A stretch of DNA of 64,000 nucleotides from a virus (taxonomy: Duplodnaviria; Heunggongvirae; Uroviricota; Caudoviricetes). Both the position numbers and the translations under genes were made by a program. Shown here one piece after another: positions 1 to 64,000 of the stretch. The stretch lies in IMG/VR virus record IMGVR_UViG_3300029705_000072. One strand, written 5' to 3'. Positions within the stretch are counted from its first letter, which is position 1; every line of letters starts with the position of its first letter. The notes beneath the pieces are model-generated. The model was given only the letters and a program-made list of their open reading frames with translations, did not search any database and had not been told where the DNA came from.

Positions 1-109
1 CACACAGCAGGGCTTCCCCCCGGGTTGCACGGTACACGGTGGAAACACCGACCCACACGGGCAAGCACAGCCACACAGCAGGGCTTCCCCCCGGGTTGCA
101 CGGTACACA
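1..109. repeat. 37-nt perfect direct repeat x2 (1-37, 73-109) separated by a 35-nt unique segment; CRISPR-like geometry at the window edge
   Basis: cacacagcagggcttccccccgggttgcacggtacac occurs twice; spacing 35 nt; the array could continue upstream of the window. Confidence 0.5.
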
Positions 110-580
110 ACAAAAACGCTTGTAATGGTTCCGCTTACTTGAGCGCGACCGTTTCAAAACCTACTTAGAGAGGATATTGCTCTGAGGGCTCTATAGCCGA
201 TATAGCGTCGCCGGTGCTGCGGAGTTAGGCCGCAGGATTCGAGATTGTGAAAATCCCCGGGGTTTTGTGCCTATGAGACCAAACGCGGCTCGCGGAACTG
301 ATGGCTATACGCAAAAGATCTATGAGGGCGACTCTGCTCGCGGTATATCTCCCCGAGGGGATATGTTCCAAGGAACTGATATAATGCAACAAGTCGAGTC
401 ATCTAATTGGGTTGAGTAGCGCGAAGTCCAAGCGAATATTACGAAACCTATATGGTTATCGTTGACTGAGCCGCCCTATATGGGCGGCTTTATTGAGCGA
501 TAACTTAGTTATTGCCAGAATTTTACCATGGGACCGCCTAAGGCGGTTCTGAAAACAGTTTGAATCAACAGGAGGCCAGT

Positions 581-775
581 ATGTCGTATGAAGTTTTTCG
601 CAGACGGGTCAAAAAGTACCTGAGCAAATCCAAATCGCACGCAATATTTGTACATGAGGACGGTCGTCACATCGCAAGATGTATGGACGGTGTGACCATT
701 ATCGGGAACACTGTTTCCGAACTCGTAACAGTGAAATGGGGATATGGCCATTCTGCCATGATTCAGTTATCATAA
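581..775 (+). CDS. hypothetical small protein
   Basis: ORF with GGAGG RBS 7 nt upstream of ATG (MSYEVF...). Confidence 0.5.
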   Translation: MSYEVFRRRVKKYLSKSKSHAIFVHEDGRHIARCMDGVTIIGNTVSELVTVKWGYGHSAMIQLS

Positions 776-891
776 GCCGGATTTTCCGGCACCTTAATGC
801 AGCCATCAGGATTTTTCCATGATGACGGTCACAAGTCCGTGAAAATGCAGAGTGAAGGGTTTTTCATTTTTGAAATCGAAAGGAGAAAAGT

Positions 892-1644
892 ATGGCTATT
901 AACAACGACGCAGCCGAAAGAATGGCGAAGCTGAGAGCCGAAGCAGAAGAAGGAATCAAGGAATTCAACGAGCTGTATCAGGAAGAAAAACTGGTTGCTG
1001 CTATGAAGGTGAGAGAGGAAATCGAAAAGAAGGTTGCCGAATACACCAAGGAAGCACGGAATTTGTGTTTTCAGGAATGCAAGGAAACCGAAAATCCCAT
1101 TCTTGAAGCGGTTACCCGCCTGACCTTCAACACCATCAAAATCGGTGAGGAAAAGGGTCGAGATGGCGCGCCTGATGTGAGCAAAATCGAAGATATCGCG
1201 AAGGCTATCGACCTGAAGGGTCTTCATGATTTCTGTGGTGGTATCGGCGCGGACAAAAACTGGATCCATCACGCTATGAAGATGAATTTCCTCCTGACCG
1301 CCCAGAAGGCCAAGGATTTGGGTATCGACCCCAAGGAAATCCATGACAGTTATGCCATGAGCGAAATCGCCCGGGATTTCGATATGGGCAAGAATCCCAC
1401 CAGCAATACCAACCTGCTCCGTACTCTGCAGATGGTAATCACTTCCATGCTCGGCGATGGGTACAAGGCTACCAGTCACGATGTGGCTTTCCTGGTATCC
1501 GTGTATAGCAAGAAGAATCGCAGAGCGCTGACCGTATCCGTTGCAAATCACAAGAATTTCAGAAACTACATCGCTGAAATCTGCCACAGAATCGTAACCA
1601 ACAAGCGTTATGATGTGGATTATAAGAAGAAGAAGGAAAAGTAG
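892..1644 (+). CDS. hypothetical protein (250 aa), strong RBS, followed by terminator
   Basis: AAAGGAGAAAAG-ATG; long clean ORF; hairpin plus T-run at 1719-1756. Confidence 0.7.
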   Translation: MAINNDAAERMAKLRAEAEEGIKEFNELYQEEKLVAAMKVREEIEKKVAEYTKEARNLCFQECKETENPILEAVTRLTFNTIKIGEEKGRDGAPDVSKIEDIAKAIDLKGLHDFCGGIGADKNWIHHAMKMNFLLTAQKAKDLGIDPKEIHDSYAMSEIARDFDMGKNPTSNTNLLRTLQMVITSMLGDGYKATSHDVAFLVSVYSKKNRRALTVSVANHKNFRNYIAEICHRIVTNKRYDVDYKKKKEK

Positions 1645-1718
1645 AATCTGATTTTTAAAAAATTCAGGATCCTAAAAATCCAAGTTTTCGAAATCCATCA
1701 AAAGGGGTTTTGAATATA

Positions 1719-1756
1719 GCCCGCTCGGAACTGACTTCCCGCCGAGCGGGTTTTTC
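1719..1756 (+). terminator. rho-independent terminator
   Basis: cccgctcggaactgacttcccgccgagcggg + ttttt. Confidence 0.7.
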
Positions 1757-1795
1757 GTGCGGCCTACGGGTTTTCCGGTTCAATTCCGGGTGGCC
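1757..1795 (+). other. tRNA-like T-arm/acceptor minihelix element (copy 1 of a recurring post-terminator motif)
   Basis: gcggcc-tacgggttttCCGGTTCAATTCCGG-gtggccgc; resembles the tRNA-Gly T-arm ccggttcgagtccgg in this window. Confidence 0.4.
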
Positions 1796-2781
1796 GCTCT
1801 TTTCTGTGTCTCATTATATAAAACCGAATCGGCCTTCGGGCCGGTCGGTAATGCGGCCATTCTGAGGTTTTTCAGAATGACGGTCCCAAGCCCGTATAAA
1901 CCGCAGAGGGACGAAGGTTTTAGTTTTTCATGTATCTGCTCCTGGATAGGGCGGCGGAATCTGCGAAATAAAAAGAGTTCTACTATAGAAATTATGAGGT
2001 TCGAACTCGTCTGATCCTTGAGCGGAACATGGGAAATGCGTAGTAGAAAGGCGAATATCAAAATGGTAGAAGGTCTGATTTTTGCTGGCATGGTAGTTGG
2101 TTTTATGGCCATGCTGCTCATCATGGTAGAAATTGCTCTTAGAATCGCGGCTAAGCGGATTCCTAAAATCAAGGAATTTATGGAATTCTGCGACGAGGAA
2201 GAGGCTTAGTATGGCAGAACTGTTTTGTTTCGCTTTTATGATGGTGCTTTTGAGCGTCCTTGCGGTCGCCGGTGAAATTGCTGAGCGACTCGATAAAGAT
2301 GAATGGAAATCCAAAGAAAGGGGCGGTAGGTTTTGAATGGCTTTGTGGCTGCCGCCACGGTTTTGAATTCGATATCTGTACTTTTATGCTCCATAAAACT
2401 CCTATTTGATGGTTCTATAGGATTCGTTTATGCCGGGGTTTTCCTGGTTTTAGTTGGAGCGGTTTTGGATTTTTTAAGTCTGATCAAGGATTTCGTTATC
2501 GCAGAAGGAGGCAAAGATGGAAGAACTGAGGGTAGTTTTCGCCATTCGTGAAACCGGCCAGAGGGTCGACAAAGTTTTCGATTCTGCGTATCGGTGCCGG
2601 CTCTTCATCAACAAACTTCGGCGCTCGAAAAAGCTGAAGCTGATTTCGTATCCGAACATCCTGATGTAAATATAAGGAGGCATATGAATAGCAGAAAGAA
2701 TGTGAGATTGCCCACCCGGTAATCGATGGAAAATTGAAAATCAACAACAGAAAACCAAAAAAAATGACATACATCAAAGCC

Positions 2782-2803
2782 CAGAATTTCTGGGCTTTTT
2801 TCA
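2782..2803 (+). terminator. rho-independent terminator
   Basis: cccagaatttctggg + ctttttt. Confidence 0.7.
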
Positions 2804-2811
2804 CAGGTATG

Positions 2812-2845
2812 GGAATTTTCCGGTTCGACTCCGGAGCCGGTGACC
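2812..2845 (+). other. tRNA-like T-arm minihelix element (copy 2)
   Basis: gggaattttCCGGTTCGACTCCGGagccgg, identical core to copy 3. Confidence 0.4.
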
Positions 2846-2869
2846 GACAACAGAAAGGAGAACAGGTAT

Positions 2870-3112
2870 ATGTGTAATGTTATCAGAGTTGTAGGCGGTG
2901 CTTTTTCTTCGCTCGGCCTTATCATGTCCGCAATTTACATTTTCGGAGAAAAGTTCTACGGAAACACGGTACTTTTCGTTCTGTGTTCGGTAGCGGCGTG
3001 TGCAATTTCTGCGCTCGTTGAGTGCGTAAACGAGGAACTCTTGCTCCGTAAGTTTATCCTTATGGTTATCAACAGAGAAATTGATATTGAATTCGAAAAA
3101 GAGGACCTTTAG
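2870..3112 (+). CDS. small membrane protein
   Basis: AAAGGAG RBS 8 nt before ATG; hydrophobic ORF. Confidence 0.5.
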   Translation: MCNVIRVVGGAFSSLGLIMSAIYIFGEKFYGNTVLFVLCSVAACAISALVECVNEELLLRKFILMVINREIDIEFEKEDL

Positions 3113-3137
3113 GAGCCAGGTTTCTGGCTCTCATAAT

Positions 3138-3218
3138 GCTCCGATAGCTCAATTGGTTAGAGCGCACGGCTTATACCCGTGGAATCTGCTGGGGGTTCAA
3201 GTCCCTCTCGGAGCACCA
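3138..3218 (+). tRNA. tRNA-Ile (anticodon UAU), encoded CCA
   Basis: acceptor gctccga/tcggagc, D-arm gctc..gagc, anticodon loop cuUAUac, T-loop ttcaagt. Confidence 0.75.
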
Positions 3219-3479
3219 TCGGACCGCGATCGGGTCCCAGTGTAGCGTCCTTGTTAGTTTAAGGGTGAAACTAACTCTTGTCAGTAATGGTGAAACTGTC
3301 CCGTCGGGATATAACGGTAATTCCTTGCGTTTGTGGTGCGAGGCAATTATCCCAACCACATATGTCAACTTAGTTTAAGGCAAGAACACTGCGCTTATGA
3401 TGCAGAGGTATCAGTTGAAGTCTGATAGTTGACTCCCGAAAGGCCTACGGGTGGCTCTCAGGAATAGACTGAGGCATGC
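3219..3479 (+). ncRNA. structured non-coding segment between two tRNAs (unknown RNA)
   Basis: no credible ORF; internal repeats ttagtttaagg x2 and ggtgaaact x2; long-range complement gtcaact(3366)/agttgac(3431); several hairpins. Confidence 0.3.
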
Positions 3480-3554
3480 GCCGTCATGGCTCAATGGTAG
3501 AGCGGCTGCTTTGTAAGCAGCGGGTTGGGGGTTCGAATCCCTCTGGCGGCTCCA
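3480..3554 (+). tRNA. tRNA-Thr (UGU)
   Basis: acceptor gccgtca/tggcggc, anticodon loop ttTGTaa, T-arm ggggg-ttcgaat-ccctc, CCA encoded. Confidence 0.85.
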
Positions 3555-3686
3555 TAGGTGGACGCATCCACCACCATTAAGCCTCCAAGCAAGAGTGGCA
3601 GTCTGGAAAGACAGACACACACCCGGGGCGACCAAATATCGAAGCCGATGAATGGTTCTTCACAGCCCTCTTCGAGGCGCGTCCCG

Positions 3687-3734
3687 GGCATCCTGTCGCT
3701 GGAGGTCAGCGGTTCGAACCCGCTATGGATGCCA
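3687..3734 (+). other. tRNA-like minihelix (acceptor stem + T-arm only, 48 nt)
   Basis: ggcatcc ... agcgg-ttcgaac-ccgct ... ggatgcc-a; too short for a full tRNA. Confidence 0.4.
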
Positions 3735-3736
3735 AA

Positions 3737-3776
3737 CCCACCGATATCCCTTATCGGTGGGAGTTTTTGTATTTTT
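3737..3776 (+). terminator. rho-independent terminator closing the tRNA operon
   Basis: cccaccgatatcccttatcggtggg + tttttgtatttttt. Confidence 0.8.
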
Positions 3777-3799
3777 TGATTTAGAAAAGGAGAATCGAA

Positions 3800-4114
3800 A
3801 TGAGAAAGGGTGCAAGTAAAAAGACAGAAGCAGTTGCCGTTAAGACCGGATGCGCTTTGCTGGACATGTGTATGCCCGTACTCGCAGAGCAGACCGTTGA
3901 AGCTCGGAAGGTTGCGAGACGCAGACCTGATATCACAGTACAGATGGCCATTGTTGCATATGCAAAATCCGGCATGAGTATCAGCAGAGCAGCAAAGTCC
4001 CTGAATGTTGAATACCACATCGTGAAGAACCGCATTGATGTTGCGGAAAGGGTGTATGGTATGGATCCGAAGGATTTCTTTGGTCTGACCAAGATTCTGA
4101 TTTTGATGTCCTAA
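3800..4114 (+). CDS. small DNA-binding (HTH-like) protein
   Basis: RBS AAAAGGAGAATCGAA-ATG; segment ISRAAKSLNVEYHIVKNRID looks like a helix-turn-helix. Confidence 0.5.
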   Translation: MRKGASKKTEAVAVKTGCALLDMCMPVLAEQTVEARKVARRRPDITVQMAIVAYAKSGMSISRAAKSLNVEYHIVKNRIDVAERVYGMDPKDFFGLTKILILMS

Positions 4115-4132
4115 ATACATAGGTCACACAAA

Positions 4133-4157
4133 CCCCGGTTGCAAAATCGGGGTTTTA
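4133..4157 (+). terminator. rho-independent terminator
   Basis: ccccggttgcaaaatcgggg + ttttatt. Confidence 0.7.
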
Positions 4158-4165
4158 TTATGGGC

Positions 4166-4197
4166 GAAAGGGTTTTTCCGGTTCGACTCCGGAGTCG
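4166..4197 (+). other. tRNA-like T-arm minihelix element (copy 3)
   Basis: ggcga-aagggtttttCCGGTTCGACTCCGGag-tcgcc. Confidence 0.4.
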
Positions 4198-4224
4198 CCA
4201 AGATAGTTTTTATTAGAAAGAGAG

Positions 4225-4452
4225 GTGCAAGATATGGGTATTTCTAAAGAACAAATGATCGATGTCGCCGTTTCAAAGATGGAAACATGCATGGCGCTTC
4301 TCGGCAAAGAAGAGGAAGCACATGTTTTCGCAAAACGTGCGGTTGAAATCAGCAGCAGGTTTTCAGAGATGTTCGGAGAGCGAATCGAAGATGTAAATGA
4401 GCACTTCGACGACATGGTAAGCATAGCAATCGCTAAGGGCGTAGAGGTTTAG
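4225..4452 (+). CDS. hypothetical protein
   Basis: RBS gagaggtg; 75-aa ORF. Confidence 0.5.
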   Translation: MQDMGISKEQMIDVAVSKMETCMALLGKEEEAHVFAKRAVEISSRFSEMFGERIEDVNEHFDDMVSIAIAKGVEV

Positions 4453-4460
4453 GAGGGAAT

Positions 4461-4772
4461 ATGAGTATCAGAATTGGGGATGAGGTTTGGTGCATGCCCC
4501 GTTCTGAGGCATTAGAAGTCTACCCTTACGGAGTTCTTCCTCCGGACGGCCTCGAATGGTATCAGAAGTGTGTTGTCACTACTATTGAAGGCGATACGAT
4601 CGGAGTAGATTTTGGAGTGGAAAACCTTGCTGGCCAAGAACTGCACGCACTGAATGGGGCGCTTAATTCCCATACGGGCTGGTATCTTTCAAGTGGATAC
4701 CTGGTTCATAGTTGCCCAACAGATATAGAACTTGATGAAAGCGACGAAGATATCAGCCTGATAATTGGTTGA
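4461..4772 (+). CDS. member 1 of a 5-member paralog family (GD-V ... LHSC ... W-L ... acidic E/D-I-x-L tail)
   Basis: shares motifs with ORFs at 4792, 12092, 12468 and 12847. Confidence 0.6.
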   Translation: MSIRIGDEVWCMPRSEALEVYPYGVLPPDGLEWYQKCVVTTIEGDTIGVDFGVENLAGQELHALNGALNSHTGWYLSSGYLVHSCPTDIELDESDEDISLIIG

Positions 4773-4791
4773 TAAAATGAGGTTTTGATGC

Positions 4792-5094
4792 ATGGAAAAT
4801 ACTTTTAAGGTCGGCGATTTTGTTCGTATAAAAGAAGGTACTGGGGTATCGACTAGCGGAAGTTATTACAAAGTCCCTTATGAGTGGTGTTTATACGAAA
4901 CACCGAGAGTTATAGCTGTTAATAGCAATTCAGTCGGAGTGGAATTTAGTAATTGTGCAGGAGAGCTTCATTCGTGCGCCGGACAAGGAAGACCGGACCA
5001 CTGTTACTGGTTAGATCCGTCTTTGTTGGAGTTCTGCGATATTTTTGATGATGAGATTTCTGAATCCGACGAGGAAATCAGCATTTTATTCTGA
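4792..5094 (+). CDS. paralog family member 2
   Basis: FKVGDFVRIKEGT...ELHSC...HCYWLDPSLL...ESDEEISILF. Confidence 0.6.
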   Translation: MENTFKVGDFVRIKEGTGVSTSGSYYKVPYEWCLYETPRVIAVNSNSVGVEFSNCAGELHSCAGQGRPDHCYWLDPSLLEFCDIFDDEISESDEEISILF

Positions 5095-5111
5095 TAGTAA
5101 GGAGTGGTTTT

Positions 5112-5528
5112 ATGATAAGAGAATCCGAATTCAGGGAAAATGTGACAGTGTTTTCCGAACTCAAAGAGTTCTGCGATGACAACGGGTGCGATCTTCTCGA
5201 CGAAGTGCGTGATCCAGATTATTTCGATGACGAGGTGGATAGCTGGTTGTACGACGCAATTCGGTACGGCGATTATGGATGGGAGAGTATAAGAGACAAT
5301 CTTGATGGATTACAAGCCCCAGACGACTGGTATGTACAAGAAGATGGGATTTTTGAATACTATTATCCAGATTTCCGGGACTATTTCGACGACGTTCTTG
5401 AGTGGGCGATAGATAACGAAATAGTAGAAGCTGATAGCAGTGACGACGATGACGATATCGACGAGTTCGATGACTCGGAAGATGTTCTCGAACTTATCGG
5501 TGACTTTATCTTCGCTGCGTGTGACTAA
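5112..5528 (+). CDS. highly acidic protein (poly-D/E), DNA-mimic candidate
   Basis: 138 aa, long DDDDDIDEFDDSED runs; RBS aaggagtgg. Confidence 0.5.
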   Translation: MIRESEFRENVTVFSELKEFCDDNGCDLLDEVRDPDYFDDEVDSWLYDAIRYGDYGWESIRDNLDGLQAPDDWYVQEDGIFEYYYPDFRDYFDDVLEWAIDNEIVEADSSDDDDDIDEFDDSEDVLELIGDFIFAACD

Positions 5529-5658
5529 ATAAAAGGAGAGTGTACGAATGGGAAGAAAAATCGAACCTCATGTAAATTTCTGTGAACTCCAGAAAGCATA
5601 CTCGATTATTAGCGTAATCGGCAGGGTTCCCTTTGTCTGGTAACGGAAGGAGTTTACG

Positions 5659-6240
5659 ATGGGAATTAGAAATTTTATTTCGGACAACGCAGTCTGGAAG
5701 TTCGCAAAGCGCAATTCAGAACGTCTGCAAAAAGAGTTTGCCGTGATCATGAGTAACGACGACGAAGGATATAAGTTCTGTGTGAGCATGGACAAGGATA
5801 CCGTAATCCTTACAATCTTCAATAAGTTCGGAGATACGTCGTATATAACGGAATGTCAGGGCGAGGAAGATTGCCTGAGGAATGTAAAATGGCTGAGAGA
5901 ACTTTATTTCAAAGAGAAAAAGGTTATCGAGAAAACCGACAAGAAGCCAGATTCTTTTGATTCCCCTGGTGAATATCTGATGGAGTTTATCGACGACGAA
6001 AGGGAGGCAAGCCTTAGAATTGCGCTCGAAGACTTCATGTATGTTGTAGCCGGCTTCGATAGCAGGGAAGATGCTGAAATGGAGTACGGCGTTGGAATAA
6101 TGGAAGCCGTTCTCGATGATATTCTGCGGCTTCTTCTGGATGACTTCGGTATTTCGGTGTACAGACCGGCCATAGTACCGGAAAAGAAAACAGGGGAATT
6201 CGTCATGAGCGAATACCCGTACGATGACATAGGGAATTAA
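5659..6240 (+). CDS. hypothetical acidic protein
   Basis: 193-aa ORF, RBS ggaaggag. Confidence 0.5.
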   Translation: MGIRNFISDNAVWKFAKRNSERLQKEFAVIMSNDDEGYKFCVSMDKDTVILTIFNKFGDTSYITECQGEEDCLRNVKWLRELYFKEKKVIEKTDKKPDSFDSPGEYLMEFIDDEREASLRIALEDFMYVVAGFDSREDAEMEYGVGIMEAVLDDILRLLLDDFGISVYRPAIVPEKKTGEFVMSEYPYDDIGN

Positions 6241-6334
6241 CCCTATTAAAAAGGTAGGCAGTAGGATTACCTACATAACAATATTACCGCGCATAAGCGG
6301 CTTTTTTAATGCAAAAAAAAAGGAGGAATTGTGT

Positions 6335-6724
6335 ATGTCTAAGTTTGTAGTAGCAGGTGATGCAGTTGTTGTAACCTCTGCGGTGAAGTTCGACGATATC
6401 GTCGCACTGAAGAAGTACCGCCCCGAAGCCCTGTGTCTGAAGGACGAAGAGGGTCGTGTAATTTTCAAGGTGGGTATCGGCGCTACCGGTGGCGTAAGCG
6501 ACTTCGGCATTACCTTCACCAGCGAAAGCAACGATGATAAGGGGTTTGCACAGGTAACCATCATCGCACCCGACCATGATGGCGATGCAAAGGCCGCGGT
6601 TGTTGACAGCCATTTCGTTGCAATCGAAAAGCTGGAAAAACTGGAAAAGCATATCGCAGAAGAACTCGCTTCTGTAGAGGAAATGAAGAAGAAGATTTCC
6701 GAATCCGTGTCCGTTGTGGCATAG
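6335..6724 (+). CDS. hypothetical protein; first gene of the Ubl/JAB/E1 cluster (speculative E2-like: ...YRPEALCLKDEEG...)
   Basis: RBS AAAGGAGG; single Cys in an RPEALCLKD context reminiscent of the UBC HPN-x-CL-D motif (weak). Confidence 0.45.
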   Translation: MSKFVVAGDAVVVTSAVKFDDIVALKKYRPEALCLKDEEGRVIFKVGIGATGGVSDFGITFTSESNDDKGFAQVTIIAPDHDGDAKAAVVDSHFVAIEKLEKLEKHIAEELASVEEMKKKISESVSVVA

Positions 6725-6801
6725 AAAACATGTCTGCTGGGCGGTATGTGTGATTGCATGCCGCCCTTATTTATAACTTGAGTACGAAAAGGAGAATAAA
6801 A

Positions 6802-7044
6802 ATGGTACAGGTAAGAATCAGAAACAATTTCGCAGATATCACCGAGGTCTTCAGCGTCGATATGACCATTCGCCAGATTCTGGCCGAGAAGGAGCAGGCA
6901 ATCGATGGCTGCACCGTTTCTCTGGATGGCTACGCACTGAGTGCATCCGATATGGGCAAGACCCTCCTGCAGCACGGCTATGATGGAACCACCGGTAAGG
7001 ACAGATGTAATCTGACCATCGTTGCCAAGACCAATAATGCATAA
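6802..7044 (+). CDS. ubiquitin-like beta-grasp candidate (81 aa), no C-terminal GG
   Basis: Length and hydrophobic periodicity align with ubiquitin (MVQVRIRN.. / ..LDGYAL..TLLQHGY / NLTIVAK vs MQIFVKT / LEDGRTLSDYNI / LHLVLRL); RBS AAAAGGAGAA. Confidence 0.4.
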   Translation: MVQVRIRNNFADITEVFSVDMTIRQILAEKEQAIDGCTVSLDGYALSASDMGKTLLQHGYDGTTGKDRCNLTIVAKTNNA

Positions 7045-7071
7045 GTAACGGCCGGCACAAAGCCGGCTTTT

Positions 7072-7157
7072 GGGGAGTTGGCAGAGTGGCTTAATGCAGC
7101 GGTCCTGAAAACCGTCGATCGAAAGATCCGTGGGTTCGAATCCTACACTCCCCGCCA
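7072..7157 (+). tRNA. type II (long variable arm) tRNA, probably Ser (UGA)
   Basis: acceptor ggggagt/actcccc, variable arm gatcgaaagatc hairpin, anticodon loop ccTGAaa, T-arm gggttcgaatcc; the annotated ORF 7078 starts inside it. Confidence 0.7.
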
Positions 7158-7182
7158 TAAAGAAAAACAGGAGAGGTGTATT

Positions 7183-8604
7183 ATGTTTAAGGAGATTATT
7201 ACAAGAACTGCGCTTTGCAATATCGACGCAAATCAGTACTTCAGTAACATTCGAGGAGACTCATATATGGGCGACGTAACGTTCTTGTCCACACTCAGAG
7301 CTCTCCTGATGAACAGAGTTGATAAAGAAGAGGAACTGCAATTTGTGGTGTCCAGAAGAAGAGTAAGCAACACGCTTAACAACAGAGAACTTGTTAGAGA
7401 GGCTATTGGCGAGCCGGAATATCTCGACAACAACACTTTTTTCCTTGTTGACCTCTCGGGTCCAGTCGATAAAAACAAAGAGATCATTGGTAGACTTGAA
7501 AAATTAATGCCCGAAAGAGGGTTTGAGAATCTGCAGAAGGTCCGTGTGTTTTACAAAAAATCCTTTGAGGTAGCAGCATTTGCCAACGCTAAGAAAAAAA
7601 TCACCGTTGTGGTTGTTGGCAATATGGATATCAGAAAGTATCACTATCTGCAGTGCGCGACGTTCGCTCTCTTCCCTTGGTACTTCAATCCGAAAGATGG
7701 TTGTAGCGAACTCGAAAGACGAATGATCGAAGCAATGCGTCAGAAAGACGGTGATGAGTGCACTGCGTGTTATGAGGAGTTCGCAAGTGGTTTGGATTTC
7801 CGTACCGGAAAAATCAAATCCGCTTTTGAGGGGTTTGAAGAGTCGTTTTTCCTGAAACAGAAAGATAATCTTACTTCTCAGATTAGAAGTATTGACTCTG
7901 ATGTGGAAAGATATCAGAAGACTATCAGAGATATGCTTCAGAAGCGCAGAAATTACATGATGAATCTTGCCGGAATCGACCTCGGTCTCAAACAGGCTAA
8001 CAGCGGCGAACTTGTGGATTATTTCCTTCGGAACAAAAATCTCTCAGTTGTCGATGCGGTCGGGGACTATGTGTATTTCACCATAGACACATATATTACA
8101 GATTTTGTAATCGACGACGCAAAGCCCATAATCGAAAACAGTAGAGGGTATATACATGACGCTATCATGGCAACACCGGATCCCGATGGCACAAAGGCTT
8201 TGTTTAAAGAAATTTTTACAGAAGAGGATCCGCGAATTAGAATTAGAACGAAGGCAAAAGTAAGAATCGGCAAGAGCGGGTCTTTCGACAGCGATAGACC
8301 GATCGGACAGGGCTTGATAAATGACGAACTCAACGACCAAGTCCAGAATACTCATATCTGTAGATATAGCTGTTTTGGCAGTGAAAGAGAGGAGTTTTTT
8401 ACAGAAGCGCTCTCTAGACAGGATCATGTTATGATTGTCGAACAGTGTATCGCTGCGGCTAGAAATCTTAATTTCAACGACAGTATTGTTGGAAGAGATT
8501 TCTTCAACGATCTCGTAAGAACAAACGGAAGGGTGTTTGAGGTTATTGAAACCGGAGAGAAAATGAACCTGGCGGACGCTATTAAGTGGGTAAAGGAGAA
8601 TTAG
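7183..8604 (+). CDS. large hypothetical protein (473 aa), first ORF of an operon with JAB and E1
   Basis: start moved to MFKEII (RBS ACAGGAGAGG) because upstream in-frame codons are tRNA sequence; overlaps the next gene. Confidence 0.6.
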   Translation: MFKEIITRTALCNIDANQYFSNIRGDSYMGDVTFLSTLRALLMNRVDKEEELQFVVSRRRVSNTLNNRELVREAIGEPEYLDNNTFFLVDLSGPVDKNKEIIGRLEKLMPERGFENLQKVRVFYKKSFEVAAFANAKKKITVVVVGNMDIRKYHYLQCATFALFPWYFNPKDGCSELERRMIEAMRQKDGDECTACYEEFASGLDFRTGKIKSAFEGFEESFFLKQKDNLTSQIRSIDSDVERYQKTIRDMLQKRRNYMMNLAGIDLGLKQANSGELVDYFLRNKNLSVVDAVGDYVYFTIDTYITDFVIDDAKPIIENSRGYIHDAIMATPDPDGTKALFKEIFTEEDPRIRIRTKAKVRIGKSGSFDSDRPIGQGLINDELNDQVQNTHICRYSCFGSEREEFFTEALSRQDHVMIVEQCIAAARNLNFNDSIVGRDFFNDLVRTNGRVFEVIETGEKMNLADAIKWVKEN

Positions 8605-8606
8605 TT

Positions 8607-9398
8607 ATGTCCAGCATTATTAAAATTACCGATGACTACATCGAAGAATGCGTAAAAGAGTTCAAAGACGAACTTATTAAGTGCAGGATGGACGGGAAAT
8701 CCGAAATCAATTTCAAAAAAACGGTTTCTTCTGATAGCGAAAAGGCCGTCCTTTATATCGACTCTGCGGCGTATGCGAAGATGCAGGCTCTTGTATCTTC
8801 TTTTGACAAAGAGGTTGCATGGCATGGTCTTGCAGAGCGGATGGGGGACGAAAAACTCCACTGCTATCGAATTTATGACATCCTGTGTTACCCGCAGATT
8901 GCAGGAGCCGTAACGGTAGAGTCCGACGACGAAAGATACGGCGGCTGGTTTGATAAGCTCGAGAGCGATCAGGTAAACAATATGAGAATGCAGGGGCATT
9001 CACACGTTAATATGAGCGTTTATCCGTCAGTAACCGACGATAAGGACAGAGCGAACATGTTATCCATGATGCCCGGTGATGCATTCTATATCTTCATGAT
9101 TTGTAACAAGCGCGGTGAGATGAACACAAAAATTTACGACATGAAGAAGAATAAAATGTTCGGCAACCACGAAGTGTCCGTATATGTTTACACTGACGAT
9201 ATGGCTGAATTCATTAAGGAAGCCAAGGATTTTGTTAGATCTGTTGCGGTAGTGACCCCGATTCAGAAAGTAAATCAGGAGAAGGCGGTCGAAGAAAAGA
9301 AAAAAAACGAAAAAAGAGAAGAAAAAAGCGTAGGTAATCATAAGTACTCGTACATCGATGATACATGGGATGGTTACGAGGACTATGCATATATGTAA
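8607..9398 (+). CDS. JAB/MPN (JAMM) metalloprotease, deubiquitinase-like
   Basis: JAMM motif H-S-H-x7-S-x2-D present (HSHVNMSVYPSVTDD); RBS AAGGAGAA. Confidence 0.7.
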   Translation: MSSIIKITDDYIEECVKEFKDELIKCRMDGKSEINFKKTVSSDSEKAVLYIDSAAYAKMQALVSSFDKEVAWHGLAERMGDEKLHCYRIYDILCYPQIAGAVTVESDDERYGGWFDKLESDQVNNMRMQGHSHVNMSVYPSVTDDKDRANMLSMMPGDAFYIFMICNKRGEMNTKIYDMKKNKMFGNHEVSVYVYTDDMAEFIKEAKDFVRSVAVVTPIQKVNQEKAVEEKKKNEKREEKSVGNHKYSYIDDTWDGYEDYAYM

Positions 9399-9415
9399 AG
9401 AAAGGAGATGCTATC

Positions 9416-10087
9416 ATGGATTTGTCTAAGAGCTACGATTTCTTTAAGCCTGAAACGGACAAGAGTAGAATTCACATCATTGGATGTGGCTCCGTCGGTG
9501 CAACGGTTGCTGAAAACATTGCAAGATGCGGTGTGAAGAACTTCCATCTGTGGGATTTCGACAAGGTCGAGCCTCATAACATTGCAAACCAGCCGTTCAG
9601 GCACAAAGATATCGGCAAAGAAAAGGTAGAGGCGCTGAAAGAAATGATCTGTGAGATCAATCCGGACGCAGCTGATAGCGTTGTGCTTCATAACAAGGGT
9701 TGGGACGGCCAGAATCTCACCGGCTATGTCTTCCTGTGCGCAGATAGTATGAATGTTCGTCGAAATGTTGTAGAGCAGCACATGATGAGCACCAATATCA
9801 GAGCAATGTTCGACTTCAGAACCAGACTTACTGACGCTCAGCATTACGCAGCCGACTGGGCAGATCTCCGAATGAAAGAGAACTTTTATAAGACGATGGA
9901 TTTTTCGGATGAAGAAGCAGAAGCGGCAACTCCCACATCAGCGTGTGGTGTATCTCTTTCTGTATGCCCGACAATCAGAATTATTAGTGCATATGGCGTT
10001 GCAAACTTCATGAACTTCTGGAGGGGTGAGCCCATTAAGAAGATGATAGTTGCAGACGCATTCGCTTTTGACACGATGGCTTTCTAG
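9416..10087 (+). CDS. E1-like adenylyltransferase (ThiF/MoeB/HesA family), minimal 223 aa
   Basis: Rossmann motif IIGCGSVGA; D-x-D-x-V-E-x-H-N-I-x-N-Q (DFDKVEPHNIANQ); RBS AAAGGAGATG. Confidence 0.8.
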   Translation: MDLSKSYDFFKPETDKSRIHIIGCGSVGATVAENIARCGVKNFHLWDFDKVEPHNIANQPFRHKDIGKEKVEALKEMICEINPDAADSVVLHNKGWDGQNLTGYVFLCADSMNVRRNVVEQHMMSTNIRAMFDFRTRLTDAQHYAADWADLRMKENFYKTMDFSDEEAEAATPTSACGVSLSVCPTIRIISAYGVANFMNFWRGEPIKKMIVADAFAFDTMAF

Positions 10088-10428
10088 TCAAAAGCCATAT
10101 TTGCGATGCATTCTTTACGACGGTAAAGGCTGTTCGCTATGTAAGCAACAGTAACAAATTGTTCAACAGGGGAACGGGCGGGCAGACGACTGAAGGAGCT
10201 GCAGAAGGCGCCGGCATAAAAATCAAGACAATGAATCTAACGTCCAAGTCCAAACGCCATAAGGAAAACCTCGAAAACGAAAACCCGACGAGGTGAGAAC
10301 AAACCTGCGAAGAGCACCCAGCAAACCTACCTGTCCTCCCAAGACCAGGATGAGGACATCCTCCGTCCCAGCGGTCCTGATCGTTGACGCCAGAAAACAT
10401 ATTTAGATCGCAAAAGAAAGGCACAACT
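10088..10428 (+). ncRNA. structured non-coding region upstream of the RT (candidate RT-associated ncRNA/template)
   Basis: about 340 nt without ORF; hairpins (ctttacgacggtaaag); short inverted repeats at both ends (tttgcgat / atcgcaaa); shares the blocks agtaacaaattg, ctgaaggag and aacaaacctgc with region 11581-11975. Confidence 0.4.
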
Positions 10429-11580
10429 ATGATTTATGTAACAGTAAAGCAGTCACCGGTATTCAAGCAGATGTCAATAGAAGACCTGCTCTTTGGTGAC
10501 TTCGACAACAAGAAATTCGAATTCTTTTCGAACGGCGTATCTTCTACGAAGACATACGCCGTTTCTTATTTGTCCGAAAGAATGTCTAAAAATATTGGGG
10601 TGGATATCGATAACCTGATTGATAAGTTGAAGGCTTTTAATAATAACTACGCTGATCTTATGAGCATGGAACGAAGAGAGTTATATTCCACCTTCCATAT
10701 CCCCAAAAGAAGTGGCGGTCTTAGAAAGATCGATAATCCGTGCCCCGAACTGAAGAATGCACTCTATGTTCTTAAGGGTATTTTCGAAAACGATTTCCAT
10801 GCAATGTACCATACCAGTGCGTTTGCGTATGTGAAAGGTAGATCTACCGTAACAGCTGTTAAGAAACACCAGGCAAACGAGAGTAACTGGTTCGGCAAAT
10901 TCGACCTCACAAACTTCTTTGGAAGTACAACTATCGACTTTACGATGAAAATGCTTTCGATGATTTACCCTTTCAGTAGCGTAATCGAGAAGGCAGAGGG
11001 CGAGGCAGAACTCCGTAAGGCATTAGACCTTGCGTTTCTGGACGGAGGTCTTCCGCAGGGTACACCGCTTTCTCCCATGCTCACAAACATCATAATGATT
11101 CCAATCGACTTCGAACTGAACAAGGAGTTTAGAAACCTGAACGGTAAAAAGTTTGTGTACACAAGATACGCAGACGACTTCCATATTTCTTCAAGAACGG
11201 ACTTTAAGGTGTCTGAGGTAGAAGACGCAGTAATTAAGGTTCTTGAAAAGTACGGTGCACCTTTTTCACTTAACAGAAAGAAGACGAGATACGGCTCTTC
11301 TGCAGGTAGAAACTGGATTCTTGGCACGATGCTGAATTCAAACAATGAAATCACCGTTGGCCATAAGAAAAAGAAGCAGGTTCAGGCGATGATTCATAAC
11401 TACATCAGAGACAAGAAGTCCGGTATCGACTGGGATAAGAACGACGTTCAGGTTCTCAGTGGATATATCAGTTACATCCAGATGGTTGAAGGTGATGTGG
11501 CTAATAGAATAGTCGAGCACATGAACCAAAAGAACGATGTTGACCTGTTCAAAATGATCAAGGAAGACATTGCAAAATAG
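10429..11580 (+). CDS. reverse transcriptase (stand-alone prokaryotic RT; retron/DRT/UG-like)
   Basis: RT motifs: IPKRSGGLRKI (1-2), AFAYVKGRS, FGKFDLTNFFGS (3), LPQGTPLSPMLTN (4), YTRYADDF (5); about 100-aa N-terminal and about 140-aa C-terminal extensions, no endonuclease or maturase domain. Confidence 0.85.
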   Translation: MIYVTVKQSPVFKQMSIEDLLFGDFDNKKFEFFSNGVSSTKTYAVSYLSERMSKNIGVDIDNLIDKLKAFNNNYADLMSMERRELYSTFHIPKRSGGLRKIDNPCPELKNALYVLKGIFENDFHAMYHTSAFAYVKGRSTVTAVKKHQANESNWFGKFDLTNFFGSTTIDFTMKMLSMIYPFSSVIEKAEGEAELRKALDLAFLDGGLPQGTPLSPMLTNIIMIPIDFELNKEFRNLNGKKFVYTRYADDFHISSRTDFKVSEVEDAVIKVLEKYGAPFSLNRKKTRYGSSAGRNWILGTMLNSNNEITVGHKKKKQVQAMIHNYIRDKKSGIDWDKNDVQVLSGYISYIQMVEGDVANRIVEHMNQKNDVDLFKMIKEDIAK

Positions 11581-11975
11581 TAAAAAATGCCGCTAAAACC
11601 GGCGTTTTATAAACAGCATTGCGTATTACAACGAGTTAATATCCGTTGTGCTATTCGCTAAAAGCAGTAGTAACAAATTGCTGGACCAGCCAGGAGAGCT
11701 GCCGCATCTGAAGGAGGCGGGATCAGTAGCCAACAAACCTGCTTGCATAGTCAAACTACGATACAACTGCTGGCAAAGAATATAAGGCCAAAACAGGGCT
11801 TGAAAATTCAACAAACGCAGAGAGCAGCAACCGGTCAATAAAAGATGAAGCATCTCATAAAGAGTTAATTATGATTAGTAAAATCGGCGAAAACCAGGTA
11901 AAAGCATATTAAGGCAATGTTGTTATAGTGAAAATCACGCGCAGCCAAAACGACTGCTCCGTAATAGCCGGAGAT
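11581..11975 (+). ncRNA. second non-coding region downstream of the RT, partly homologous to 10088-10428
   Basis: no ORF; hairpins acaacg..cgttgt and gctgg-a-ccagc; shared sequence blocks with the upstream region. Confidence 0.35.
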
Positions 11976-11978
11976 TAT

Positions 11979-12053
11979 TGGGGTATCGCCAAGCGGTAAG
12001 GCACAGGGTTTTGATCCCTGTATTCGATGGTTCGAATCCATCTACCTCAGCCA
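11979..12053 (+). tRNA. tRNA-Gln (UUG)
   Basis: close match to the Firmicute tRNA-Gln pattern tggggtatcgccaagcggtaaggc...; anticodon loop ttTTGat; T-arm gatggttcgaatccatc; CCA encoded. Confidence 0.85.
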
Positions 12054-12091
12054 AAATTTTATTTATCAAGCCGGAAGAGAGGAGGAACTGT

Positions 12092-12433
12092 ATGGAAGAA
12101 ATATTAAACACCTTTTGTGCTGGAGATATCGTAAGGGTAAACCCGGAAACACCGTCCATTCATTGCGGGGATGCATTTGCATACGTTCCATACGAGGATA
12201 TGCTCTCGGCTAATGCCACAGTCGTTAAGGTTAGTGAAGATAGAATCGAAGGAACGCTGATAGGTCTGGAATTTGATTTAAAGGATAAACGCACCGTTTT
12301 ACATTCATGTGTCGATAACTACGTGGGGCACGGAAGAGAAGGCTACTGTTGGTGGCTTCGCCCAGAATGCTGTATACCGGTTCTGGCGGACGAAATGACA
12401 GAAAGCGAAGAGGATATTACGATGTTGTTATAA
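12092..12433 (+). CDS. paralog family member 3 (acidic tail ESEEDITMLL)
   Basis: RBS GAGAGGAGG; start placed after the tRNA. Confidence 0.6.
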   Translation: MEEILNTFCAGDIVRVNPETPSIHCGDAFAYVPYEDMLSANATVVKVSEDRIEGTLIGLEFDLKDKRTVLHSCVDNYVGHGREGYCWWLRPECCIPVLADEMTESEEDITMLL

Positions 12434-12467
12434 CGCTTAAAAATGTTTTGTGGGTGGTGAGAAACAG

Positions 12468-12800
12468 GTGAAATTTATAATTGGCGATATTGTTTCCGTA
12501 AAAGAAGGAACGCGTGTCGGAAATGACAGAACTGTATTTAACGTACCGAGCAAGGATCTTATCGGCATTCCAGCAACCGTTCTTGGTTTTAAAAACGGAG
12601 GAACATTAGTCGGTGTGAAGTTTCACATAGACAAAGCAATGAGTAGTCTGCACAGCTGCGGCACTATCGAACCGCCTGGACGTTCTGGTCGCAATGGATA
12701 TTGTTGGTTCCTGGACGAAAGTTTGTTGCGGTTCTATGAGGAAACAACTGGCCTTGACCTTGATGAATCGACAGAAGACATTAAGATGCTTCTTGTGTGA
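12468..12800 (+). CDS. paralog family member 4 (probable GTG start)
   Basis: IIGDIVSVKEGT...LHSC...GYCWFLDESLL...STEDIKMLLV. Confidence 0.55.
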   Translation: MKFIIGDIVSVKEGTRVGNDRTVFNVPSKDLIGIPATVLGFKNGGTLVGVKFHIDKAMSSLHSCGTIEPPGRSGRNGYCWFLDESLLRFYEETTGLDLDESTEDIKMLLV

Positions 12801-12846
12801 TCGCGTTATAACCAAATAATTGTTTTATGAAGGAGGTTGCGGTGTG

Positions 12847-13176
12847 ATGTCTACTGATTTTAAAGTAGGGGATTTGGTTGTTTTACACCAGAACACACCC
12901 GTGCGGTACGGACGTTATGCACCGAGCGCTGTGCCTAGCGAAGAAATGAAATCGGTTTGTGCTACCGTTGTTGGCGCTGAATACAATTCATACCTTCTTG
13001 ACTTTGTTTTAATAGAGAAGGTTCCAGAATTTTTACGACCAACTCATACCGACAATGACGGCGATCATTATTATTGGTTTGTAAAAAAAGAATTCGTATT
13101 ACCAGCGATTGCAATGGATGTATCTGACTTTATTGAACCAGAAGAAGACGCAGATCCGTTGTGTATGTTTATGTAA
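12847..13176 (+). CDS. paralog family member 5
   Basis: RBS AAGGAGGT; FKVGDLVVLH...YYWFVKKEF...EPEEDADPL. Confidence 0.55.
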   Translation: MSTDFKVGDLVVLHQNTPVRYGRYAPSAVPSEEMKSVCATVVGAEYNSYLLDFVLIEKVPEFLRPTHTDNDGDHYYWFVKKEFVLPAIAMDVSDFIEPEEDADPLCMFM

Positions 13177-13422
13177 TAGCGCTTGATTCTGTGGAATTCA
13201 GGCGTGTCGACCCCTCTGGGCGCGCCGTGAAAGCCGGCATTATTACCAAAATGTAATTTTAAGTGGAGGATTTGACTATGGAAACTGTTTATCTAACCGA
13301 TATTACTGGAACTATTGGCGAGTGGCTTGATGCAGATTTTGATAGCGAAGTACCGAATGAAGTTATTGAGTTGCTGAAAAAGGCATATGAGATTGCAGTA
13401 AAAGAATTTGAGAGGTAATTCT

Positions 13423-13629
13423 ATGCTTGAAAAGTACAATGCAATGCTTAAAGCAGAATACGGAGAAAACATTACAGTAGAAATCAAAAGTTATATCGAA
13501 GATGATGATAATGTGTGGTATTACTACACATCTGCAAGATATGGAGATAGCGAAAATGCTTTTGAAACAATCGAAGAAGCATATAGTGATGCTTGTCTGT
13601 ATATGAGTTATGTTGGTGAGTTGTGGTAA
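13423..13629 (+). CDS. hypothetical small protein
   Basis: ORF in an AT-rich small-gene cassette. Confidence 0.4.
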   Translation: MLEKYNAMLKAEYGENITVEIKSYIEDDDNVWYYYTSARYGDSENAFETIEEAYSDACLYMSYVGELW

Positions 13630-13661
13630 GTTAAAAGGCTAATTTTGCATGGAGATTTAGT

Positions 13662-13865
13662 ATGAGAGAATTTGTTGAGTATGTATGTATTATTCTTCAT
13701 GTTGGCACAGACTTGGAAGAACTTGAAAGTCATCTGTCTATGAATGGGTATAATTTTGGCATTGATAAACGCAGAAATCTTCTCTTTGTATCCATTGATG
13801 AAGTTGAATATGTGGAAACAATTTTGAATGATAGAAATATTATCCATGGTACAAAGGTGTGCTGA
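13662..13865 (+). CDS. hypothetical small protein
   Basis: ORF, upstream gga..ATG. Confidence 0.4.
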   Translation: MREFVEYVCIILHVGTDLEELESHLSMNGYNFGIDKRRNLLFVSIDEVEYVETILNDRNIIHGTKVC

Positions 13866-13889
13866 AGGATAATTTTATGAGGTTGATAT

Positions 13890-14120
13890 ATGAAAAAGCG
13901 AATTTTAAATTGGCTGTTTGGCATAGAGAATGTAGAAGAATATATTCAGTTATTGCATGAAAATATTGAGTGCAGACAGAAGTATATTATCGAGATGAAT
14001 TCTCATCTTAAAACATTGCATGAAGAGAGAGAAAGTATTGATATTATTCGCAAGTTAATTAGGATATGCGAAAACCACGGAATTGATGCTGACGAAGAAA
14101 TAAAACATATCAAACTCTAA
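13890..14120 (+). CDS. hypothetical small protein
   Basis: ORF preceded by ttttatgaggttgatat motif. Confidence 0.4.
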   Translation: MKKRILNWLFGIENVEEYIQLLHENIECRQKYIIEMNSHLKTLHEERESIDIIRKLIRICENHGIDADEEIKHIKL

Positions 14121-14139
14121 AAGGATAGTTTTATGAGGC

Positions 14140-14394
14140 GTGAATATGAGGAAGCAATTTGTACTTAAATATCTTATAGGTGGCTATGGAGTATTTGGTA
14201 GAGTCATAGAAGATTATATGAGTGGAGAAACATACGAAGATGTTCTTAGTCAGTTTTGGAAAAGATACGAACATCTGTTAGATTGTGTTAAACCTACAAT
14301 ACTTGGATTGTACCTTCGTGAAAGCGGTGACACAAAGCAGATGTGGGAAGCAAGAAAAATCGAACTAACAGAATGTCAAATGTACGGAAGATAA
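14140..14394 (+). CDS. hypothetical small protein
   Basis: ORF preceded by ttttatgaggcgtgaat motif. Confidence 0.4.
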   Translation: MNMRKQFVLKYLIGGYGVFGRVIEDYMSGETYEDVLSQFWKRYEHLLDCVKPTILGLYLRESGDTKQMWEARKIELTECQMYGR

Positions 14395-14421
14395 AATGAC
14401 AATTTTGGGAGGATTGATATT

Positions 14422-14853
14422 ATGAACACGATGGCGATCGAAGCAAAGCTCGCCGAGAAATATAAGTATAAGAGACTTCCTGGAGATTTGTCTGAGAAAT
14501 ACAGACAGTATTTTATAGATAATATACCCGACGGTTTATTTCTAAATGGCGGAGGAGTGTTGAAGACTTTTAACGGAAGCGTGATTTGCGACAGCTACCA
14601 AAGAATTGTCGTAGGAGATTACGGAGCGTTTATTGAATTCAACGCCCCATACGATGGTTCTTCATTTATTATTAAGCCCGGACAAGAATTCAGAGTCAAT
14701 GATGAGAGGTACAGCAAGAACGTAAAATACGTCTGGCTGACCATTGATGACGGTAGCGATATTAAGATTTATCATCAGAAAAAGGGCGTAGTGTATGCGG
14801 ATTACCAGCCTGGCATGTATTACGTAAGTGTTCATGAAGTAATTCCGGCATAA
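14422..14853 (+). CDS. hypothetical protein (143 aa)
   Basis: RBS ttgggaggattgat. Confidence 0.5.
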   Translation: MNTMAIEAKLAEKYKYKRLPGDLSEKYRQYFIDNIPDGLFLNGGGVLKTFNGSVICDSYQRIVVGDYGAFIEFNAPYDGSSFIIKPGQEFRVNDERYSKNVKYVWLTIDDGSDIKIYHQKKGVVYADYQPGMYYVSVHEVIPA

Positions 14854-14878
14854 AAGAGTGATTTAAAGAGGTAAAGTT

Positions 14879-15070
14879 ATGGGTTATATGAGATTTGTAT
14901 ACGGATCAAATATGTATGACTTTTATTTTATCCCTACAATTAGATTTGAGACGCATTGCGAAAAGAGATATCTAACAGTTGAATGGTTAAAGTGGTACAC
15001 AGGAATAACATGGGCAGTAAAGGCAATAAGGGAGGAATTCAAAGAGGTTGATTATGAACGAAGGAATTAA
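14879..15070 (+). CDS. hypothetical small protein
   Basis: RBS aagaggtaaagtt. Confidence 0.4.
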   Translation: MGYMRFVYGSNMYDFYFIPTIRFETHCEKRYLTVEWLKWYTGITWAVKAIREEFKEVDYERRN

Positions 15071-15338
15071 ACAGTACACCATAGAAGATGCCTATACTGA
15101 CAATACCGAAATAAAAATGTATGAAAAAGGCAAGTTGGTTGGTAAAAAGATCGTTTCTAATTGGAAATTATATGCTTATCTTGAAAGATTGATAGATGAA
15201 GGATATCAGCAAGCATATGATGTAAAGAAATATGAAAAAGCGGTTAAAAAAGCAAAAGAATCTCTTATGCAAGCCGAAACTGAACTTGAAATGGCAAGAG
15301 CTAATAGATTGTATTCTGAAAAAGATTTAACCATATAA
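15054..15338 (+). CDS. hypothetical small protein (start MNEGIK)
   Basis: aaagaggttgattATGaacgaa start context is repeated at 16021. Confidence 0.4.
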   Translation: MNEGIKQYTIEDAYTDNTEIKMYEKGKLVGKKIVSNWKLYAYLERLIDEGYQQAYDVKKYEKAVKKAKESLMQAETELEMARANRLYSEKDLTI

Positions 15339-15362
15339 AGATACTAAATAAGAGGAGTAAAT

Positions 15363-15596
15363 ATGACCAGAACTGAAATGATAATATTTATCAAAGAGAA
15401 TCCCTATGTTCATATTACACATCCTTTTTTCGATGATTCGGAGTATATCTATTCTGCTGAAGATGGAAATGTATATGAAGAACATGGATATCTGTTTGAG
15501 AGTTGGGATAGCGTTACCGATATGTGGTCTGGTAACAACGGCATCAGAATGAGAACCGGTGGAAGTTGGGAAATTGATTGGCACATAAAAGTGTGA
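15363..15596 (+). CDS. hypothetical small protein
   Basis: RBS aagaggagtaaat. Confidence 0.4.
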   Translation: MTRTEMIIFIKENPYVHITHPFFDDSEYIYSAEDGNVYEEHGYLFESWDSVTDMWSGNNGIRMRTGGSWEIDWHIKV

Positions 15597-15632
15597 TTTT
15601 TACACGATGCTAAATAAAAGGAGTGAAATATT

Positions 15633-15869
15633 ATGAGTAAACCTTACTTTGCAAGTGTAAATGCAAATGGTTATTTGGTATATAGTGATGCAAATTCACC
15701 CAAAGATCATTTCAACGCAGTGGAATATCAGGGAATGTCAGAAGATTTGCAAGAAAAAATGCGAGAGACGTGGAGTGGTGTAGAAAATATAAATGTAACA
15801 GCACTTACGTTTTCTAATGTATTTGAGGCTTCGGATTACTGTGTGAAACACGGCTTTATTGTTTTATAA
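15633..15869 (+). CDS. hypothetical small protein
   Basis: RBS aaaggagtgaaatatt. Confidence 0.4.
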   Translation: MSKPYFASVNANGYLVYSDANSPKDHFNAVEYQGMSEDLQEKMRETWSGVENINVTALTFSNVFEASDYCVKHGFIVL

Positions 15870-16020
15870 ACTAAGTACATAAAAGTGTGGTTCTACGGAG
15901 GATATGATAATGCTTATGACGAAGTAGAAGATAGAGGAATTGATATAATTAAGTGTCTTGAAATATGTGGAGTTTATTATGTGGGATAACCACATAAAAG
16001 GGGAATTAAGGAGGTTGATT

Positions 16021-16218
16021 ATGAACGAATATCAGTTCCCGGAGGAGAAAATTTGGCTAGAAAAATGTTATGCCCATGCAAAGATATTCATTAAAGATGA
16101 ACATATTTGGGAGCTTGAATATGATGGTGACGAGCCGAATCCACATACGGAAAGTATCAAGGAATTGGAAAGGTATATTGCAGCGATTGAAGAAAGTTTA
16201 AAGAAATTAAAAGAGTAG
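16021..16218 (+). CDS. hypothetical small protein (start MNEYQF)
   Basis: RBS aaggaggttgatt-ATG. Confidence 0.4.
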   Translation: MNEYQFPEEKIWLEKCYAHAKIFIKDEHIWELEYDGDEPNPHTESIKELERYIAAIEESLKKLKE

Positions 16219-16400
16219 TTTCACATAAAGTGATAACAGAAAGGAAAGGGTATCATGCAGGGATGTTTTGAATACTTGGACAGGCTGATGGACGAAGTGA
16301 AGATCGCAGAAATTCCAGAGGAAGAGAAGGAGTATGTTGCGTCTCGTTTAGAAGAACTTGTTAGTATGCTGCGTGATAACTAGCGCAGCATTATTTAATT

Positions 16401-16481
16401 GTCCGTGTGGTGGAATGGCAGACACGCAGGGTTTAGGTTCCTGTGCGAAGCGTGTGGGTTCAAGTCCCACCACGGACACCA
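16401..16481 (+). tRNA. tRNA-Leu (UAG), type II
   Basis: perfect 7-bp acceptor gtccgtg/cacggac; anticodon loop ttTAGgt; long variable arm; T-arm gtgggttcaagtcccac. Confidence 0.85.
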
Positions 16482-16484
16482 TAT

Positions 16485-16575
16485 GGCCGGGTAAGCATAG
16501 TTTGGTACTGCAGCGGTTTGCTAAACCGTTCACCGAGTGATCGGTGCGCAGGTTCGAGTCCTGTCCCGGCCGCCA
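16485..16575 (+). tRNA. tRNA-Ser (GCU), type II
   Basis: acceptor ggccggg/cccggcc; anticodon loop ttGCTaa; variable arm caccgagtgatcggtg. Confidence 0.85.
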
Positions 16576-16654
16576 AAAATCTTCGTCGTGGTTGCATTCG
16601 GCGGACGGTTTTTTATACTCCATTAGGCGATAGGTTTATCCCTATCGCCACCCA

Positions 16655-16738
16655 GGGGTTGTGATGGAAAGGCAGACATGACGGACTTAAAATCCGTTGG
16701 AGAAATCCGTGTGGGTTCAAGTCCCACCATCCCCACCA
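16655..16738 (+). tRNA. tRNA-Leu (UAA), type II (one acceptor mismatch)
   Basis: anticodon stem acgga/tccgt with loop ctTAAaa; D-arm matches the other Leu tRNA; T-arm gtgggttcaagtcccac. Confidence 0.75.
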
Positions 16739-16741
16739 TAT

Positions 16742-16834
16742 GGAAAGATAAGCCTAATGGTAAGGCAGCGGTCTCGAAAACCGCCAGTAGCCATCTAAGA
16801 TGGCGTATGAGTTCAAGTCTCATTCTTTCCGCCA
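16742..16834 (+). tRNA. tRNA-Ser (CGA), type II
   Basis: acceptor ggaaaga/tctttcc; anticodon loop ctCGAaa; long variable arm. Confidence 0.8.
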
Positions 16835-16837
16835 TAT

Positions 16838-16914
16838 GCGGCGTTGATGTTCAATGGTTAGCATATCAGCCTTCCAAGCTGAGTGAGCCGGTTCGAGTCC
16901 GGTACGCCGCTCCA
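16838..16914 (+). tRNA. tRNA-Gly (UCC)
   Basis: acceptor gcggcgt/acgccgc; anticodon loop ctTCCaa; T-arm ccggttcgagtccgg. Confidence 0.85.
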
Positions 16915-17035
16915 GCCCCTTGCCCGGGCACACGCTACTTTTCCTTGGTGGTAGATTGGTAAAACCACCTTGTCAGGATGTGGCAGAGACCATACCTTGT
17001 CGGCGGAACGAGGAAACATCCATCCGCTATTTTTT
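16915..17035 (+). other. non-coding segment with degenerate tRNA-like pieces and a T-run
   Basis: ggatgtggcagag resembles the Leu tRNA D-arm; hairpin ggtggtagattggtaaaaccacc; ends in ctattttttc; no intact T-arm. Confidence 0.25.
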
Positions 17036-17112
17036 CTGGGTGTAGCGCAGTTCGGTAGCGCGTCTGTTTTGGGTACAGAAGGCCGCTGGTTCAAATCCAG
17101 TCACTCAGACCA
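17036..17112 (+). tRNA. tRNA-Pro (UGG)
   Basis: acceptor ctgggtg/cactcag; anticodon stem tctgt/acaga with loop ttTGGgt; T-loop ttcaaat; CCA encoded. Confidence 0.85.
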
Positions 17113-17397
17113 ACCTTTATAGGTCGTGCAGATTTGTTGGTAATACATAACTGAAAGTTTGAAGAATCAACATCTCTTCGCCCATGGTAGGAGAAACACA
17201 TTGTTGGGTAGTGGTTTTTCTTTATTAACGCCTCAGTGGCAACCATAGCAGGCTGCCAAGAGGCGTTAAAACACGATCACAACGCAATCGCAGATCTGAA
17301 CACACCAGCGCCTCCAAACTCAAGGAGGAGCTAGTGTGTCCACATCATCGCGATCGGACGACCTAAACAAAAGATTAAAAAGAAAGGATTTTGTACT

Positions 17398-17679
17398 ATG
17401 AGGATTCAACTCGACAAACACAATCATTATCTGTGCAGCGACGCTCATTCTGCATGGATAGCGGTTGAAAGAAAAAGCAAGACCGGAACTGTTTCCGACC
17501 TCGTTGTGAGTGGATACCACAGACAGGTAAACGATGTGGTTGTTTCGTACATAGAGGGAAAGATACGGTCTTCCGAGGCTACCAAGATATCTGAGCTAAA
17601 CAAAGAAGTACAAGCCCTCATTAAACAGGTTAGGTCGTGGGAGCCTGTAATTAAAGCAATCGACCTAGGGAAAAAATAA
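17398..17679 (+). CDS. hypothetical protein (93 aa)
   Basis: RBS aaagaaaggatt; preceded by about 290 nt of non-coding sequence containing a long hairpin. Confidence 0.5.
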   Translation: MRIQLDKHNHYLCSDAHSAWIAVERKSKTGTVSDLVVSGYHRQVNDVVVSYIEGKIRSSEATKISELNKEVQALIKQVRSWEPVIKAIDLGKK

Positions 17680-17912
17680 AACAGTTACAACAACACTGGC
17701 GTCGTAGCGATGCTCGACCTCGTCCGGAGTTCTCCCTTCATGCATACTCCCGTGGCAAACCCTTTCGTGCGGTAACATCTTTTCTCCTTTCCCTGTACCG
17801 CAATATACGATGTTCCATAAATCACCTCTCAAGAACATATTTTTCTCTCAGATCCCCTCTGGGCGAGGCCGAATATCGCTATGAAATCAGTGTTTTATAA
17901 AATGTATCATTG

Positions 17913-17948
17913 CCGCCATCTTTAGACATCTAGATGGCGGTTTTTTAT
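17913..17948 (+). terminator. rho-independent terminator
   Basis: gccgccatctttagacatctagatggcgg + tttttt. Confidence 0.8.
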
Positions 17949-17971
17949 TATCCCGAAAGGAGGGTGGATTT

Positions 17972-18328
17972 ATGGGTTACTATACAAGTTTTTCGGTAAA
18001 GCATAACAGCGAAGACGAAGCAGAAGTATCGGCAATCCGAGATGAGATTTACAAAATGAATCTCCCAGAGTTCTGGGAAAATGACGAAAGGACATTTGGC
18101 GCGTACGCAAAATGGTATGACGTTGATGAAGATATGTCGCTTTTGTCGTCAAAATTCCCGCAGGTTCTTTTCGTGGTAGACGGAGAGGGCGAGGACGGCG
18201 GTGATCTATGGAGGATGTATGCCTATGGTGGTGCTATCCAAATAGAGCGTGCTGAAATTAGCTACGGGAGTTTTGACATCGGAAAACTTCGTCGCATTAA
18301 ACACGACGAAAGATACTCATATCAGTAG
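17972..18328 (+). CDS. hypothetical protein
   Basis: RBS gaaaggaggg; 118 aa. Confidence 0.55.
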   Translation: MGYYTSFSVKHNSEDEAEVSAIRDEIYKMNLPEFWENDERTFGAYAKWYDVDEDMSLLSSKFPQVLFVVDGEGEDGGDLWRMYAYGGAIQIERAEISYGSFDIGKLRRIKHDERYSYQ

Positions 18329-18340
18329 AGGTGATACCCG

Positions 18341-18652
18341 ATGAAATGGAATGTGTTTCGAATTAATTTGACCAGAGATGAGGTCGAAGTATTCGATATC
18401 TTTAATCACACTCGTTTTAAAAACGACGTGGAAGAGGCTCTAAGAAATTCGAAGACAAAAGAAGAGTTCTCTGAACCACTCCGTAAGGAATTGATGTATT
18501 ATTACTGGTCGAAGTTTGAGTACGAAATGGTAATATCTCCTCTGATAAATCGGACCGGCTCATGTAGTACTAAGGTGGATATATATACTCAAGTGATGAA
18601 TAACTTTGATGTGTTTCTAGACTATATATGGTCTTTTAAGGAGAAAAAATGA
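18341..18652 (+). CDS. hypothetical protein
   Basis: tightly packed ORF. Confidence 0.5.
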   Translation: MKWNVFRINLTRDEVEVFDIFNHTRFKNDVEEALRNSKTKEEFSEPLRKELMYYYWSKFEYEMVISPLINRTGSCSTKVDIYTQVMNNFDVFLDYIWSFKEKK

Positions 18653-18882
18653 GATACGAAATTAGTGATTCTCAGGTAGGCGACCTGTTGTATTTTCTGC
18701 GCAAGTACGAAGAGTTGGCAGAGATTGAGTGCTTTATGGCTGAACAAAGAGCGAGTTCTGAAAGCAGTGGAGACCTAAGGGATACATACGAGTGTATCGC
18801 AAACGGAAAGCGTTTTGATCTGGAACGGGCACGCAGTTTGATGGAGGTTTTCGAGCATGAAAAGAATGAACAGGCTCATTAA
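18649..18882 (+). CDS. hypothetical protein
   Basis: overlapping ATGA start. Confidence 0.5.
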   Translation: MRYEISDSQVGDLLYFLRKYEELAEIECFMAEQRASSESSGDLRDTYECIANGKRFDLERARSLMEVFEHEKNEQAH

Positions 18883-19108
18883 TTGCAGAGCCACTCCGGA
18901 GGAATATGAGAATATTTCAAAGGAGGTTTTCTGTAGGTCTTATATGGACGATACGACATATGAGGAAATCGGCAGAGATCTGATTGATGTATATAAGAAG
19001 AATCCAGATGTAGTAAACGATGTGATGATAGCACTTTGCGGCTGGAGTCTGGAAAGTTTAGCTGTATTTGCCGGTGTCCTGGAAGACGAGGAAGGATTGA
19101 TCGCTTAG
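18857..19108 (+). CDS. hypothetical protein
   Basis: ORF in operon. Confidence 0.45.
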   Translation: MKRMNRLINCRATPEEYENISKEVFCRSYMDDTTYEEIGRDLIDVYKKNPDVVNDVMIALCGWSLESLAVFAGVLEDEEGLIA

Positions 19109-19128
19109 TGGGCAAAGAGAAATTTGAC

Positions 19129-19290
19129 ATGCATGATATCAGGTGCCCAGAATGCGGTGCCAAGTTAGTTTTCATGGGAAGAGCAAGTACCGACGTGTCT
19201 ATGTATGCTTGTGATAACTGCTTCTGTGATTGGGTCATAGAGGATAATGAGGATGGCGATCCTGAAATACGAAGAAAGTTTTGGGGGTGA
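19129..19290 (+). CDS. small zinc-ribbon protein (CPECG...CDNC)
   Basis: two CxxC pairs. Confidence 0.45.
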   Translation: MHDIRCPECGAKLVFMGRASTDVSMYACDNCFCDWVIEDNEDGDPEIRRKFWG

Positions 19291-19294
19291 GATT

Positions 19295-19459
19295 ATGAAT
19301 GGGACGTTTAGGTATAACGATATTACCATTAAAGGAAGTTCGATCTCCATAACCACGGTAAAGCATCTTGTAGAAGAGAATGGTTATACGCTTGAAGATG
19401 CTGTGTCTGCAGTAAGTAAGGCGTTCGGAGAAGTTCTTGAAAGAGGTGATGCGAACTGA
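19295..19459 (+). CDS. hypothetical small protein
   Basis: RBS ggggtgag. Confidence 0.4.
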   Translation: MNGTFRYNDITIKGSSISITTVKHLVEENGYTLEDAVSAVSKAFGEVLERGDAN

Positions 19460-19488
19460 GGGTCTCAATAAGCAGTGGAAATACAAAG

Positions 19489-20055
19489 ATGGGAGATATA
19501 TTAAGTGTGTCGCTTCCGTCAATACAGACTTGTAGGCCATGTGAGTGTCACCAAAAATGCTACGCGCATAAGATAGAGAGACTCCGAAAGAATGTGCGCG
19601 AGGCGTATAAGAGGAACCTGGCGATACTGCAGAGCGATCCAGATCAATACTGGAGGGAAGTGGAGTCGGCGATTATGACATCGCGCTTTTTCCGTTTCCA
19701 CGTCTCAGGAGATATTCCAGATGAAAAATACTTAGCAAACATGGCTGCAGTTGCAAACAGGCAGAGCCATTGTGAAATACTCTGCTTTACAAAAAAGTAC
19801 GAGTTGGTAAACGAATTCGTCAGTGAATGTGGCGATTTACCACCAAATCTTCATATGGTATTCAGCGCTTGGGTTGGCCTTGAGATGGTCAACCCATTTT
19901 TATTTCCCGAGGCACACGTGCGCTTTAGAGACGGAACAGCAACCGGCGATAGGGATTTTGTCGAGTGTGGCGGAAACTGTACAGAATGTGCCGTCACCGA
20001 CAGCGGCTGCTGGATTTTGAAGAAAGGAGAGGCGGTGATTTTCAATGAACATTAG
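19489..20055 (+). CDS. Cys-cluster protein (CRPCECHQKCY ... CGGNCTECAVTDSGC), possible metal/Fe-S binding
   Basis: two Cys clusters; 188 aa; function unknown. Confidence 0.5.
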   Translation: MGDILSVSLPSIQTCRPCECHQKCYAHKIERLRKNVREAYKRNLAILQSDPDQYWREVESAIMTSRFFRFHVSGDIPDEKYLANMAAVANRQSHCEILCFTKKYELVNEFVSECGDLPPNLHMVFSAWVGLEMVNPFLFPEAHVRFRDGTATGDRDFVECGGNCTECAVTDSGCWILKKGEAVIFNEH

Positions 20056-20419
20056 TGGTTTAGCGACTTCTGCTAGTTTAGGGGCTTCCACTGGTCTAGC
20101 GACTTCCGCGACTGCTGTAGATCATACGACCGGTCTGTGGGATGTGTATGCTCCACCAATTAGTTCTTATGTCGAAGGAGCTAGAGCAGATATTGATTTG
20201 CTTCATGAAACCATTCGTCTTAATGGAGTTGCTGCGGGTCATGAAACAACGATCAGAAGTATTGAGGAAAAGGTCGATGACCTCGATGCAAGAATTTGTC
20301 ACCTTGAGTACCTGCTCGGTGAGATGCATGACCTGCTCGGCGATATACTTGACGACATCAATAGCGAAAGCGCGGATAGTTTCCGTAAGCGTTTAGAAGA
20401 CCTACTTTTTGCATGTTGA
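20045..20419 (+). CDS. hypothetical coiled-coil protein
   Basis: 124-aa ORF. Confidence 0.45.
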   Translation: MNISGLATSASLGASTGLATSATAVDHTTGLWDVYAPPISSYVEGARADIDLLHETIRLNGVAAGHETTIRSIEEKVDDLDARICHLEYLLGEMHDLLGDILDDINSESADSFRKRLEDLLFAC

Positions 20420-20516
20420 AAAAAATAGCACACCTCAAACGCACTGATTCCAACGGGTTAAGGGGTGCGTGATGGTGAATAGTAGTGCTACAGAATAACA
20501 CGAGGAGGTTTTCGGA

Positions 20517-21671
20517 TTGGAAATCTATTTAGATAACGCAGCGACTACAAAGATAGACGATCGAGTGGTCGATGCAATGATGCCGTATTTGAAAGAAGAG
20601 TACGGCAACCCTGGCTCGCTCCACTTAAAAGGAGCGAGAGCGAGGGATGCCATAGAGAGCGCGAGATCGTCGGTTGCCAGATTGTTGAATTGTGATGCCG
20701 GTGAGGTAATATTCACGTCTGGGGGTACGGAGTCGAACGCGACGGCGATATCTGCGTACATTGAGGAAAACGCAATGAGCGCGCACAAGAACATAGTTGT
20801 TACGGAAACCGAGCACAAGTCTGTTCTGGCGGCAGTTGAAAAGGCAAAGAGATTCGGATTTAGGGTTACATACCTAAAACCGACGAGTGATCCGAATGAC
20901 TTGATTGCCGGACTGAAAGAGGTAATCGTTCCGGATGCCGGTCTTGTTTCCGTAATGTATGTTAACAATGAAACAGGTGCCGTTAATCCTGTGGAGGAAA
21001 TCGGAAAGATATGCAAGGCAAACGGTCTTACGTATCATGTCGATTGTGTTCAGGCTGCGGGCTGCCATCCAATCGATGTGAAAAAGATTGGATGCGACTT
21101 CCTTTCGATCTCCGGACACAAGATACATGGTCCAAAGGGTGTTGGTGCGCTGTTCGCAAAACGTGAATTTCATCCACTAATTTCAGGCGGTTTTGACCAG
21201 GAATTTGGGCTGAGGGGTGGTACTGAGAACGTACCAGGTATCGTCGGTCTAGGGGCCGCTAGTAGCCTCGTAGACCTATCTGACATCAACTATGTGTCAT
21301 TGCTGAAGCAGACCTTCTATCATAATTTGACCAAGGAGCTGCAGGCACTAAAGGAAGATACAGGTGTGTCGGTTAACGGTCCGAGTGTTATAACGCCTGG
21401 AAGAATTTTAAATTTAAAAATTGATGGAGTTGACGCCCAGACACTCGTTTTAATGATGAGTGCCAAGGGCGTTTATATTTCTGCTGGTTCCGCATGCAAC
21501 AGTCATGATTCTGAGCCGAGTCATGTTCTGTTGTCAATGGGGTTGACGCCTGAGGAGGCAAGAAGTTCTGTTCGTGTTTCGTTCTCCAGAATGAATACGG
21601 CAAGTGACGTTGTGCGCGCCGCAACAGTAATGGCTGAGTGTATTCAGCTGCTTAGAAAATGTAATGAATAA
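20517..21671 (+). CDS. cysteine desulfurase (NifS/IscS-like class V aminotransferase)
   Basis: YLDNAATT, FTSGGTESN and SISGHKIHGPKGVGALF motifs (PLP-Lys); TTG start with RBS GAGGAGG. Confidence 0.85.
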   Translation: MEIYLDNAATTKIDDRVVDAMMPYLKEEYGNPGSLHLKGARARDAIESARSSVARLLNCDAGEVIFTSGGTESNATAISAYIEENAMSAHKNIVVTETEHKSVLAAVEKAKRFGFRVTYLKPTSDPNDLIAGLKEVIVPDAGLVSVMYVNNETGAVNPVEEIGKICKANGLTYHVDCVQAAGCHPIDVKKIGCDFLSISGHKIHGPKGVGALFAKREFHPLISGGFDQEFGLRGGTENVPGIVGLGAASSLVDLSDINYVSLLKQTFYHNLTKELQALKEDTGVSVNGPSVITPGRILNLKIDGVDAQTLVLMMSAKGVYISAGSACNSHDSEPSHVLLSMGLTPEEARSSVRVSFSRMNTASDVVRAATVMAECIQLLRKCNE

Positions 21672-21685
21672 GGAGTGACTTTATC

Positions 21686-22588
21686 ATGTCGATCAAAGAC
21701 TTTTTTATGAAAGAAGAAGAATGTAATTATGGTACCACGATCCATACCAGAAAGGTTTTAAACACAAAGAGGGTAGTGATTGTTGGCGTGGCACTTTTTG
21801 TTGTCCTGTCGCTGGTATTAAGTATGTTCGTTATTATTCCTGCTGGTCATACCGGTGTTGTTTCAACATTTGGTAAAGTAAGCGAAAACGTGATGCAGGA
21901 AGGTTTTAATCTGAAGGCGCCCTGGCATAAGGTCACGAAGATGGACAACCGCGTGATTAAGCTGGAAATTGAAACAGAGGCTTTTAGTTCAGACCTTCAG
22001 ACTGTAAGTGTGAACATTGCTGTTAATTACCGGTTAGACCCAACAAAGTCCTACTACATTATCAAGAACGTAGGCAAGAGTTACGAAGAAGTGCTGGTAG
22101 CTCCTGCTGTTCATGAAGTAATGAAGACCATCATTGCAGAATACACAGCAGAAAAGAGCATTGCAAACAGAAATGAGATTTCGAATTCATTGATTAAAGA
22201 CCTCAACAGCAAGCTTACAAAGAGCGGCATTTCAGTAGCGGACATCAACATCATCGATTTCGACTTCAGCGAAACATATATTTCTGCAATCGAAGCTAAG
22301 CAGGTTGCAGAACAGCAGAGACTGCAAGCCCAGATCGAGCAGGAAAGAAAAACCATGGAGCAGCAGGCTGAGGCAGAACGCAAAGTAATCGCCGCCAAGT
22401 CTGAGGCTGAGGCAATTAAGGTGAAGGCAGAAGCTGAAGCGTATGCCGGTGAAATCGAAGCCCAGGTAAATGCAAAGATCGCAGCATCTCTGACAAACGC
22501 CCTGGTCGAATATAAGAAGATTGAGCGCTGGGATGGCGAGCTGCCTACCGTACAGGGTACAAGCGGTACCATTGTGGATCTGAAGTAA
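21686..22588 (+). CDS. SPFH/band-7 (prohibitin-like) membrane protein
   Basis: N-terminal TM segment, SPFH core, Ala/Glu-rich coiled-coil tail. Confidence 0.7.
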   Translation: MSIKDFFMKEEECNYGTTIHTRKVLNTKRVVIVGVALFVVLSLVLSMFVIIPAGHTGVVSTFGKVSENVMQEGFNLKAPWHKVTKMDNRVIKLEIETEAFSSDLQTVSVNIAVNYRLDPTKSYYIIKNVGKSYEEVLVAPAVHEVMKTIIAEYTAEKSIANRNEISNSLIKDLNSKLTKSGISVADINIIDFDFSETYISAIEAKQVAEQQRLQAQIEQERKTMEQQAEAERKVIAAKSEAEAIKVKAEAEAYAGEIEAQVNAKIAASLTNALVEYKKIERWDGELPTVQGTSGTIVDLK

Positions 22589-22687
22589 GGCCACCGGTGG
22601 TTTATGATCGGCAAGATATCTATGTGATTTCGGTTGATTTTTCGTGGATATTTTGCCGATAAAAATATGATCTGAAGGGGATTTGGA

Positions 22688-22930
22688 ATGGATATTAGGA
22701 AGTTGATATTAGATTCAGCTCCGCCTCTCGAATGGAGTTCCGATAAAAGTCATCCAATACACACGCTAGGTTTCTACATCTTCGGTATCGGCGATGGTTT
22801 TGTATTTGATGAAGAAGCTGTTAAAAACGCAGACGAAGGACTACTAAAGAAGATTTATGGTGAGATTGCAAGATACTGGTGCAAAGAAAACATTTGCGTA
22901 TATAAATACCAAAAATATGTAGACCTATAG
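22688..22930 (+). CDS. hypothetical small protein
   Basis: ORF. Confidence 0.4.
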   Translation: MDIRKLILDSAPPLEWSSDKSHPIHTLGFYIFGIGDGFVFDEEAVKNADEGLLKKIYGEIARYWCKENICVYKYQKYVDL

Positions 22931-22954
22931 AATACGATTTTAAGAGGATAAGAC

Positions 22955-23185
22955 ATGAAGAAGGTTGACGCAAGAGTTGTTAATTACAGAAGATGCAGTG
23001 GCAAATATTTTGTAAGAGGACAAGGATTTATTGAATTTAAACTTGGCTACTTTCATAAATGGGGAGTCGATAGTGAAGAGGTAGACGCTGGTGCTCTTAA
23101 CTATACGATAGGCATTGTAGAGCTTTCAGACGGTAGTGTTGTTACTGTAATACCAGAAAATATTAAGTTTATTGATGTTGAATAA
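22955..23185 (+). CDS. hypothetical small protein
   Basis: RBS aagaggataagac. Confidence 0.4.
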   Translation: MKKVDARVVNYRRCSGKYFVRGQGFIEFKLGYFHKWGVDSEEVDAGALNYTIGIVELSDGSVVTVIPENIKFIDVE

Positions 23186-23224
23186 CATCAAAATTACGGC
23201 TTTAAGTGATTGGAGGTAAACAAT

Positions 23225-23398
23225 ATGCCGGTAAATGATGAGTTAGGCAAGAGAATGAAAGAGTACTATGAGGGTATTCCTAAGACTAAATTAATGAGAA
23301 GAACGCCAGTTGCGATTAGAATTGATGGCAAAGCTTTTCATACTTTTACAAGAGGATTTCAGAAACCATTTAAGGAAAGAAGATGGAACAAAGGCTGA
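23225..23398 (+). CDS. hypothetical small protein
   Basis: RBS ttggaggtaaacaat. Confidence 0.4.
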   Translation: MPVNDELGKRMKEYYEGIPKTKLMRRTPVAIRIDGKAFHTFTRGFQKPFKERRWNKG

Positions 23399-23682
23399 TT
23401 GATGCGAACGCGTCACTGCGAAAGGTAGAGCAAATTCCTTACATTTCGAATGAGAACAAAGCGTTCCATGAAGGGTGCCGATATATGCAGAAAAAAGTTT
23501 TTAGGATACTCCATGAATCCAAGGCCATCGAAGCAGAACCCGTGATCCGCTGCAAGGATTGCAAATACTTTGGCTTTGAGATTTTACCATGCGAACATAA
23601 ACATTCCTGCAACAATTACCAGATGCCATACTGCAAACCCACGGATTATTGCAGTTACGGAGAAATGAAGGAAAGTGGCTGA
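23383..23682 (+). CDS. Cys-containing small protein, paralog of the ORF at 23704 (EPVIRCKDCKYFG)
   Basis: shared EPVI-x-C-x-DC motif. Confidence 0.45.
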   Translation: MEQRLIDANASLRKVEQIPYISNENKAFHEGCRYMQKKVFRILHESKAIEAEPVIRCKDCKYFGFEILPCEHKHSCNNYQMPYCKPTDYCSYGEMKESG

Positions 23683-23703
23683 AGATGGATTTGGAGGAGT
23701 AAT

Positions 23704-24033
23704 ATGAGCAACTTAGAACATCTCATAGAAAATGCACTGACGGCAACGGAAAAAGCTGAAGACAATAAGTACCAGGCATTTGTGGAAGAGATGAGCGCCG
23801 CATATAACCTGCAGATGCTTCAAACCACATCCGTTACCGAAGAAGATCTATGGGAGATCACGCAGTACATAATTTACACATGGATGCCGTCCGCAAACGC
23901 AGAACCCGTGATCCACTGCAGAGATTGCGTGTTTGGGAAAGGAACCGGCTCTGTTCGATTCTGCAATATACTGAAAGAAACGTTCCCGGAGAACGGCTAC
24001 TGCAGCTTCGGGAGACCGTGGGAGGAAAAGTAG
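23704..24033 (+). CDS. Cys-containing small protein, paralog of the ORF at 23383
   Basis: EPVIHCRDCVFGKG... Confidence 0.45.
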   Translation: MSNLEHLIENALTATEKAEDNKYQAFVEEMSAAYNLQMLQTTSVTEEDLWEITQYIIYTWMPSANAEPVIHCRDCVFGKGTGSVRFCNILKETFPENGYCSFGRPWEEK

Positions 24034-24155
24034 TATGGAAGAATACGATGTCTGTTACGAGTGCACCGGCTACGGCGATGACTACTACGAGGACGAAAAT
24101 GGCGAGATGAAGTGCGCCTGCGATGATTGCCCGTATTATTGTGGAGACGATGAAG

Positions 24156-24344
24156 ATGAATGGTAGATCAGAAGAATATAGCTTATTTGTGAAGTATGTA
24201 GACGGCGAACCTACGGAATACCTCTACGGACCATCGTGGAAGTCGATGGAACTTATGGTAGATGGAGGATATCCAACAAAAGAAGCTGCGATTGAAGCAT
24301 GGTCTAAAGAACAAGAGAGTGAGTCGAAGCAATTTGGGAACTAA
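24156..24344 (+). CDS. hypothetical small protein
   Basis: ORF. Confidence 0.35.
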   Translation: MNGRSEEYSLFVKYVDGEPTEYLYGPSWKSMELMVDGGYPTKEAAIEAWSKEQESESKQFGN

Positions 24345-24369
24345 TAGATAGTTTTGTTGAGGTAATAAG

Positions 24370-24555
24370 ATGAGAGATACGAACAGAATCTGGCCTTTCT
24401 GCAATGAGTTGGCTACGCTGTGGTCAAAACATCCGGATCTAAGGTTTGGCCAGATCGTAGTGAATTTAATCCGGCAGGCGCAAGCCGAAGGAATTAGAGA
24501 TATCTTTTTCCTGGAAGACGATGAGATGTTGGATCTGATTCGTAGACACCTGTAG
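24370..24555 (+). CDS. hypothetical small protein
   Basis: RBS gaggtaataag. Confidence 0.4.
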   Translation: MRDTNRIWPFCNELATLWSKHPDLRFGQIVVNLIRQAQAEGIRDIFFLEDDEMLDLIRRHL

Positions 24556-24582
24556 CAAATACGAATTTCATGAGGTGATAAT

Positions 24583-24837
24583 ATGATTTGTTCTCACGAA
24601 ACAGAATGGTGTAGGAACCATGTACATTGTAGCACTTGTAGTTATTATACGGAATCAGTTGGTACAGCAGGGGATACATATGCTGAATGGGTAATGACTG
24701 TCGATGATTTTGAAGATGGTCACGGAGAACGTGAATATCCGCACTGTTCTAATTGCAGCAGGGGCGTGTACAGACATGATGCAGGTAGTTGGTGTCCGTT
24801 CTGCGGAAAGCCTATGAAGAATCCTATGAGGTATTAA
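24583..24837 (+). CDS. zinc-ribbon small protein
   Basis: HCSTC...CSNC...CPFCG. Confidence 0.45.
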   Translation: MICSHETEWCRNHVHCSTCSYYTESVGTAGDTYAEWVMTVDDFEDGHGEREYPHCSNCSRGVYRHDAGSWCPFCGKPMKNPMRY

Positions 24838-24862
24838 AAACAAACTTTTAAGAGGTATAGAT

Positions 24863-25075
24863 ATGTTTGATTTTAAACATTGTCCATTTTGTGGTGGATA
24901 TATAAAATTTGAAAGCAGAACGGAATGGGTTGATTCAATTAAAACAGAAGTGTCGTGTACAAAATGTGGAATGAATTTTTTATATGAACAAAATTTCTCA
25001 TATTCAAAAGATGGAAGGATTGCTATGAATAATTCATTTGAAGAAATATGGGACAACAGAATTGATAACACTTAA
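24863..25075 (+). CDS. zinc-ribbon small protein
   Basis: CPFCGG...CTKCG; conserved upstream motif aaacaaactttTAAGAGGTAtagat. Confidence 0.45.
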   Translation: MFDFKHCPFCGGYIKFESRTEWVDSIKTEVSCTKCGMNFLYEQNFSYSKDGRIAMNNSFEEIWDNRIDNT

Positions 25076-25099
25076 AAACAAAACTTTTAAAAGGTAGTT

Positions 25100-25285
25100 A
25101 TGGAAAGACATAGTTTTATTTGTAATGCTTGTATCTATTTTGATATCAAGACAGACGAAGAATTAGACGCAACAAAATGCGAAAACTGCAATGGTCAAGG
25201 AAGAGAATGGCAACCAAGAAACGAAGAACTTTATGAAAAAGACCCTCAGAAGTTTACGAAATATCTTTTGTTAGGGTCGCAATAA
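25100..25285 (+). CDS. zinc-ribbon small protein
   Basis: CNAC...CENCNGQG; same upstream motif. Confidence 0.45.
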   Translation: MERHSFICNACIYFDIKTDEELDATKCENCNGQGREWQPRNEELYEKDPQKFTKYLLLGSQ

Positions 25286-25307
25286 AACAAACTTTCAAGA
25301 GGTAGTT

Positions 25308-25511
25308 ATGAACTATTGTTGTGTATGTGGCAGAAGCGCAAATCATCCTATTAAATCATTTCATTGCAACATTGATGCCGAAGTATATCATTATTGCCAT
25401 CGACACGCCTTTATCGGCAGAAGAGTGTTAAACAAATATGTTGTGCAGCAATTTCTTACAAAAGAACAGGAAAATTTTTGGGAAGAAATAAAGAAAGAAT
25501 ATTTAAGTTAA
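25308..25511 (+). CDS. Cys/His-rich small protein
   Basis: CCVCG...HYCHRH; same upstream motif. Confidence 0.45.
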   Translation: MNYCCVCGRSANHPIKSFHCNIDAEVYHYCHRHAFIGRRVLNKYVVQQFLTKEQENFWEEIKKEYLS

Positions 25512-25530
25512 ACATACAAAAATAAAATTT

Positions 25531-25649
25531 TATGTGGTGGCGGAATAGGTAGACGCTTACAAATTACAGTTCGGGTGTAGTCCGGTAAAGCTATGGAGTC
25601 CGATGCGCTGTTAGGATATGTAAGGTGCAAATCCTTACCCACATAAAAT
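25531..25649 (+). other. tRNA-like element (tRNA-Leu-like 5' part with insertion; possible pseudo-tRNA or novel RNA)
   Basis: ggcggaataggtagacgc matches the Leu tRNA D-arm; acceptor tatgtgg/ccacata extendable to a 10-bp stem; atypical T-loop tgcaaat; about 25 extra nt in the anticodon/variable region. Confidence 0.35.
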
Positions 25650-25675
25650 AAAGTTTTATTCCATTGGAGGGAAAT

Positions 25676-25873
25676 ATGGAAGATAAGAGACAAGTGTATA
25701 TTGATTACTTCACACATATGCAAGAAGAAGATAAGAAAATTCCTCTTGGTGGAATGGCGTGGGACGATATTTGCTGGTGGATTCACGATGCAACAGAGAA
25801 AAACAATCTATTTACAAGGAACGAACTTGCTGATATGTTTCCAGATTTATTAGGGCACATTAGAGAGAAATAA
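25676..25873 (+). CDS. hypothetical small protein
   Basis: RBS attggaggg. Confidence 0.4.
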   Translation: MEDKRQVYIDYFTHMQEEDKKIPLGGMAWDDICWWIHDATEKNNLFTRNELADMFPDLLGHIREK

Positions 25874-25897
25874 AAATAAGGTTTTAAAGGTAAAAAT

Positions 25898-26269
25898 ATG
25901 AGTGCTGCATTTGGGTTAGTTAGATTTAAAAAGTCAGGAAATATCTATTATTGTTGCTACGAGGGATCGTCTGACACGATGATTCCATATATCTGTACAC
26001 CAGAAGAATGCTACGATAAGGAAACCGGCTGTTATTCTGCAATTACATATTGCAGAAAACTGGATGGAACTTGTGAGTTTCCAAATGATGTTACTGACAT
26101 AGATGACATAGAAATTTATTCTAGTTATGGTGCTGGATTCTATTGGAATGGAACCGGAAGTGAGTCTATTAAGATGATTAAAAATTATTTAGCCCCATAC
26201 GAAGAGTGCTATGAGAACATGAAGTACGGAGAGCCAGAGTGGGTTAAACAGTTTTTAGAAGAAAGGTGA
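25898..26269 (+). CDS. hypothetical Cys-rich protein (123 aa)
   Basis: shared upstream motif. Confidence 0.45.
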   Translation: MSAAFGLVRFKKSGNIYYCCYEGSSDTMIPYICTPEECYDKETGCYSAITYCRKLDGTCEFPNDVTDIDDIEIYSSYGAGFYWNGTGSESIKMIKNYLAPYEECYENMKYGEPEWVKQFLEER

Positions 26270-26279
26270 AAATACGAAA

Positions 26280-26522
26280 GTGTCTAAGATTTATTCAATG
26301 ATTTATGATAGCCCCAAATACGGCAACAATGGCTATGGCGATTATCTGGGCGAGTTCAAAAGAGTTAAACAGCTCAGGGAAGATGCTTGGGTGGACGATT
26401 TCATTGGCATTAACACCGAAACCGAAGAAGTATGTTTGGTGCTTTCAAGGGAGGTTTGCGGATATGGTGGTGGAATTGCTTATGAAGTAATTCCATTGCC
26501 TGAGCTAACATTGAAGCAATAA
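26280..26522 (+). CDS. hypothetical small protein (GTG start)
   Basis: ORF. Confidence 0.35.
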   Translation: MSKIYSMIYDSPKYGNNGYGDYLGEFKRVKQLREDAWVDDFIGINTETEEVCLVLSREVCGYGGGIAYEVIPLPELTLKQ

Positions 26523-26545
26523 GAATAAAATTTTAATAGGTAGAT

Positions 26546-26827
26546 ATGAGTAAGAAACCGAAAGATGGAAATGTTCTTAAATCCGACGTGCTATGGATTA
26601 TTCAAAATTATATTCGTGGCATTCAAATGAATGACTATGGTAGTGATAAAGGCATACCTCAGTTATATGCGGTAATGGAGCAGATTGAAAATATGGAAGT
26701 GCAAGAAGCTAACTGGTTAAAGGATGAGAGGGGTGCTTGGGTTTGCTCTCATTGCGGTTATGATTTTTATAATAGTGTAGGAACTTGGGTAGACCATTGT
26801 GAAAAATGTGGATATAAGATGGTATAA
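26546..26827 (+). CDS. zinc-ribbon small protein
   Basis: CSHCGY...CEKCGY; upstream motif. Confidence 0.45.
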   Translation: MSKKPKDGNVLKSDVLWIIQNYIRGIQMNDYGSDKGIPQLYAVMEQIENMEVQEANWLKDERGAWVCSHCGYDFYNSVGTWVDHCEKCGYKMV

Positions 26828-26852
26828 AAATAAAGTTTTAAGGTTTGAATTT

Positions 26853-27101
26853 ATGGATTTTGAAACATTTCAATTAAATTGTAAATATGCCAAGTATGGC
26901 ATCAAAGACGGATACAGTAGTGTTTTTGAATTAACTTGTCGAAGACCCGACCGTATTCCCAAAGGATGCTCTTGGGGAATATGTGATAGAATGCATTGTC
27001 CTTATTTTGGTATTAAGATTGATGATGGTGTAATGATTGACGCAGAAACAGGGAAAACACTGCTTTCTTTTAGCGGTGGCAGATTTATATTTGGAGAATA
27101 A
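26853..27101 (+). CDS. hypothetical Cys-rich small protein
   Basis: upstream motif aaagttttaaggtttgaattt. Confidence 0.4.
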   Translation: MDFETFQLNCKYAKYGIKDGYSSVFELTCRRPDRIPKGCSWGICDRMHCPYFGIKIDDGVMIDAETGKTLLSFSGGRFIFGE

Positions 27102-27104
27102 ATA

Positions 27105-27386
27105 ATGAGATTCTTTTTATACGGCAATAGTGGTGGTATTGACAACGTAAAGAAAGAGTTGTCTAATCCAAAAGAAACATTTGAGACCATTAAAGATGCG
27201 TGTGCGGCATTGGTAGAACAAAGACTTAATGCGTTTGATATTGAAGATTTACATATTCGATACTATGGATATGATAAAAGAATTGAAAAGGATGTTTATC
27301 TAATAGCCACAAGTAGATACGGAAAAGAAGACTATATTAAAAAGTACGGGTGTCCACAGTTTGTCAGCTATATGGTGACGGTTTAA
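27105..27386 (+). CDS. hypothetical small protein
   Basis: ORF. Confidence 0.4.
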   Translation: MRFFLYGNSGGIDNVKKELSNPKETFETIKDACAALVEQRLNAFDIEDLHIRYYGYDKRIEKDVYLIATSRYGKEDYIKKYGCPQFVSYMVTV

Positions 27387-27505
27387 AAATAGAGTTTTAA
27401 GAGGTTATTATGATAAACTTTCAAACATTGCGAGTTGAATAAAACTGATATTTTATAAGGGGGTTTTAGGGTGATTTCGGCAATTTCTGTGATAAATTTG
27501 GTACT

Positions 27506-27847
27506 TTGGACGGTCCTGGGATGGATGATGGCCAGAATGAAGGACATCCCGAAGGCGCTTCACTGGCTTACATATGCGATGCTAATGATCCATCTCACCA
27601 AAGAAGTGCTGTTTTCGGTGGTTCTATGATGACTGTAAAGGATATACTCCCAGATAAACCGGTTGATGTTGAGGTAAGAACATACGGCCCGAACGGCGAG
27701 GACATTCTGTTCGGTATATGTTCGTGGGATTGTAAGAATCTGATCCCATGCGACGGAGATCTATACAGCGTGAATGAGTGCGTCATGAAGCATGAGTTTA
27801 TTGAGGACAGGCTTACGTACTGGATACACACAGAGTGGGGTGGTTGA
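27506..27847 (+). CDS. hypothetical protein
   Basis: ORF. Confidence 0.4.
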   Translation: MDGPGMDDGQNEGHPEGASLAYICDANDPSHQRSAVFGGSMMTVKDILPDKPVDVEVRTYGPNGEDILFGICSWDCKNLIPCDGDLYSVNECVMKHEFIEDRLTYWIHTEWGG

Positions 27848-27878
27848 GATTAGCGTAGTTAGAAAGATCAGGAGACTG

Positions 27879-28211
27879 ATGAGTAAGGAAATGCGGCAGT
27901 ACAAGCTGATGAACCTTCGCCACAGGATCGACCTGATGAAGGCGGTGTGGAAATTTAGAGAGTGGGACTTCTCGTTCACACACCGAATCGTTATGCTTGC
28001 CATCAAAGGAATGCATGAGTACTACTCAGAGGGAAACAACGTTTTCCAAACAGACGAAACAAGACTTCCAATTGTGGAGTCGCTGCAGCATATAATCGAT
28101 CAGAACGAAATATTAGAAGAAGACCTCGTTTCTGGCTTTGAGAAGTATGATGAGGTTATGAGTGATATCTACACCAGGATCGGCAAGGACTGCCCGCTCT
28201 GGTGGGACTAA
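27879..28211 (+). CDS. hypothetical protein
   Basis: RBS caggagactg. Confidence 0.45.
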   Translation: MSKEMRQYKLMNLRHRIDLMKAVWKFREWDFSFTHRIVMLAIKGMHEYYSEGNNVFQTDETRLPIVESLQHIIDQNEILEEDLVSGFEKYDEVMSDIYTRIGKDCPLWWD

Positions 28212-28288
28212 TTAAATACGTAAACCGTTAGCCCTGTTGAAAAAACAGGGCTTTTGTGATATATTAAAGGAAATAAAGGAGGAATTAT

Positions 28289-28642
28289 ATGGACATGGAT
28301 GGAGAGAAGAAATTACAGGAAGCATTGAATGCATTAAAGAATGTCATTGAGAAGGACGAAGAGGCTCACTCTGATATTAACCAGGAAAGAGTTGACCAGC
28401 TGATGTTCGCTTACAAGGCAATCAAAGCTTCCGTGTTCATGGCACCGGATATCAAGGTGTCATTAGAAAAGCACGCTCCTTATAAGAGCATGGGTAGCAT
28501 TTCTGTAGAAGGAGACACCATCGAGTTTAGTGATTCGAAGTGGTTCTCTAGGGCTACTGAATTCTGTGATAACGTAGAAATTCTTCCTTTGATAAATGGA
28601 AGAGTAAGGGTTGTATTTACATTCCACAACTTAACCAAATAA
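28289..28642 (+). CDS. hypothetical protein
   Basis: RBS AAAGGAGGAATTAT. Confidence 0.55.
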   Translation: MDMDGEKKLQEALNALKNVIEKDEEAHSDINQERVDQLMFAYKAIKASVFMAPDIKVSLEKHAPYKSMGSISVEGDTIEFSDSKWFSRATEFCDNVEILPLINGRVRVVFTFHNLTK

Positions 28643-28967
28643 GTATTGACTTTCGGGTACGATGTGGTACTATAAATACGAACAAAAGAACATGTAACGG
28701 TTCATTCAACACAAGAAAAATCCCAGAGCTGCTACTCTGGGATTTTTAATATTCTTGACCGCTTTACCAAAGTAAGGCAAGCAGCTGCCTTAGCAGCTCA
28801 AGAAATATCGAGGCTGCTATGCTGCCAAACATCGAGATCAAGAATTGACTAATGTAACGATTCAAATCAACACCTCCTTTCGTAACAAATTGCTTTTATA
28901 CGAAAGTACGGCAGCCTCGATATTTTACCATAAATTTATTCAGCTGTATATGTAAAAAGGAACTTTT

Positions 28968-29195
28968 ATGAACAAGGTAAGAAAGAAAGAGTTAAAAGTC
29001 GCTCTTGATTACATGCAATTAGCGCACGATAAGATAGAGGTTTTAAAGGACAAGGAATCTGATGTGATTGATTCATATCCTGAGAACCTGCAGGACACTG
29101 ATACGTATGAGGCGATGGAAAATGCCTACGACGCAATGGACGAAGCTCTGGATTATCTGTCAGACGCTATAAGCGAAATATCCAGCATATTATAA
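28968..29195 (+). CDS. hypothetical small protein
   Basis: ORF followed by a hairpin. Confidence 0.4.
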   Translation: MNKVRKKELKVALDYMQLAHDKIEVLKDKESDVIDSYPENLQDTDTYEAMENAYDAMDEALDYLSDAISEISSIL

Positions 29196-29205
29196 AGAAA
29201 AGCGG

Positions 29206-29961
29206 CTATATGCCGCTTTTCAAATATTCCGGTAAGGGAATGCTCGATTCGAGAAGAACTCTACCGTAGATCTTTACAAAAGAATTGTTGCAGTCGCCAA
29301 AGACGACGTTAGTATGTCTGAACTCGGGGTTTACAGATACGAGCTCCGGCACTCCGTCACGTTCGTAGTACTGTTTACAGTACATCGATCCGTCAACACT
29401 GAAGACGCCAACGTCTCCTACATCAAGGGTTTCGGTCCTCTGTACATAAGCTGTGTCTCCGTCGTTTAGATACGGAAACATACTATTCCCCTGTACCTTT
29501 ATCGCAAAATCTGCTTTAGCTGCAAGGCCAGAATCTCCAGGGATCATTTCGAAGTCATCAGATCCAAGAGGGAAGGATGAGCCGGCTGCAGCCGGTGTGA
29601 GATATTTCGGAATGTGTCTTCTTACCGGCGCTGGTTTTTCTGCTTCCTGCTTTTCCAGTTGCATTTTGCAGAGAGCCATAATAATCTTCTTGCCATTATG
29701 ATCAAGCTTTCTAAAATCCGAAAGGAACAGCGACTCTTCTGCGGAAAAAGAATGGTTGTTCGAATCCGTGGTACCAACAAGGTAGTCGGCGGATGTGTCA
29801 AGTGCATTGCAGATCTTGGGAAGCATTGAAGATGACGGAGAACTTGCTCCGGATTCCCATTTCTGAATTGTCACGGTGGACACGCCGAGTTCTTCGCTTA
29901 GTTCAAGCTGGGTTACCTTGTTAATAACGCGAAGAGCTTTTAATTTCTCATTAAAGTCCAT
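29206..29961 (-). CDS. CI-like repressor (XRE HTH + S24/LexA-like autopeptidase)
   Basis: N-terminal LKALRVINKVTQLELSEELGVSTVTIQKWESG; C-terminal GNSMFPYLNDGDTAYV plus downstream Lys; RBS AGGAGGTG. Confidence 0.8.
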   Translation of the reverse strand: MDFNEKLKALRVINKVTQLELSEELGVSTVTIQKWESGASSPSSSMLPKICNALDTSADYLVGTTDSNNHSFSAEESLFLSDFRKLDHNGKKIIMALCKMQLEKQEAEKPAPVRRHIPKYLTPAAAGSSFPLGSDDFEMIPGDSGLAAKADFAIKVQGNSMFPYLNDGDTAYVQRTETLDVGDVGVFSVDGSMYCKQYYERDGVPELVSVNPEFRHTNVVFGDCNNSFVKIYGRVLLESSIPLPEYLKSGI

Positions 29962-30278
29962 GAACACCTCCTATTATCTGATAATTCTTTGTCATTGACA
30001 GATATGATTCTTTGTGCTATCGTAAATGCAAACAAATGTTTTCTTGTGTTTACAATAACACAAATAAAAGTTTGTGTCAATTGTAAAAGAAAGAGCCCGC
30101 CAGGAGAAGGCGGGCTGATCCATCGGATTGCAGAAGGTATTGGAAAGAATATGCAATCCGGAGCTGCAGGCTATTGACCGGTAAATCATTATGTGTCAAC
30201 AACAGTATGGTCATAGCCATTGTCTCTAACCTGCAGTATACCATCGTCATAGTGTTTTTACAATGGAGGTAATGCAGG
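29962..30278. promoter_or_regulatory. lysogeny switch intergenic region with palindromic operators
   Basis: ttgtgtttacaataacacaa palindrome, ttgtgtcaattg, ctgtcaatgacaa; divergent genes on either side. Confidence 0.55.
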
Positions 30279-30599
30279 ATGAAGAAAAAAATGAACATTA
30301 ATGAATTTTGTACATATTGCAACGATACGGAGCCTTCAGCAATTACGTTTTGGAGTGACAACCAAATCAATTTTGTTGGTCGGTGCATAATGCGTATGGT
30401 TTTTGAAAGAATGGAGGTAAACCAAGATGGAAGAAGTATTTACCTATTTCACAAAAACGGCGGTGTTGTTAAGTTTGAATCCGTGCAGCATGTATTAGTG
30501 ACGCAAAATGACTGTTCAAAGAAAGTCAGTTTTGGAATTTCGTGTGAGGAAGACGCTGAAAAAAAGAATTATTTGTATGTAGTTGACGCTATAATCTAG
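30279..30599 (+). CDS. hypothetical protein (first rightward gene; Cro-position)
   Basis: 106-aa ORF divergent from the repressor. Confidence 0.45.
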   Translation: MKKKMNINEFCTYCNDTEPSAITFWSDNQINFVGRCIMRMVFERMEVNQDGRSIYLFHKNGGVVKFESVQHVLVTQNDCSKKVSFGISCEEDAEKKNYLYVVDAII

Positions 30600-30687
30600 C
30601 TATAAAACTTGAAAACGGGGGCTTGATTTTTAACACCGCTCAGTGTAGAATTTTATTAGGATTAGGGTTATTAACGGAGGTACTAAT

Positions 30688-31122
30688 ATGAATAGCGAAG
30701 GGAAATCTCGATCAGCGCCAAGAATTGGTGAAGTTTATTTAATGCGTTTTGACGGAGAGGGTAGCGAACAGAGTGGATGGAGACCCGGAGTTGTATTCCA
30801 GAACAATAAGGGTAATATATTTAGTCCAAATATAATAGCGCTGCCGCTGACGAGTGCAATAAAAAAAATTGGGCAACCAACACACGTATTAGTTAAGTCT
30901 GAAGACTCTGGGCTGAGAATGGACAGTCTTGTCTTGTGTGAAAACCCTCAGAGAATCTCAAAAGGTAAGGTAGGTCAATACATTACTACACTATCAGACG
31001 AATATATGAAGAAAATTGCGGAGGCGAGCTTAATTGCCACATCTGCAATATCATTCCTAGATCTTGATTCCATGATAAGTATCTGGGAAAGATCGTCTCT
31101 ACTAAACGGAGTTACGACATGA
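30688..31122 (+). CDS. MazF/PemK/EndoA-family mRNA interferase toxin
   Basis: GEVYLMRFDGEGSEQSGWRPGVVFQNNKGNIFSPNIIALPLTS...PTHVLV...GLRMDSLVLCE matches EndoA/MazF block by block. Confidence 0.75.
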   Translation: MNSEGKSRSAPRIGEVYLMRFDGEGSEQSGWRPGVVFQNNKGNIFSPNIIALPLTSAIKKIGQPTHVLVKSEDSGLRMDSLVLCENPQRISKGKVGQYITTLSDEYMKKIAEASLIATSAISFLDLDSMISIWERSSLLNGVTT

Positions 31123-32078
31123 ACATCAATCAGAATGATTTCGACAAGTTAAGAGCAGAATTCATAGACACAACAATTATAGATAGTTCAATATCTAACG
31201 TTGTTATAAGAATGTTTAATAAGGTCGGTGCGTATGAAAAAAGAACCGGGCTTCAATTTGAATACTGCGATAATGTAAAAAGAGACGAAATCATCTGTGA
31301 TATTATTGAAAATGAGTATAGGAAAACGAGGGAAAGATACGGTATCCTTTACTATTTTTTGATGGAATACATTAAATGGCTCGCTGTTGAAAAGAACCAG
31401 ATGGCGAACCAGTGGGGTGTAAGAAAAAATGGGAGGTATGTAGATTTATTCAAAACCAGATATTTCTACGACGACAAGGCTCTGAGCAAGTCAATAAAAC
31501 TATTGTTTGGTGATTTTGAGGAAAAATCTGTTAATCAGATTCACATGGCAGCGATATGGTTAATCTATGCCGGTGTAAAGAAAAAGGATCTTGAGAAAAT
31601 AACCACATCTGATGTTGACTTGGATAACAAACTTGTGTTTGTCAATGGGTGTGCCTACAAGATACATGACAGGGCTGTTGAAGCAATATCATCACTGATA
31701 AAGAACGATGTTTTGCTCATAAATAGAACCGATCACTACACAAAAGTGATTCGTTGTGAAGGAAATCAGCTTTTAAGAAGAGATAAGCCGTATGATTTTG
31801 ACACAACATTAGAAGCGTTAAAAACCTACGCTGGTCGTATAAGACGGAACGGGGTGGACGAGTACAATGATTCGTATGTATTCCCGACATATGACAGTAT
31901 AAGAGAATCTGGTTTGTTTTATAACATATACAAAGAAGAGTTACTTGGTATACAGCCAGGTAGACTTAGCTTTGTGCTGGATGGCGCCGGATCCGGAAGG
32001 GATCTCGGTAGAATTGAATATAAATCACTAAAACTCATTGCAAAGTATTATTTGTGGAAAATAACTTTTGTTCTGTAG
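31119..32078 (+). CDS. hypothetical protein (319 aa) translationally coupled to the MazF-like gene
   Basis: ATGA overlap with upstream stop. Confidence 0.55.
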   Translation: MNINQNDFDKLRAEFIDTTIIDSSISNVVIRMFNKVGAYEKRTGLQFEYCDNVKRDEIICDIIENEYRKTRERYGILYYFLMEYIKWLAVEKNQMANQWGVRKNGRYVDLFKTRYFYDDKALSKSIKLLFGDFEEKSVNQIHMAAIWLIYAGVKKKDLEKITTSDVDLDNKLVFVNGCAYKIHDRAVEAISSLIKNDVLLINRTDHYTKVIRCEGNQLLRRDKPYDFDTTLEALKTYAGRIRRNGVDEYNDSYVFPTYDSIRESGLFYNIYKEELLGIQPGRLSFVLDGAGSGRDLGRIEYKSLKLIAKYYLWKITFVL

Positions 32079-32136
32079 TCGAATAAAACCGGAGGAAATT
32101 CTTCCGGTTTTATTACAATATAAGTGAGGTATGTTT

Positions 32137-32727
32137 ATGTGGGATACATTATTTTTATATGGAATAGCTTCATTTATAAGTAAGATATTTAAAAGAAAAG
32201 AGGAGTCTGATTCTAGTAAGCGGATATCATCAATTAGAGAAATAGAAGCCACTCTGGTAAACAAGCAATTAGAAGAGGAACTTGAGAGGGCCGTGAACGA
32301 TCCACGGAATTACGATCGCCTTAGGGAGATTATCAAACCGATATATGATAGTATGTCTCCACCGGTTGATTTTGATTCCCTTTGTATATACTGGAGTCAG
32401 GTTGAGTCTTATAAGGGTGAAAAACGTAAGGTCAAATCAGGACAGAGGTATATGAATATAAAACGTATAATGTACATCCTGATGACGCGACGAGGATATT
32501 TGCCAGAATTTACGGCGACTTTTGGATTTGATGTGGATAGGAATGATCCATATAGAACTGTATTAGATTATGGAAGAAAAATGCTTCGAGAAAGAAGAAG
32601 TATTGTGTATGAGGGGTTTTCGCCGAGAGAATATGGTAGTGGTGAGACATACGAGGACGGGGCGCCTGGAACATTTTACTTTAACGGCAAGGGCGATAAC
32701 GTAAGAGTTATCAATACAAGGCAGTAG
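32137..32727 (+). CDS. hypothetical protein, tandem paralog A
   Basis: MWDTLFLYGIASFISKIFKRK...YDSMSPPVDFDSLCIYW. Confidence 0.55.
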   Translation: MWDTLFLYGIASFISKIFKRKEESDSSKRISSIREIEATLVNKQLEEELERAVNDPRNYDRLREIIKPIYDSMSPPVDFDSLCIYWSQVESYKGEKRKVKSGQRYMNIKRIMYILMTRRGYLPEFTATFGFDVDRNDPYRTVLDYGRKMLRERRSIVYEGFSPREYGSGETYEDGAPGTFYFNGKGDNVRVINTRQ

Positions 32728-32738
32728 TAGGAGTTGTT

Positions 32739-33299
32739 ATGTGGGATACATTTTTTCTATACGGACTAGTTTCATTGATTGGAAAGTTCTTCAAAAAACG
32801 AGACGAGAAAAAGTATAATGACTGGGTTGCATCGGTTGATAAAGAGATAGAAAAGCTGACAAACAAACAACTAGAGGAAGAGGTTTGGCTGTTTATGCAA
32901 GATAAAAATAACTACGAAGAACTGCGCGGAATTATTAAGCCGATATACGATAGCCTTCCCCGTCCAATCAACTTTGATACGCAATGTATATATTGGGAAG
33001 ATGCCAATAGATATAGGGGCGAAAAAAGGACAATGATGATGGACTCTTGGAGTAGGAACAGAGATCGTATCATATTCATTCTAATGGTAAGAAAAGGATA
33101 TTTACCGAGAACCGTTGCGGTCTCTGGATATCGTGTATATAGAAATGATTATAACAATAGAGCGATCTTGGAATATGGTAGACGCGAATTATTTAAAAAC
33201 AGAAATGACATAAATGAAGAATTTCTGTTAAGTCCGGACTTCAACGAAGGAAGATACGAAGATGGACTTCCCGGAACGCTTTATTTCAGCAGGGTTTGA
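32739..33299 (+). CDS. hypothetical protein, tandem paralog B
   Basis: MWDTFFLYGLVSLIGKFFKKR...YDSLPRPINFDTQCIYW. Confidence 0.55.
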   Translation: MWDTFFLYGLVSLIGKFFKKRDEKKYNDWVASVDKEIEKLTNKQLEEEVWLFMQDKNNYEELRGIIKPIYDSLPRPINFDTQCIYWEDANRYRGEKRTMMMDSWSRNRDRIIFILMVRKGYLPRTVAVSGYRVYRNDYNNRAILEYGRRELFKNRNDINEEFLLSPDFNEGRYEDGLPGTLYFSRV

Positions 33300-33435
33300 G
33301 ATAATGTTATTTCGTTGTACCGACAGTCAAGTAGTTAGGATAAAGTAACACATTATTTAGTAAAATAATACAAGAAGGCTCGCACGGGCCTTCTTTTTAT
33401 ATAGAGAATCTAGAGTACAAAAGGAGGTAAAAGAA

Positions 33436-34137
33436 ATGGGAAACGAATCCCTAAACATCTACCAGCGACTTGCCATTATAGGGAAATCGGTAGATGTAAT
33501 GAAGAAAAACACAAAAGCATACGGCTATAACTATGTCAGAGAAGAAGACATACTGACGAGAATTAAGGCTCGTATGGAAAAGCAGGACGTATCTCTAATT
33601 CCGCAGATCGTACCAGGCACACTCAAAGTAATCCCGTACACATACGGAAAAACAAAGGCAATGCAAAACGGAACTATTTACGAAGAAAAGGTAAATGAAG
33701 TCCTGATTTCAGCTGATATGGTGTGGCGATGGATCTGTAATGACAACCCAAAAGAGTATGTTGATATTCCCTGGGGAATGGTCGGACAGCAATCCGATGC
33801 GTCTCAGAGTTTTGGCTCCGGTCTTACATACTCGTCAAGATACTTCCTGTTGAAGTATTTTAATGTCGCAACATCTAACGATGATCCAGACAAACTGCGT
33901 AGTGACCAGAAGAAGTCAGAAGCAGAGATGAGTAAGCTGATGACAGAAGAAATTATCGAGGCGATCGATTCAGAGGTACGTGGATTCCTTGGAGAAAACC
34001 CGGGGAAATCTGATGAAGTGAAGAAGTTTATGTCCGAATATGTAAAAGAGGGAAATTACAAGAAGGTAACCGAACCAAGAGTTGCCGGTAAGATCCTGTC
34101 AGACTTCAAAGAAAAGTTTGGGTCTGTAAGTAAATAA
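33436..34137 (+). CDS. ERF-family single-strand annealing protein (recombinase)
   Basis: position upstream of SSB; N-terminal resemblance to Erf. Confidence 0.55.
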   Translation: MGNESLNIYQRLAIIGKSVDVMKKNTKAYGYNYVREEDILTRIKARMEKQDVSLIPQIVPGTLKVIPYTYGKTKAMQNGTIYEEKVNEVLISADMVWRWICNDNPKEYVDIPWGMVGQQSDASQSFGSGLTYSSRYFLLKYFNVATSNDDPDKLRSDQKKSEAEMSKLMTEEIIEAIDSEVRGFLGENPGKSDEVKKFMSEYVKEGNYKKVTEPRVAGKILSDFKEKFGSVSK

Positions 34138-34193
34138 TGTTCAGTTAGGCCAAAGGCCTTTTTTTATTGCCTAAAATTAAGGAGGTATGAATT

Positions 34194-34559
34194 ATGGGAT
34201 TTTCAAATGGTTCCTATGCAAAGGTATGGGAGGTTGTAGAGGTATTAGAAAAGAGAGCTAAGCTTCGTATTTCTGTCAGCAAGAAAAACAAGATGACCGA
34301 TAAGTATGAGACAAAGTTTTCTGGTTTTGTAAATGTGTACGGAGGCGCTCTAATGGATAAGGTTAAGCAGCTGAACGAAGGTGATCGAATCAAACTTATA
34401 AGCGTAGACCTGGAAAACAACTACGACAAGGACAAGAAGATTACATACTGGACTCCCATTATCTTTGATTTTGAAACCGATTCGTCTGAACCTAAGGAAA
34501 CCTATGCAACTCTTGACGAAGGCCCTGAAGGTGACGAGGACGACGACCTGCCGTTCTAG
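34194..34559 (+). CDS. ssb: single-stranded DNA-binding protein
   Basis: OB-fold-sized ORF with acidic C-terminal tail ending DDDLPF. Confidence 0.75.
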   Translation: MGFSNGSYAKVWEVVEVLEKRAKLRISVSKKNKMTDKYETKFSGFVNVYGGALMDKVKQLNEGDRIKLISVDLENNYDKDKKITYWTPIIFDFETDSSEPKETYATLDEGPEGDEDDDLPF

Positions 34560-34566
34560 CTGATAA

Positions 34567-35349
34567 ATGAATGGTGTGAATTATGCTCCGGTCATCGATG
34601 AGATGACCTGGAGTTATTCTCGGATAAAAACCTTTGATGACTGTCCATATAAGTGGTATTTGACGTACATCATGGAGTTCAGTGGAAGAGATATGTTCTT
34701 CTCCGGCTTCGGTTCGTTGATGCACGAACTGATCGAAAAGTTCTATAAAGAGGGAAAGAGCGCCGAGTATCTGGCGCTCGAGTACCTTTCTAGATTTTAC
34801 GATGATGTTCCAAGAAATGCTCCGAGCGTTAAGGTTTTCGAAAACTATTTTACGGACGGACTAAGGTATTTGCGCGGAATTCAAAGAGTGCCGTACGAAG
34901 TCATTGGCGTTGAAGAAAAAATAGAGTTTGAAATCAGCGGAAAAAAGTTCGTTGGCATTCTTGACCTTATAGCGAAAGACGATAGCGGGGTTTTAATCAT
35001 TGACAACAAGTCCAGAAAACTAAAGCCGCGCAGCAAGAAGAGAGTTCCAACAAAGAGCGATCTTGAACTGGATGACTACCTACGACAGCTTTACTTGTAT
35101 TCCGTCGGTCTCAGAGCCTCTCATGGACTCGAAACCACATCCCTATGCTTCAATTGCTTTAGAGAAAACCTATTTATTAAAGAAAAGTTTCACCAGGAAG
35201 CATGCGATGAGGCAGTCAACTGGGCTCTTGAGAAAATAGAGCAAATCAGAAAAACCGAAGATTTTAAACCGAGAATGGATTTTTTCAAATGCAGATATCT
35301 GTGCGAAATGAACGAACACTGCGAGTATTACCAGATCAACAACACATAG
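34567..35349 (+). CDS. PD-(D/E)xK nuclease, Cas4/RecB-like with 4-Cys cluster
   Basis: IIDNKS (D/ExK), N-terminal DDCPYKW Cys plus C-terminal C...CRYLC...C cluster. Confidence 0.65.
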   Translation: MNGVNYAPVIDEMTWSYSRIKTFDDCPYKWYLTYIMEFSGRDMFFSGFGSLMHELIEKFYKEGKSAEYLALEYLSRFYDDVPRNAPSVKVFENYFTDGLRYLRGIQRVPYEVIGVEEKIEFEISGKKFVGILDLIAKDDSGVLIIDNKSRKLKPRSKKRVPTKSDLELDDYLRQLYLYSVGLRASHGLETTSLCFNCFRENLFIKEKFHQEACDEAVNWALEKIEQIRKTEDFKPRMDFFKCRYLCEMNEHCEYYQINNT

Positions 35350-35364
35350 AACGGGGGTGTTCAG

Positions 35365-36696
35365 ATGGGTGCCATTGATATCAATGACATCAGCAGCGAG
35401 GCTGGGGTCGTCGCGTCGGCGATTCTGAAACCTGAGCTGGTTTTTTATTCAGAACAGCTAAGCCCTAATCACTTCACGAACGAAGCAAACGCATATATGT
35501 ACTACGCAATATGCGAGCTTGCCAAGCGTGGCGTGGAGCATATTGACGCATATAACATCACAAACGCTCTGAATGCGAAGGCAGCAACAAGAGCAAAGGC
35601 AGATACGATACTGTCTATACAGGCAATTAACGAGTTCATTGAGAACGCATCCACAATCGCACGTAGAACCCCTGAGGAATACAAGATGATCGTGGACTCC
35701 GTTATGAACGCTGCGTTTAGACGGAACACCTACAAGAAACTCGTCGAATGTGAAAGTATCTGCTTCAACACAAACGAAAAGGAAATCGAACAGAAAATAT
35801 ACGAGGTTTTGGACGGCGTGATGCTGGAGTACTCAACTGCCACAGAGGTGCCGGCATACAAAGATGTTGTCGAAGACCTGTGGTCAGAGATCAAACTGCG
35901 ACAGACAAACGGCGATTCAGGAATTCCATTTAAGTTCCCGACCTTGAACGAGTACGTACGAATCGAACCAGGAGAACTGATAGTCTTTGCCGCAGAAGCA
36001 AAGCAAGGCAAGAGCATGATGCTTCTGAACTGTGCGGTAGACCTCATGAGAAAGGGAAAGAAGGTAATGTATATAGACAGCGAGCTCAACAGCAGACTGT
36101 TTACATGCAGAATTATCTCCCACATTACAGGTATTGAGTTCGCAAGGGTTCGCAGCGGCGACTACGACGAAGAAGAAGATAAGCGGATCAACGCAGCGGT
36201 AGATTGGCTGAAGCAACAGAACCTAACCCACCTGTATATGCCAATGTTCGATGCGAAAACAATCTTTACTACGGTCAAGAAGGTCAAGCACTCACAGGGT
36301 CTTGACGTTCTGATCATAGACTACTTTAAGTCTAGCGGTGAGGGCGATGCGTTCGCGTCGTACCAAGAACTTGGTAGACTAGTGGATATTGTAAAGAACC
36401 AGATCTGCGGGGATATGAACATTGCCGGTATCGGTGCTGCACAGGCAACCGTAAATGGTCGTGTGGCAGATAGCGCAAAGATAGGTCGAAACGCGTCTAC
36501 AATTATTATCATTCAGGACAAGACGCCTGATGAGGTAGAGGCAGATGGTGTAGCGTGCGGGAATAAGAAAATGCGGATAGTTTTAAATAGAAACGGTCCT
36601 CAGATGGCTCCGGACGAATACATAGACCTGCAGTTTACCGGAAACCTCATTAGATATGAGGAAGCAAAACAACACGTACAACAAGAACCATATTAA
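35365..36696 (+). CDS. dnaB: replicative DNA helicase (DnaB family)
   Basis: DnaB N-domain; Walker A AAEAKQGKSMMLLN; RecA-like core. Confidence 0.8.
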   Translation: MGAIDINDISSEAGVVASAILKPELVFYSEQLSPNHFTNEANAYMYYAICELAKRGVEHIDAYNITNALNAKAATRAKADTILSIQAINEFIENASTIARRTPEEYKMIVDSVMNAAFRRNTYKKLVECESICFNTNEKEIEQKIYEVLDGVMLEYSTATEVPAYKDVVEDLWSEIKLRQTNGDSGIPFKFPTLNEYVRIEPGELIVFAAEAKQGKSMMLLNCAVDLMRKGKKVMYIDSELNSRLFTCRIISHITGIEFARVRSGDYDEEEDKRINAAVDWLKQQNLTHLYMPMFDAKTIFTTVKKVKHSQGLDVLIIDYFKSSGEGDAFASYQELGRLVDIVKNQICGDMNIAGIGAAQATVNGRVADSAKIGRNASTIIIIQDKTPDEVEADGVACGNKKMRIVLNRNGPQMAPDEYIDLQFTGNLIRYEEAKQHVQQEPY

Positions 36697-36703
36697 GTAG
36701 GAG

Positions 36704-37702
36704 GTGAGCGGCGTGAACGTGGCAGAAATAATCGAGTGCGTTGATATTGTTGAGTACATATCACAATTCTGCGACCTCGAATTAAGGGCAGACGGAGAGT
36801 ACTGGGGATTATCCCCACTACAGGACGAAAACACGCCGTCATTCTCCGTAAACAAAGATAAACAAAGGTTTTATGATTTCTCTTCCGGAAAGAGCGGAAA
36901 CGTTCTCGACTTCATACGCTTCTACAATAACTGCGAATTCCACAAGGGGTTAAAAATCCTAAAGGACTACGCAAAGGTAGATGACAAAGAAGGGGTAGAC
37001 GGAGTAAAGAGACTACTGTCGACATCGATAGCTAAGAAGTACGTCACCAAGAAGAAAGCTCAGAAGGAATCAAAATCATCGATTCTTCCGCACGACTACA
37101 TGGACCGATACGAACTGAACGAAGAAAAAATGTCCGTGTGGGAAGACGAAGGTATAACGATGGATTCCATGAAAAAGTATGGAGTTCGGTATGATAAGTT
37201 TTCGGACCGCATTGTGCAACCGATCAAGAACATGAACGGCGACATAATAAATGTCAGCGGCAGAACCCTTGACAAGGACTACAAAGCAAAGAAACTTCGC
37301 AAGTACACATACTTCCACAGCCTGGGAATTCTGGACACGATATACGGACTGTCCGACAACATGGAATCAGTTCTTAAGAAAAAGGAACTGATCCTGTTCG
37401 AGGGTGCAAAGTCGGTAATGATGGCGAACGGATGGGAAATAGAGAATACCGGGGCAATCCTGACATCCCATCTTAATCCATACCAGATGAAGATAATCAT
37501 AAAGCTTGGAGTTACAGTGGTTTTCGCGCTGGACTCCGATGTAGATATAACAAAAGACCCAAACATCATGAAGCTGCTTCCGTATGTAAATGTATTTTGG
37601 GTCAAGAACAGAGACGGACTGCTAGACGAAAAAGATAGCCCTGTGGACAAGGGTTTAGATGTCTGGAAAAGTCTTTACGATAGAAGACAGCGATTGAAGT
37701 GA
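36704..37702 (+). CDS. DNA primase (DnaG-like, Toprim; degenerate zinc finger)
   Basis: TPSFSVNKDKQRFYDFSSGKSGNVLDFI corresponds to the CHC2 region with the Cys residues replaced; Toprim-like segment. Confidence 0.65.
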   Translation: MSGVNVAEIIECVDIVEYISQFCDLELRADGEYWGLSPLQDENTPSFSVNKDKQRFYDFSSGKSGNVLDFIRFYNNCEFHKGLKILKDYAKVDDKEGVDGVKRLLSTSIAKKYVTKKKAQKESKSSILPHDYMDRYELNEEKMSVWEDEGITMDSMKKYGVRYDKFSDRIVQPIKNMNGDIINVSGRTLDKDYKAKKLRKYTYFHSLGILDTIYGLSDNMESVLKKKELILFEGAKSVMMANGWEIENTGAILTSHLNPYQMKIIIKLGVTVVFALDSDVDITKDPNIMKLLPYVNVFWVKNRDGLLDEKDSPVDKGLDVWKSLYDRRQRLK

Positions 37703-37713
37703 GGGGGTGAACG

Positions 37714-39897
37714 ATGAAGCCATATGTAACATACCATCTACATAGTCATTACAGCTTGCTAGATAGCTGTACAAAGTTTGAGGACTATGTGGACAAGGCG
37801 GTCGAGCTCGGTCAGAATGCAATCGCTTCTACGGAACACGGCAAGCCAATGGGGTGGATTTCAAAGAAAATGTACTGCGATGAAAAAGGAATTAAGTTCA
37901 TTCATGGCGTGGAAATCTACCTTACTGAGTCGCTAGATGAAAAGGTCAGAGATAACTACCACACGATCCTGCTAGCAAAGAACTTCAGTGGTGTTAAAGA
38001 ACTAAACGCACTTGTTAGTAAGTCGTGTGAAGAAGACCACTTCTACTACACAAACAGAATTTCGTTCGATGAGTTCCTTGGTATTTCCGACAACATCATA
38101 AAGACGAGCGCATGTCTGGCATCACCGCTAAATAAACTGCCAGACGACCATCCGAGATATGAGGAACTGGCTAGGAAGTACGACTTCCTCGAAATACAGG
38201 CTCACGACCATCCGGATCAGGCAGCCTTCAACAAGCGTCTATACGAGCTTTCCAAAAGAATCGGTAAGCCACTGATAGTCGGGACTGATACGCACAGCCT
38301 TGATTCGTACAAGGCGGAGTGCAGAAGCGTTCTTCTGGCGGCAAAGAACAAGAACTACGGTGATGAAGACAGCTTCGATCTTACCTACAAAACATACGAC
38401 GAACTGATTGATATGTTCAAGAAACAGGGCGCGCTTCCAGAAGACGTGTACACTGAGGCTCTTGATAATACGAACCGGCTGTATGAGATGTGCGAAGACT
38501 TCGAACTGGATAAGAGCATTAAGTACCCAATACTGTACGGGTCAAGAGAGGCAGACTCAAAGAAGTTTGAGGAAACCATCTGGGCTATGTTCGAGGAAAA
38601 AGTGGCTACGGGCGTTATTACAGAAGAGCAGAAACAACCGTTCATCGACGCAATTAACGAAGAACTAAGAGTTTTTCAGAAGTTGAAGATGGATGGGTTC
38701 ATGCTTTCGATGTCAGAACTCATCAGGTGGTGCAAGAGCCATGGAATGGCGATAGGAACCGCCAGAGGCTCTGTCGGTGGTTCAAGAATAGCGTACGTCA
38801 CAGACATAATCGACCTCAATCCGGAAACGTGGAAGACGGTTTTCTCTAGATTCTGCAACGAGGACAGAACGGAGATCGGCGATATAGATATAGACGTAGT
38901 CGAATCTGATCGACCAGAGATTTTCCGACATATCATAGGGCGATTCGGTAAGGATAAGACGGCAAGAGTGGCGTCGTTCGGTACGCTGCAGGCAAAAGCC
39001 GTAATAGATGAAGTCGGACGAGCACTCGCAAAGAGATGGGAAGCGAACAATCCCGGAGCTGAAAACAACCCGTACTCATTAAAGCGAATCGCGTCTGTAA
39101 AGGATGAGTTCGATAAGGATCCAGAAGCAACGAAGGAAAAACATAAGGACATATTCTACTACTTCGATGGACTTTTAGGTACAAAGGTTTCCCAGTCAGT
39201 ACACCCAGCCGGCATGGTCATCAGCCCAATCTCACTTAATGAAAACTATGGCGTGTTCGACAAAGACGGCGACATGTGCTTGATGATGGATATGGAAGAG
39301 GCTCATGAGGTCGGCGCTGCTAAATATGACTTCCTTGTTCTTAAAACCGTACAGGTCATAAGAGATACGTGTAGGTACATAGGCACAAGTTATCCCAAGA
39401 CGAATGAAATCAACTGGCTTGACGATGAAGTGTGGGATGACGTTGCAACAAGTCCGATCGGCTTGTTCCAGTTCGAAAGCGGGTTCGCGTTTGAGTGCAT
39501 CAAAAAGTTCAGACCAAGAAGCATCTTTGATATGTCTATTGTAACCGCTTGTATCAGACCGTCTGGTACATCATATAGAGATGAACTGTTACAGCGAAAG
39601 AAGCACAAGAACCCGTCAGAGATCATCGACGGGCTTTTGAGTGAGAACCTTGGATATCTAATCTACCAGGAAGACACGATTAAGTTCCTGCAGCAGATAT
39701 GCGGGCTGTCCGGCAGTGAAGCAGACAACATCAGAAGAGCAATCGGCAGAAAACAAAAGGATAGACTTGATGCGGCGTTGCCGTCGATTCTCGATGGGTA
39801 CTGCAGTAAGTCACAGAAGCCTCGTGATGAGGCAGAGGCAGAAGCGAAAGAATTTCTACAGATAATTGAAGACAGTGCGTCTTATCAATTCGGGTGA
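37714..39897 (+). CDS. dnaE: DNA polymerase III alpha (DnaE) N-terminal exon (PHP + polymerase core)
   Basis: PHP motif YHLHSHYSLLDS...STEHG; the ORF stops inside the conserved FNKSHAAAYA region. Confidence 0.8.
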   Translation: MKPYVTYHLHSHYSLLDSCTKFEDYVDKAVELGQNAIASTEHGKPMGWISKKMYCDEKGIKFIHGVEIYLTESLDEKVRDNYHTILLAKNFSGVKELNALVSKSCEEDHFYYTNRISFDEFLGISDNIIKTSACLASPLNKLPDDHPRYEELARKYDFLEIQAHDHPDQAAFNKRLYELSKRIGKPLIVGTDTHSLDSYKAECRSVLLAAKNKNYGDEDSFDLTYKTYDELIDMFKKQGALPEDVYTEALDNTNRLYEMCEDFELDKSIKYPILYGSREADSKKFEETIWAMFEEKVATGVITEEQKQPFIDAINEELRVFQKLKMDGFMLSMSELIRWCKSHGMAIGTARGSVGGSRIAYVTDIIDLNPETWKTVFSRFCNEDRTEIGDIDIDVVESDRPEIFRHIIGRFGKDKTARVASFGTLQAKAVIDEVGRALAKRWEANNPGAENNPYSLKRIASVKDEFDKDPEATKEKHKDIFYYFDGLLGTKVSQSVHPAGMVISPISLNENYGVFDKDGDMCLMMDMEEAHEVGAAKYDFLVLKTVQVIRDTCRYIGTSYPKTNEINWLDDEVWDDVATSPIGLFQFESGFAFECIKKFRPRSIFDMSIVTACIRPSGTSYRDELLQRKKHKNPSEIIDGLLSENLGYLIYQEDTIKFLQQICGLSGSEADNIRRAIGRKQKDRLDAALPSILDGYCSKSQKPRDEAEAEAKEFLQIIEDSASYQFG

Positions 39898-40850
39898 ACG
39901 GTTCGCCCGTCCGCGTGAAAACGGTCAACTAGGTTGTAAGGCCAAGGTGGTAAGAGAGCCTAAGTCCTTCGGGATATGGTGATACCGTGCTAAGTTTTGT
40001 TTGGATAAAAAGAAAGAAAGGAGGTGTGACATGGAAAACCTGTCTGGACAGAGATTTAAAAGCCTGTTAGTAACGGATGAGTATAAAAGAGAAAAACAAG
40101 AACATGGAACAAAAATTAAGTGGAAATGCGTATGCGATTGCGGAAATGTGTTATTCGTATATGCAGACGCTCTAAAAAGAAGACGTGTTGACTACTGTAG
40201 TAAATGTAGACCGCGTGGAGTTAGAAACGATAGATTATATCACATATTCCACGGAATGATTCAAAGGTGTTATAACACAAAAAACCCGAACTACAAAAAA
40301 TACGGAAGCGCGGGTATTGTTGTTTGTGATCAATGGAAGAACTCCTACGATGAATTTAGGTATTGGGCACAGACCAATGGATACAAAGAAGGTCTTACGA
40401 TAGACAGAATAGATCCACACGGCAATTACTGCCCGGAGAATTGCAGATGGGTTAGTCTTGGTGAAAATGGCGGAAGAGCAAATATCGGTGTTCATAAAAA
40501 TAAAACAAGACTAATTAACCCAGAGGCGGTTTCGCCCGACGGCGAAGTATATAGAATATCGAACATCTCATTATTCGCAAGAGAGAATGGATTAAATCGT
40601 GCGGGCGTTAGTGCTGCTCTCCATGGAAGGTGCGACTGCGAGTATATGGGATGGAGATTTTCATCTAATAAATCCAAACAATAAAAGTGTAACGACTATC
40701 GAGAACACGTTCGCAGAGAAATACTGCGTTCGGAAGTTAGTAGAGTAGGGCGAATAAAGCCCGAAGCGCGTGGGCGCAGTTTCCGGTAAAAGGATGCTGC
40801 GTAAGATATAGTCTGCGCCGTCGGAAACGACGGATCAAAGTGACAACCAT
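39894..40850 (+). mobile_element. group I intron interrupting dnaE, carrying an HNH homing endonuclease ORF
   Basis: dnaE reading frame resumes at about 40849 (..HSIAYCLLGYLCAYYRHYYPLEF aligns with SHAAAYALLAYQTAYLKAHYPAEF); structured flanks; boundaries approximate. Confidence 0.7.
40031..40684 (+). CDS. HNH homing endonuclease (intron-encoded)
   Basis: RLYHIFHGMIQRCYNTKNPNYKKYGSAGIVVCDQWKNSYDEFRYWA and IDRIDPHGNYCPENCRWVSLGEN (HNH_3); RBS AAGGAGGTG. Confidence 0.8.
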   Translation: MENLSGQRFKSLLVTDEYKREKQEHGTKIKWKCVCDCGNVLFVYADALKRRRVDYCSKCRPRGVRNDRLYHIFHGMIQRCYNTKNPNYKKYGSAGIVVCDQWKNSYDEFRYWAQTNGYKEGLTIDRIDPHGNYCPENCRWVSLGENGGRANIGVHKNKTRLINPEAVSPDGEVYRISNISLFARENGLNRAGVSAALHGRCDCEYMGWRFSSNKSKQ

Positions 40851-41801
40851 TCAATCGCATATTGCCTACTCGGGTATCTATGTGCGTACTACCGGCACTA
40901 CTACCCACTGGAATTTATTACGTCGTTTCTGAACAACGCAGCGAACGACGATGATATACAAAGCGGCACGATCCTGGCGAAGCAAAGAGGAATTAAAATC
41001 CTGCAGCCAAAGTTCGGCCTATCAAAAGGAAACTACTTCTTTAATAAGGAAGAGAACGTGATCACCAAGGGACTCGCGTCGGTCAAATATATGGGTGATA
41101 AGGTGTCCGAAGAACTGTACAACATGTCAGTCAAGAAAGAGTACAAGCGCTTCACCGACGTACTGCTTGATATAGAACACGAGACGTCGGTCGATTCGAG
41201 ACAGTTCGAGATTCTGGTGAAGCTTGATTTCTTCTCGCGTTTCGGCAACCAAAGAGAACTGCTTTTAATCCGCGACGTATTCGATATGTTTAAGGGCGGC
41301 GATGCGAAAAAGATAAGCAGGGACAAGGTTGACGGCACGCAGTTTGAGGAAGTGGTTAGAAGGCACTCAACATGGGTGAACAAAAACGGAACCGAATCGA
41401 AAAGTTATACACTACTTCGCCCACTCGAAGTGATAAAAGAGATGGAAGATGTAATTCTCTCGATGGGTATCGAGGACATGACACCAGAGGTACGGGCTAG
41501 GAACTTCTTTGAAATCATGGGGTACGCCGGCTACATAACCGGAAACGAAGAGGACAGAAGAAAGTTGTTCGTAACGGCGGTATTTCCGGTCAAAAGAAAA
41601 AAGGACGGAATGCTGTTCGGGTACAACCTGGTGACACAGTCGATTGGGTCTGGGAAGGAAAGTAGGCTTACCGTATTCAAAAACAAGTACGGATACAAGA
41701 AGTACGATTCGGATCCAATCAAGGAAGGCGACATAATCCTTCTGAAAAAGTACGAGAGAAATGGAGCGTACTTCAATTTGGTAGATTATGTAATTTTGTA
41801 A
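40849..41801 (+). CDS. dnaE: DnaE C-terminal exon
   Basis: conserved ..AY.LL.Y..AY...HYP.EF block in frame with ORF 41058..41801. Confidence 0.7.
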
Positions 41802-41828
41802 AAGGGATTAGAGATTGGAGGAACAATC

Positions 41829-42128
41829 ATGGAAAAGTATATCGGCGGTGTAGGAGTAACCGATGTGAAGAGCACGGATACAGCAGTAAGTGGTATTAAC
41901 GAGGATAGCGGTAAGAGAGAAGTAAGATGTAATAAGTGCGGCAAGGTGATGGATTTCTTCGATCTGCAGGCAAATTTTACAATACATACCAACGTTGGAT
42001 ACGGAAGCATGTATGACGGCACCGAAATCGAGATGCATTTATGCTGCGACTGCTTCGATAAGCTCGTGGAATCCTGCGAAGTTGCACCGGTAATTCGTGA
42101 CTGGTGGAGCGATGAAAGACCAAATTAG
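41829..42128 (+). CDS. zinc-ribbon protein
   Basis: CNKCGK...CCDCFDKL. Confidence 0.45.
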   Translation: MEKYIGGVGVTDVKSTDTAVSGINEDSGKREVRCNKCGKVMDFFDLQANFTIHTNVGYGSMYDGTEIEMHLCCDCFDKLVESCEVAPVIRDWWSDERPN

Positions 42129-42165
42129 CAGAATGAAAAGTGGATTTTATTCAGAGGTGTAAATC

Positions 42166-42588
42166 ATGTCGATGAGTTTATGCGTAGAAGGAAGTGGTGA
42201 TGATATCCGCCTGTGGGCGGATATTACACCAGGACAATACGATGAGATCTATCCTTTTAACGGGTATCTAAAAACCGACTACCAAATACAGGACGGTATG
42301 AGGTATGCAACATATGTGACAGGTAGAACGCCATACTTGTCTTGGGATGGATACGATGTAGGTGTCCATATACATATTAGAGACTGGTATGGCAACAAAT
42401 ACGATTACCACTGTATGTTATACGGTGCTAGCGCTCGAGAGTCTATGGATCTAATGAGTAAGTACACTAGGTCAAATTATGATGATGTTATCAAGAGATA
42501 TGACTTGGAAGACGCTTTCAGCAGGTCGCTGGCATACGATGAAGATATATCCGAAAGTGATATGAATTTAAAAGTTCTGTATAGCTAA
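42166..42588 (+). CDS. hypothetical protein
   Basis: 140-aa ORF. Confidence 0.45.
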   Translation: MSMSLCVEGSGDDIRLWADITPGQYDEIYPFNGYLKTDYQIQDGMRYATYVTGRTPYLSWDGYDVGVHIHIRDWYGNKYDYHCMLYGASARESMDLMSKYTRSNYDDVIKRYDLEDAFSRSLAYDEDISESDMNLKVLYS

Positions 42589-42642
42589 AACATCCTAGGG
42601 TTGCCTGGGTGTATTTTTTTTGAAGTTTTTTGGGGGTGTTGT

Positions 42643-43446
42643 ATGAAAAAGAGATGGTTATTTTGCTTATTAGTTATGTTGCTGTTTTCGCTATCATTTA
42701 CGGGATGTACAGAAGAAGTAGAAAAGATAGACTACGACGTTAATGTAAATTATCTTGTTACAGCGTTAAGAGCAGCTGATGAGGGCGATGCCAAAGGTAT
42801 CATTGACGCCCTAGAGAAACGAGATGCCATGATCGATGATGGCGTTATAAATAGAGAAAAGATTTCGCCAAACGAACTGCTGAAGAGATTCGAAGAATTT
42901 ACTGGCTTCAGAAGAGGCGAAGATTATACGCAAATAATGATTGACTGTTGTGTGGAAGGCGATTTGGAAAACGGACGGATCGCAGCTGAAAAGAGAAACA
43001 AAAAGATAGAACTTTTTGAGCTGAAGGACAAGCAAATCGACTTTGACGAACTATTCATGTTCTCAAAGATCATCAGTGCAGAGGCCGGTTCATCATGGAT
43101 CCCAATGGACTGGAAGATGATGGTGGGCGAGGTTCTTTTAAACAGAGTAGATTCTCTTGAATTTCCGAACACACTTGAGGGATGCATCTACCAGACCGGT
43201 CAGTACGAATGTGTTATCTCAGGGCGGTTTGAAGTAATGCGTCCTAGGGTCGGTGCGGTAGAGGCTGCGGTGAGACTTATGAATGGAGAGCGAATCCTTA
43301 ATGACCCGTCTGTCGTATTCCAATCGAACTTCAAACAGGGTAGTGGAGTTCATTTGATTCTGCATGACGAGATTCTCGGAGATACATACCTGTGTTACAG
43401 CAACAGACCACATTTATATAAAGAGGAGGCTGATATCGTTGAGTGA
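42643..43446 (+). CDS. lipoprotein with SleB-like cell-wall hydrolase (Hydrolase_2) domain
   Basis: lipobox LSFTGC; ISAEAGSSW...VLLNRVDSLEFPNTLEGCIYQTGQYE resembles the SleB core. Confidence 0.6.
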   Translation: MKKRWLFCLLVMLLFSLSFTGCTEEVEKIDYDVNVNYLVTALRAADEGDAKGIIDALEKRDAMIDDGVINREKISPNELLKRFEEFTGFRRGEDYTQIMIDCCVEGDLENGRIAAEKRNKKIELFELKDKQIDFDELFMFSKIISAEAGSSWIPMDWKMMVGEVLLNRVDSLEFPNTLEGCIYQTGQYECVISGRFEVMRPRVGAVEAAVRLMNGERILNDPSVVFQSNFKQGSGVHLILHDEILGDTYLCYSNRPHLYKEEADIVE

Positions 43447-44032
43447 GTACACTGTACCTGATTATGGATGTGTAAGAAACATTAAGGTATATGGATTAGA
43501 CGAAAGTATTGCTAGGTCAAAGTACCCTAAGAGTGTAGACCCATTTAAAGAAAATGGGAATGTCACAAACACTGTGCTATCTCTTGCTCAATCACAAAAG
43601 GGAGAGGGGCACGACAATTATCTTTGTGGAATTGTTGCGCAGTTCGACCTAGTCTTTTCTGTAAAAGAATGGGTGGAGGCAGAAAGATATCATTTCTTCG
43701 ATATCATTTCGAGCCAGTCCACGATGCATAAGATTTCAGAGTTCGATCTGGACTTGTCGTATGACAAACACGTCGATCCAAGGGTTGTCGAGATAATGAA
43801 GGAACTTGTTGCAAGGTACAAAGAAACCGGCGACCCAGAGGACTACCTGAATGTACTAATGACAAACCCAAACGGATGCATGCTTGTTGCTGGAATAACC
43901 ACCAACTACAGACAGCTTAAGACTATGCTATCTCAGCGAGAAGCACATAGGCTTCCAAGATGGAGAGAGTTCTGCAAGGCAGTAAGAACATTCCCGATGG
44001 CTGGGGAATTTATTGTTAAAAAGAAGGGGTGA
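43438..44032 (+). CDS. hypothetical protein (probable TTG start)
   Basis: ORF preceding nrdD. Confidence 0.4.
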
Positions 44033-45191
44033 TATCTTGTTCGGTAAAGAAAGAATTAAGGTAATTAAGAAGGACGGCACTAGACAGGAGTTTAATGCCG
44101 ACAAGATTAAGAAAGCCATTACGAAGTCCGCAGAGAGAGTAATGGTAAGTCTGAATGAAAGTGATTTTGATACGGTAATCGAGTTCGTAGAAGAAAACCT
44201 TCCCGAAGACGAAGACTGCACCGTAGATGAGATGCACAACATTGTTGAGTGTGCACTAGAAGAACTGAACCCTACGGTCGCCACAAGCTACAGAAACTAC
44301 CGTAACTATAAGAAGGACTTTGTTCACATGCTGGACAAGGTGTACCAGAAGTCACAGTCGATCCGATATATTGGTGATAGAGATAATGCGAATACAGACT
44401 CGGCGCTTGTTCCTACCCAAAGAAGCCTTATCTACAACGAACTTAATAGTGCGTTGTACAAAAAGTTCTTCTTAAACAGGGAAGAACGCGAGGCAATGAA
44501 GGACGGGTATATTTACATCCACGATAGATCTGCGCGACTGGATGCTATAAATTGTTGTTTGGCAAATATTTCGAACATCTTAGACGGCGGTTTTGAGATG
44601 GGTAACGTATGGTATAACGAGCCCAAGACGCTTGATGTAGCATTTGATGTTATCTCTGATATTACAATGTCCGCCGCCGCATGTCAGTATGGCGGATTCA
44701 CAATCCCAAGAGTCGACACAATCTTGGTGCCATATGCAGAAAAGAGCTACCAGAAGTACTTAAAAGAATACTGCGATATTGTGAGCGCGCACACCGGCGA
44801 GCCTGTACTTCGAACCAGCAAAGAGGCTGACGAGTACGCAGCCAAGAAGGTGTATAGAGATTTCGAGCAAGGGTTCCAGTCATGGGAGTACCGATTTAAT
44901 ACCGTCGGTAGCAGCAGGGGTGACTACCCGTTCATCGCAATGAGCCTGGGTATTGATACGTCTCGGTTCGGTCTCATGGCTACAGAGGTTGCTCTGCGCG
45001 TAAGAATGGAAGGTCAGGGTAAGGCTGGTCATAAGAAGCCAGTGCTATTCCCTAAAATCACTTTCTTATACGATGAGAATCTTCATGGAGAAGGCGCCCC
45101 GTACGAATACCTGTTTGATGTTGCGATCGATTGCAGCAGTAAGGCAATGTACCCTAAGAAGATTGGGGCATGTTACGGCAACGTAGCATGA
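44013..45191 (+). CDS. nrdD: anaerobic ribonucleoside-triphosphate reductase NrdD, exon 1 (ATP-cone + N-terminal barrel)
   Basis: ATP-cone KVIKKDGTRQEFNADKIKKAI; class III RNR core. Confidence 0.8.
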   Translation: MLKRRGDILFGKERIKVIKKDGTRQEFNADKIKKAITKSAERVMVSLNESDFDTVIEFVEENLPEDEDCTVDEMHNIVECALEELNPTVATSYRNYRNYKKDFVHMLDKVYQKSQSIRYIGDRDNANTDSALVPTQRSLIYNELNSALYKKFFLNREEREAMKDGYIYIHDRSARLDAINCCLANISNILDGGFEMGNVWYNEPKTLDVAFDVISDITMSAAACQYGGFTIPRVDTILVPYAEKSYQKYLKEYCDIVSAHTGEPVLRTSKEADEYAAKKVYRDFEQGFQSWEYRFNTVGSSRGDYPFIAMSLGIDTSRFGLMATEVALRVRMEGQGKAGHKKPVLFPKITFLYDENLHGEGAPYEYLFDVAIDCSSKAMYPKKIGACYGNVA

Positions 45192-45480
45192 AAACCTTGT
45201 GAACCCAAATATTTGGGGTGTACAGTCGACGTTTAGTATCCGTAGGAAATGACGGATAACGATTGTGCTAACCGGGGAAGCCACGATGTGGTCAATCCGG
45301 TGGGTCGCGTTGTGCGGCCTCAATCGACTATCGAAACGATAACGCAGCACGAAGGCTGCGCGAATAACGGAGTAGAGTACTCTTTCGGTGAAATTCCGAA
45401 CGAGGAAGTGCAAGGCACCCGGCTCCAGTGAATCGGGTGATGATATAGTCAGAGCGGCACACGAGTAAGAGCGTGGTATG
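45189..45480 (+). mobile_element. ORF-less group I intron-like insert splitting nrdD (about 290 nt)
   Basis: conserved NrdD frame stops then resumes 286 nt later; GC-rich structured segment; precedent of introns in phage nrdD; boundaries approximate. Confidence 0.5.
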
Positions 45481-46536
45481 GTAACATACAGCCGCTTGGA
45501 TTTCTTATCTCTTACAGGCGAAGGGTATATCCCTTCAATGTATAAAAAGTACGGAAAGGTCGTATCTCTAATGGGCTGCCGAGCGTCCCTGTCTCCATTC
45601 TACGAACGAGGCGGAATGACACCAGCGGATGAAGATGACGTACCTGTATTTGAAGGAAGATTTAACATGGGCGCAATCTCATTACACCTTCCGATGATTC
45701 TTGCAAAAGCAAGACACGAAAACAAGGACTTCTACGATGTGCTTGACCATTACTTAGAGATGATCAGAAACCTTCATAAAAAGACCTACGATTACTTGGG
45801 CGAAAAGAAAGCATCTACAAATCCTCTTGGATTCTGCCAGGGCGGATTTTACGGCGGCCATCTAAACCCAGATGATAAGATAAGACCTCTGCTTGCTCCT
45901 ATGACAATGAGCTTTGGTATCACGGCTCTGAATGAGTTACAGGAGCTGTACAACGGCAAGTCCTTGGTAGAGGACGGAGAGTTCGCACTAGAGGTAATGA
46001 GATACATAAACGACAGAGTTAACTGGTTCAAAGAACAGGATGGTATTTTATATGCTATCTACGGAACACCGGCAGAGTCGTTGTGTGGACTTCAGGTCGA
46101 GCAGTTCAGAAAGAAGTACGGTATTGTAAATAAGGTTTCAGACAGACCATATGTGAGCAACAGCTTCCATTGCGGCGTGTGGGAAGATATCAACCCAATT
46201 GAAAAGCAGGATCTTGAAGGTCGCTTCTGGGATTTACTCAACGGTGGCAAGATTCAATACTGCAGATATCCAGTATCATACAACAAGGAAGCAATTAAGA
46301 CTCTTGTGAGAAGAGCAATGGATAAGGGCTTCTATGAGGGTATCAATCTGAGTCTTGCCTACTGCGAAGAGTGTGGGTACGAAGAACTTGACATGGATGT
46401 GTGTCCAAAGTGCGGTAGCGAATTGATCACGAAAATCGACCGCATGAACGGCTACCTTGGATATACAAGAGTTCATGGCAAGACCAGATATAATGACGCA
46501 AAGAACGCAGAAATCAAAGACAGAGTTAGTATGTAG
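45478..46536 (+). CDS. nrdD: NrdD exon 2 (glycyl-radical domain + Zn ribbon)
   Basis: MGCRASL; C-terminal CEECGY...CPKCGS and RMNGYLGYTRV (glycyl-radical region). Confidence 0.8.
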   Translation: MVTYSRLDFLSLTGEGYIPSMYKKYGKVVSLMGCRASLSPFYERGGMTPADEDDVPVFEGRFNMGAISLHLPMILAKARHENKDFYDVLDHYLEMIRNLHKKTYDYLGEKKASTNPLGFCQGGFYGGHLNPDDKIRPLLAPMTMSFGITALNELQELYNGKSLVEDGEFALEVMRYINDRVNWFKEQDGILYAIYGTPAESLCGLQVEQFRKKYGIVNKVSDRPYVSNSFHCGVWEDINPIEKQDLEGRFWDLLNGGKIQYCRYPVSYNKEAIKTLVRRAMDKGFYEGINLSLAYCEECGYEELDMDVCPKCGSELITKIDRMNGYLGYTRVHGKTRYNDAKNAEIKDRVSM

Positions 46537-46547
46537 GGGGCGATTTA

Positions 46548-47036
46548 GTGAACTATCATAACATACAGACTGTTGATATGCTGAACGGGGATGGCCTTAG
46601 GGTCACCCTGTTCGTGTCTGGCTGCGAGCATAATTGCCCTGGATGCCAGAATCCTCAAACGCACGATATCAATTCCGGCATAGAGTTCGATGAAGATGCG
46701 ATGAACGAACTGAGGGAGGAACTTAGTAAGGACTACATCTCGGGGGTTACTTTCTCCGGTGGTGATCCAATGCATCCAGAAAACAGGGATGTAGTTGCTG
46801 AAATCATTAAGGGTATAAGCGACCTTGGTAAGACTGTGTGGATTTACACCGGATACAACTGGGACGACATCAAAAACGAGGATGCTGTTTTAATGGCAGA
46901 TGTAGTTGTTGATGGAAGATTTATAGAAAAGCAGGCTGATGTAAATTACCCATGGGGCGGATCCACAAACCAAAGGGTAATAGACGTAAAGAGAAGCATT
47001 GCTGAAAAGGCGGTGAGACTATATGAAACCAATTAA
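46548..47036 (+). CDS. nrdG: anaerobic RNR activating enzyme NrdG (radical SAM)
   Basis: CEHNCPGC CxxxCxxC motif; 162 aa. Confidence 0.8.
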   Translation: MNYHNIQTVDMLNGDGLRVTLFVSGCEHNCPGCQNPQTHDINSGIEFDEDAMNELREELSKDYISGVTFSGGDPMHPENRDVVAEIIKGISDLGKTVWIYTGYNWDDIKNEDAVLMADVVVDGRFIEKQADVNYPWGGSTNQRVIDVKRSIAEKAVRLYETN

Positions 47037-47628
47037 GGCCATTTGTGTATCCGGTAAGGCTGGGTCTGGCAAAGACACATTCGCCAGAATGCTTAGACAC
47101 AGGCTTGAGAACGCAAAAGAAAGCGTGGTAACGACCCATTTCGGTGATGCTGTAAAGATGATCGCAAAAAACATCTACGACTGGGATGGCAAAAAGGATG
47201 AAGATGGTCGCGCATTATTGCAGTTCATAGGGACAGATCTCGTAAGAAAACAGGAGCCTGACTTCTGGGCGGAGTTTGTCGCTAGATCCATCAAGCTTTT
47301 GTCCGATGATGGTAATTGGGATTATGTTCTGATTCCAGATTGGCGATTCCCGAACGAAGCGGAAGTGTTGGAAAGATTCGGTATTGATGTCGTAACGGTC
47401 CGCGTGGTATCTACCAAAAACAGAAGATTTATGACCAATGCTCAGTTAGACCATGAATCCGAGAATGCACTTGATGGATACAACGCTTTTGACTACATAG
47501 TCATAAACGACGACCTCGGTGAATTACACGAAGCGGTCAGCGCGATAGCATACGAACTCACTACCGGTAATAAGGCAGATGAGTGGGACAAAGTATCAGG
47601 ATGGGTTAGTGGAGGTACGAATGAATAG
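47023..47628 (+). CDS. P-loop dNMP kinase-like protein
   Basis: Walker A GKAGSGKDT near the N-terminus, phage gp1-like. Confidence 0.55.
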   Translation: MKPIKAICVSGKAGSGKDTFARMLRHRLENAKESVVTTHFGDAVKMIAKNIYDWDGKKDEDGRALLQFIGTDLVRKQEPDFWAEFVARSIKLLSDDGNWDYVLIPDWRFPNEAEVLERFGIDVVTVRVVSTKNRRFMTNAQLDHESENALDGYNAFDYIVINDDLGELHEAVSAIAYELTTGNKADEWDKVSGWVSGGTNE

Positions 47629-48121
47629 AGTAGGTGAATTTAGCAAGGTTTCACTAGAACAGTTTTTAGATGCATGTAACGGGGTTCAGTTTGAATATCC
47701 TCCCGATGAAGTATATGAAAATATACCAATCCCCAAAAGAGCGACATCTGGTTCGGCTGGATATGACTTTAAGGCTCCATTTGCTTTCGATCTAAACCCT
47801 GGTTGGTCGATCAAGATTCCCACCGGAATTCGTGTAAAAATCGAAGACGGATGGTATCTCGCTTGTTTCCCCAGAAGTGGTATGGGTTTTAAGTACCAGG
47901 TTAGACTTGCGAACACATGTGGGGTTATTGATAGTGATTACTTCTATTCTGATAACGAGGGTCACATCATGTTAAAACTGGTAAACGGCGGTAACGATTA
48001 TGTTCATGTAAACGCCGGTGATGGTATTGCGCAGGGGATTTTTATGCAATACGGCATTACATACGACGATAACGCTGTTGAAAAAAGAAATGGTGGATTT
48101 GGGTCCACAGACAGAAAATAA
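47621..48121 (+). CDS. dut: dUTPase
   Basis: PRSGMG, GVIDSDY, RNGGFGSTD motifs. Confidence 0.8.
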   Translation: MNRVGEFSKVSLEQFLDACNGVQFEYPPDEVYENIPIPKRATSGSAGYDFKAPFAFDLNPGWSIKIPTGIRVKIEDGWYLACFPRSGMGFKYQVRLANTCGVIDSDYFYSDNEGHIMLKLVNGGNDYVHVNAGDGIAQGIFMQYGITYDDNAVEKRNGGFGSTDRK

Positions 48122-48181
48122 ATAACTAGGCGGTAGGACGGGTGAAATATCCCGTCCTGTTCGCATATCAAGAGGGCAAAA

Positions 48182-48388
48182 ATGGATAAGAAAAATAACA
48201 TCCCGTTTTGGGAGCAATACACGCTCAGCATAGAAGAAGCCGCCGCGTACTTCAGAATAGGCGAGGGTAAGTTGCGCCGCATAGTGTCGGATAATAAGGA
48301 GTCTGATTTTGTGCTATGGAATGGCAGTAGGCCTCAAATAAAAAGGGGCTTATTTGAAAAATACATAGACGAAAGTTCCACTATATAG
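48182..48388 (+). CDS. xis: excisionase (Tn916 Xis-like)
   Basis: IPFWEQYTLSIEEAAAYFRIGEGKLRR...QIKRGLFEKYID matches the Tn916 Xis pattern. Confidence 0.75.
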   Translation: MDKKNNIPFWEQYTLSIEEAAAYFRIGEGKLRRIVSDNKESDFVLWNGSRPQIKRGLFEKYIDESSTI

Positions 48389-48460
48389 ATACTTTTTTTG
48401 CCGTAAAAATTATGGTATAATTAAGGCGTATAGTGGGTCTTTAGAAAGGAGGCCCAATAG

Positions 48461-49705
48461 ATGTCCGAAAAAAGAAGAGATAGCAAAGGACGTATTCTTT
48501 GGAACGGAGAGTTACAAAGAAAAGACGGTAAATACGAGTTTCGGTATACAGATTTAAAGGGGGAGCGCCATAGCGTATATAGTTGGAAACTGGTAGATAC
48601 GGATAAAGTACCGCAAGGAAAACGGTGTAAAGAGTCTCTCAGAGAGATTGAAAAAAGAATAAAACGTGACCTCGATGACGGATTAGATGCGAGGCTTATC
48701 GACAGAATTAAGGTAAACGACATTGTCATAGACTGGCTAGACATGGTGTGTCCTAGGCTGAAAATGAATACAAAGACGCAATACTGGAGTATGTACAAGA
48801 CATATATAAAAGACAGTATTGGACCTATGAAGGCATCTGAGATAAGGCCGTCTCATATAAGAAAGCTTTATACGAGCATACTTGTCGATCGGAAACGTAC
48901 TTTTAGAACGGTAGCTGTGTTAAACGTAATTATAACCGGTGCATTTTCTTCAGCGGTTAACGATGGCATAATCAGAAAGAACCCATCAATAGGAATCACA
49001 AAAGAACTGTCAAGACTTAACAAAAAGGGAAAGCCTGTTGTGGCGTTGAGCAAATCGCAACAGGAAAGACTTTTAAGATTTGTTCGTGGTCACCAAAAGT
49101 ACAGTAGGTGGGAGAACGTTATACTGGCTCTTCTTGGTACCGGGTGTAGAATCGGCGAGTTAGTCTCGTTGGTTGCCGGTGATTGTAATTTCGAAGAGTC
49201 TTACATCAACATACAAAGGGGTGTGTTCTACAAGAACGGTAAGAAGCAAATAGAGATTACAACAACAAAGTCTGAAAGCGGTATGCGGATAATACCTATG
49301 TTCGATGATGTTAGATCTGTCATACTAGAAGAACTTGGTGTAGAATCTCCGATGCAGATTTCAAATCTCGATGAACCAATATTTAAGAGCGTAACCGGCG
49401 ATATGCTACTGCCATCATCCGTAGAGGGAATGATGAGGCGACTGAAAGAGGCGTACAACAAATACGACGAACAGTTGGCTGCGGAAGAGAATAGGCGGCC
49501 AGATCCGATAGAAAGGCTCACGCCGCACGTATTCAGACACACATTTTGTACGAGGCTGTGTGAAAAAACATCCGATATAAAAATAGTACAAGAAATTATG
49601 GGGCATGCCGACATATCGGTTACTATGAATGTCTACAACAATATAAGTAAGGATAGGAAGATAGAAAGGTTCAAAGACTTCGGTGAATCCATCTCGGAAA
49701 TTTGA
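48461..49705 (+). CDS. int: tyrosine integrase (Int-Tn family)
   Basis: N-terminal arm-binding domain; catalytic box LTPHVFRHTFCTRL...IMGHADISVTMNVY. Confidence 0.9.
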   Translation: MSEKRRDSKGRILWNGELQRKDGKYEFRYTDLKGERHSVYSWKLVDTDKVPQGKRCKESLREIEKRIKRDLDDGLDARLIDRIKVNDIVIDWLDMVCPRLKMNTKTQYWSMYKTYIKDSIGPMKASEIRPSHIRKLYTSILVDRKRTFRTVAVLNVIITGAFSSAVNDGIIRKNPSIGITKELSRLNKKGKPVVALSKSQQERLLRFVRGHQKYSRWENVILALLGTGCRIGELVSLVAGDCNFEESYINIQRGVFYKNGKKQIEITTTKSESGMRIIPMFDDVRSVILEELGVESPMQISNLDEPIFKSVTGDMLLPSSVEGMMRRLKEAYNKYDEQLAAEENRRPDPIERLTPHVFRHTFCTRLCEKTSDIKIVQEIMGHADISVTMNVYNNISKDRKIERFKDFGESISEI

Positions 49706-50290
49706 TGTATTTTTTACACCTCAATTTACACCGTTCAAAAGAGAAGTTATAAGAACTTATGAGAAGTTATGCAGCTAATCATAACATCCATAATAACAAG
49801 CGAACATTTGAAAATGAACGATATAAGAACTTATGAGAAGTTATGAGAAGATATGTAATGGTACCTATACGCGCGAAGAGTTATAAAGAGCTATATAAAG
49901 CTATATAAGGCTATATAATCTTTTATGGCCATAAAAAGCAAGTTAATTATGCCTGGAACCATTGGAATTTCAACAACTATTGTTTTTTACCCAAAAGACT
50001 ATGCTGCGTTAAACAAAATCATTTTACACCACTTTTACACCATTTCATTTTACGCCCACTATACAACAAACCGTCCCGAAAGGGCGGTATACATAACCAA
50101 ACAAACTACTTGTAAGAACACTGGGTTTGTAACTAATGCTGTTACAAATAGTTTGTCATGCCCTCAGGAGGCTGTGAGAGCCCCTGAGACGAACGAAATT
50201 ACATCTTTTGAACAAGGTTTCAATTGAAACAAAAACACGCCCAAAAAGGCTAAAACGAAAAACGAAGGCTACCCATTTCGGGTAGCCTAT
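49706..50290. repeat. attP-like region with arm-type direct repeats
   Basis: ataagaacttatgagaagttatg x2, ttacacc x4, agctatataa x3; hairpins; no credible ORF (ORF 49925..50227 judged spurious). Confidence 0.55.
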
Positions 50291-50293
50291 TTT

Positions 50294-50908
50294 TTATTCT
50301 TCAGCTTTTTTATCCTTCAGCAGTTTAAACAGTCTGGCATAAGTGACCTTATCCCCAACTGAAGATCTTTCATCAAGTTTTACAAAACCTATATCGTCTC
50401 TCTGGTAAAAATCCAGTAGACCGTATTTTGAACTGTCGCACTCCAAGTATACTACTCCACCGCCAATAATTTTCTGTGCTCTTCGAATAACCGATATTGC
50501 CTTGTCTAGCAAGTCGTATCCGGGAAGCTCTTCTCTTGTGACGCGAGAATCCCTGCCTATTTGTGCAATGAGAAAAGATGATAGAACCATAGTGTTTCCT
50601 TCATCTTCGATAGAGGAAAATTTACTGAGGTACTTTCTCTTGGCAGTAGTTTGTATGGCCTCTGCTGAAAACGAAATTGGTTTGACCATTATTGTGAATA
50701 TACCAGAAAATGCTGCATCTGATTCACTTTCAGATACTACAAGGTATGTCATGGATATTTTTTGTTTTGCAAATGTAAGCGCATTGTTTCGAACGAAGTT
50801 TTCAATATCTTTGTTTTCAGTACAAACAAAAGTGGAGAGGAGCGCATTTGTAGCATCCTCTCCATACTTTTCCTCGATATCCAGAAGATTGAAAACTTTG
50901 ATTGACAT
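50294..50908 (-). CDS. GNAT-fold acetyltransferase toxin-like protein (TacT/AtaT/KacT-type)
   Basis: ..FLIAQIGRDSRV.. (cf. LLGRLAVD) and ..YGLLDFYQRDDIGFV.. (cf. FY.K.GF). Confidence 0.5.
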   Translation of the reverse strand: MSIKVFNLLDIEEKYGEDATNALLSTFVCTENKDIENFVRNNALTFAKQKISMTYLVVSESESDAAFSGIFTIMVKPISFSAEAIQTTAKRKYLSKFSSIEDEGNTMVLSSFLIAQIGRDSRVTREELPGYDLLDKAISVIRRAQKIIGGGVVYLECDSSKYGLLDFYQRDDIGFVKLDERSSVGDKVTYARLFKLLKDKKAEE

Positions 50909-50916
50909 TACTGTAC

Positions 50917-51090
50917 CTACTTGAGTTTGAATGTTTCCTTGATTAGTGCCGGATCAGAAATACAATTAAAATCAAACCCAATAGTTGCTGTCTTAGATTT
51001 CTTATCAGCAAGCTGCAGCGTTCTTACAAAATTGTCAGCGTTACTTTTGGTAGTAATCTTTATCGAATGGAAAATACTCGATGTAGCCAT
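50917..51090 (-). CDS. small protein upstream of and coupled to the GNAT gene (antitoxin candidate)
   Basis: 57 aa; RBS GGAGGTGATT; 8-nt gap to the GNAT start. Confidence 0.45.
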   Translation of the reverse strand: MATSSIFHSIKITTKSNADNFVRTLQLADKKSKTATIGFDFNCISDPALIKETFKLK

Positions 51091-51168
51091 TTCTAATCAC
51101 CTCCTAAAACGCAAAGAAGTACATGATTATTATATGTCAACACATTTCTCTGTGTCAAGATGTAATTG

Positions 51169-51375
51169 TTACATCAAAATTCCGTTCACGCGCAGATAAT
51201 ACTCTGCGAGCCAATGAATGTCTTTGTGCATCAAAACCGGGTTGTCCCAGTCGATCATATTTACTGCGTCCCTCGAAAGTGATTCTACATCGTATTCCGC
51301 TGCAGCGTCACCGAGAAGGGAAGCAATTTCATTTCTGAATGAGTTGAAGATAAAATTTTTAATGCTATCGCTCAC
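51169..51375 (-). CDS. hypothetical small protein
   Basis: ORF. Confidence 0.35.
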   Translation of the reverse strand: MSDSIKNFIFNSFRNEIASLLGDAAAEYDVESLSRDAVNMIDWDNPVLMHKDIHWLAEYYLRVNGILM

Positions 51376-51775
51376 AATGTTTCACCACCTTTCTGAGCAA
51401 TAAACAGAAAAAGGGAGTCCATAAAGGACTCCCAATTTCGGAAAGTGATTTACATGAATTAACTATAAATTACCATAAAATGTAATGAAAGTCAATATAT
51501 ATTTATGATAATAAATAAAAAATCCAAGCTGCCTGCCTCGATCGAGTTTGGCGTATCGCTTTTCCCAAATGGGTTTAGCATTGCTTGGTAAAGATATATT
51601 AACACCCATGAAGATGTCAGTCAAGAACTATTTCTTGCAAGTCGACATTGTTCGTGCTATAGTGACATACGGTGCTACCAAAACGGTAGGCGGTTAGGTC
51701 CCTCGGCAGAGGGTCTATCCCTCTGCGTACACTATATTACCCGCGATAGGGAATGTATGAAAGGGGGAATGCAAG

Positions 51776-51871
51776 ATGGAAATAGTAGAACATATAGATA
51801 CCATTCTAGAATGGATATCAAAAATTCTAGTGATTGCAGTTACAATCAGAAATTTCCACAAAGAAAAATAA
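51776..51871 (+). CDS. 31-aa hydrophobic peptide inside a long inverted-repeat RNA (type I toxin-like)
   Basis: RBS AAAGGGGGA 6 nt before ATG; MEIVEHIDTILEWISKILVIAVTIRNFHKEK; flanked by ggtgctacc...ggtagcacc. Confidence 0.35.
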   Translation: MEIVEHIDTILEWISKILVIAVTIRNFHKEK

Positions 51872-52085
51872 CCGCCATAGGGTCCAATCTGTAGCGGTTA
51901 CTTTCAATCGTTATTGTAAGGGCTAACCGTCTATCGGTAGCACCTTTTCTATATCAAATATAACACAAACACATTTATCTGTCAAAGAAAAATACGAGAC
52001 TTTGGCAGATTTCTATTTTCGGGCGATTTGAGACCGACTTCTGCGTGAGCTAAAATAGGTATTTCATGCACAGTTTTCGTAGGTC

Positions 52086-52622
52086 TCAGAGGGTGTCAGG
52101 GGTCGAGGATGGTATCGCCGGGACACTTGTAGGTGGTTTGAATCCTAGATAAGAATTTTCAAGCTTTTTAAAGTCACAACAGACCCTATGCAAAAAGGCG
52201 TCTTTGCCCTCAAGTCTCTTTGCATATACACGCTTTGCTTTTTCTTCAATCCTACTTGCGTTCTTTCTTATAAATCTGACCTCGTTAGATTCGTAGGTAT
52301 CTAGTTCTGGGTCTATAATTACCCTGCTATATACACCTGGCATAACCGGGAACATATTGTTGTGAAGTATATTAGCGATTTCTTTTCCAGAACTATCTCT
52401 AACAAATGTAGTTATAGACGCAGCGCGCTTCTTTTTACCATTAATACTTCTTTCGAAAGTAGTCTGTGAAGTGAGCGGTAAAACGTACGTAATACCATTC
52501 ACCATGGTAATAACGCCAACAAACGGTCTATTGTTGTATTTAACGCTAATCCTATAGTCTATCTTATGCATGTATTTCAGGTAGTCTGCGTCTATTTTAA
52601 TCAGATCTAAATTACGTTCCAT
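52086..52622 (-). CDS. toxN: ToxN/AbiQ-family endoribonuclease toxin (type III TA)
   Basis: LIKIDADYLKYMHKIDYRISVKYNNRPFVGVITMVNGITYVLPLTSQ parallels ToxN/AbiQ; upstream repeat array plus hairpin. Confidence 0.75.
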   Translation of the reverse strand: MERNLDLIKIDADYLKYMHKIDYRISVKYNNRPFVGVITMVNGITYVLPLTSQTTFERSINGKKKRAASITTFVRDSSGKEIANILHNNMFPVMPGVYSRVIIDPELDTYESNEVRFIRKNASRIEEKAKRVYAKRLEGKDAFLHRVCCDFKKLENSYLGFKPPTSVPAIPSSTPDTL

Positions 52623-52649
52623 TGCCACGACTCTTACTATAAAAGAAAT

Positions 52650-52675
52650 GGGTTGTTCACATAAGCAAACAACCC
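52650..52675 (-). terminator. hairpin between the ToxI repeats and toxN (attenuator/terminator)
   Basis: gggttgtt-cacataagca-aacaaccc. Confidence 0.5.
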
Positions 52676-52679
52676 GCAT

Positions 52680-52760
52680 TTTGATTCGTCCACTAAAGCA
52701 GGACCTCTCTAATTGTGCGTCGTCCACTAAAGCAGGACCTCTCTTAACTACATTATACCC
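52680..52760 (-). ncRNA. toxI: ToxI/AntiQ-like antitoxin RNA repeats (2 x 34-nt direct repeats)
   Basis: tcgtccactaaagcaggacctctc occurs twice with a 34-nt period directly upstream of toxN. Confidence 0.7.
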
Positions 52761-52834
52761 AGTATTCTGGGAAATGCAACAGTTATATTAGATTTCTTTT
52801 GTGTATAACAGAGTTGTTTGCAGTGTGAAGAAGG

Positions 52835-53455
52835 TCAATACCCACGAACGTCCTCGATGAAGGAGTGATTCTTCATATGGTTCTCATATGATTCGGCGAT
52901 GATACGGTAGACCACATCGATCTCACCGTTCGTCAAACCACGCTCTTCGAGGAAGGCTTCGTACTTACGGTACACCTTAAAAATACGGTTGAACTCTTCT
53001 CGGGAAACCATTACGCTGTCATCGCTGACCTTTGTAGCGAAATCAATGATGCGATCTCGGCTGTTTTGAACGAACAGCTCTTCGGTCATCTTTGTATTGT
53101 CGTTCAGAGCTCTAGTTACGTCTGCGAGGCTGCTGCTGATATCCGCAATGGATTGGTCATAAATATCAGCGCGGCAGTTTACCCAGTTCATCCAGTTATT
53201 TCTCTTGGTGATGTTGTCCTCTGAGTAGTGTGCATTTACATCTCCCAAAAGCTGCTTGACGGCCTTCAGGGTTTGTGCGGTGTCTTCTCTTTCTGCCTTT
53301 TTGCGGGAGAAGAATTTCCGCATCTTCACAAATTCAGGCACAACTTTTCCTTTGAATTCCAGGATCTCTCCAACCAGGTTCATCACAACCAGGACTAGAA
53401 CGATCACGATAGCGACCTTAGAGGGCAGGTTCAGATACTCGAGATAGCCAAGCAT
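52835..53455 (-). CDS. membrane-anchored hypothetical protein (206 aa)
   Basis: N-terminal TM; sits between the holins and ToxIN. Confidence 0.5.
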   Translation of the reverse strand: MLGYLEYLNLPSKVAIVIVLVLVVMNLVGEILEFKGKVVPEFVKMRKFFSRKKAEREDTAQTLKAVKQLLGDVNAHYSEDNITKRNNWMNWVNCRADIYDQSIADISSSLADVTRALNDNTKMTEELFVQNSRDRIIDFATKVSDDSVMVSREEFNRIFKVYRKYEAFLEERGLTNGEIDVVYRIIAESYENHMKNHSFIEDVRGY

Positions 53456-53460
53456 TGTCG

Positions 53461-53793
53461 CTATTCACCTGCCTCAGGGGTAGGTGCGTTTACTACTTTA
53501 GACATGGCGCAGAGATCGTCGATCAAAGCGGATACCACATCCAGGTTAATGTCATAGTTCACGGTCTTAGCAGAAGCCGCGACCATGGCGAGAACCCATT
53601 CTTTCTTGTCTGCACCTTTTTCGAATTTTTGTTCAGCAGTTTGCATGTATCCCATCACCAGGGTTAACAGCTGATTCCAGTTTCTTTCCTTGATGCTCTT
53701 CTGCACATATTCGATCAGCTTAATAACCAGGGGGATCACCACAGACAGGCTTGCTAATATTTCTATAATTAGCTTACCCCACTCCATAGTCAT
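53461..53793 (-). CDS. holin-like protein (LL-H-type)
   Basis: N-terminal TM plus charged C-terminus; adjacent to the holin/lysins. Confidence 0.5.
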   Translation of the reverse strand: MTMEWGKLIIEILASLSVVIPLVIKLIEYVQKSIKERNWNQLLTLVMGYMQTAEQKFEKGADKKEWVLAMVAASAKTVNYDINLDVVSALIDDLCAMSKVVNAPTPEAGE

Positions 53794-53836
53794 TACCTCC
53801 TAAATGTATAATACCCGGCCATATAGGCCGGGTTTT

Positions 53837-54139
53837 TTATTTTTCTTCTTCCATCGACACCATCTTCATCAGGTTCTTAAAAGCCTCGTAATAACCGGTG
53901 CCCATCAGCCCAGATGTCGCACCGATATAGATGGCGTTGATAATGTCGTTTGCGGGGAAGTCTTCCATAGTTTTCATGAAGACCGCACCCAGAACTGCGC
54001 CTACCGCGAGGTTGATCCAGGGAATAGCTTTGTTCTCGATCTTTGTTTTATGTTTCAGAAACATGCCTAGAATTAGGCAGATGAGGGTAATGGGCTGTAC
54101 GATGGTAACACCGAACAGCTCAAAGATATTAAAGTCCAT
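53837..54139 (-). CDS. holin (two TM segments)
   Basis: TM1 VTIVQPITLICLILGMFL, TM2 INLAVGAVLGAVF; RBS GGAGGT. Confidence 0.65.
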   Translation of the reverse strand: MDFNIFELFGVTIVQPITLICLILGMFLKHKTKIENKAIPWINLAVGAVLGAVFMKTMEDFPANDIINAIYIGATSGLMGTGYYEAFKNLMKMVSMEEEK

Positions 54140-54144
54140 CGTAA

Positions 54145-54570
54145 CTACCTCCAATCTGTTTCGTGATGTCTCTTGTAACCGTATCTGCCAGCATCAGACC
54201 CGAAGTGCATACCCCAGTCATACAGACCAATGTTTGCAATCTTGTCATGATGGTCGCAGATCTTTTTCCAAGCGTACTTGAATTGACGATACTTATCAGA
54301 AGGGATGCCGGTAATGTCTGTACCGAGACCATCAAGGTGTTCGCTGTTTGCATCGCCGCCGCAAGAAGTGTTGAAGCTCTTGGTGCGATACCACGAAGAC
54401 ACCTCAAGTGGCTTTCCGTACCAGTCACGGAGTTCCTGCAGCATCTGTGCGTGTTCGATCAGTTCGGGTGTTAATACGAGCTTTATCTCTTCGGAAGCCT
54501 GCTTGTTAGCAGCCTCATATACGCTAAAGTTCTTCGTAAGTTGCCCAGATACCATATATCCGTTTGCCAT
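54145..54570 (-). CDS. peptidase M15 (VanY / L-Ala-D-Glu peptidase-like) endolysin
   Basis: SWYRT...CGGDANSEHLDGLGTDI...D..GMHFG zinc-binding signature; RBS GGAGGTGAT. Confidence 0.7.
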   Translation of the reverse strand: MANGYMVSGQLTKNFSVYEAANKQASEEIKLVLTPELIEHAQMLQELRDWYGKPLEVSSWYRTKSFNTSCGGDANSEHLDGLGTDITGIPSDKYRQFKYAWKKICDHHDKIANIGLYDWGMHFGSDAGRYGYKRHHETDWR

Positions 54571-54582
54571 CGGAATCACCTC

Positions 54583-55611
54583 CTAAGAGAATAGGGAAGT
54601 GAAGGTGGCCTGTCCAGCCCATCCATCCACTTCGAGTCCGTTTGCTTCTTGATAGCTCTTCAGCATGCTGAGAAGGGTGTATGAGAATACACCGTCGATC
54701 TTGCCACAGTCGTAACCCTTTCGACAGAGGGCACCCTGAAGAATACGTACTCTGTTTGGAGTTGCGTATGAGCTTCCGAGAGTGAAAGACTTGTGTTCGC
54801 GCTTAGAAGCAGGACCCCAGGAGCCGTCTACATCAGAGCCGTTCTCGGTCTGCATAGCCATGATCTGACCTCTGTTGGTTGCGGGTCCGAGAGAACCGTC
54901 TACAGCGAGTCCGAGTCCGTATTCCGAATTCAGCCAGGTTTGATACTGCTTCTGGGTAGACATAGAAGAGTGATCTCCGTCTGTACCGTTGTCGGGTTCT
55001 ACCACGGCGTAAATGAAGTTCATTACAATTCGAGAAGAGTTAATTACTCTACCAGCCAAATTGCACTGAGAGCTTCCGCCTCCGTCAAGATTACCGGCAT
55101 AAGTGCATCCGAGATTCTTCATGTAAGCGACACCCTCATCGAGAGTGAGGTCGCTCTTTCCACCAACATCCTGGGCGCACACCATGAAGAAGTGTGTGTC
55201 GTTGTGGCCGATCATGGTTCTGCCGCGATCAGTATTGTCGATGCAATATGAAAAGCCTGAGTGCTGCTTTCCGACCTCGAGAAGGGGAGGGTGAACAGCA
55301 ACTGCGTCTAGAACGTGTACCGGGCAGTTATTGCCTCTGCAGTACAGTTCGGGCTTAGCGCCTCTGTTGAAGGCATAGAAAGCCTCGTTGGAGAACACGG
55401 GGTTAACCATGATACCGTTGACTTTCAGGCCAAGAGCAGAAGTTCCGTCCCAATTAAAAAAGCCACCGTTCATAAGGTGGATTTCTTTACCTGGGTATTT
55501 GTTTTTCAAGGTCGAATAGACCTTGTTCATAGAATGTCTGTTTGATGAATTATCCCACATACCGATGTGGATAATCCGGTTAAATGGAATTTTGGAAACC
55601 AGAGTTGCCAT
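54583..55611 (-). CDS. cell-wall hydrolase: NAGPA/phosphodiester-glycosidase-like domain + C-terminal peptidoglycan-binding repeats
   Basis: LDGGGSS signature; DGSLGPAT / DGSWGPAS / DGWAGQAT (PG_binding_1-like); RBS AAAAGGAGG. Confidence 0.65.
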   Translation of the reverse strand: MATLVSKIPFNRIIHIGMWDNSSNRHSMNKVYSTLKNKYPGKEIHLMNGGFFNWDGTSALGLKVNGIMVNPVFSNEAFYAFNRGAKPELYCRGNNCPVHVLDAVAVHPPLLEVGKQHSGFSYCIDNTDRGRTMIGHNDTHFFMVCAQDVGGKSDLTLDEGVAYMKNLGCTYAGNLDGGGSSQCNLAGRVINSSRIVMNFIYAVVEPDNGTDGDHSSMSTQKQYQTWLNSEYGLGLAVDGSLGPATNRGQIMAMQTENGSDVDGSWGPASKREHKSFTLGSSYATPNRVRILQGALCRKGYDCGKIDGVFSYTLLSMLKSYQEANGLEVDGWAGQATFTSLFS

Positions 55612-55637
55612 ACCGTTTCCTCCTTTTATTCTAAAAA

Positions 55638-56780
55638 CTAAGCATTGCCAAATGTTTCTCCGGAACACGATCCGTAGCAAGTTGTTGAGCAAGAATAATG
55701 GCACGATGTTTTGCACTCTCCTTCACACCCCGCACTACAGCTAGTACATGCAGTATCACAGGAATTAGAACATTTGCCAGAGCAAGAAGTACCGCCGCAG
55801 CCAGAACAACCGGCACATCCGCCGCAATTATTGGTACATCCGCCAATGCAACCATTTCCACATCCTCCGGAACATCCTTGTGTACAACTTTCACATCCAG
55901 ATCCACACGAAGTGTCGCAACCACTATCGCAACCGTCATCACATGAGTTTCCGCACCCTGATCCACAATTCGTATAACACCCTCCAACGCAGTCGCCTAT
56001 ACACCATCCATTACAGGCACCGCAGCCGGTGCCACAGTCTCCCGCACAGTCGTTATTACACGATCCACTACAAGACGACGTACACTGAAGGCTACAAGTA
56101 GCAGTGCATTCACCGGCGCATCCTTTGCCACATCCTTGACACTGTCCAGAACACGAGCCAACGCATCCATCTATGCACGCACCCGTACATCCATTTGTGC
56201 ATCCCCCAGAGCAATTCCCATAGCAACCAGTACATCCATCCTCGCAATCACCAGAACATCCTGACACGCATCCGCCGGTGCAACTAGTACAGCCAGTAGT
56301 GCAACCACTACCACACGTGCCCTTACATCCGTCACAATACGACCCATATGACGTTACAGACGTATCGCCTTCGCATCCAGAACAGCCGCTCGCGCAAGTT
56401 CCTTGACATAGACCAGTACAAGCGCTGCGGCAAGAAGAGGAGCCCGTATCCGTCTCTGTTGCTAATTCGTTTACATATGTAATGAGAGAGGAATCGAAAG
56501 AACTTGGAAGTGGTTCTCCGACTGAAACCAGTTTTAAGTCGCCGTAATCCTTAATTTTCAATAACAAATCAACAGTCTTTTGTCCAAAATCAATCGTTAC
56601 ACCGTTATCGGACGACGGATCTGTTTTAAAGTTATACTCATCGCCAGAATAGTCGATTGCTTCACCACTTACAGCATATCCGTATCCACCGTCAGTACTA
56701 AGGCTTCCATAGTATTTTCTTCTTTCAAACTCGTCGTGGATTTTCTGCTTTAATTCCTTAATTTGCGATATAGTAAGCAT
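55638..56780 (-). CDS. Cys-repeat protein B: conserved 140-aa N-domain + about 240 aa of (C-x-x-x)n tetrapeptide repeats (about 70 Cys)
   Basis: CTGLCQGTCASGCSGC...; C-terminus STTCYGSCSGETFGNA; coupled to fibre 2 (14-nt gap, RBS GGAGGTGAT). Confidence 0.75.
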   Translation of the reverse strand: MLTISQIKELKQKIHDEFERRKYYGSLSTDGGYGYAVSGEAIDYSGDEYNFKTDPSSDNGVTIDFGQKTVDLLLKIKDYGDLKLVSVGEPLPSSFDSSLITYVNELATETDTGSSSCRSACTGLCQGTCASGCSGCEGDTSVTSYGSYCDGCKGTCGSGCTTGCTSCTGGCVSGCSGDCEDGCTGCYGNCSGGCTNGCTGACIDGCVGSCSGQCQGCGKGCAGECTATCSLQCTSSCSGSCNNDCAGDCGTGCGACNGWCIGDCVGGCYTNCGSGCGNSCDDGCDSGCDTSCGSGCESCTQGCSGGCGNGCIGGCTNNCGGCAGCSGCGGTSCSGKCSNSCDTACTSCSAGCEGECKTSCHYSCSTTCYGSCSGETFGNA

Positions 56781-56794
56781 TTAATCACCTCCGA

Positions 56795-57958
56795 CTAAGA
56801 ATCTGCGCCCCAAGACGATACGACAGGAGTCCATGTCGTGCCGTTGTGGTAATACATAACTCCATTTGAACTCTTAATCCAAAGAACTTTGGTGTTCGTA
56901 GGTGCGGATGCCTGTAACACAAAACCACCAGAATTGCTGGTTGTTGTTATTGTAATCCCAGAACTACCGTCAAACGAAGCCGACCCGGATACGTCACCTG
57001 ATAGAGTTATCGTTCTTGCTTCTTTAAGCTTAGTTGCAGTGTCTGCGTTTCCGGTTACGTTTCCCTTTACGTTTCCGGTCACACTTCCGGTTATGTTTGC
57101 TGTTATTCCAGACGGGAAGAGAGAGGGTTTATCTAAATAAAGGACAATTTGATTTGTCGTAGAACTAGTGTTTGGGTTAATTACGATTGCTTTTGTGTTC
57201 GAAGATATTGCAACGTGTTGATTTGAACTTGTACCAAAAACAAGCTGAGATGTGCTGGATGTACTAGAATTTTCTTTTGCACCGGTTAAATAGATATGGC
57301 CAGTCATGCCGCCGCCACTCAATTTTAGATAATTTGCGAGATCGCTTGCGTTTGCTTTTGTTCCAACAGCATCTTCCAGAAGATCGAACGCATCTTTATT
57401 GGTGTTAACTAGGTCTAGGATTTCCTTTAACGTATCATACTCTGCGTCTGTATGACCTATAAGCGTGGCTATTTCAGAATCCGTATAAGATTTTGACTCT
57501 GAAATGGCGGCCGCCTGTGCTTCTGCGGCCTTTGTTGCAGCAACACCAACAGCCTCTTTGCCATCGAGTTCTGCTTTAAGGTTTGTTACGTCGCTTATTG
57601 TGTGAGCGTGCGAGTTATCGTTCACGGTAATTATACCGTTCGAAATAACAACATCGCCACCGGTTTTAACCATTCCGAGGCTGGTGCCGGCAGCTGTGTT
57701 ATTTGACGGAATACCGAGCGCGGTAATATCATCGAGAGATACCCTCTCTCCAATAGTAACGTGTCCTTCAGAATTTGTTGTGATTTTTAAAAATCCAGAC
57801 ACGGCTACGCCCTTATTAGTTACGGAGTGCTTGTATGCGACGTCCAGATCAGTGCCGAGAATTTCGTCGATTTCAGTAAAATTGCTATTTATATCTGCGA
57901 TGTCAATGACATCGGTATAGTCTGGTAGGTTAAACTTTTTATAATTCGATGTCTTCAC
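56795..57958 (-). CDS. tail fibre protein 2
   Basis: NDNSHAHTISDVTNLKAELDGK and LSGGGMTGHIYLTG fibre motifs; C-terminal MYYHNGTTWTPVVSSWG shared with fibre 1. Confidence 0.75.
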   Translation of the reverse strand: MKTSNYKKFNLPDYTDVIDIADINSNFTEIDEILGTDLDVAYKHSVTNKGVAVSGFLKITTNSEGHVTIGERVSLDDITALGIPSNNTAAGTSLGMVKTGGDVVISNGIITVNDNSHAHTISDVTNLKAELDGKEAVGVAATKAAEAQAAAISESKSYTDSEIATLIGHTDAEYDTLKEILDLVNTNKDAFDLLEDAVGTKANASDLANYLKLSGGGMTGHIYLTGAKENSSTSSTSQLVFGTSSNQHVAISSNTKAIVINPNTSSTTNQIVLYLDKPSLFPSGITANITGSVTGNVKGNVTGNADTATKLKEARTITLSGDVSGSASFDGSSGITITTTSNSGGFVLQASAPTNTKVLWIKSSNGVMYYHNGTTWTPVVSSWGADS

Positions 57959-58019
57959 ACGTTATTCCTCCTTGAAAATAGTTCCCTCAAAAGGAACCGT
58001 GTGGCCCCTATAATAGGGT

Positions 58020-58052
58020 AAATAGAACACCTCCGGCTTTTTATAGCCGGAG
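58020..58052 (-). terminator. terminator after the rSAM gene
   Basis: cctccggctataaaaagccggagg hairpin + T-run on the minus strand. Confidence 0.6.
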
Positions 58053-58085
58053 GTTTTCAAATGTTAGTTTTATTTAGTTTAGCGC

Positions 58086-59411
58086 CTATAAAGAAACTCC
58101 GCTTTCCAGGAACTTTAGCAATGCGAATTCATCCTCGCTAATGATCTTAAGCGCATCTTCTTTGGGCAGCCAAATTTTGAATCTGGCGGACGGGTTTGCA
58201 ATACGATATACCTTGTTCCAGTAATATGCGTTTGCAAGACTTCTTGCTTTGTGCATAATGCAAATAAAAGTAGCTCGTTTGTTTACCGTTCCAAAACACT
58301 GATAGTTATATGCACTACACCATGAGCAACCCTTTGCAATAGGACAGAAAAAGCATTCATCAGTAGATTGTGTTCTTCTATCAACGCTATTCATTTCTTG
58401 ACAAATCTGGCAATGCCGTTCTGTGCTCAAGATTCCGTCGTAAATGTTACCAATACATAGTGGTTCTATCTCTGTACCAAGGGAACTTTCCATATATCGA
58501 ATACAAGGATATAAATCGCCCTTCCAGTCAACTGCGAGCATCGAGCCGGTTCCGCCACACCAGTTCTGCAGATCGTCTTGCATCATTGGCATAAAATTCT
58601 TTTCATCAAAAATGGAAACGAATACGTTTTCGTATAGTCGATTCTCAATCATGTAGTCGGCCAGCTCTTTTAGTTGCGAATATAATGTTCTTGCGTGTTC
58701 TTCAGTCCAACCTTCTTCATATACGCAATTAAGATTTATTTCGGTATATCCTTTTTCGATAAGACCCTTTACCGCTTCACATACGAACGAAACATTTTCT
58801 GGAGCGATGGTCATTTTACTACCCATATTCCCCTGAAATTCGTTCATGTAGTGTTCGACGGCAGCAATTGCAATATCATAACTTCCCCTACCATCTGGGA
58901 AAACTCTACAAGCGTCATGAAGTCTTTTGTTGCCATCGATGCTAATGCTAAAACTTAAGTGCTTTAAGTGCCGGCGTATGTATTTTTGAACCTCCGGCTT
59001 AAAATATAAAGTTCCGTTCGAACAGATTGATATACGATATCTGTTTAGCCATGGATGATCTCTTTCGATCATGGAGTTAATAAAGTAATCAGTTAGATCA
59101 GATACTAGACCTATTTCTACGAATGGCTCTCCGCCGATAAATTCTAGAATAATTGCTTCTGTGTCTGAATAATCACAGTAATTATCGTATTTACCGTCGA
59201 GAAGATCATCGATGAATTTCTTTCCAACCTCAAGCGGCATTACGTGCGTGTGCTTGTTGATTTGATAGCAGTATGTACACGCAAGATTGCACGCGTCAGT
59301 CACCTGGATGGTGACTGTACGCGTTGCATAACTTTTACGCTGTTCGGTTTTAAAAATGCGGCGAATATACTCATCGTATGTACCTTGCTTTATTTGCCGC
59401 ATGAAACACAA
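58086..59411 (-). CDS. radical SAM enzyme with C-terminal SPASM domain (anSME-like peptide/protein-modifying maturase)
   Basis: CNLACTYC (CX3CX2C); FIGGEP; SISIDG..HD..R; C-terminal CGGTGS...C...CQICQ...CFFCP...CSWCS auxiliary-cluster Cys. Confidence 0.8.
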   Translation of the reverse strand: MCFMRQIKQGTYDEYIRRIFKTEQRKSYATRTVTIQVTDACNLACTYCYQINKHTHVMPLEVGKKFIDDLLDGKYDNYCDYSDTEAIILEFIGGEPFVEIGLVSDLTDYFINSMIERDHPWLNRYRISICSNGTLYFKPEVQKYIRRHLKHLSFSISIDGNKRLHDACRVFPDGRGSYDIAIAAVEHYMNEFQGNMGSKMTIAPENVSFVCEAVKGLIEKGYTEINLNCVYEEGWTEEHARTLYSQLKELADYMIENRLYENVFVSIFDEKNFMPMMQDDLQNWCGGTGSMLAVDWKGDLYPCIRYMESSLGTEIEPLCIGNIYDGILSTERHCQICQEMNSVDRRTQSTDECFFCPIAKGCSWCSAYNYQCFGTVNKRATFICIMHKARSLANAYYWNKVYRIANPSARFKIWLPKEDALKIISEDEFALLKFLESGVSL

Positions 59412-59683
59412 GCCCCCGATTCGTTAACGGACAATTCACAGGTAGCAAAGTCCAGATTCCAGGACTGACCGTTACCAATACCAACAGAGTTAACCATTTC
59501 CTGTTTGGCTTTATTGTACATAACGAAAAATTCCTGATACTCATTATGATACTTCGCGAACATAGCGCTTTCTGTGTTCATGCCGTTTGAAAGCATCTGT
59601 GTAATAACATCCTTACGGCTTTCGACTTCGTACTGAAGGGCTTCAATTTTTTCAACGATTTCTTTGTTAACTACAATTTTCAT
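59390..59683 (-). CDS. 97-aa protein translationally coupled to the rSAM gene; C-terminus ...DFATCELSVNESGACVSCGK (RiPP-precursor-like or partner peptide)
   Basis: RBS AAAGAAAGGAAATT; stop overlaps the rSAM start; 4 Cys in the last 20 aa. Confidence 0.55.
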   Translation of the reverse strand: MKIVVNKEIVEKIEALQYEVESRKDVITQMLSNGMNTESAMFAKYHNEYQEFFVMYNKAKQEMVNSVGIGNGQSWNLDFATCELSVNESGACVSCGK

Positions 59684-59736
59684 AATAATTTCCTTTCTTT
59701 CATCCTGTCCAAACGGACGTTTTATTGAGTTTTTAG

Positions 59737-60588
59737 TTAAGCAACTCCGTACGTCTCTCCGGAGCAACTACCATAACATGTTGTTGAACATGTTGAGAAG
59801 CAAGTAGATTTACACTGGCCGTTGCATCCGCTGGAGCAACCAGAGCAGCCAGAACAACCGGAGCATTGGCTTGTGCAATCAGAACCACCGCAACCGGAAC
59901 AACCGGCACAACCTCCGCAACCGCCTTCACAGCCACCTGAACAGCCACTAGCACACTGTGTATAGCATCCACCGTGGCATAGTGAGTAGCAAGAAGCATT
60001 ACAATATGGGTCTCCTGCCGTGGTATAGCTAGAACCAGAGCAAGAATCGCAACGGTCACTACAACCTCCTTGACAATAACCAGAACAGCTACCACAGTTA
60101 TTAGAGCATCCAGAGCCACAACTTGCAGAGCACCCGTCGCAATAACTACCATAACTTGTTCCGGCAGTACTTCCTGTACAACCAGAACAGCCGCTTGCGC
60201 ACGTACCCTGACATAGTCCGGTGCAAGCGCTGCGGCAAGAAGAGGATGACCCTGTAATAGATTCTGACGCAAGTGCATTAACGTATGTTATGAGTTCTTC
60301 ATCGAACGAAGAAGGGAGACTGTCGCCCTTTGAAACGAGTTTCAAATCCCCGTAATCTTTGATTTTAAGCAGTAAATCAATAGTCTTTTGACCATGTTCT
60401 GCTAGTATAAAACCGCCCGAAGTAGGAGCGGTAGTAAAGTCATAGCTCGACCCAGAATAGTCGGTAGCAGTATCTTTCACAGCATAGTTATAACCACCAT
60501 CTGTACTTAAACTACCATAGTATTTTCTACGAGCCATTTCAGCTTTTATTTTAGTCTTTAGTTCTTTTATTTGTGTTGCTGTTAACAT
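59737..60588 (-). CDS. Cys-repeat protein A: same N-domain as protein B + shorter (C-x-x-x)n repeat region
   Basis: N-domain about 70% identical to protein B; C-terminus STTCYGSCSGETYGVA; 6-nt gap after the fibre 1 stop. Confidence 0.75.
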   Translation of the reverse strand: MLTATQIKELKTKIKAEMARRKYYGSLSTDGGYNYAVKDTATDYSGSSYDFTTAPTSGGFILAEHGQKTIDLLLKIKDYGDLKLVSKGDSLPSSFDEELITYVNALASESITGSSSSCRSACTGLCQGTCASGCSGCTGSTAGTSYGSYCDGCSASCGSGCSNNCGSCSGYCQGGCSDRCDSCSGSSYTTAGDPYCNASCYSLCHGGCYTQCASGCSGGCEGGCGGCAGCSGCGGSDCTSQCSGCSGCSGCSSGCNGQCKSTCFSTCSTTCYGSCSGETYGVA

Positions 60589-60594
60589 ACATCA

Positions 60595-63500
60595 TTACCC
60601 CCAAACAGAAGCGACTTGTGTCCAAGTACCACTACTATTTTTGTAATACATAATGTCTGTTGATTCATCAACATAAATCTTACCACCTGTAGAAGCGGAA
60701 GGAGCACCAGAACCGGTATTATAAATATCTGTTATTGCGATAGAAGTTACACCGATATCAGAAGCTGTCAGAGTAATATTTCCTGTTAATTTCTTTCCAT
60801 TAATTGTTCTAGAAGTGGGAACTGCACCTAAACTGCTTATAGTAGGTAGATCAGCAGTTGTAGCAACCCTTGTACCCTTCCACAGAAGATTACCTGAGCT
60901 TCCTCCGATTGCAAGACCTGAAGAATATGGATATTCAGTAGCAGAAGCATCAAATAAACCACCAATGAATGATGTACCATCGACTTGGTCGGTACAATAA
61001 CCATAGACCATTTTCTTTGCACCGCCAGCCGCAGGAATTGCAATTACTTGAGCAGCACTACCGTCTCTGCTATTGGTTACATCTTCAATGATAATATCAG
61101 AGTCTTGAACATCACCACTTGTACCGTCCCATCTGACAATAGCCTTGTTTGTTACCGTTTTAGCAGTGTCTGCTTTTGGCGGTCTAGTGATAGCGAACAT
61201 CTTAGCGCCCTTTTGTACTGCTAAAGGAGTTACAGTACCGGTATCGCTAGAGAACGTGGTGCAACTAGCAGAGGGATAAACAATGGTTACACCCGCTTGA
61301 GATGCAGTTGCTACTGGGACGTACATATTATTTACTCCCGTGCCAGTACCAATATTTAAGTTGCTACTACCTCCGGTTGGAGATGATGGAGGGGTACTTG
61401 TGTATTTTGGAGTATGATAATAGTTGGTATTCGTATCAGTGCCAGTAATAGTGATATTGCCACTTGCGTCACTTGTAACACTTACGCTACCTGCACCGGT
61501 GATCTTATGAGTAGATGTAGCGGAGCCGTTTTCAATGTGATTCAGATACACATTGCCGTTGGTCTTTGCTGCGTTTGCGTTTGTATTTGTTGCACCAACA
61601 GTATTCTTACTGCTATAGTGCGTATCGGTGTCGGTGTTTGTCCAAGGTACATTAACAGCCAGATAACCGGTCTTATCGATAGCGACAGGGTATACTCTGC
61701 CAGAGGTTGTAGTAGCCGCTGCTGAGTCTACAGTCAGAGCTGTTTCGCTACGAAGCTTTGCTTTATAGCTTGTGGTGCCGCTTGTACCGCCGCTTCCTGT
61801 TACAGTCAAACCAACGCCTGCAGAATGTGCGTGAGAGGTGTTATTGTCGGTGTTCGGATTTGCTGGCATCTGGATAGAATCAACGGTTACTCCGGTAACG
61901 TGACCCTTTGCGTCGCGCTGAATGTTTACACCTGTGACAAGGTCAGTCGAACCCCAGGTTGCAGGAGTAGTGCTGCTTGCGTCTGCGCTCAGAGCGGCAG
62001 CGGAGTCTGCGGCAGGGGTATAGTGATTACCGACGGCGGTTACCTTAGTATCTGTATTGTCGCTTGCAGGGATCTTTACGGTATGTTCGCTGATTCCGGT
62101 AACGTGACCGGTTGCGTTTACAGTAACATAAGGTACCTTGAAGGTTCCGCCATATGCAGGGGTCTGTGCGGCACTATCGCCGTAACTGCCGGCGGTTGCA
62201 CCTGAATTTGCATGAGAGATTGTTCTTGTACCACTGCTGGTAATAGCAGAGGTAGAATCAATTGCGATAGGAGAGGTGGCCTTCAGTGTAACACTGGTTA
62301 CAGTGCCCTTAGGTTCATCGCCGGATGGTATCAGAACCCATGCGGGTTCATCAGAGCAGACAAATACGTCGCCAGCCTTAGCAGCCTGACTTGCGTATGT
62401 ACCGTCCTTAATTACCTTATAAGTATCACCAACAGTGCTTGAGGACGCTGTGGGAAGCGCGGTAATAGTACCGCCTGTACCAAGTGAGCCCTTAAACACC
62501 ATTGCAGTAGAGATGTCTGCTTTGGTGGCATAGTCACTCAGATCAACGCTACCGGTAATGCTTACACCGGTTCCGCTCTTACTTGCACTCAGAGTGAGTG
62601 GAGCAGTGCCAGAAGCGGTTACAGAACCAACACCGCCAAGAGAAGAAAGGGTGGGGATGGTTGCACCGGTAACGGTAACAACACCGTCGGAAGCGGTTAC
62701 GCTTACAGAACCAGCGCCCTTGATGTTTACTTCGCCTTCAGCAGAGCCGTCGTAAGTTTCAACCACAGTACCATTTCCCTTAATTACTAAAGAATTTGGG
62801 TTCTTCAGAGAGGAGGGTACGGTTGGTACTGTAGGCATAGTAATCGATAGAGTTTGTTCAGTCAGGCCGGTAGTGTGACCGTACTTATCAACGGTTACCT
62901 TGGGAACCTTGATAGAACCTGACTTACCGGATCCACTAATGGTCACATCTGCGGTAGCACCCTTGGTAGTGCTTGTAGTAGTGTTGGGACCCTTGGTTGC
63001 GTGAGTAGCTGTATAGCTTACGCCGTTAGTTCCATTAGAACCAGTTAAAACAACTACGTCATCATCAGACGCACCAGCGGTGATCGTGAACGATGTAGTG
63101 TTGTTGTCGGTCCAAGGAACGTTGACATACATCTGGTTGTCGCTGTTCAGTTCGACAGGGTAATTCTTTCCGCTTTCGGGGAAGCCGATCTTGACAAGAC
63201 CGAGAGTGTCATCTGTTGCGATGCCATAGGTGGTATCCTTGTCTTCGGGAAGAGTAACGGTCTTGGTGTTTACCTTGGTAACATGACCGTTGGTATCTCT
63301 GGTTACGCTGTCGACCACAGTGAAGGTACCGCCGTGACTGGGAGCGGCGGTAGAAGTGCTATCAGAGTATTTACTGATAGTGGGGTGTGCGGATGAAATC
63401 GTGATTTTGTCGTTAGTAGCATCAGCAGTAACGGTTACGTTGCTACCAGCTTCGATGGTCAACGAATCGGTCTTTGAGTCTGCCTCTACGGTTGTTGAAC

Positions 63501-64000
63501 CAACAACGACCTTGCTGAATGCGTTCTGGTTTACTTCTGCTCCCGCAGCAATGCCAGAAAGCTTGTTCTTCTCAGTAGTGGTATAGTCGTTAGTAGACAG
63601 TCCCTTACCGCTTACCTTGTCGACCTTATTGCCAAGAGCGGCGCTGACCGCCTTGTTCTGAACGGGGTTTGTTGAGGAACCGTTAATAGCAGAGTCTACA
63701 ACAACTGCTGCGGGGGTATCGGACAGATCTTTGTAGCTACCGCTTGTTGCTACGTCAGCCAGACCTGTGATCATAGAGGCCGGGTGAGAAGCGGGGTGCG
63801 AATAATTGTTTGCATTTGCTTCGATACCAGAAAGCTTATTCTTTTCTGCAGTAGTGTAGTCGTTTGTGGAAAGACCCTTTCCGTTTACCTTATCAACTTT
63901 GTTCGAGAGTTCGGACTTCGTTGCGTATGTTGCGCTGATGTTGTTACCTTCTGCGTCTTGCTTTGCAGAAGAGTAGGGGAGTTCACTGAAATTGCTAACC
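60595..64000 (-). CDS. tail fibre protein 1 (partial; continues past the window end)
   Basis: reading frame stays open upstream of Met at 63774 (..KVDKVNGKGLSTNDYTTAEKNKLSGIE..); tandem LS.NDYT..EK.KLSGI fibre repeats; C-terminal MYYKNSSGTWTQVASVWG. Confidence 0.8.
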   Translation of the reverse strand, partial: VSNFSELPYSSAKQDAEGNNISATYATKSELSNKVDKVNGKGLSTNDYTTAEKNKLSGIEANANNYSHPASHPASMITGLADVATSGSYKDLSDTPAAVVVDSAINGSSTNPVQNKAVSAALGNKVDKVSGKGLSTNDYTTTEKNKLSGIAAGAEVNQNAFSKVVVGSTTVEADSKTDSLTIEAGSNVTVTADATNDKITISSAHPTISKYSDSTSTAAPSHGGTFTVVDSVTRDTNGHVTKVNTKTVTLPEDKDTTYGIATDDTLGLVKIGFPESGKNYPVELNSDNQMYVNVPWTDNNTTSFTITAGASDDDVVVLTGSNGTNGVSYTATHATKGPNTTTSTTKGATADVTISGSGKSGSIKVPKVTVDKYGHTTGLTEQTLSITMPTVPTVPSSLKNPNSLVIKGNGTVVETYDGSAEGEVNIKGAGSVSVTASDGVVTVTGATIPTLSSLGGVGSVTASGTAPLTLSASKSGTGVSITGSVDLSDYATKADISTAMVFKGSLGTGGTITALPTASSSTVGDTYKVIKDGTYASQAAKAGDVFVCSDEPAWVLIPSGDEPKGTVTSVTLKATSPIAIDSTSAITSSGTRTISHANSGATAGSYGDSAAQTPAYGGTFKVPYVTVNATGHVTGISEHTVKIPASDNTDTKVTAVGNHYTPAADSAAALSADASSTTPATWGSTDLVTGVNIQRDAKGHVTGVTVDSIQMPANPNTDNNTSHAHSAGVGLTVTGSGGTSGTTSYKAKLRSETALTVDSAAATTTSGRVYPVAIDKTGYLAVNVPWTNTDTDTHYSSKNTVGATNTNANAAKTNGNVYLNHIENGSATSTHKITGAGSVSVTSDASGNITITGTDTNTNYYHTPKYTSTPPSSPTGGSSNLNIGTGTGVNNMYVPVATASQAGVTIVYPSASCTTFSSDTGTVTPLAVQKGAKMFAITRPPKADTAKTVTNKAIVRWDGTSGDVQDSDIIIEDVTNSRDGSAAQVIAIPAAGGAKKMVYGYCTDQVDGTSFIGGLFDASATEYPYSSGLAIGGSSGNLLWKGTRVATTADLPTISSLGAVPTSRTINGKKLTGNITLTASDIGVTSIAITDIYNTGSGAPSASTGGKIYVDESTDIMYYKNSSGTWTQVASVWG

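Follow-up and report, generated by a model that had tools for sequence, protein, structure and literature searches.

A putative mobile group I intron with an I-HmuI-like open reading frame in the dnaE gene of a tailed phage

The dnaE gene of a tailed phage (Caudoviricetes; IMG/VR record IMGVR_UViG_3300029705_000072) is interrupted by an insert at positions 39896-40842 that is, with a probability of roughly 0.9, a mobile, self-splicing group I intron of subgroup-IA-like architecture, its splicing being read from the sequence. The gene was analyzed within a stretch of 64,000 nucleotides, hereafter the window, where it lies in a replication module together with dnaB and primase. Phage group I introns that carry a homing-endonuclease-like gene are a well known kind of selfish element. 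The layout of the interrupted gene is as follows.

37714..39895, + strand: dnaE exon 1, 727 codons (from the ORF list) plus the first base of a Tyr codon
39896..40842, + strand: putative group I intron, 947 nt, subgroup-IA-like, with omega-G at 40842
40031..40684, + strand: intron ORF, 217 aa, ATG at 40031 and stop at 40682-40684, within the P6a loop
40843..41801, + strand: dnaE exon 2, AC completing the Tyr codon, then NHSIAY... up to the stop

The 727-codon ORF is ended by an in-frame UGA (39895-39897) that straddles the 5' splice site, U39895 being the final base of exon 1, and lies within a motif aligning to ...YGFNKSHAAAY of Taq DnaE; the original prediction had placed the end of the Pol III alpha ORF correctly, at 39897 inside an FNKSHAAAYA-type motif. 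It also had the conserved continuation reappear at about 40849 in the same reading frame, of which the first part stands, since HSIAYCLLGYLCAYYRHYYPLEF begins at 40848 (the true start of exon 2 being 40843), but the genomic frame differs, with codons starting at 1 mod 3 in exon 1 and at 0 mod 3 in exon 2. The frame is restored only by removal of 947 nt (3n+2), in good agreement with the insert of about 950 nt originally proposed. A single combination of cuts, after U39895 and after G40842, yields the Tyr, and the joined exons read ...IIEDSASYQFG-Y-NHSIAYCLLGY.... Pfam assigns PHP, DNA_pol3_alpha and DNA_pol3_finger to exon 1 and HHH_6 to exon 2, which together make a single polypeptide with the PHP, Pol III alpha, finger and HhH domains in the proper order. 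Alignment of the spliced product to DnaE, one of the checks put forward beforehand, is gapless around the junction motif of Taq DnaE and free of indels against 12 uninterrupted homologues (one of which has F at the junction Tyr); these are about 70% identical to the spliced protein, both exons being open and matched along their full length. Against Taq and E. coli DnaE the E-values range from 2e-77 to 1e-64 over residues 4-881. In intron-less alleles the DNA is contiguous at the junction codon. Exon 2 has no in-frame start codon before GTG 41058, so that without splicing 72 conserved codons would be lost.

The elements assigned to the intron RNA are listed here in 5' to 3' order.

39891..39909, + strand: P1, exon CGGGU 39891-39895 with internal guide GCCCG 39905-39909; wobble pair U39895.G39905 at the 5' splice site
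39900..39903, + strand: P10 guide GGUU, partner of exon 2 AACC 40845-40848
39911..39917, + strand: P3 5' strand CCGCGUG, partner of CGCGUGG 40767-40773
39921..39988, + strand: P4 and P5 region; P4 is ACGGU 39921-39925 with ACCGU 39984-39988
39932..39975, + strand: P5 region elements, namely a GNRA hairpin 39932-39943, GGUAAGAGAGCC 39949-39960 and GUCC-UUCG-GGAU 39964-39975
39989..40688, + strand: P6 and P6a, closing the loop that holds the ORF; P6 is GCU 39989-39991 with AGU 40686-40688, and P6a is UUGUUUGGAU 39997-40006 with AUCCAAACAA 40672-40681, a perfect 10-bp complement
40694..40813, + strand: 3' core; P7 is GACUA 40694-40698 with UAGUC 40809-40813, in a pseudoknot with P3, followed by P7.1 40707-40733, P7.2 40748-40762, P3' 40767-40773, P8 40774-40802 and J8/7 AAGAUAU 40803-40809
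40818..40842, + strand: P9 hairpin CCGUCG-GAAA-CGACGG 40818-40833 and tail AUCAAAGUG to omega-G 40842

The P3-P7-P9 core, on which the original prediction had made the intron reading depend, is thus present, as are the J6/7-P7 element AACGACUA (40691-40698) and the J8/7-P7' element AAGAUAUAGUC (40803-40813). P7.1 and P7.2 lie between P7 (GACUA) and P3' (CGCGUGG), a trait of subgroup IA, the subgroup being assigned by architecture only. The P7.1 loop AGAAAUA is common to most of the ten introns aligned at the dnaE site.

Conservation of this fold was analyzed in an alignment of those ten introns, with the P6 loops trimmed internally. RNAalifold recovers P1, P3, P4, P5, P6, P8 and P9, with compensatory changes in 40 of 73 pairs. 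When P7 is included, 97.2% of the cells are paired, compared to 38-43% when the partners are slid, double (compensatory) changes occur in 39/67 pairs, and none of 500 shuffles matches the pairing statistics; since the aligned introns are mutually related the shuffle statistics are inflated, and the slid controls are the fairer comparison. Concerning individual helices, compensatory changes are found in 5 of the 7 pairs of P3, in all 8 pairs of P6a among the homologues and in all 6 pairs of P9, while P7 is invariant in the ten introns, so that covariation speaks neither for nor against it. The P1 pairing is the same in all ten homologues, with an invariant U.G, and its exon position -5 covaries as C-G, U-A or U.G. 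In P10, GGUU/AACC alternates with GAUU/AAUC, hence the third base of the Asn codon covaries with the guide. The exon positions with which P1 and P10 covary across the ten introns are synonymous ones.

A covariance model built from the nine other introns, leaving the window intron out, scores it at 130.7 bits (40683-40841). The Infernal search with Rfam RF00028 (Intron_gpI), which had been suggested as a check, fell short, with a match at 40643-40834 of 18.7 bits (E=0.054) against a gathering threshold of 50; this sub-threshold match aligns J8/7-P7'-P9. An ORF-less homologue at the dnaE site (L061) reaches 42.2 bits (E=8e-8), also below 50. The low RF00028 score can be ascribed to the 660-nt ORF loop and to the poor coverage of phage introns by the model (PMC11878797). 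The group I assignment of the original prediction is supported by the exact junction, the U.G and omega-G rules, the same-site covariation and the family-specific covariance model.

The interrupted arrangement is found on 23 public contigs. Ten copies of the window intron, read on contigs from independent samples, are 100% identical over 947 nt and give no sign of its recent movement. Twelve other distinct introns sit at exactly the same dnaE codon (four ORF-less, six with an ORF longer than 150 codons), and all 13 introns end in G; together with the 23 contigs, these argue that the interruption is not due to chance. The same codon also holds two architectures of the window ORF family and a different intron type with a canonical NUMOD4-HNH_3-NUMOD1 gene, and many intron-less dnaE alleles exist. 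Intron-plus, ORF-less and intron-minus alleles share one site, as is typical of homing genes, and such presence/absence polymorphism is a signature of mobility. The codon, SYQFG-Y-NHS, may be a hotspot reached independently by at least two intron types, with the cyanobacterial DnaE split intein three codons away. Our literature search found no earlier description of a group I intron in this gene or at this site.

Other explanations of the insert carry little weight. That it is of group I intron descent but has lost the ability to splice, leaving dnaE a pseudogene in the window phage, would fit the low Rfam score and is nevertheless very unlikely, as all core helices are intact in the window copy, which scores 130.7 bits against its family model, both exons remain open at full length with about 70% identity to intact homologues, the gene keeps its place beside dnaB and primase, and an identical sequence on at least 10 contigs from independent samples is what a viable phage would give. 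Even less probable is a split polymerase, in which the two dnaE pieces are translated separately into a two-subunit enzyme around a free-standing endonuclease gene. Gene callers do annotate three products of 727, 217 and 247 aa, and annotations of other phages (TR-TP1) likewise show an HNH gene flanked by two 'DNA polymerase' CDSs, with no Rfam match there; against this, the first 72 conserved codons of exon 2 have no start codon, the interruption splits a codon in the most conserved motif at the finger/HhH junction, and the flanks obey the U.G, omega-G and P10 rules with covariation. Moreover, the spacer keeps a covarying group I fold even in ORF-less homologues, which an intergenic spacer would have no reason to do. 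An element acting at the protein level, be it an intein or the split inteins of a 'fractured gene' around a homing endonuclease gene, has a negligible chance of being the answer: DnaE genes do host inteins, the cyanobacterial split intein being in the same motif (PMC8484483), and fractured genes with split inteins and a nuclease gene are known (PMC2677866), but every frame of the insert is closed by stop codons, the two exons differ in frame, exon 1 stops and exon 2 starts exactly at extein sequence without any intein N or C fragment, and the Pfam search gave no Hint/intein domain.

The protein encoded within the intron is less straightforward than its RNA. As originally proposed, the 217-codon ORF has its own ribosome binding site, a Shine-Dalgarno sequence AAAGGAGG at 40017-40024, and its last codons and stop are in and adjoining the P6a 3' strand. 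The product combines an N-terminal Cys4 zinc-ribbon-like module, an HNH-like core of the I-HmuI kind with Arg126 replacing the catalytic His, and a C-terminal NUMOD-like helix-turn-helix. The description of a textbook HNH_3 domain has to be withdrawn: Pfam HNH_3 gives no match to the product, the actual letters are YKKYGSAGI rather than YKNYGGRGI, and the first HNH His is an Arg (IDRID). Pfam yields only a weak I-HmuI_NUMOD-like match, and HNH_3 matches 1 of 67 relatives (E=0.028). PHROGs, on the other hand, returns phrog_374, 'HNH endonuclease', at 7e-48, and the AlphaFold model (pLDDT 94.4) has I-HmuI (1u3e) as its best fold match, which is also the only PDB profile hit; the model is predicted to have the beta-beta-alpha-metal fold of His-Me finger endonucleases. 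In the profile alignment D125-R126 lies opposite the DH dipeptide of I-HmuI, placing R126, invariant in the 67 relatives, at the position of the general base (the first HNH His). D125 is nearly invariant and N137 invariant among these relatives, and the distal Asn (GEN.../EQ..N) aligns loosely with INVEN of I-HmuI. The family is large, with 1382 relatives at E<=1e-5.

The proposed HNH homing endonuclease is therefore borne out in its I-HmuI affinity, by profile and predicted fold, and put in question by the Arg for the catalytic His and the failed HNH_3 match, for which reasons canonical DNA cleavage may be absent. There is a real, if minor, chance that the intron is genuine but encodes no active homing nuclease, the ORF product being instead a DNA binder, a maturase-like splicing helper or a non-canonical nuclease; for it speak the invariance of Arg126 and the near lack of HNH_3 matches among the relatives, and the canonical HNH_3 gene in the other same-site intron indicates that canonical enzymes are available for the dnaE target. 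Against this reading stand the size of the family, the grouping of the product with HNH endonucleases in PHROGs and the retention of an I-HmuI-like domain order with conserved Asp, Asn and Cys residues. Moreover, several diverged same-site introns carry the ORF in their P6 loop while ORF-less versions coexist, a distribution that a mobile nuclease gene would show and an essential splicing factor would not. A more speculative, and somewhat doubtful, proposal is that the ORF belongs to a large, uncharacterised I-HmuI-like branch in which the catalytic HNH His is always Arg, alongside a dnaE codon that acts as an intron hotspot.

Taking the insert as a group I intron, we propose the following course of events, in which the splicing step is inferred, as is any activity of the ORF product as a nuclease or in homing. 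Transcription of dnaE would include the intron, and translation of exon 1 would halt at the UGA overlapping the 5' splice site. The RNA would fold with P1 presenting U39895 in the U.G wobble, and the P3-P8 core with its P7 pseudoknot would bind free guanosine for the attack after U39895. P10 would then align exon 2, omega-G40842 would enter the G site and the exons would be ligated, recreating the Tyr codon (U/AC) and the conserved DnaE motif SYQFGYNHSIAY in one 1046-aa polymerase. The ORF in the P6a loop would be translated from its own Shine-Dalgarno sequence into an I-HmuI-like DNA-binding protein, which most likely targets the intron-less dnaE of co-infecting relatives, allowing the intron to spread by recombinational repair (homing).

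With respect to annotation, the gene is to be read as one DnaE of 1046 aa and not as fragments of 727 and 247 aa, a correction that applies to all contigs with such introns. Neither of the two introns of the window (in dnaE and in nrdD) passes the standard Rfam check, and the ten-sequence alignment with its derived model illustrates the need for a family-specific one. The alleles at this one site form a natural series of empty sites, ORF-less introns, two ORF architectures and two intron types, which provides raw material on the homing cycle and on marker exclusion between competing phages. The ORF with Arg for His is, in turn, a cheap and well-defined biochemical test case. If proteins of this type still nick or cut DNA, they would do so by a variant of His-Me finger chemistry; if they are inactive, the label 'HNH endonuclease' would be wrong for an abundant class of annotated phage proteins, and the intron ORFs would spread or persist otherwise, for example by recombination-provoking DNA binding or by helping splicing.

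Among known systems, the introns of the Bacillus phages SPO1 and SP82, which encode the HNH nicking endonucleases I-HmuI and I-HmuII, likewise interrupt the replicative DNA polymerase gene of the phage at a highly conserved motif and carry the ORF in a peripheral loop. Their host gene is of the Pol I type, whereas DnaE (Pol III alpha) belongs to family C; the classic picture of phage introns, residing in genes for polymerases and nucleotide metabolism, is thereby extended to a family C polymerase of gut-type phages. I-HmuI shares the C-terminal NUMOD-like domain with the window product, which differs from it by the additional N-terminal zinc-ribbon module, the Arg for the catalytic His and the lack of an HNH_3 match.

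The closest detectable RNA relatives are introns of Bastillevirinae/Herelleviridae (for example SIOphi terminase, Listeria phage LP-083-2 nrdE), which have the R and S elements and the arrangement of P7.1/P7.2 in common with the window intron; identity across P4-P5 amounts to 78-88% with sequences from the gaps of nrdE and terminase genes that are split in Listeria, Staphylococcus and Bacillus phages. These introns belong to a different phage lineage and sit in terminase, nrdE and Pol I genes, with no report of one in dnaE. The SIOphi TerL introns self-splice in vitro, introns of this kind often score poorly in Rfam, and 'HNH' PHROG families occupy their loops (PMC11878797). Group I introns and HNH genes also interrupt the terL, nrdD and DNA polymerase genes of the 'Jug' jumbo phages of the gut, for which metatranscriptome reads confirmed splicing (PMC12880540). 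These phages resemble the window phage in their gut or animal metagenome origin (PMC12880540), but have genomes of 360-402 kb, compared to about 107 kb for the longest contig seen here, infect Bacteroides, and carry introns of mostly ~206 nt, compared to 947 nt; the window phage appears to be of Clostridia type, as homologues named from Flavonifractor and Lachnospiraceae suggest.

The same DnaE motif hosts a further selfish element, the cyanobacterial DnaE split intein (Ssp/Npu DnaE). It is removed after translation by protein splicing and is unrelated to the window intron in mechanism and sequence. Its native exteins, AEY/CFN (PMC8484483), align with ASY/QFG, which would place the homologous intein site 3 codons and 1 nt upstream of the window intron.

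Finally, the subgroup IA2 introns of T4 (td, nrdB and nrdD, or sunY) likewise have P7.1/P7.2 hairpins between P7 and P3' and a stop codon just past the 5' splice site, with no detectable sequence similarity to the window intron. In T4 td the ORF is looped out of the intron core, as in the window intron, while the T4 intron ORFs are GIY-YIG or other endonucleases, unlike the window ORF. The T4 introns also target nucleotide-metabolism and replication genes, and the window too has an nrdD intron: this second intron, at 45156-45498, is ORF-less.

The dnaE gene of the window is interrupted by what is most likely a mobile, self-splicing group I intron, with a putative endonuclease gene in one of its loops. 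The parts of the locus are as follows.

37714-39897, plus strand: dnaE exon 1 reading frame, starting at 37714 and ending at a UGA (39895-39897), with PHP, DNA_pol3_alpha and finger domains (Pfam)
40031-40684, plus strand: intron ORF of 217 codons, ATG at 40031 and stop at 40682-40684, with a Shine-Dalgarno (SD) sequence AAAGGAGG at 40017-40024
about 40843 to 41801, plus strand: dnaE continuation in another frame, with an HhH domain, encoding ...YNHSIAYCLLGYLCAYYRHYYPLEF...

The original prediction of a Pol III alpha frame broken by a stop codon describes the locus accurately, except that it placed the continuation in the same reading frame: the genomic frames are 1 mod 3 upstream and 0 mod 3 downstream. 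Joining 37714-39895 to 40843-41801 yields a single open frame of 1046 codons, in which the RNA at the predicted splice joint runs from ...UUCGGGU to ACAACCAUUC... and the predicted junction peptide is SASYQFGYNHSIAY. The proposed comparison of the spliced product with DnaE gives a gapless alignment with Taq DnaE over the joint (E=2e-77), iiedsasyqfgynhsiay lying opposite mleafanygfnkshaaay. Thousands of relatives came up among 5.8 billion proteins searched; the top uninterrupted homologues measure 1042-1048 aa, with 68-72% identity at 100% query coverage, and the joint reads IIEDSASYQFG-Y/F-NHS[IV]AYCLLGY, without indel, in all 12 that were examined. Two intron-less alleles show continuous DNA at the insertion codon (GGT/GGG TAT AAC CA); in L214 and L216 the intron-less site is the sequence around TTYGGKTAYAACCA. 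A Tyr at the joint is obtained with a single choice of cut, after U39895 and after G40842. Exon 2 has no in-frame ATG, GTG or TTG upstream of 41058, hence 72 conserved codons are not independently translatable. With the locus as query, megablast gave zero matches in 50,697 phage records, and therefore no annotated close relative.

At the gathering threshold Rfam reports no intron in the whole window, and in E-value mode it yields 18.7 bits (E=0.054) on 40643-40834, where AAGAUAUAGUCU and a P9 capped by GAAA are aligned; the suggested Intron_gpI check, taken alone, is thus a false negative. The group I assignment itself is borne out by the junction, the U.G and omega-G boundaries, the covariation and a family model. 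By eye, P1 is CGGGU|...GCCCG, its U.G falling at the splice site; the last base of the intron is G. The covariance model R1, built from the 3' domains of nine related type A introns (alignment A3, window excluded), matches 40683-40841 with a score of 130.7 bits (E about 2e-34). As in subgroup IA, P7.1 and P7.2 are located between P7 and P3'. The ORF is housed in the P6a loop, whose closing stem is a perfect 10 bp (39997-40006 with 40672-40681), its 3' strand being the last codons of the ORF. Sensitive blastn against phages matches intron nucleotides 49-101 to the gaps of split genes at 78-88% identity, namely nrdE of Listeria phage LP-083-2 and Staphylococcus phage PMBT8, and terminase genes of Bacillus phages SIOphi and BSP12. 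Introns in SIOphi are detected by Rfam, and its TerL introns are self-splicing in vitro (PMC11878797).

IMG/VR and JGI metagenomes, scanned by pattern, yielded 12 further distinct introns at exactly this codon in diverged dnaE genes, all preceded by ...GGGU and ending in G. Nine of them, termed type A, have a core common to the window's.

L061, L105, L129, L213: type A, ORF-less, 270-287 nt
L097, L118, L204, L210: type A, with a shorter homologue of the window ORF
L209: type A, with a 237-codon ORF sharing the N-terminal module of the window ORF
L196, L201, L202: type B, whose P2-P6 region differs

The ORF-less L061 intron reaches 42.2 bits in Rfam (E=8e-8). Within type B, the L196 intron (6753-7583) carries a canonical NUMOD4-HNH_3-NUMOD1 endonuclease, and the opening 17 nt of the L202 intron match those of the window intron exactly; BLAST found no similarity between type B ORFs and the window ORF.

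Covariation was analyzed on an alignment (A1) of ten type A introns with ORF loops trimmed internally; P7.1 and the outermost P1 pair, out of register in MAFFT, were excluded from pair counts, and P1 and P10 were examined separately with GCCC as anchor. RNAalifold independently predicted P1, P3, P4, P5 (plus three small hairpins), P6a, P7.2, P8 and P9, with a covariation term of -14.4 kcal/mol and double changes in 40 of 73 pairs. Once the P7 pseudoknot was added and spurious helices dropped, standard pairs filled 97.2% of 652 cells, against 38-43% when 3' partners were slid by 1-3 columns. Compensatory changes occur in 39 of 67 pairs, and none of 500 shuffles reached any of the measures. The bulk of the signal comes from P3 (5/7 pairs), P6a (8/8), P8 (11/12) and P9 (6/6), P7 being invariant across the ten introns. 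Exon position -5 forms a C-G pair in the window; most of the other introns have U-A there, and L105 has U.G. The P10 guide (GGUU/GAUU) follows the exon 2 Asn codon (AAC/AAU), so that ribozyme and synonymous sites of the host gene co-evolve.

These data bear directly on other ways of reading the interruption. The original prediction named as refuting results the lack of a detectable group I core and of a spliced transcript, and the two dnaE parts working as a split polymerase; the core is present, and the split polymerase is rejected since exon 2 lacks a start codon, the break falls within a codon, and the ribozyme fold is conserved, being retained even in ORF-less homologues. An intein or a fractured gene is excluded by the differing exon frames, the stop codons in the insert and the lack of intein blocks. 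A translational bypass or a frameshift was also ruled out, as a 947-nt stretch containing a folded ribozyme is no bypass. That the insert is a dead intron which no longer splices is unlikely, given its intact helices and the identical copies found in at least 10 samples. Samples containing this phage include those behind ERZ27248370, IMG 3300024270 and SRR7031455.

The intron ORF does have its own ribosome binding site, as predicted; a TTG at 40001 was discarded as its start because it lies within the P6a stem without an SD, and 217 aa is also the length in public gene calls. PHROGs assigns the product to phrog_374, "HNH endonuclease" (7e-48), and Pfam finds only a sub-threshold C-terminal I-HmuI NUMOD-like match. 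Among 67 relatives, HNH_3 is detected in one (E=0.028) and the NUMOD-like domain in 14; relatives of the ORF are mostly unnamed and without a Pfam domain. The AlphaFold model is predicted with confidence (pLDDT 94.4). Searching the PDB with the single sequence gave a weak L31 zinc-ribbon similarity at the N-terminus and nothing more, and a family profile gave I-HmuI as the sole match (E=0.003), with GLTIDRID..GNYCPENCRW opposite GLVVDHKDGNKDNNLSTNLRW. In I-HmuI (structure 1U3E), the His of the DH dipeptide opens the HNH motif and acts as general base; the ORF has Arg126 in its place, invariant in 67/67 sequences. On account of this Arg, the Pfam results and the profile match, we classify the product as a putative nuclease of I-HmuI-like architecture, so that this part of the prediction is partly supported and its description as textbook HNH_3 is not. 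That the product is no nuclease at all is less likely than not, yet plausible.

In the proposed mechanism, P1, the core and G attack would release exon 1, and ligation guided by P10 and omega-G would restore the Tyr codon, so that a single DnaE is made. The UGA overlapping the 5' splice site would keep ribosomes out of the ribozyme, and the loop ORF product, made from its own SD, would target intron-less alleles of co-infecting phages. The polymorphism of the site (empty alleles, ORF-less introns, two forms of the ORF and two types of intron) would be the trace expected of repeated homing with ORF gain and loss.

The element is of a kind already known from the polymerase genes of SPO1/SP82 (with I-HmuI/II), from T4 (IA2) and from Herelleviridae (PMC11878797), and gut jumbo phages share the same habit (PMC12880540). 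The host gene and site, phage dnaE, may be new: literature searches, run largely outside subscription journals, turned up no description of a group I intron there, which is weak evidence of novelty. Such split dnaE genes are annotated as fragments in public records. The native exteins of the cyanobacterial DnaE split intein are AEY|CFN (PMC8484483); as these align with ASY|QFG (motif SYQFG|YNHS, window 39880-39895 / 40843-40860), the intron site would lie three codons plus 1 nt downstream of the homologous position, suggesting that both elements converge on a single conserved motif of DnaE.

A second group I intron lies in nrdD, the anaerobic ribonucleotide reductase gene.

44013-45155 and 45499-46536: nrdD flanks
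45156-45498, plus strand: ORF-less group I intron, 343 nt
46548-47036: nrdG activase gene, downstream of nrdD

It is preceded by U45155, ends in G45498, and its P1 is probably CCCU/GGGG. The junction KAMYP|DFLS was set by a 72% identical uninterrupted homologue (MT835545.1, ...DCSSKTMYP|DWLSMSGEGYI), which overruled a junction at 45173|45481 based on a hairpin with U.G. Rfam gave no match here even at E<=10, and R1 matches 45321-45471 with 40.1 bits (E about 2e-9); the intron is assigned to the same broad family as that of dnaE. Viral contigs (IMG/VR, L018-L195) very commonly carry the 3' domain signature UAACGACUAUCGA...GUAGAGUAGG, with at least 120 matches; among the matches listed, 5 of 101 distinct non-window ones are in dnaE, hence the family is widespread in other phage genes.

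Broken dnaE genes also occur in Thomasclavelia phage TR-TP1 (L001, 1489-6114, at about residue 550) and Lysinibacillus phage LC76P1 (L002, 1483-6029, at about residue 480), annotated as separate CDSs with an HNH or hypothetical gene in the break. The breaks lie elsewhere in the gene than the window's, and a group I search with Rfam gave nothing at E<=1; each may be another intron or intein that has escaped recognition. In L005 (JGI Ga0257091_10020793, 1-2867), intron and exon 2 are identical to the window's, and upstream lies a dnaE fragment of just 249 aa that follows an ERF recombinase gene, not a primase; this metagenome contig is a recombinant genome or else a chimeric assembly.

Finally, the window holds other structured RNAs.

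191-262, 791-858 and 1845-1914, plus strand: a RAGATH-16 RNA and two twister-P1 matches (Rfam)
3138-3551, 7072-7154, 11979-12050 and 16401-17109, all plus strand: 11 tRNA genes, partly in tight arrays

RAGATH-16 scores 71 bits, above its gathering score, and the twister-P1 ribozyme matches 57.7 and 63.4 bits against a threshold of 67.2 (E 2e-10 and 5e-12), forming a cluster of self-cleaving-ribozyme-type RNAs at the window start. The tRNA gene at 16838-16910 also has a tRNA-Sec-like score, below threshold.

Follow-up and report, generated by a model that had tools for sequence, protein, structure and literature searches.

Across 67 toxIN loci, the antitoxin RNA is encoded by 1.9-5.6 repeats of 31-62 nt (Blower et al. 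2012, PMC3401426, Table 2), and the antiQ RNA is still able to neutralise its toxin, AbiQ, at 1.8 repeats (PMC5086642). Repeats of the CptIN and TenpIN systems are 40-57 nt (PMC3401426). The active-site residues of ToxN are K33, T52, S53 and K55 (Manikandan et al. 2022, PMC8860590), and the cut sites of characterised ToxN enzymes lie in the tail of the repeat, at AA/AU, GAA/AU or A/AAAA (PMC8860590, PMC5086642). Carriage of toxIN by phages has rarely been documented. One plasmid-prophage was included by Blower et al. 2012 (PMC3401426), and a 2025 survey states that, prior to its own tenpIN hits, type III systems were unreported in phages save for one Clostridium plasmid-prophage (PMC12283969).

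Here we describe a toxIN locus in a stretch of 64,000 nucleotides from a tailed phage, referred to below as the window. It is highly probable, in our assessment, that the locus is a complete ToxIN-family (ToxIN_Bt/AbiQ-like) type III toxin-antitoxin among the accessory genes of a large temperate phage, acting by the mechanism proposed below. Our analysis shows the family of the toxin, the architecture of the locus, that its RNA is homologous to Bacillus ToxI, and comparative evidence in favour of both RNA helices. For processing, stoichiometry, cleavage site, toxicity and a role in anti-phage defence or addiction, we draw on analogy with ToxIN_Pa, ToxIN_Bt, ToxIN_Ec and AbiQ.

Architecture of the locus

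The locus lies on the minus strand and reads, 5′ to 3′, as a -10 hexamer (TATAAT), two 34-nt toxI units, a terminator hairpin and a gene of 178 aa. The -10 hexamer (52752..52757) is perfect and is situated 7 nt 5′ of unit 1, and therefore transcription is predicted to start at or just before that unit. A putative -35 hexamer, TTGCAT (52774..52779), was read from the sequence beyond a 16-nt spacer that contains the palindrome CCCAGaataCTGGG. This hexamer is weak, agreeing with the consensus at 3 of 6 positions, which accounts for the silence of the promoter scan on it. The promoter predicted at the start of the array thus combines a perfect -10 with a weak -35. In relatives, TATAAT or TATATT is found at the same short distance 5′ of the first unit, often together with a -35 of TTGACA.

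Unit 1 (52711..52744, minus strand) consists of a predicted pseudoknot core, AGAGAGGUCCUGCUUUAGUGGAC, and a 3′ tail or linker that has diverged, G-ACGCACAAUU. Unit 2 (52677..52710, minus strand) has an identical core and a near-consensus A-rich tail, G-AAUCAAAAUG. The 24-nt core, AGAGAGGTCCTGCTTTAGTGGACG, is present in two exact copies (52744-52721 and 52710-52687, minus strand) at a period of 34 nt. Even with 3 mismatches allowed, the window holds these two copies, and such a match was found in 0 of 100 dinucleotide shuffles. A repeat search widened the two copies to 33 nt at 91% identity. The array went undetected by Tandem Repeats Finder at its lowest score, two copies being too few for the program.

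The Rho-independent terminator between toxI and toxN (52640..52675, minus strand) starts 2 nt past the tail of unit 2 and is formed by an 11-bp stem (52675-52650) and then ATTTCTTTTA; the hairpin itself is G+C-rich, reads GGGTTGTTTGCTTATGTGAACAACCC and is followed by ATTTCTTTT. Taken by itself, the terminator-like match in the toxI-toxN region is not significant (0.9 expected). A G+C-rich hairpin with a T-run occurs at the same position in all relatives, differing in sequence from locus to locus, and the predicted fold of the toxI transcript retains the hairpin. In the minimum-free-energy fold of the whole transcript the two repeats pair together, and this fold is uninformative on a pseudoknot in each unit. 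Downstream of the terminator, a weak candidate Shine-Dalgarno-like motif, AAGAG (52631..52635, minus strand), lies 8 nt 5′ of the ATG. Relatives carry GGAG in its place, so that the ribosome-binding site of the window is the weaker.

This arrangement of TATAAT, two units, terminator and ATG agrees with the criteria that Blower et al. 2012 (PMC3401426) set for such loci. A preliminary description of the window had proposed a ToxI/AntiQ architecture on the strength of two perfect 24-nt cores at a 34-nt period followed by a hairpin. The cores, period and hairpin are confirmed on the minus strand, and promoter, repeats, terminator and toxin stand in the exact order of the family. The same description had raised the possibility of a third, partial repeat. 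This was rejected: promoter and terminator abut the array and leave no space for one, and when the entire 64-kb window was scanned, unfiltered, with a covariance model of the unit, no copies beyond units 1 and 2 were found. Collapse of a longer array during assembly was likewise rejected. Promoter, repeats and toxin are 100% identical in five independent metagenome contigs from different samples, two of which come from k=141 assemblies (a length that would span a three-unit array), and the closest relatives also have two units.

The toxin

The toxN gene (52086..52622, minus strand) runs from an ATG at 52622 to a stop at 52086 and encodes 178 aa; the peptide cited in the preliminary description is located in this ORF. 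Its product matches the Pfam family ToxN_toxin (PF13958, E=1.2e-32, 113.7 bits against a cut-off of 25) over profile positions 1-156 of 159, and PADLOC AbiQ with E=6.8e-33. The profile searches therefore agree with the earlier suggestion of a ToxN/AbiQ-like toxin. The NCBIfam scores for CptIN (26.9 bits) and TenpIN (13.3 bits) are both far below the cut-off of 90. The only solved structures matched by the product are ToxN_Bt (4ATO), AbiQ (4GLK), ToxN_Ec (7D8O) and ToxN_Pa (2XD0). When the PDB was searched with a profile built from 26 members of the clade, E-values were 1e-23 for 4ATO, 6e-23 for 4GLK, 3e-14 for 7D8O and 8e-12 for 2XD0, and the closest solved relatives are thus ToxN_Bt and AbiQ. 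All 214 database homologues belong to PF13958. The nearest that is not identical shares 69% identity, and those with names, which come from Lachnospiraceae and Eubacterium MAGs, are annotated as 'type III toxin-antitoxin system ToxN/AbiQ family toxin'.

The catalytic positions agree in part. The catalytic K33, T52 and S53 of ToxN_Pa and ToxN_Ec have R32, T51 and S52 as their counterparts in the window toxin, and R in place of K33 is also known from E. coli clusters 4 and 5 (PMC8860590). The equivalent of K55 is T54 throughout the clade of the window toxin, with an invariant R58 nearby in the family alignment (A1). Active ToxN_Bt has N at this place, and therefore the fourth catalytic position appears variable. 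The window toxin also has a C-terminal tail of 16 aa that is absent from most homologues. Judged by the family and structure matches, the toxN product is a ToxN/AbiQ-family endoribonuclease.

In the public gene call (P0001, 213 aa) the protein begins further upstream, and the repeats would then be coding sequence for an N-terminal extension. An open frame of 213 aa does indeed start at a GTG at 52727, inside the repeats, and appears in the ORF list; moreover, P0001 is the database representative, and P0017 and P0080 have similar extensions. However, such an extension would traverse the terminator hairpin, and most homologues are 160-170 aa long and start at the ATG equivalent to 52622. The repeats of relatives are conserved as nucleotides in whatever frame or copy number they occur, and some periods of 33 nt would shift the frame. 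We give the coding interpretation next to no credence, and regard the public call, which wrongly reads through the toxI RNA and its terminator, as an annotation artefact.

Distribution and copy number of the antitoxin RNA

Rfam offered no family for the repeats. A search of the repeat region at E-values up to 10 returned three chance-level matches to unrelated families (E>=0.19), and in a search of the whole window nothing at the toxI region reached the gathering threshold. The Rfam ToxI/AntiQ families invoked in the preliminary description were thus unmatched, yet the RNA is related to Bacillus ToxI (see below). A full-text literature search for the toxI core sequence found no relevant paper.

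We compared 47 genome loci containing relatives of the toxin and three further metagenome loci. In nearly every locus with enough upstream sequence, the core GAGAGGTCCTGCT(T)TAGTGGAC was found, followed by the tail GATTCAAAAT. At about 45 genome or metagenome loci the core stands in front of homologous toxins (45-69% identity), and in relatives the array is always located between a -10 box and a terminator hairpin. Taken together, these comparisons place the toxI RNA of the window in a widespread ToxI family of gut anaerobes which is absent from Rfam and related to the crystallised ToxI_Bt. Defining this family could improve annotation.

A separate observation is that many ToxIN loci encoded by hosts among the gut Clostridia and spirochaetes share an almost invariant toxI pseudoknot core.

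Copies with the same core number from 1 to 4 per genome locus. Single units are found, for example, at L009, L011 and L025 and at about ten Treponema or other spirochaete loci, and at least 8 single-unit loci have an intact toxin of 162-180 aa. Two copies are present at 13 genome loci (the window counted), three at 11 and four at one (L031). The closest relatives examined (L053, L055 and L056, with toxins 66-69% identical) have exactly two full units each. With two 34-nt units (52744-52677), the window is within the published toxIN range for both length and copies. The array had been described as minimal, below a typical 2.8-5.5 repeats; this does not hold, and the two-unit array is ordinary, because relatives have 1-4 copies, published arrays extend down to 1.9 and antiQ functions at 1.8. 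The module is complete but of an ordinary ToxIN/AbiQ type, and a two-repeat RNA is normal for its family.

Fold and covariation of the toxI unit

Each unit can be parsed as the 5′ strand of helix S1 (4 nt), 2 nt, the 5′ strand of helix S2 (4 nt), the 3′ strand of S1 (4 nt), a loop of 4-7 nt that usually ends in AGU, the 3′ strand of S2 (4 nt) and an A-rich tail. All 16 unit types, including those of Bacillus and Clostridioides ToxI, fit this parse, and S2 is fully paired in each. Across 30 distinct units, 119 of 120 cells of S2 (GUCC/GGAC) are paired, with changes on both sides at 3 of its 4 pairs. For S1 (AGAG with UGCU), 2 of 4 pairs have changed on both sides, the gaps for one pair having been placed by hand; the third pair is an A-G mismatch in the clade of the window and C-G or U-A elsewhere. 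The covariation score was 0.262, much of it owed to a few divergent unit types (terminal variants, L049 and Bacillus), against at most 0.120 in controls in which the 3′ partners were slid by 1-3 columns. The toxI unit is therefore predicted to be a modular H-type pseudoknot with single-stranded A-rich tails, both helices of which are supported by compensatory changes.

The tail of unit 1 is the most divergent among non-terminal units. It reads G-ACGCACAAU, differing at 3 of 10 positions from the family consensus G-AUUCAAAAU, from which the tail of unit 2 (G-AAUCAAAAU) departs by one change. Under covariance model R1, unit 1 scores 29.1 bits and unit 2 50.8 bits, and the diverged tail is the reason for the lower score. 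The differing tails of the two units are fixed, being identical in the five metagenome contigs. The A-to-C change within the A-run of unit 1 is also present in L021, and single changes at the remaining positions are found elsewhere in the family. Therefore, the tail is probably tolerated. By analogy with ToxN enzymes that cut in the tail, the junction between unit 1 and unit 2 may be processed less well.

Such features raise the question of whether the locus is a decaying or inactive remnant, with a weak ribosome-binding site, a T at the equivalent of K55, an odd C-terminal tail on the toxin and a degenerating unit 1. Scored with the family model, unit 1 loses about 22 bits through its tail, AAGAG stands in place of GGAG, and truncated toxins do exist in relatives (e.g. 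L040, L045, L050 and L051). However, the toxN ORF of the window is full length and retains all 43 invariant columns of alignment A1. The T at the K55 equivalent is not a private mutation, since it is clade-wide. Moreover, both pseudoknot cores are perfect, and the types of substitution in the unit 1 tail, except a G at one position, are also seen in other loci. We consider decay very unlikely, and favour an intact ToxIN module.

Phage and genomic context

The phage genome in the window is large and contains genes for a DNA polymerase, a DnaB-like helicase, a split NrdD, a reverse transcriptase and 11 tRNAs. Upstream of the module on the minus strand are ORFs of the tail region, a NAGPA/PG-binding protein, an M15 endolysin, two holins and a 206-aa protein. 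Downstream of toxN, on the same strand, are three small genes, including an acetyltransferase-like one. Further on, and oriented towards them, is a tyrosine integrase (48461-49705, plus strand). Integrase (plus) and lysis cassette (minus) thus converge on a region of accessory genes that contains the module, and this convergence is the order of an unintegrated (attP) temperate-phage genome. The label 'prophage-encoded' in the preliminary description is therefore only partly right: the phage genome does bear an integrase, but its gene order is the unintegrated one, not that of an integrated prophage junction. The module is an accessory gene of a large temperate gut phage, placed between the lysis cassette and the integrase.

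Megablast of the locus against GenBank phages gave no match, a protein-pattern scan of IMG/VR viral contigs produced no confirmed relative, and a distant homologue of the toxin was found in only 1 of 50,697 GenBank phage records. Pfam was uninformative on the flanking small ORFs and on the 206-aa and 204-aa proteins, and the 700-nt non-coding stretch downstream of toxN yielded only a chance-level match in Rfam. When 13 neighbouring proteins of the window were searched against the related genome loci (tblastn), no neighbours in common were found, and therefore the cassette appears to move on its own. Related cassettes are located in another phage beside RelB/YoeB, in an integrative element and in an R-M/Fic island. 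These varied contexts fit a mobile defence or addiction cassette.

The position next to the lysis genes bears on a different role for the module, in which it would be mainly an anti-defence device: phage toxI, whose core is the same as in chromosomal loci of likely host lineages, would top up the antitoxin during infection and neutralise abortive infection by a host ToxN, with toxN secondary, a role that recalls pseudo-ToxI in Pectobacterium phage PhiTE. Across many hosts, toxins that share only 45-69% identity have 24-nt cores that are the same or vary by 1-2 nt, which makes cross-neutralisation plausible. Moreover, the late lysis genes stand immediately upstream of toxI on its own strand, with no terminator predicted in between, and late read-through from these genes could raise ToxI in lytic growth. 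However, an intact toxN is kept with every family-invariant residue, which a decoy would not need, and the locus is identical in five samples. ToxI-ToxN pairs are also highly selective, as stated for ToxI-type and CptI antitoxins (PMC5086642). We consider an anti-defence module quite unlikely. A combined role, in which phage toxI neutralises host ToxN during infection while the phage's own ToxN excludes rival phages from lysogens, also seems unlikely to us. If true, the diverged tail of unit 1 together with the single-unit loci that have an intact toxin would mean that tandem repetition is not needed for a natural type III antitoxin.

Proposed mechanism

For the ToxIN module that we prefer, the following mechanism is proposed. 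A constitutive sigma-70-type promoter would drive transcription from the first of the two 34-nt toxI units. The terminator would halt most transcripts, a minority reading through into toxN, and such a leaky terminator would keep the RNA antitoxin in excess over the toxin. Each unit is predicted to fold into a compact H-type pseudoknot flanked by A-rich single-stranded tails. ToxN, as a sequence-specific endoribonuclease, would cut the precursor in the A-rich linker (consensus GAUUCAAAAU) and remain attached to the processed units, forming with them a closed RNA-protein ring that is inactive. If the supply of toxI were to fail, through shut-off of transcription by a superinfecting phage or loss of the element, the labile RNA would decay. 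Free ToxN would then cleave A-rich cellular and viral RNAs, leading to aborted infection or to the death of element-free cells. By analogy with the characterised systems, the pay-off for a temperate phage is likely to be the exclusion of superinfecting phages from lysogens or the stabilisation of the element.

Comparison with known systems

Our understanding of type III systems is unchanged by the window locus. Apart from its carrier and an RNA family absent from Rfam, it is a textbook system with an unremarkable number of repeats. CptIN and TenpIN have a distantly related toxin fold and share the common design of repeats, terminator and toxin; from its profile scores, the window locus is not a member of either. 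ToxIN_Pa (pECA1039; 2XDB/2XDD) and ToxIN_Ec (7D8O) belong to the same family as the window locus, have the same locus design and process their antitoxins at A-rich sites (AA/AU and GAA/AU). Their repeats are 36 nt, present in 5.5 copies in ToxIN_Pa and 3-5.6 in the E. coli clusters, whereas the window has two of 34 nt. ToxN_Pa and ToxN_Ec are also the more distant matches to the window toxin (E=3e-4 and 3e-8), and their K55 is not conserved in it.

AbiQ/antiQ (Lactococcus lactis pSRQ900; 4GLK) is nearer. Its toxin has the same fold and family as that of the window (E=1.4e-12 alone, 6e-23 with the profile), and the system, from a Gram-positive host, likewise has a short array (35 nt x 2.8) and acts in abortive infection. 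The activity of antiQ at 1.8 repeats (PMC5086642) is comparable to the 2.0 of the window. AbiQ differs in the length and sequence of the repeat, in having S at the equivalent of T51 (PLLS vs PLTS in the window) and in being plasmid-borne.

The best match among solved structures is ToxIN_Bt (Bacillus thuringiensis pAW63; 4ATO). Loci of this type and the window are alike in their 34-nt repeat, in the same predicted modular pseudoknot and in a terminator before the toxin. A close relative of ToxIN_Bt, on B. mycoides pBWB402 (L058), has a toxin that matches the crystallised ToxN_Bt at E=4e-109 and 2.9 repeats of 34 nt. Its ToxI lay outside the training set and nevertheless matches the unit model (36.9 bits, E=3e-6), and its unit is about 69% identical to unit 2 of the window, with compensatory changes in S2. 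The model match and the alignment together argue that the window antitoxin is a ToxI_Bt-type RNA. There are differences: the window toxin is only about 30% identical to that of ToxIN_Bt, and the window has 2.0 repeats compared with 2.9. The tail is GAUUCAAAAU in the window family and GCGAAAAAAU in the ToxIN_Bt type, so that the precise site of cleavage (A/AAAA in Bt) may not be the same. The carriers also differ, a phage in a gut anaerobe for the window and a Bacillus plasmid for ToxIN_Bt.

The nearest parallels for the carrier are Clostridium phage D-1873 (Blower et al. 2012, PMC3401426) and Clostridioides phage pCD1602_4 (L059), in both of which a ToxN-family toxin follows ToxI-type repeats. 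The toxin of pCD1602_4 is 29% identical to that of the window and is preceded by three units of about 36-37 nt. The window contributes a clear type III system of the ToxIN family from a tailed phage that encodes an integrase, whereas D-1873 and pCD1602_4 are phage or phage-plasmid genomes, plasmid-like prophages.

Gene call and predicted promoter of the toxI-toxN locus

The public gene call for the window toxin, P0001, is a 213-aa protein (52086-52727, minus strand) that begins at a GTG within toxI and whose frame crosses the terminator. The database homologues P0017 and P0080 have N-terminal extensions that are spurious in the same way. In the toxI promoter, the putative -35 and -10 elements flank a spacer occupied by a perfect palindrome, CCCAG-aata-CTGGG (52758-52771, minus strand), which was not seen in relatives. 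This palindrome may be an operator, or may have arisen by chance.

Genomic surroundings

Within 48461-55716, the integrase (plus strand) and the lysis cassette (minus strand) converge upon a region of accessory genes. This is the gene order of an unintegrated phage, and therefore the window represents a phage genome and not the junction of an integrated prophage. Approximately 700 nt on the 3′ side of toxN (51376-52085) are without a convincing ORF. Within this stretch are several hairpins and a strong promoter-like site, TTGACA-17-TATATT with TG (51985-51957, minus strand), and a search of the stretch against Rfam returned a match at chance level only. It may harbour attP or a small RNA. A further accessory pair in the lysis-integrase interval is formed by a gene whose 204-aa product resembles acetyltransferases (phrog_1758, E=6e-29; Pfam gives no match) and the 57-aa gene preceding it (together 50294-51090, minus strand); possibly, these constitute a second toxin-antitoxin-like or defence pair.

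Elsewhere in the genome, all on the plus strand, a RAGATH-16 RNA is located at 191-262 (Rfam 71 bits, against a gathering score of 65.6), and 11 tRNA genes lie in two clusters between 3138 and 17112 (Ile-tat x2, Thr, Ser x3, Gln, Leu x2, Gly and Pro), a large set for a temperate phage. Some of the tRNA genes overlap listed ORFs. A reverse transcriptase (10384-11580; Pfam RVT_1, E=1e-19; phrog_2825) may be part of a diversity-generating retroelement or of a retron-like element. NrdD, the anaerobic ribonucleotide reductase, is encoded in two pieces: the ORFs at 44013-45191 and 45478-46536 correspond to the N-terminal and C-terminal halves of phrog_487, with about 290 nt between them. An intron, some other intervening element or a frameshift may account for the interruption.

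Antitoxin units in related loci

In the arrays of the 33-nt clade (loci L025-L032), the last unit is a diverged 'terminal variant' (e.g. AGTGTTTCCCTACTTAGTGGGA; an example in L027 lies at about 2892-2926). Such units retain both helices by way of compensatory changes and lack the A-rich tail; they may act as a structural cap or as a non-cleavable final unit.

Unit number also varies between loci with near-identical flanks, with 2 units in L008 versus 1 in L009, and a one-unit difference (3 versus 2) among L018, L019 and L020, the last of which has a run of Ns, an assembly gap, within its array. These differences reflect copy-number polymorphism, or else they arose in assembly.

Only one antitoxin unit precedes an intact ToxN-family gene of 162-180 aa in L009, L011 and L025, and in the Treponema/Spirochaetes MAGs L034, L036, L037, L039 and L042. 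Assembly collapse may be the source of this count. At each of these loci, a TTGACA/TATATT promoter is found immediately 5′ of the unit and a terminator 3′ of it. Single-unit loci would have escaped the published searches for type III systems, whose criteria call for tandem repeats.

Follow-up and report, generated by a model that had tools for sequence, protein, structure and literature searches.

The question raised by this locus is why a gut-type tailed phage encodes a radical-SAM/SPASM enzyme between two tail-fibre genes, each followed by a protein in which cysteine recurs every three or four residues. Within the window (the whole stretch of 64,000 nucleotides analysed here) the minus-strand order is fibA, cxA, a 97-aa protein, the radical-SAM enzyme (rSAM), fibB and cxB, followed by lysis genes, and every gene position given in the earlier note was confirmed. 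Baseplate and tail genes lie upstream of the module and an endolysin lies downstream. The features are as follows.

60595..64000, past the window end, minus strand: fibA, long tail-fibre gene (gene call; weak PHROG match phrog_18608)
60598..60747, minus strand: fibA C-terminal ~50 aa, fibre-end motif in divergent form (...IYVDEST.IMYYKNSSGTWTQVASVWG-stop)
59737..60588, minus strand: cxA, CXXX-repeat protein, 283 aa
60244..60588, minus strand: cxA N-terminal globular domain, ~115 aa (pLDDT 75-88, three helices predicted)
59764..60237, minus strand: cxA Cys array, residues 118-275, 38 Cys
59390..59683, minus strand: accessory protein, 97 aa
58086..59402, minus strand: rSAM/SPASM maturase, 438 aa (NCBIfam TIGR04115)
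59268..59291, minus strand: CX3CX2C radical-SAM cluster motif (CNLACTYC)
58029..58054, minus strand: terminator-like hairpin of 10 pairs (7 G-C) in the interval between the rSAM gene and fibB
56795..57958, minus strand: fibB, tail-fibre protein, 387 aa (PHROG tail-fibre matches)
56798..56947, minus strand: fibB C-terminal ~50 aa, fibre-end motif (APTNTKVLWIKSSNGVMYYHNGTTWTPVVSSWG)
55638..56780, minus strand: cxB, CXXX-repeat protein, 380 aa
55665..56432, minus strand: cxB Cys array, residues 117-372, 65 Cys

The fibA frame is open to the window end and yields 1059 aa after its first in-window ATG (60595-63774); the identical gene in locus L099 encodes 1190 aa. Tail-fibre PHROG matches fall within residues 287-344 of fibB, and the likeness between the two fibres is confined to their last ~75 aa (37% identity). 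Each fibre gene had been described as translationally coupled to its cx gene. The packing is indeed tight, with cxA starting 6 nt past the fibA stop codon and cxB 14 nt past that of fibB, each with a ribosome-binding site, but the genes do not overlap. The accessory gene stop and the rSAM ATG do overlap, by 13 nt, as had been claimed, and public gene calls concur.

The rSAM enzyme belongs to NCBIfam TIGR04115 (444.9 bits, cut-off 350), named "radical SAM peptide maturase, CXXX-repeat target family" and defined in silico only. This match bears out the original assignment as an rSAM/SPASM peptide maturase. The CX3CX2C cysteines of the enzyme are C41, C45 and C48 (441-aa numbering), and seven more cysteines are invariant across relatives. 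The next-best NCBIfam matches were PapB (172.8 bits, cut-off 340) and the SCIFF maturase (115.5 bits, cut-off 425), with QhpD fourth (97.6 bits, cut-off 453) and HxsB among the weaker ones (78.6 bits, cut-off 370). A role as an anSME or cofactor enzyme is ruled out by the profile search, since the anSME and QhpD models fell far under their cut-offs. Judged by profile score, the nearest characterised families are PapB, the SCIFF maturases and QhpD, all of them thioether formers and all below cut-off; by analogy, thioether chemistry appears plausible for the phage enzyme. Literature searches found no characterised reaction for any TIGR04115 member. An anaerobic ribonucleotide reductase is also encoded by this phage, consistent with an oxygen-sensitive enzyme at work in its host.

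The spacing of cysteines in the two cx proteins is beyond chance. cxA contains 38 cysteines, the first at residue 118, and cxB contains 65, the first at residue 117; the expected content of about 55-70 per protein thus holds for cxB and not for cxA, and the conserved N-terminal domain comprises ~115 aa instead of 140. Nor is the CXXX run unbroken: distances between successive cysteines are 4 residues (24 times), 3 (10 times), 5 (once) and 13 (twice) in cxA, and 4 (51 times), 3 (11 times), 5 (once) and 13 (once) in cxB. Gaps of 3 or 4 residues account for 34 of 37 in cxA and 62 of 64 in cxB, while 20,000 runs of random cysteine placement gave at most 21 and 32, respectively. Asp and Glu, which serve PapB and QhpD as acceptors, are scarce in the arrays, a point against the thioether analogy. 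Comparison of homologues revealed a conserved array start (SSCR(G/S)ACTGLC), an aromatic end cap and a variable middle; the cxA array has the conserved junction SSCRSACTGLCQGTC at its start and the aromatic cap CFSTCSTTCYGSC at its end, and both proteins finish with the common tail STTCYGSCSGET(F/Y)G that had been noticed at the outset. With cxA and cxB 48.6% identical, the two fibre/cx pairs are old paralogues. They may form a host-range cassette, as had been proposed from the differences between them; the six further public copies of the phage are 100% identical and show no variation.

Matches to the cx globular domain numbered 416 representatives, and a CXXX array accompanies 87 of the 99 matches of at least 125 aa. 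Targets of the phage type measure 200-520 aa, include a globular domain and carry arrays of 38-126 cysteines. In some relatives the array is joined to DUF6273 (E 2.8e-12), to a weak CBM_4_9-like match or to large C-terminal domains, lectin-like or carbohydrate-binding additions among them, of a sort typical for receptor-binding proteins.

Conservation of the neighbourhood ties the enzyme both to the CXXX proteins and to the fibres. A CXXX protein adjoins the rSAM gene in all 18 IMG/VR viral loci that were retrieved via rSAM homologues, as well as in genome loci L019-L026, L030 and L031, supporting the earlier proposal that the Cys-repeat proteins are the likely targets of the enzyme. Of the 13 closest genome loci, 10 show the same layout, in Clostridia-type MAGs. 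Across ~50 viral or prophage loci the phage version always lies within tail modules, even where the tail backbones differ, and relatives with differing phage backbones again have baseplate and tail genes upstream and an endolysin downstream. The gene preceding the module ends with the fibre-end motif (...APxxT.LWIDT..G.LKYYNGS.WV.V.AVWG-stop) in 13 of 17 loci, the remaining 4 having the module without this motif upstream. A reverse scan of IMG/VR for the motif found the CXXX/rSAM module behind 21 of 29 fibre genes (the motif matches with flanking DNA sufficient to judge), and 8 motif-bearing fibre genes were without it. These findings place the cassette within the tail-fibre module, as had been suggested, and homologous fibre modules retain it. 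No cultured phage with the module was found, the best match being 40% identical and located on uncultured faecal contigs.

The 97-aa protein had been taken for a coupled, Cys-ending peptide. It was rejected as a precursor on the grounds that it represents a conserved family (~88-97 aa) with a confidently predicted fold (pLDDT 87.6; a beta strand, a helical hairpin and two beta strands), while residues 90-97, the Cys tail, come out disordered in the prediction and have no counterpart in most homologues. A homologue sits directly upstream of rSAM in many loci, and the protein behaves as an accessory protein of the CXXX system. A direct TIGR04116 search with it returned no match and a profile-profile comparison gave a weak one (E 0.0014, probability 18%); it is probably a divergent "CXXX repeat peptide modification system protein" of the TIGR04116 type.

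The view that the module has no described equivalent was too strong. NCBIfam already defines, in silico, a CXXX-repeat system consisting of the TIGR04115 maturase, the TIGR04116 accessory protein, a second maturase (TIGR04119) and the targets TIGR04114 and TIGR04117, and NCBI and JGI name homologues after it. The phage module shares with it a maturase above the TIGR04115 cut-off, an adjacent Cys-X-X-X target and a ~90-100-aa accessory protein beside rSAM that matches in size, layout and its ...[WY]xL(D/N)F... end, although the phage accessory protein falls short of TIGR04116. The distant bacterial relatives L027-L029, the nearest outside phages, possess TIGR04115, TIGR04116, TIGR04119, 49-61-aa CXXX precursors and ABC exporters, and by gene content are classical RiPP (exported peptide) clusters. 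The phage version, in contrast, lacks the short precursors, TIGR04119 and the exporters, and its large, domain-bearing targets are embedded in tail-fibre modules. Literature searches found neither a tail-fibre setting nor large protein substrates described for the CXXX system.

On balance, we consider it probable that the locus is a phage-borne, stripped-down CXXX-repeat rSAM modification system co-opted to mature a structural tail-fibre or adhesin component, and the two cx proteins most likely form an enzyme-modified fibre part. Towards the end of infection, the anaerobic, Clostridia-type host would co-produce each fibre with its cognate CXXX protein, and the maturase and accessory protein would act on the Cys arrays of cxA and cxB. 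The modification would most probably consist of intramolecular Cys-S-to-carbon (thioether-type) cross-links, which may make a stiff rod or knob, resistant to proteases, of the Gly/Ser/Thr-rich chain. The ~115-aa globular domain would then dock onto the conserved C-terminal fibre motif, leaving the array as a distal stalk or adhesin of the virion. As the N-terminal domain matched no solved structure and AF2 modelled the array without confidence (pLDDT <50), we infer docking purely from context.

Known systems resemble parts of this scheme. The gp38-type adhesin of T-even phages (T2, S16) is encoded just downstream of the distal fibre gene, binds the fibre tip through an N-terminal attachment domain and contacts the receptor through a C-terminal Gly-rich repeat region. 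Its gene order and two-part architecture fit cxA and cxB, whereas gp38 carries no Cys array and does without a modifying enzyme; no sequence or fold match was found. The ranthipeptide maturase PapB (freyrasin) and CteB-type SCIFF maturases are likewise of the rSAM/SPASM class and have Cys-rich substrates. PapB joins Cys to Asp within CX3D motifs, the same four-residue register as the CXXX array. The phage substrates differ in being large proteins with dozens of repeats in which the residue at +4 of each Cys is Cys rather than Asp or Glu. QhpD, an rSAM/SPASM enzyme of quinohemoprotein amine dehydrogenase maturation, makes several Cys thioether cross-links inside one protein subunit, which is retained in a larger assembly and is not a secreted peptide; the QhpD/QhpC system differs in having no repeat array, a periplasmic enzyme setting and Asp/Glu acceptors. 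In the HXS antiphage system, a SPASM-type rSAM maturase is reported to be paired with a repeat-bearing HxS effector protein, not a small secreted peptide, in phage-host conflict (PMC13128918). Its repeat is His-Xaa-Ser, and the system is host-encoded and serves defence rather than the virion.

It appears unlikely that the cx proteins are instead transient fibre assembly factors, or that their arrays bind metal or Fe-S clusters or form disulfides while rSAM makes few or other modifications, such as Cys oxidation. The cx genes do occupy the slot directly downstream of a fibre gene in which tail-fibre assembly proteins are classically encoded (lambda, P2 and Mu Tfa, T4 gp38), a Cys every 3-4 residues with small residues between recalls metal-thiolate proteins, and AF2 found no fold for the unmodified chain. 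A chaperone, however, has no evident need for 38-126 cysteines and a dedicated maturase, and the receptor-binding-type fusions favour a permanent structural part. The curated family to which the enzyme belongs comprises peptide maturases for this very repeat, CXXX, and array length is highly variable while the caps are conserved at both ends.

We regard as similarly unlikely a phage RiPP "moron", in which the CXXX proteins are precursors with the ~115-aa domain as a long leader or follower, and the modified Cys-rich part, having nothing to do with the fibres, is set free by lysis to act as a toxin, bacteriocin or signal. The RiPP character of L027-L029, the position near the lysis cassette (a usual moron site) and the long leader domains of other RiPP classes (NHLP and Nif11 leaders) speak for it. 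Against it, neither the module analysed here nor the phage loci contain a protease, exporter or immunity gene, and TIGR04119 is missing from the whole window and from every phage-type locus. Further points against it are arrays that far exceed RiPP cores, the domain fusions, the link to a particular fibre C-terminal motif and the packing of the cx genes straight behind fibre genes. The globular domain, moreover, stands either N- or C-terminal to the array among relatives (L017, L024, L026), a poor fit to a simple leader peptide.

The CXXX reading frame is genuine, and it is highly improbable that other-frame ORFs are the true genes: L099 and L104, whose DNA is 100% identical to the window, list such ORFs (181 aa; 58, 57 and 111 aa) in place of cxA and cxB, but between cxA and cxB the N-terminal domain has pS 0.77 against pN 0.26 in the CXXX frame and pN above pS in both other frames, the domain and SSCR(G/S)ACTGLC junction are kept in hundreds of homologous proteins, and the public call L100 on the same DNA includes the 380-aa product.

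The window covers a section of a large phage, temperate or present as a prophage, whose host is an anaerobe. On its plus strand are genes for DnaB-type helicase, primase, DNA polymerase, integrase and a split anaerobic ribonucleotide reductase, together with 11 tRNA genes, while the genes from about 50 kb onward lie on the minus strand. These minus-strand genes include two tail-fibre genes (fibA and fibB), each with a gene for a CXXX-repeat protein (cxA and cxB) behind it. The relevant features, with the minus-strand genes in order of transcription, are:

48461-49705, plus strand: integrase
minus strand: fibA, at least 1134 aa visible before it runs off the window end; the identical gene in the public contig L099 encodes 1190 aa
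minus strand: cxA, 283 aa
minus strand: accessory protein, 97 aa
minus strand: radical-SAM/SPASM maturase (rSAM), 438 aa, followed by a terminator-like hairpin
minus strand: fibB, 387 aa
minus strand: cxB, 380 aa
minus strand: lysis genes, comprising a NAGPA/PG_binding endolysin, an M15 peptidase and holin-like genes

The module in the window thus consists of fibres, cx proteins, the accessory protein and the rSAM alone, followed by the lysis genes, and contains no protease, dedicated exporter or short leader precursor. This confirmed, with corrections, the gene cassette described in an earlier note on this DNA. The similarity between fibA and fibB is confined to their last ~75 aa. The shaft of fibB contains a 12-nt tandem repeat of 4.4 copies (57046-57098, minus strand) that encodes GNVTGNVKGNVTGN.

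Analysis of the rSAM against curated protein families placed it in NCBIfam TIGR04115 ("radical SAM peptide maturase, CXXX-repeat target family"), with a score of 444.9 bits against a cut-off of 350 bits and an alignment covering model positions 1-359 of 359. The scores obtained with the PapB-type ranthipeptide maturase (NF047865; 172.8 bits, cut-off 340), the SCIFF maturase (TIGR03974; 115.5 bits, cut-off 425), QhpD (TIGR03906; 97.6 bits, cut-off 453) and the anaerobic sulfatase maturase, anSME (TIGR03942; 56.6 bits, cut-off 349), were all well short of the cut-offs, as were those with every other rSAM/SPASM family. Roles as an anSME, as QhpD or in cofactor formation were rejected because these scores are far below the cut-offs; an anSME or cofactor assignment was the outcome that the earlier note had set against its own reading. 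The CX3CX2C motif, CNLACTYC at residues 41-48, is invariant in the alignment of the enzyme with its relatives (A2), and the Pfam Radical_SAM and Fer4_12 models match weakly. Seven C-terminal cysteines (C282, C300, C350, C353, C359, C362 and C381 in A2 numbering) are likewise invariant among 7 relatives of 40-66% identity and correspond to the predicted SPASM set for auxiliary Fe-S clusters. The family match and these seven residues bear out the initial description of the gene as a rSAM/SPASM peptide maturase with a CX3CX2C motif and a Cys-rich tail. Relatives of the enzyme are abundant in metagenomic protein space (3,404 clusters at an E of 1e-60 or better), and some of them carry the same family name at NCBI and JGI. 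The TIGR04115 match and the family naming indicate that the pairing of rSAM and CXXX repeat has already been recognised, computationally only; the literature searched for CXXX-repeat rSAM enzymes, TIGR04115, or rSAM together with tail fibre or thioether returned no relevant paper. Some homologous rSAM genes encode 570-800 aa (6897-9287 in locus L016; database proteins P0296, P0298 and P0299), and carry intein/Hint or LAGLIDADG Pfam domains, indicating inteins inserted in the maturase gene.

The two cx proteins are paralogues of 48.6% identity that share the junction SSCRSACTGLCQGTCASGCSGC and the tail STTCYGSCSGET(F/Y)G, the junction peptide of the array being SSCRSACTGLCQGTC. Massive Cys arrays had been reported at 55-70 Cys each; the arrays stand, with actual counts of 38 Cys in cxA and 65 in cxB. 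Similarly, the conserved N-domain was recovered at ~115 aa rather than 140 aa, and the CXXX run, originally taken as unbroken, is interrupted by one or two 12-residue Cys-free stretches. Successive cysteines are nevertheless separated by 3 or 4 residues in 96 of the 101 gaps in the two proteins, a regularity that none of 20,000 trials of random Cys placement approached. The residues between cysteines are small, with mostly S/T/G at position 1, G/S/N at position 2 and G/S/T at position 3. Comparison of the paralogue N-domains in the cx frame gave a pS of 0.77 and a pN of 0.26, whereas pN exceeded pS in the other two frames; the CXXX reading frame is genuine.

Gene callers often pick the wrong frame over these arrays, and the substrates are therefore largely missing from protein databases. 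On DNA that is 100% identical to the window, the gene calls of contigs L099 and L104 list alternative-frame ORFs (181 aa; 58, 57 and 111 aa) that overlie the Cys arrays at 55631-56347 and 59733-60278 (minus strand) and displace cxA and cxB, while those of L100 list the 380-aa product. Such calls probably account for the substrate family appearing much rarer than the enzyme, with 416 representatives of the domain profile among 1.84 billion proteins as compared to the 3,404 enzyme clusters.

AlphaFold2 (AF2) modelling showed three predicted helices in the ~115-aa domain (pLDDT 75-88) and no confident structure in the array (pLDDT below 50). A Foldseek search with the cxA model found no fold match in the PDB, and a search of BFVD returned a single relative, which comes from an uncultured siphovirus and bears no annotation beyond the label 'TNFR-Cys domain-containing protein'. 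Scans of the cx proteins with Pfam, NCBIfam and PHROG yielded nothing useful, the single match being phrog_6085 (unknown function) over a portion of the cxB array; neither TIGR04114 nor TIGR04117 was reached, the latter giving an E of 0.18 on the junction. Among domain-profile hits of 125 aa or more, 87 of 99 carry an array. The array start is near-invariant, and an aromatic end cap is present in 10 of 11 arrays as compared to 7.8% aromatic residues at that position overall. The order of the parts is reversed in three loci (L017, L024 and L026), where the array comes first and the domain last, and extra domains occur in some relatives: DUF6273 (E 2.8e-12), an insert weakly resembling CBM_4_9, or large globular domains C-terminal to the array. 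These features fit a modular structural part of the fibre, in which a domain for attachment is joined to a stalk of repeats and, optionally, to a distal domain for binding; a leader-core peptide is the poorer fit. The fibre genes downstream of the rSAM in three loci (L015, 9239-10369; L016, 9302-11302; L018, 4589-11734) end in ...GVAPCFK(V/I) or ...GVCPRFSI, resembling the end of the DUF6273-bearing protein P0211, which suggests a shared distal binding domain.

The 97-aa protein had been described as a Cys-ending peptide. Its conserved family (50 hits) consists mostly of members of 88-90 aa that end in ...WNLDFATCELT(V/I)ED without a Cys tail, and its AF2 fold is confident (pLDDT 87.6), with a beta strand, a helical hairpin and two beta strands, the Cys tail (residues 90-97) being disordered. 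A role as a Cys-ending precursor was discarded on these grounds. Pfam, NCBIfam and PHROG scans of the protein were uninformative, with no NCBIfam match even at an E of 10, and its profile found nothing significant among PDB sequences. In three distant bacterial loci (L027-L029) the equivalent gene adjoining the TIGR04115 rSAM encodes a true TIGR04116 "CXXX repeat peptide modification system protein". The 97-aa family is collinear with these proteins over 88 columns, albeit weakly (hhalign E 0.0014, probability 18%), and shares their size, position and C-terminal motif; it is probably a divergent TIGR04116-type accessory protein. In one predicted metagenomic protein of 334 aa (P0083), a CXXX protein with N-domain and array is continuous with an accessory-protein copy; whether a natural fusion or the result of a read-through gene call, it ties the two proteins functionally.

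Comparison of loci separates two versions of the system. The bacterial loci, whose rSAMs are 35-39% identical to that of the window, are classical RiPP clusters, containing a TIGR04115 rSAM, a second maturase of TIGR04119 (fused or separate), a TIGR04116 protein, ABC exporters, and one or two precursors of 49-61 aa with a CXXX core. Exporters are confined to these loci, and a tblastn search with the TIGR04119 sequences of L027 and L028 found no TIGR04119 in the window, nor in a single phage-type locus. The targets in the phage version are 200-520 aa in length and contain 20-126 Cys. In enzyme and target the window is a member of the TIGR04115-centred CXXX system; it lacks that system's TIGR04119 and differs from the bacterial version in substrate size, architecture and genomic setting.

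The proposed search for the same gene order in related loci showed the arrangement to be kept. A CXXX protein is adjacent in 18 of the 18 IMG/VR loci found with the rSAM, and a search of 185,579 species genomes gave 13 closest loci, of which 10 (L019-L026, L030 and L031), all in Clostridia-type MAGs, have the same layout. The module is preceded by baseplate and tail genes and followed by an endolysin gene, and this holds for phages whose tail backbones are unrelated. Of 17 loci, 13 have directly before the module a gene that ends in ...APxxT.LWIDT..G.LKYYNGS.WV.V.AVWG-stop. A scan for this fibre-end motif with a variable-gap DNA pattern retrieved 43 loci, of which 29 had the motif at an ORF C-terminus and enough flanking DNA to judge; the CXXX/rSAM module follows the motif-ending ORF in 21 of these. 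Therefore, the fibre end motif, CXXX protein, accessory protein and rSAM are a unit that moves together. No cultured phage with the module was found, and a near-identity DNA search against 50,697 phage records gave no match.

We propose that the rSAM and the accessory protein would act in the cytoplasm of the anaerobic host to modify both cx arrays, that the modification would most likely consist of intramolecular thioether-type cross-links like those of the nearest characterised relatives, and that the globular domain would then attach the matured array to the conserved fibre C-terminus. The arrays are likely to be rSAM substrates. A structural fibre component as the product is slightly favoured, and the gene order, the linkage to the fibre motif and the DUF6273 or CBM-like fusions give contextual support to such a virion or adhesin role. 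Thioether chemistry, taken by analogy, is plausible and falls a little short of probable. The complete proposal, in which rSAM-matured (CXXX)n arrays would be a new kind of fibrous protein carrying dozens of enzymatic thioether (or related) cross-links and making up a tail fibre's distal rod or its adhesin, is advanced tentatively. Two known systems offer partial analogies. QhpD is a rSAM that cross-links QhpC, a protein that remains in an assembly, and this may be the closest mode of working; gp38-type adhesins are encoded after a fibre gene, an order that the cx genes appear to resemble.

A chaperone or metal-binding role for the Cys-dense products, encoded as they are directly behind fibres, is unlikely; the distal-domain fusions count towards a permanent structural part instead. 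A phage-carried RiPP released at lysis, a reading that the kinship with the bacterial clusters and the lysis genes behind cxB would accommodate, is improbable as well, the array and domain being a poorer match to a leader-core peptide. A gene-calling artefact, against which the selection and conservation data speak, can be set aside.

If the fibre proposal is correct, phages of anaerobic gut bacteria would draw on radical-SAM chemistry, until now linked with cofactors and small secreted peptides, to make a component of the machinery with which they recognise hosts. A virion structural protein would then, for the first time, be seen to receive a radical-SAM post-translational modification, the uncharacterised TIGR04115/CXXX family would gain its first biological role, and a peptide natural-product pathway would have become one for structural proteins. 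The product would be a new cross-linked repeat scaffold, length-tunable and potentially very resistant to proteases and chemicals, and the gene-caller blind spot over such arrays would be flagged. Its three genes make a small system, open to a direct test by co-expression and mass spectrometry.

Comparison of positions 54000-64000 with six public metagenome contigs (L099-L104; four from JGI, two from ENA) showed the module to be 100% identical in all of them, with no repeat-number variation among the copies. The 97-aa protein is recorded on contigs of up to 107 kb, which, together with the identical module, indicates that the same phage recurs across datasets. A reverse-transcriptase-like ORF at 10384-11580 (plus strand) has a YADD motif, matches phrog_2825 (3.5e-43) and phrog_1423, and may be of the retron, Abi or another type; a diversity-generating (DGR) role aimed at the fibres is unsupported because a template/variable repeat pair is absent within the window. 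A 213-aa ORF at 52086-52727 (minus strand) has an identical copy in L100 and L104 that carries Pfam ToxN_toxin (type III toxin-antitoxin / abortive infection); Tandem Repeats Finder revealed no obvious ToxI-like array nearby, the sole repeat being 11 nt x 2.5 at 52866-52894. The tRNA genes lie at 3138-17112 (plus strand), with six clustered at 16401-17112, as is usual for phages with large genomes. Two ORFs, at 44013-45191 and 45478-46536 (plus strand), together encode NrdD, the anaerobic ribonucleotide reductase; they are separated by a gap of ~290 nt and match the N- and C-terminal halves of phrog_487; the split could reflect an intron, a homing element or a frameshift.
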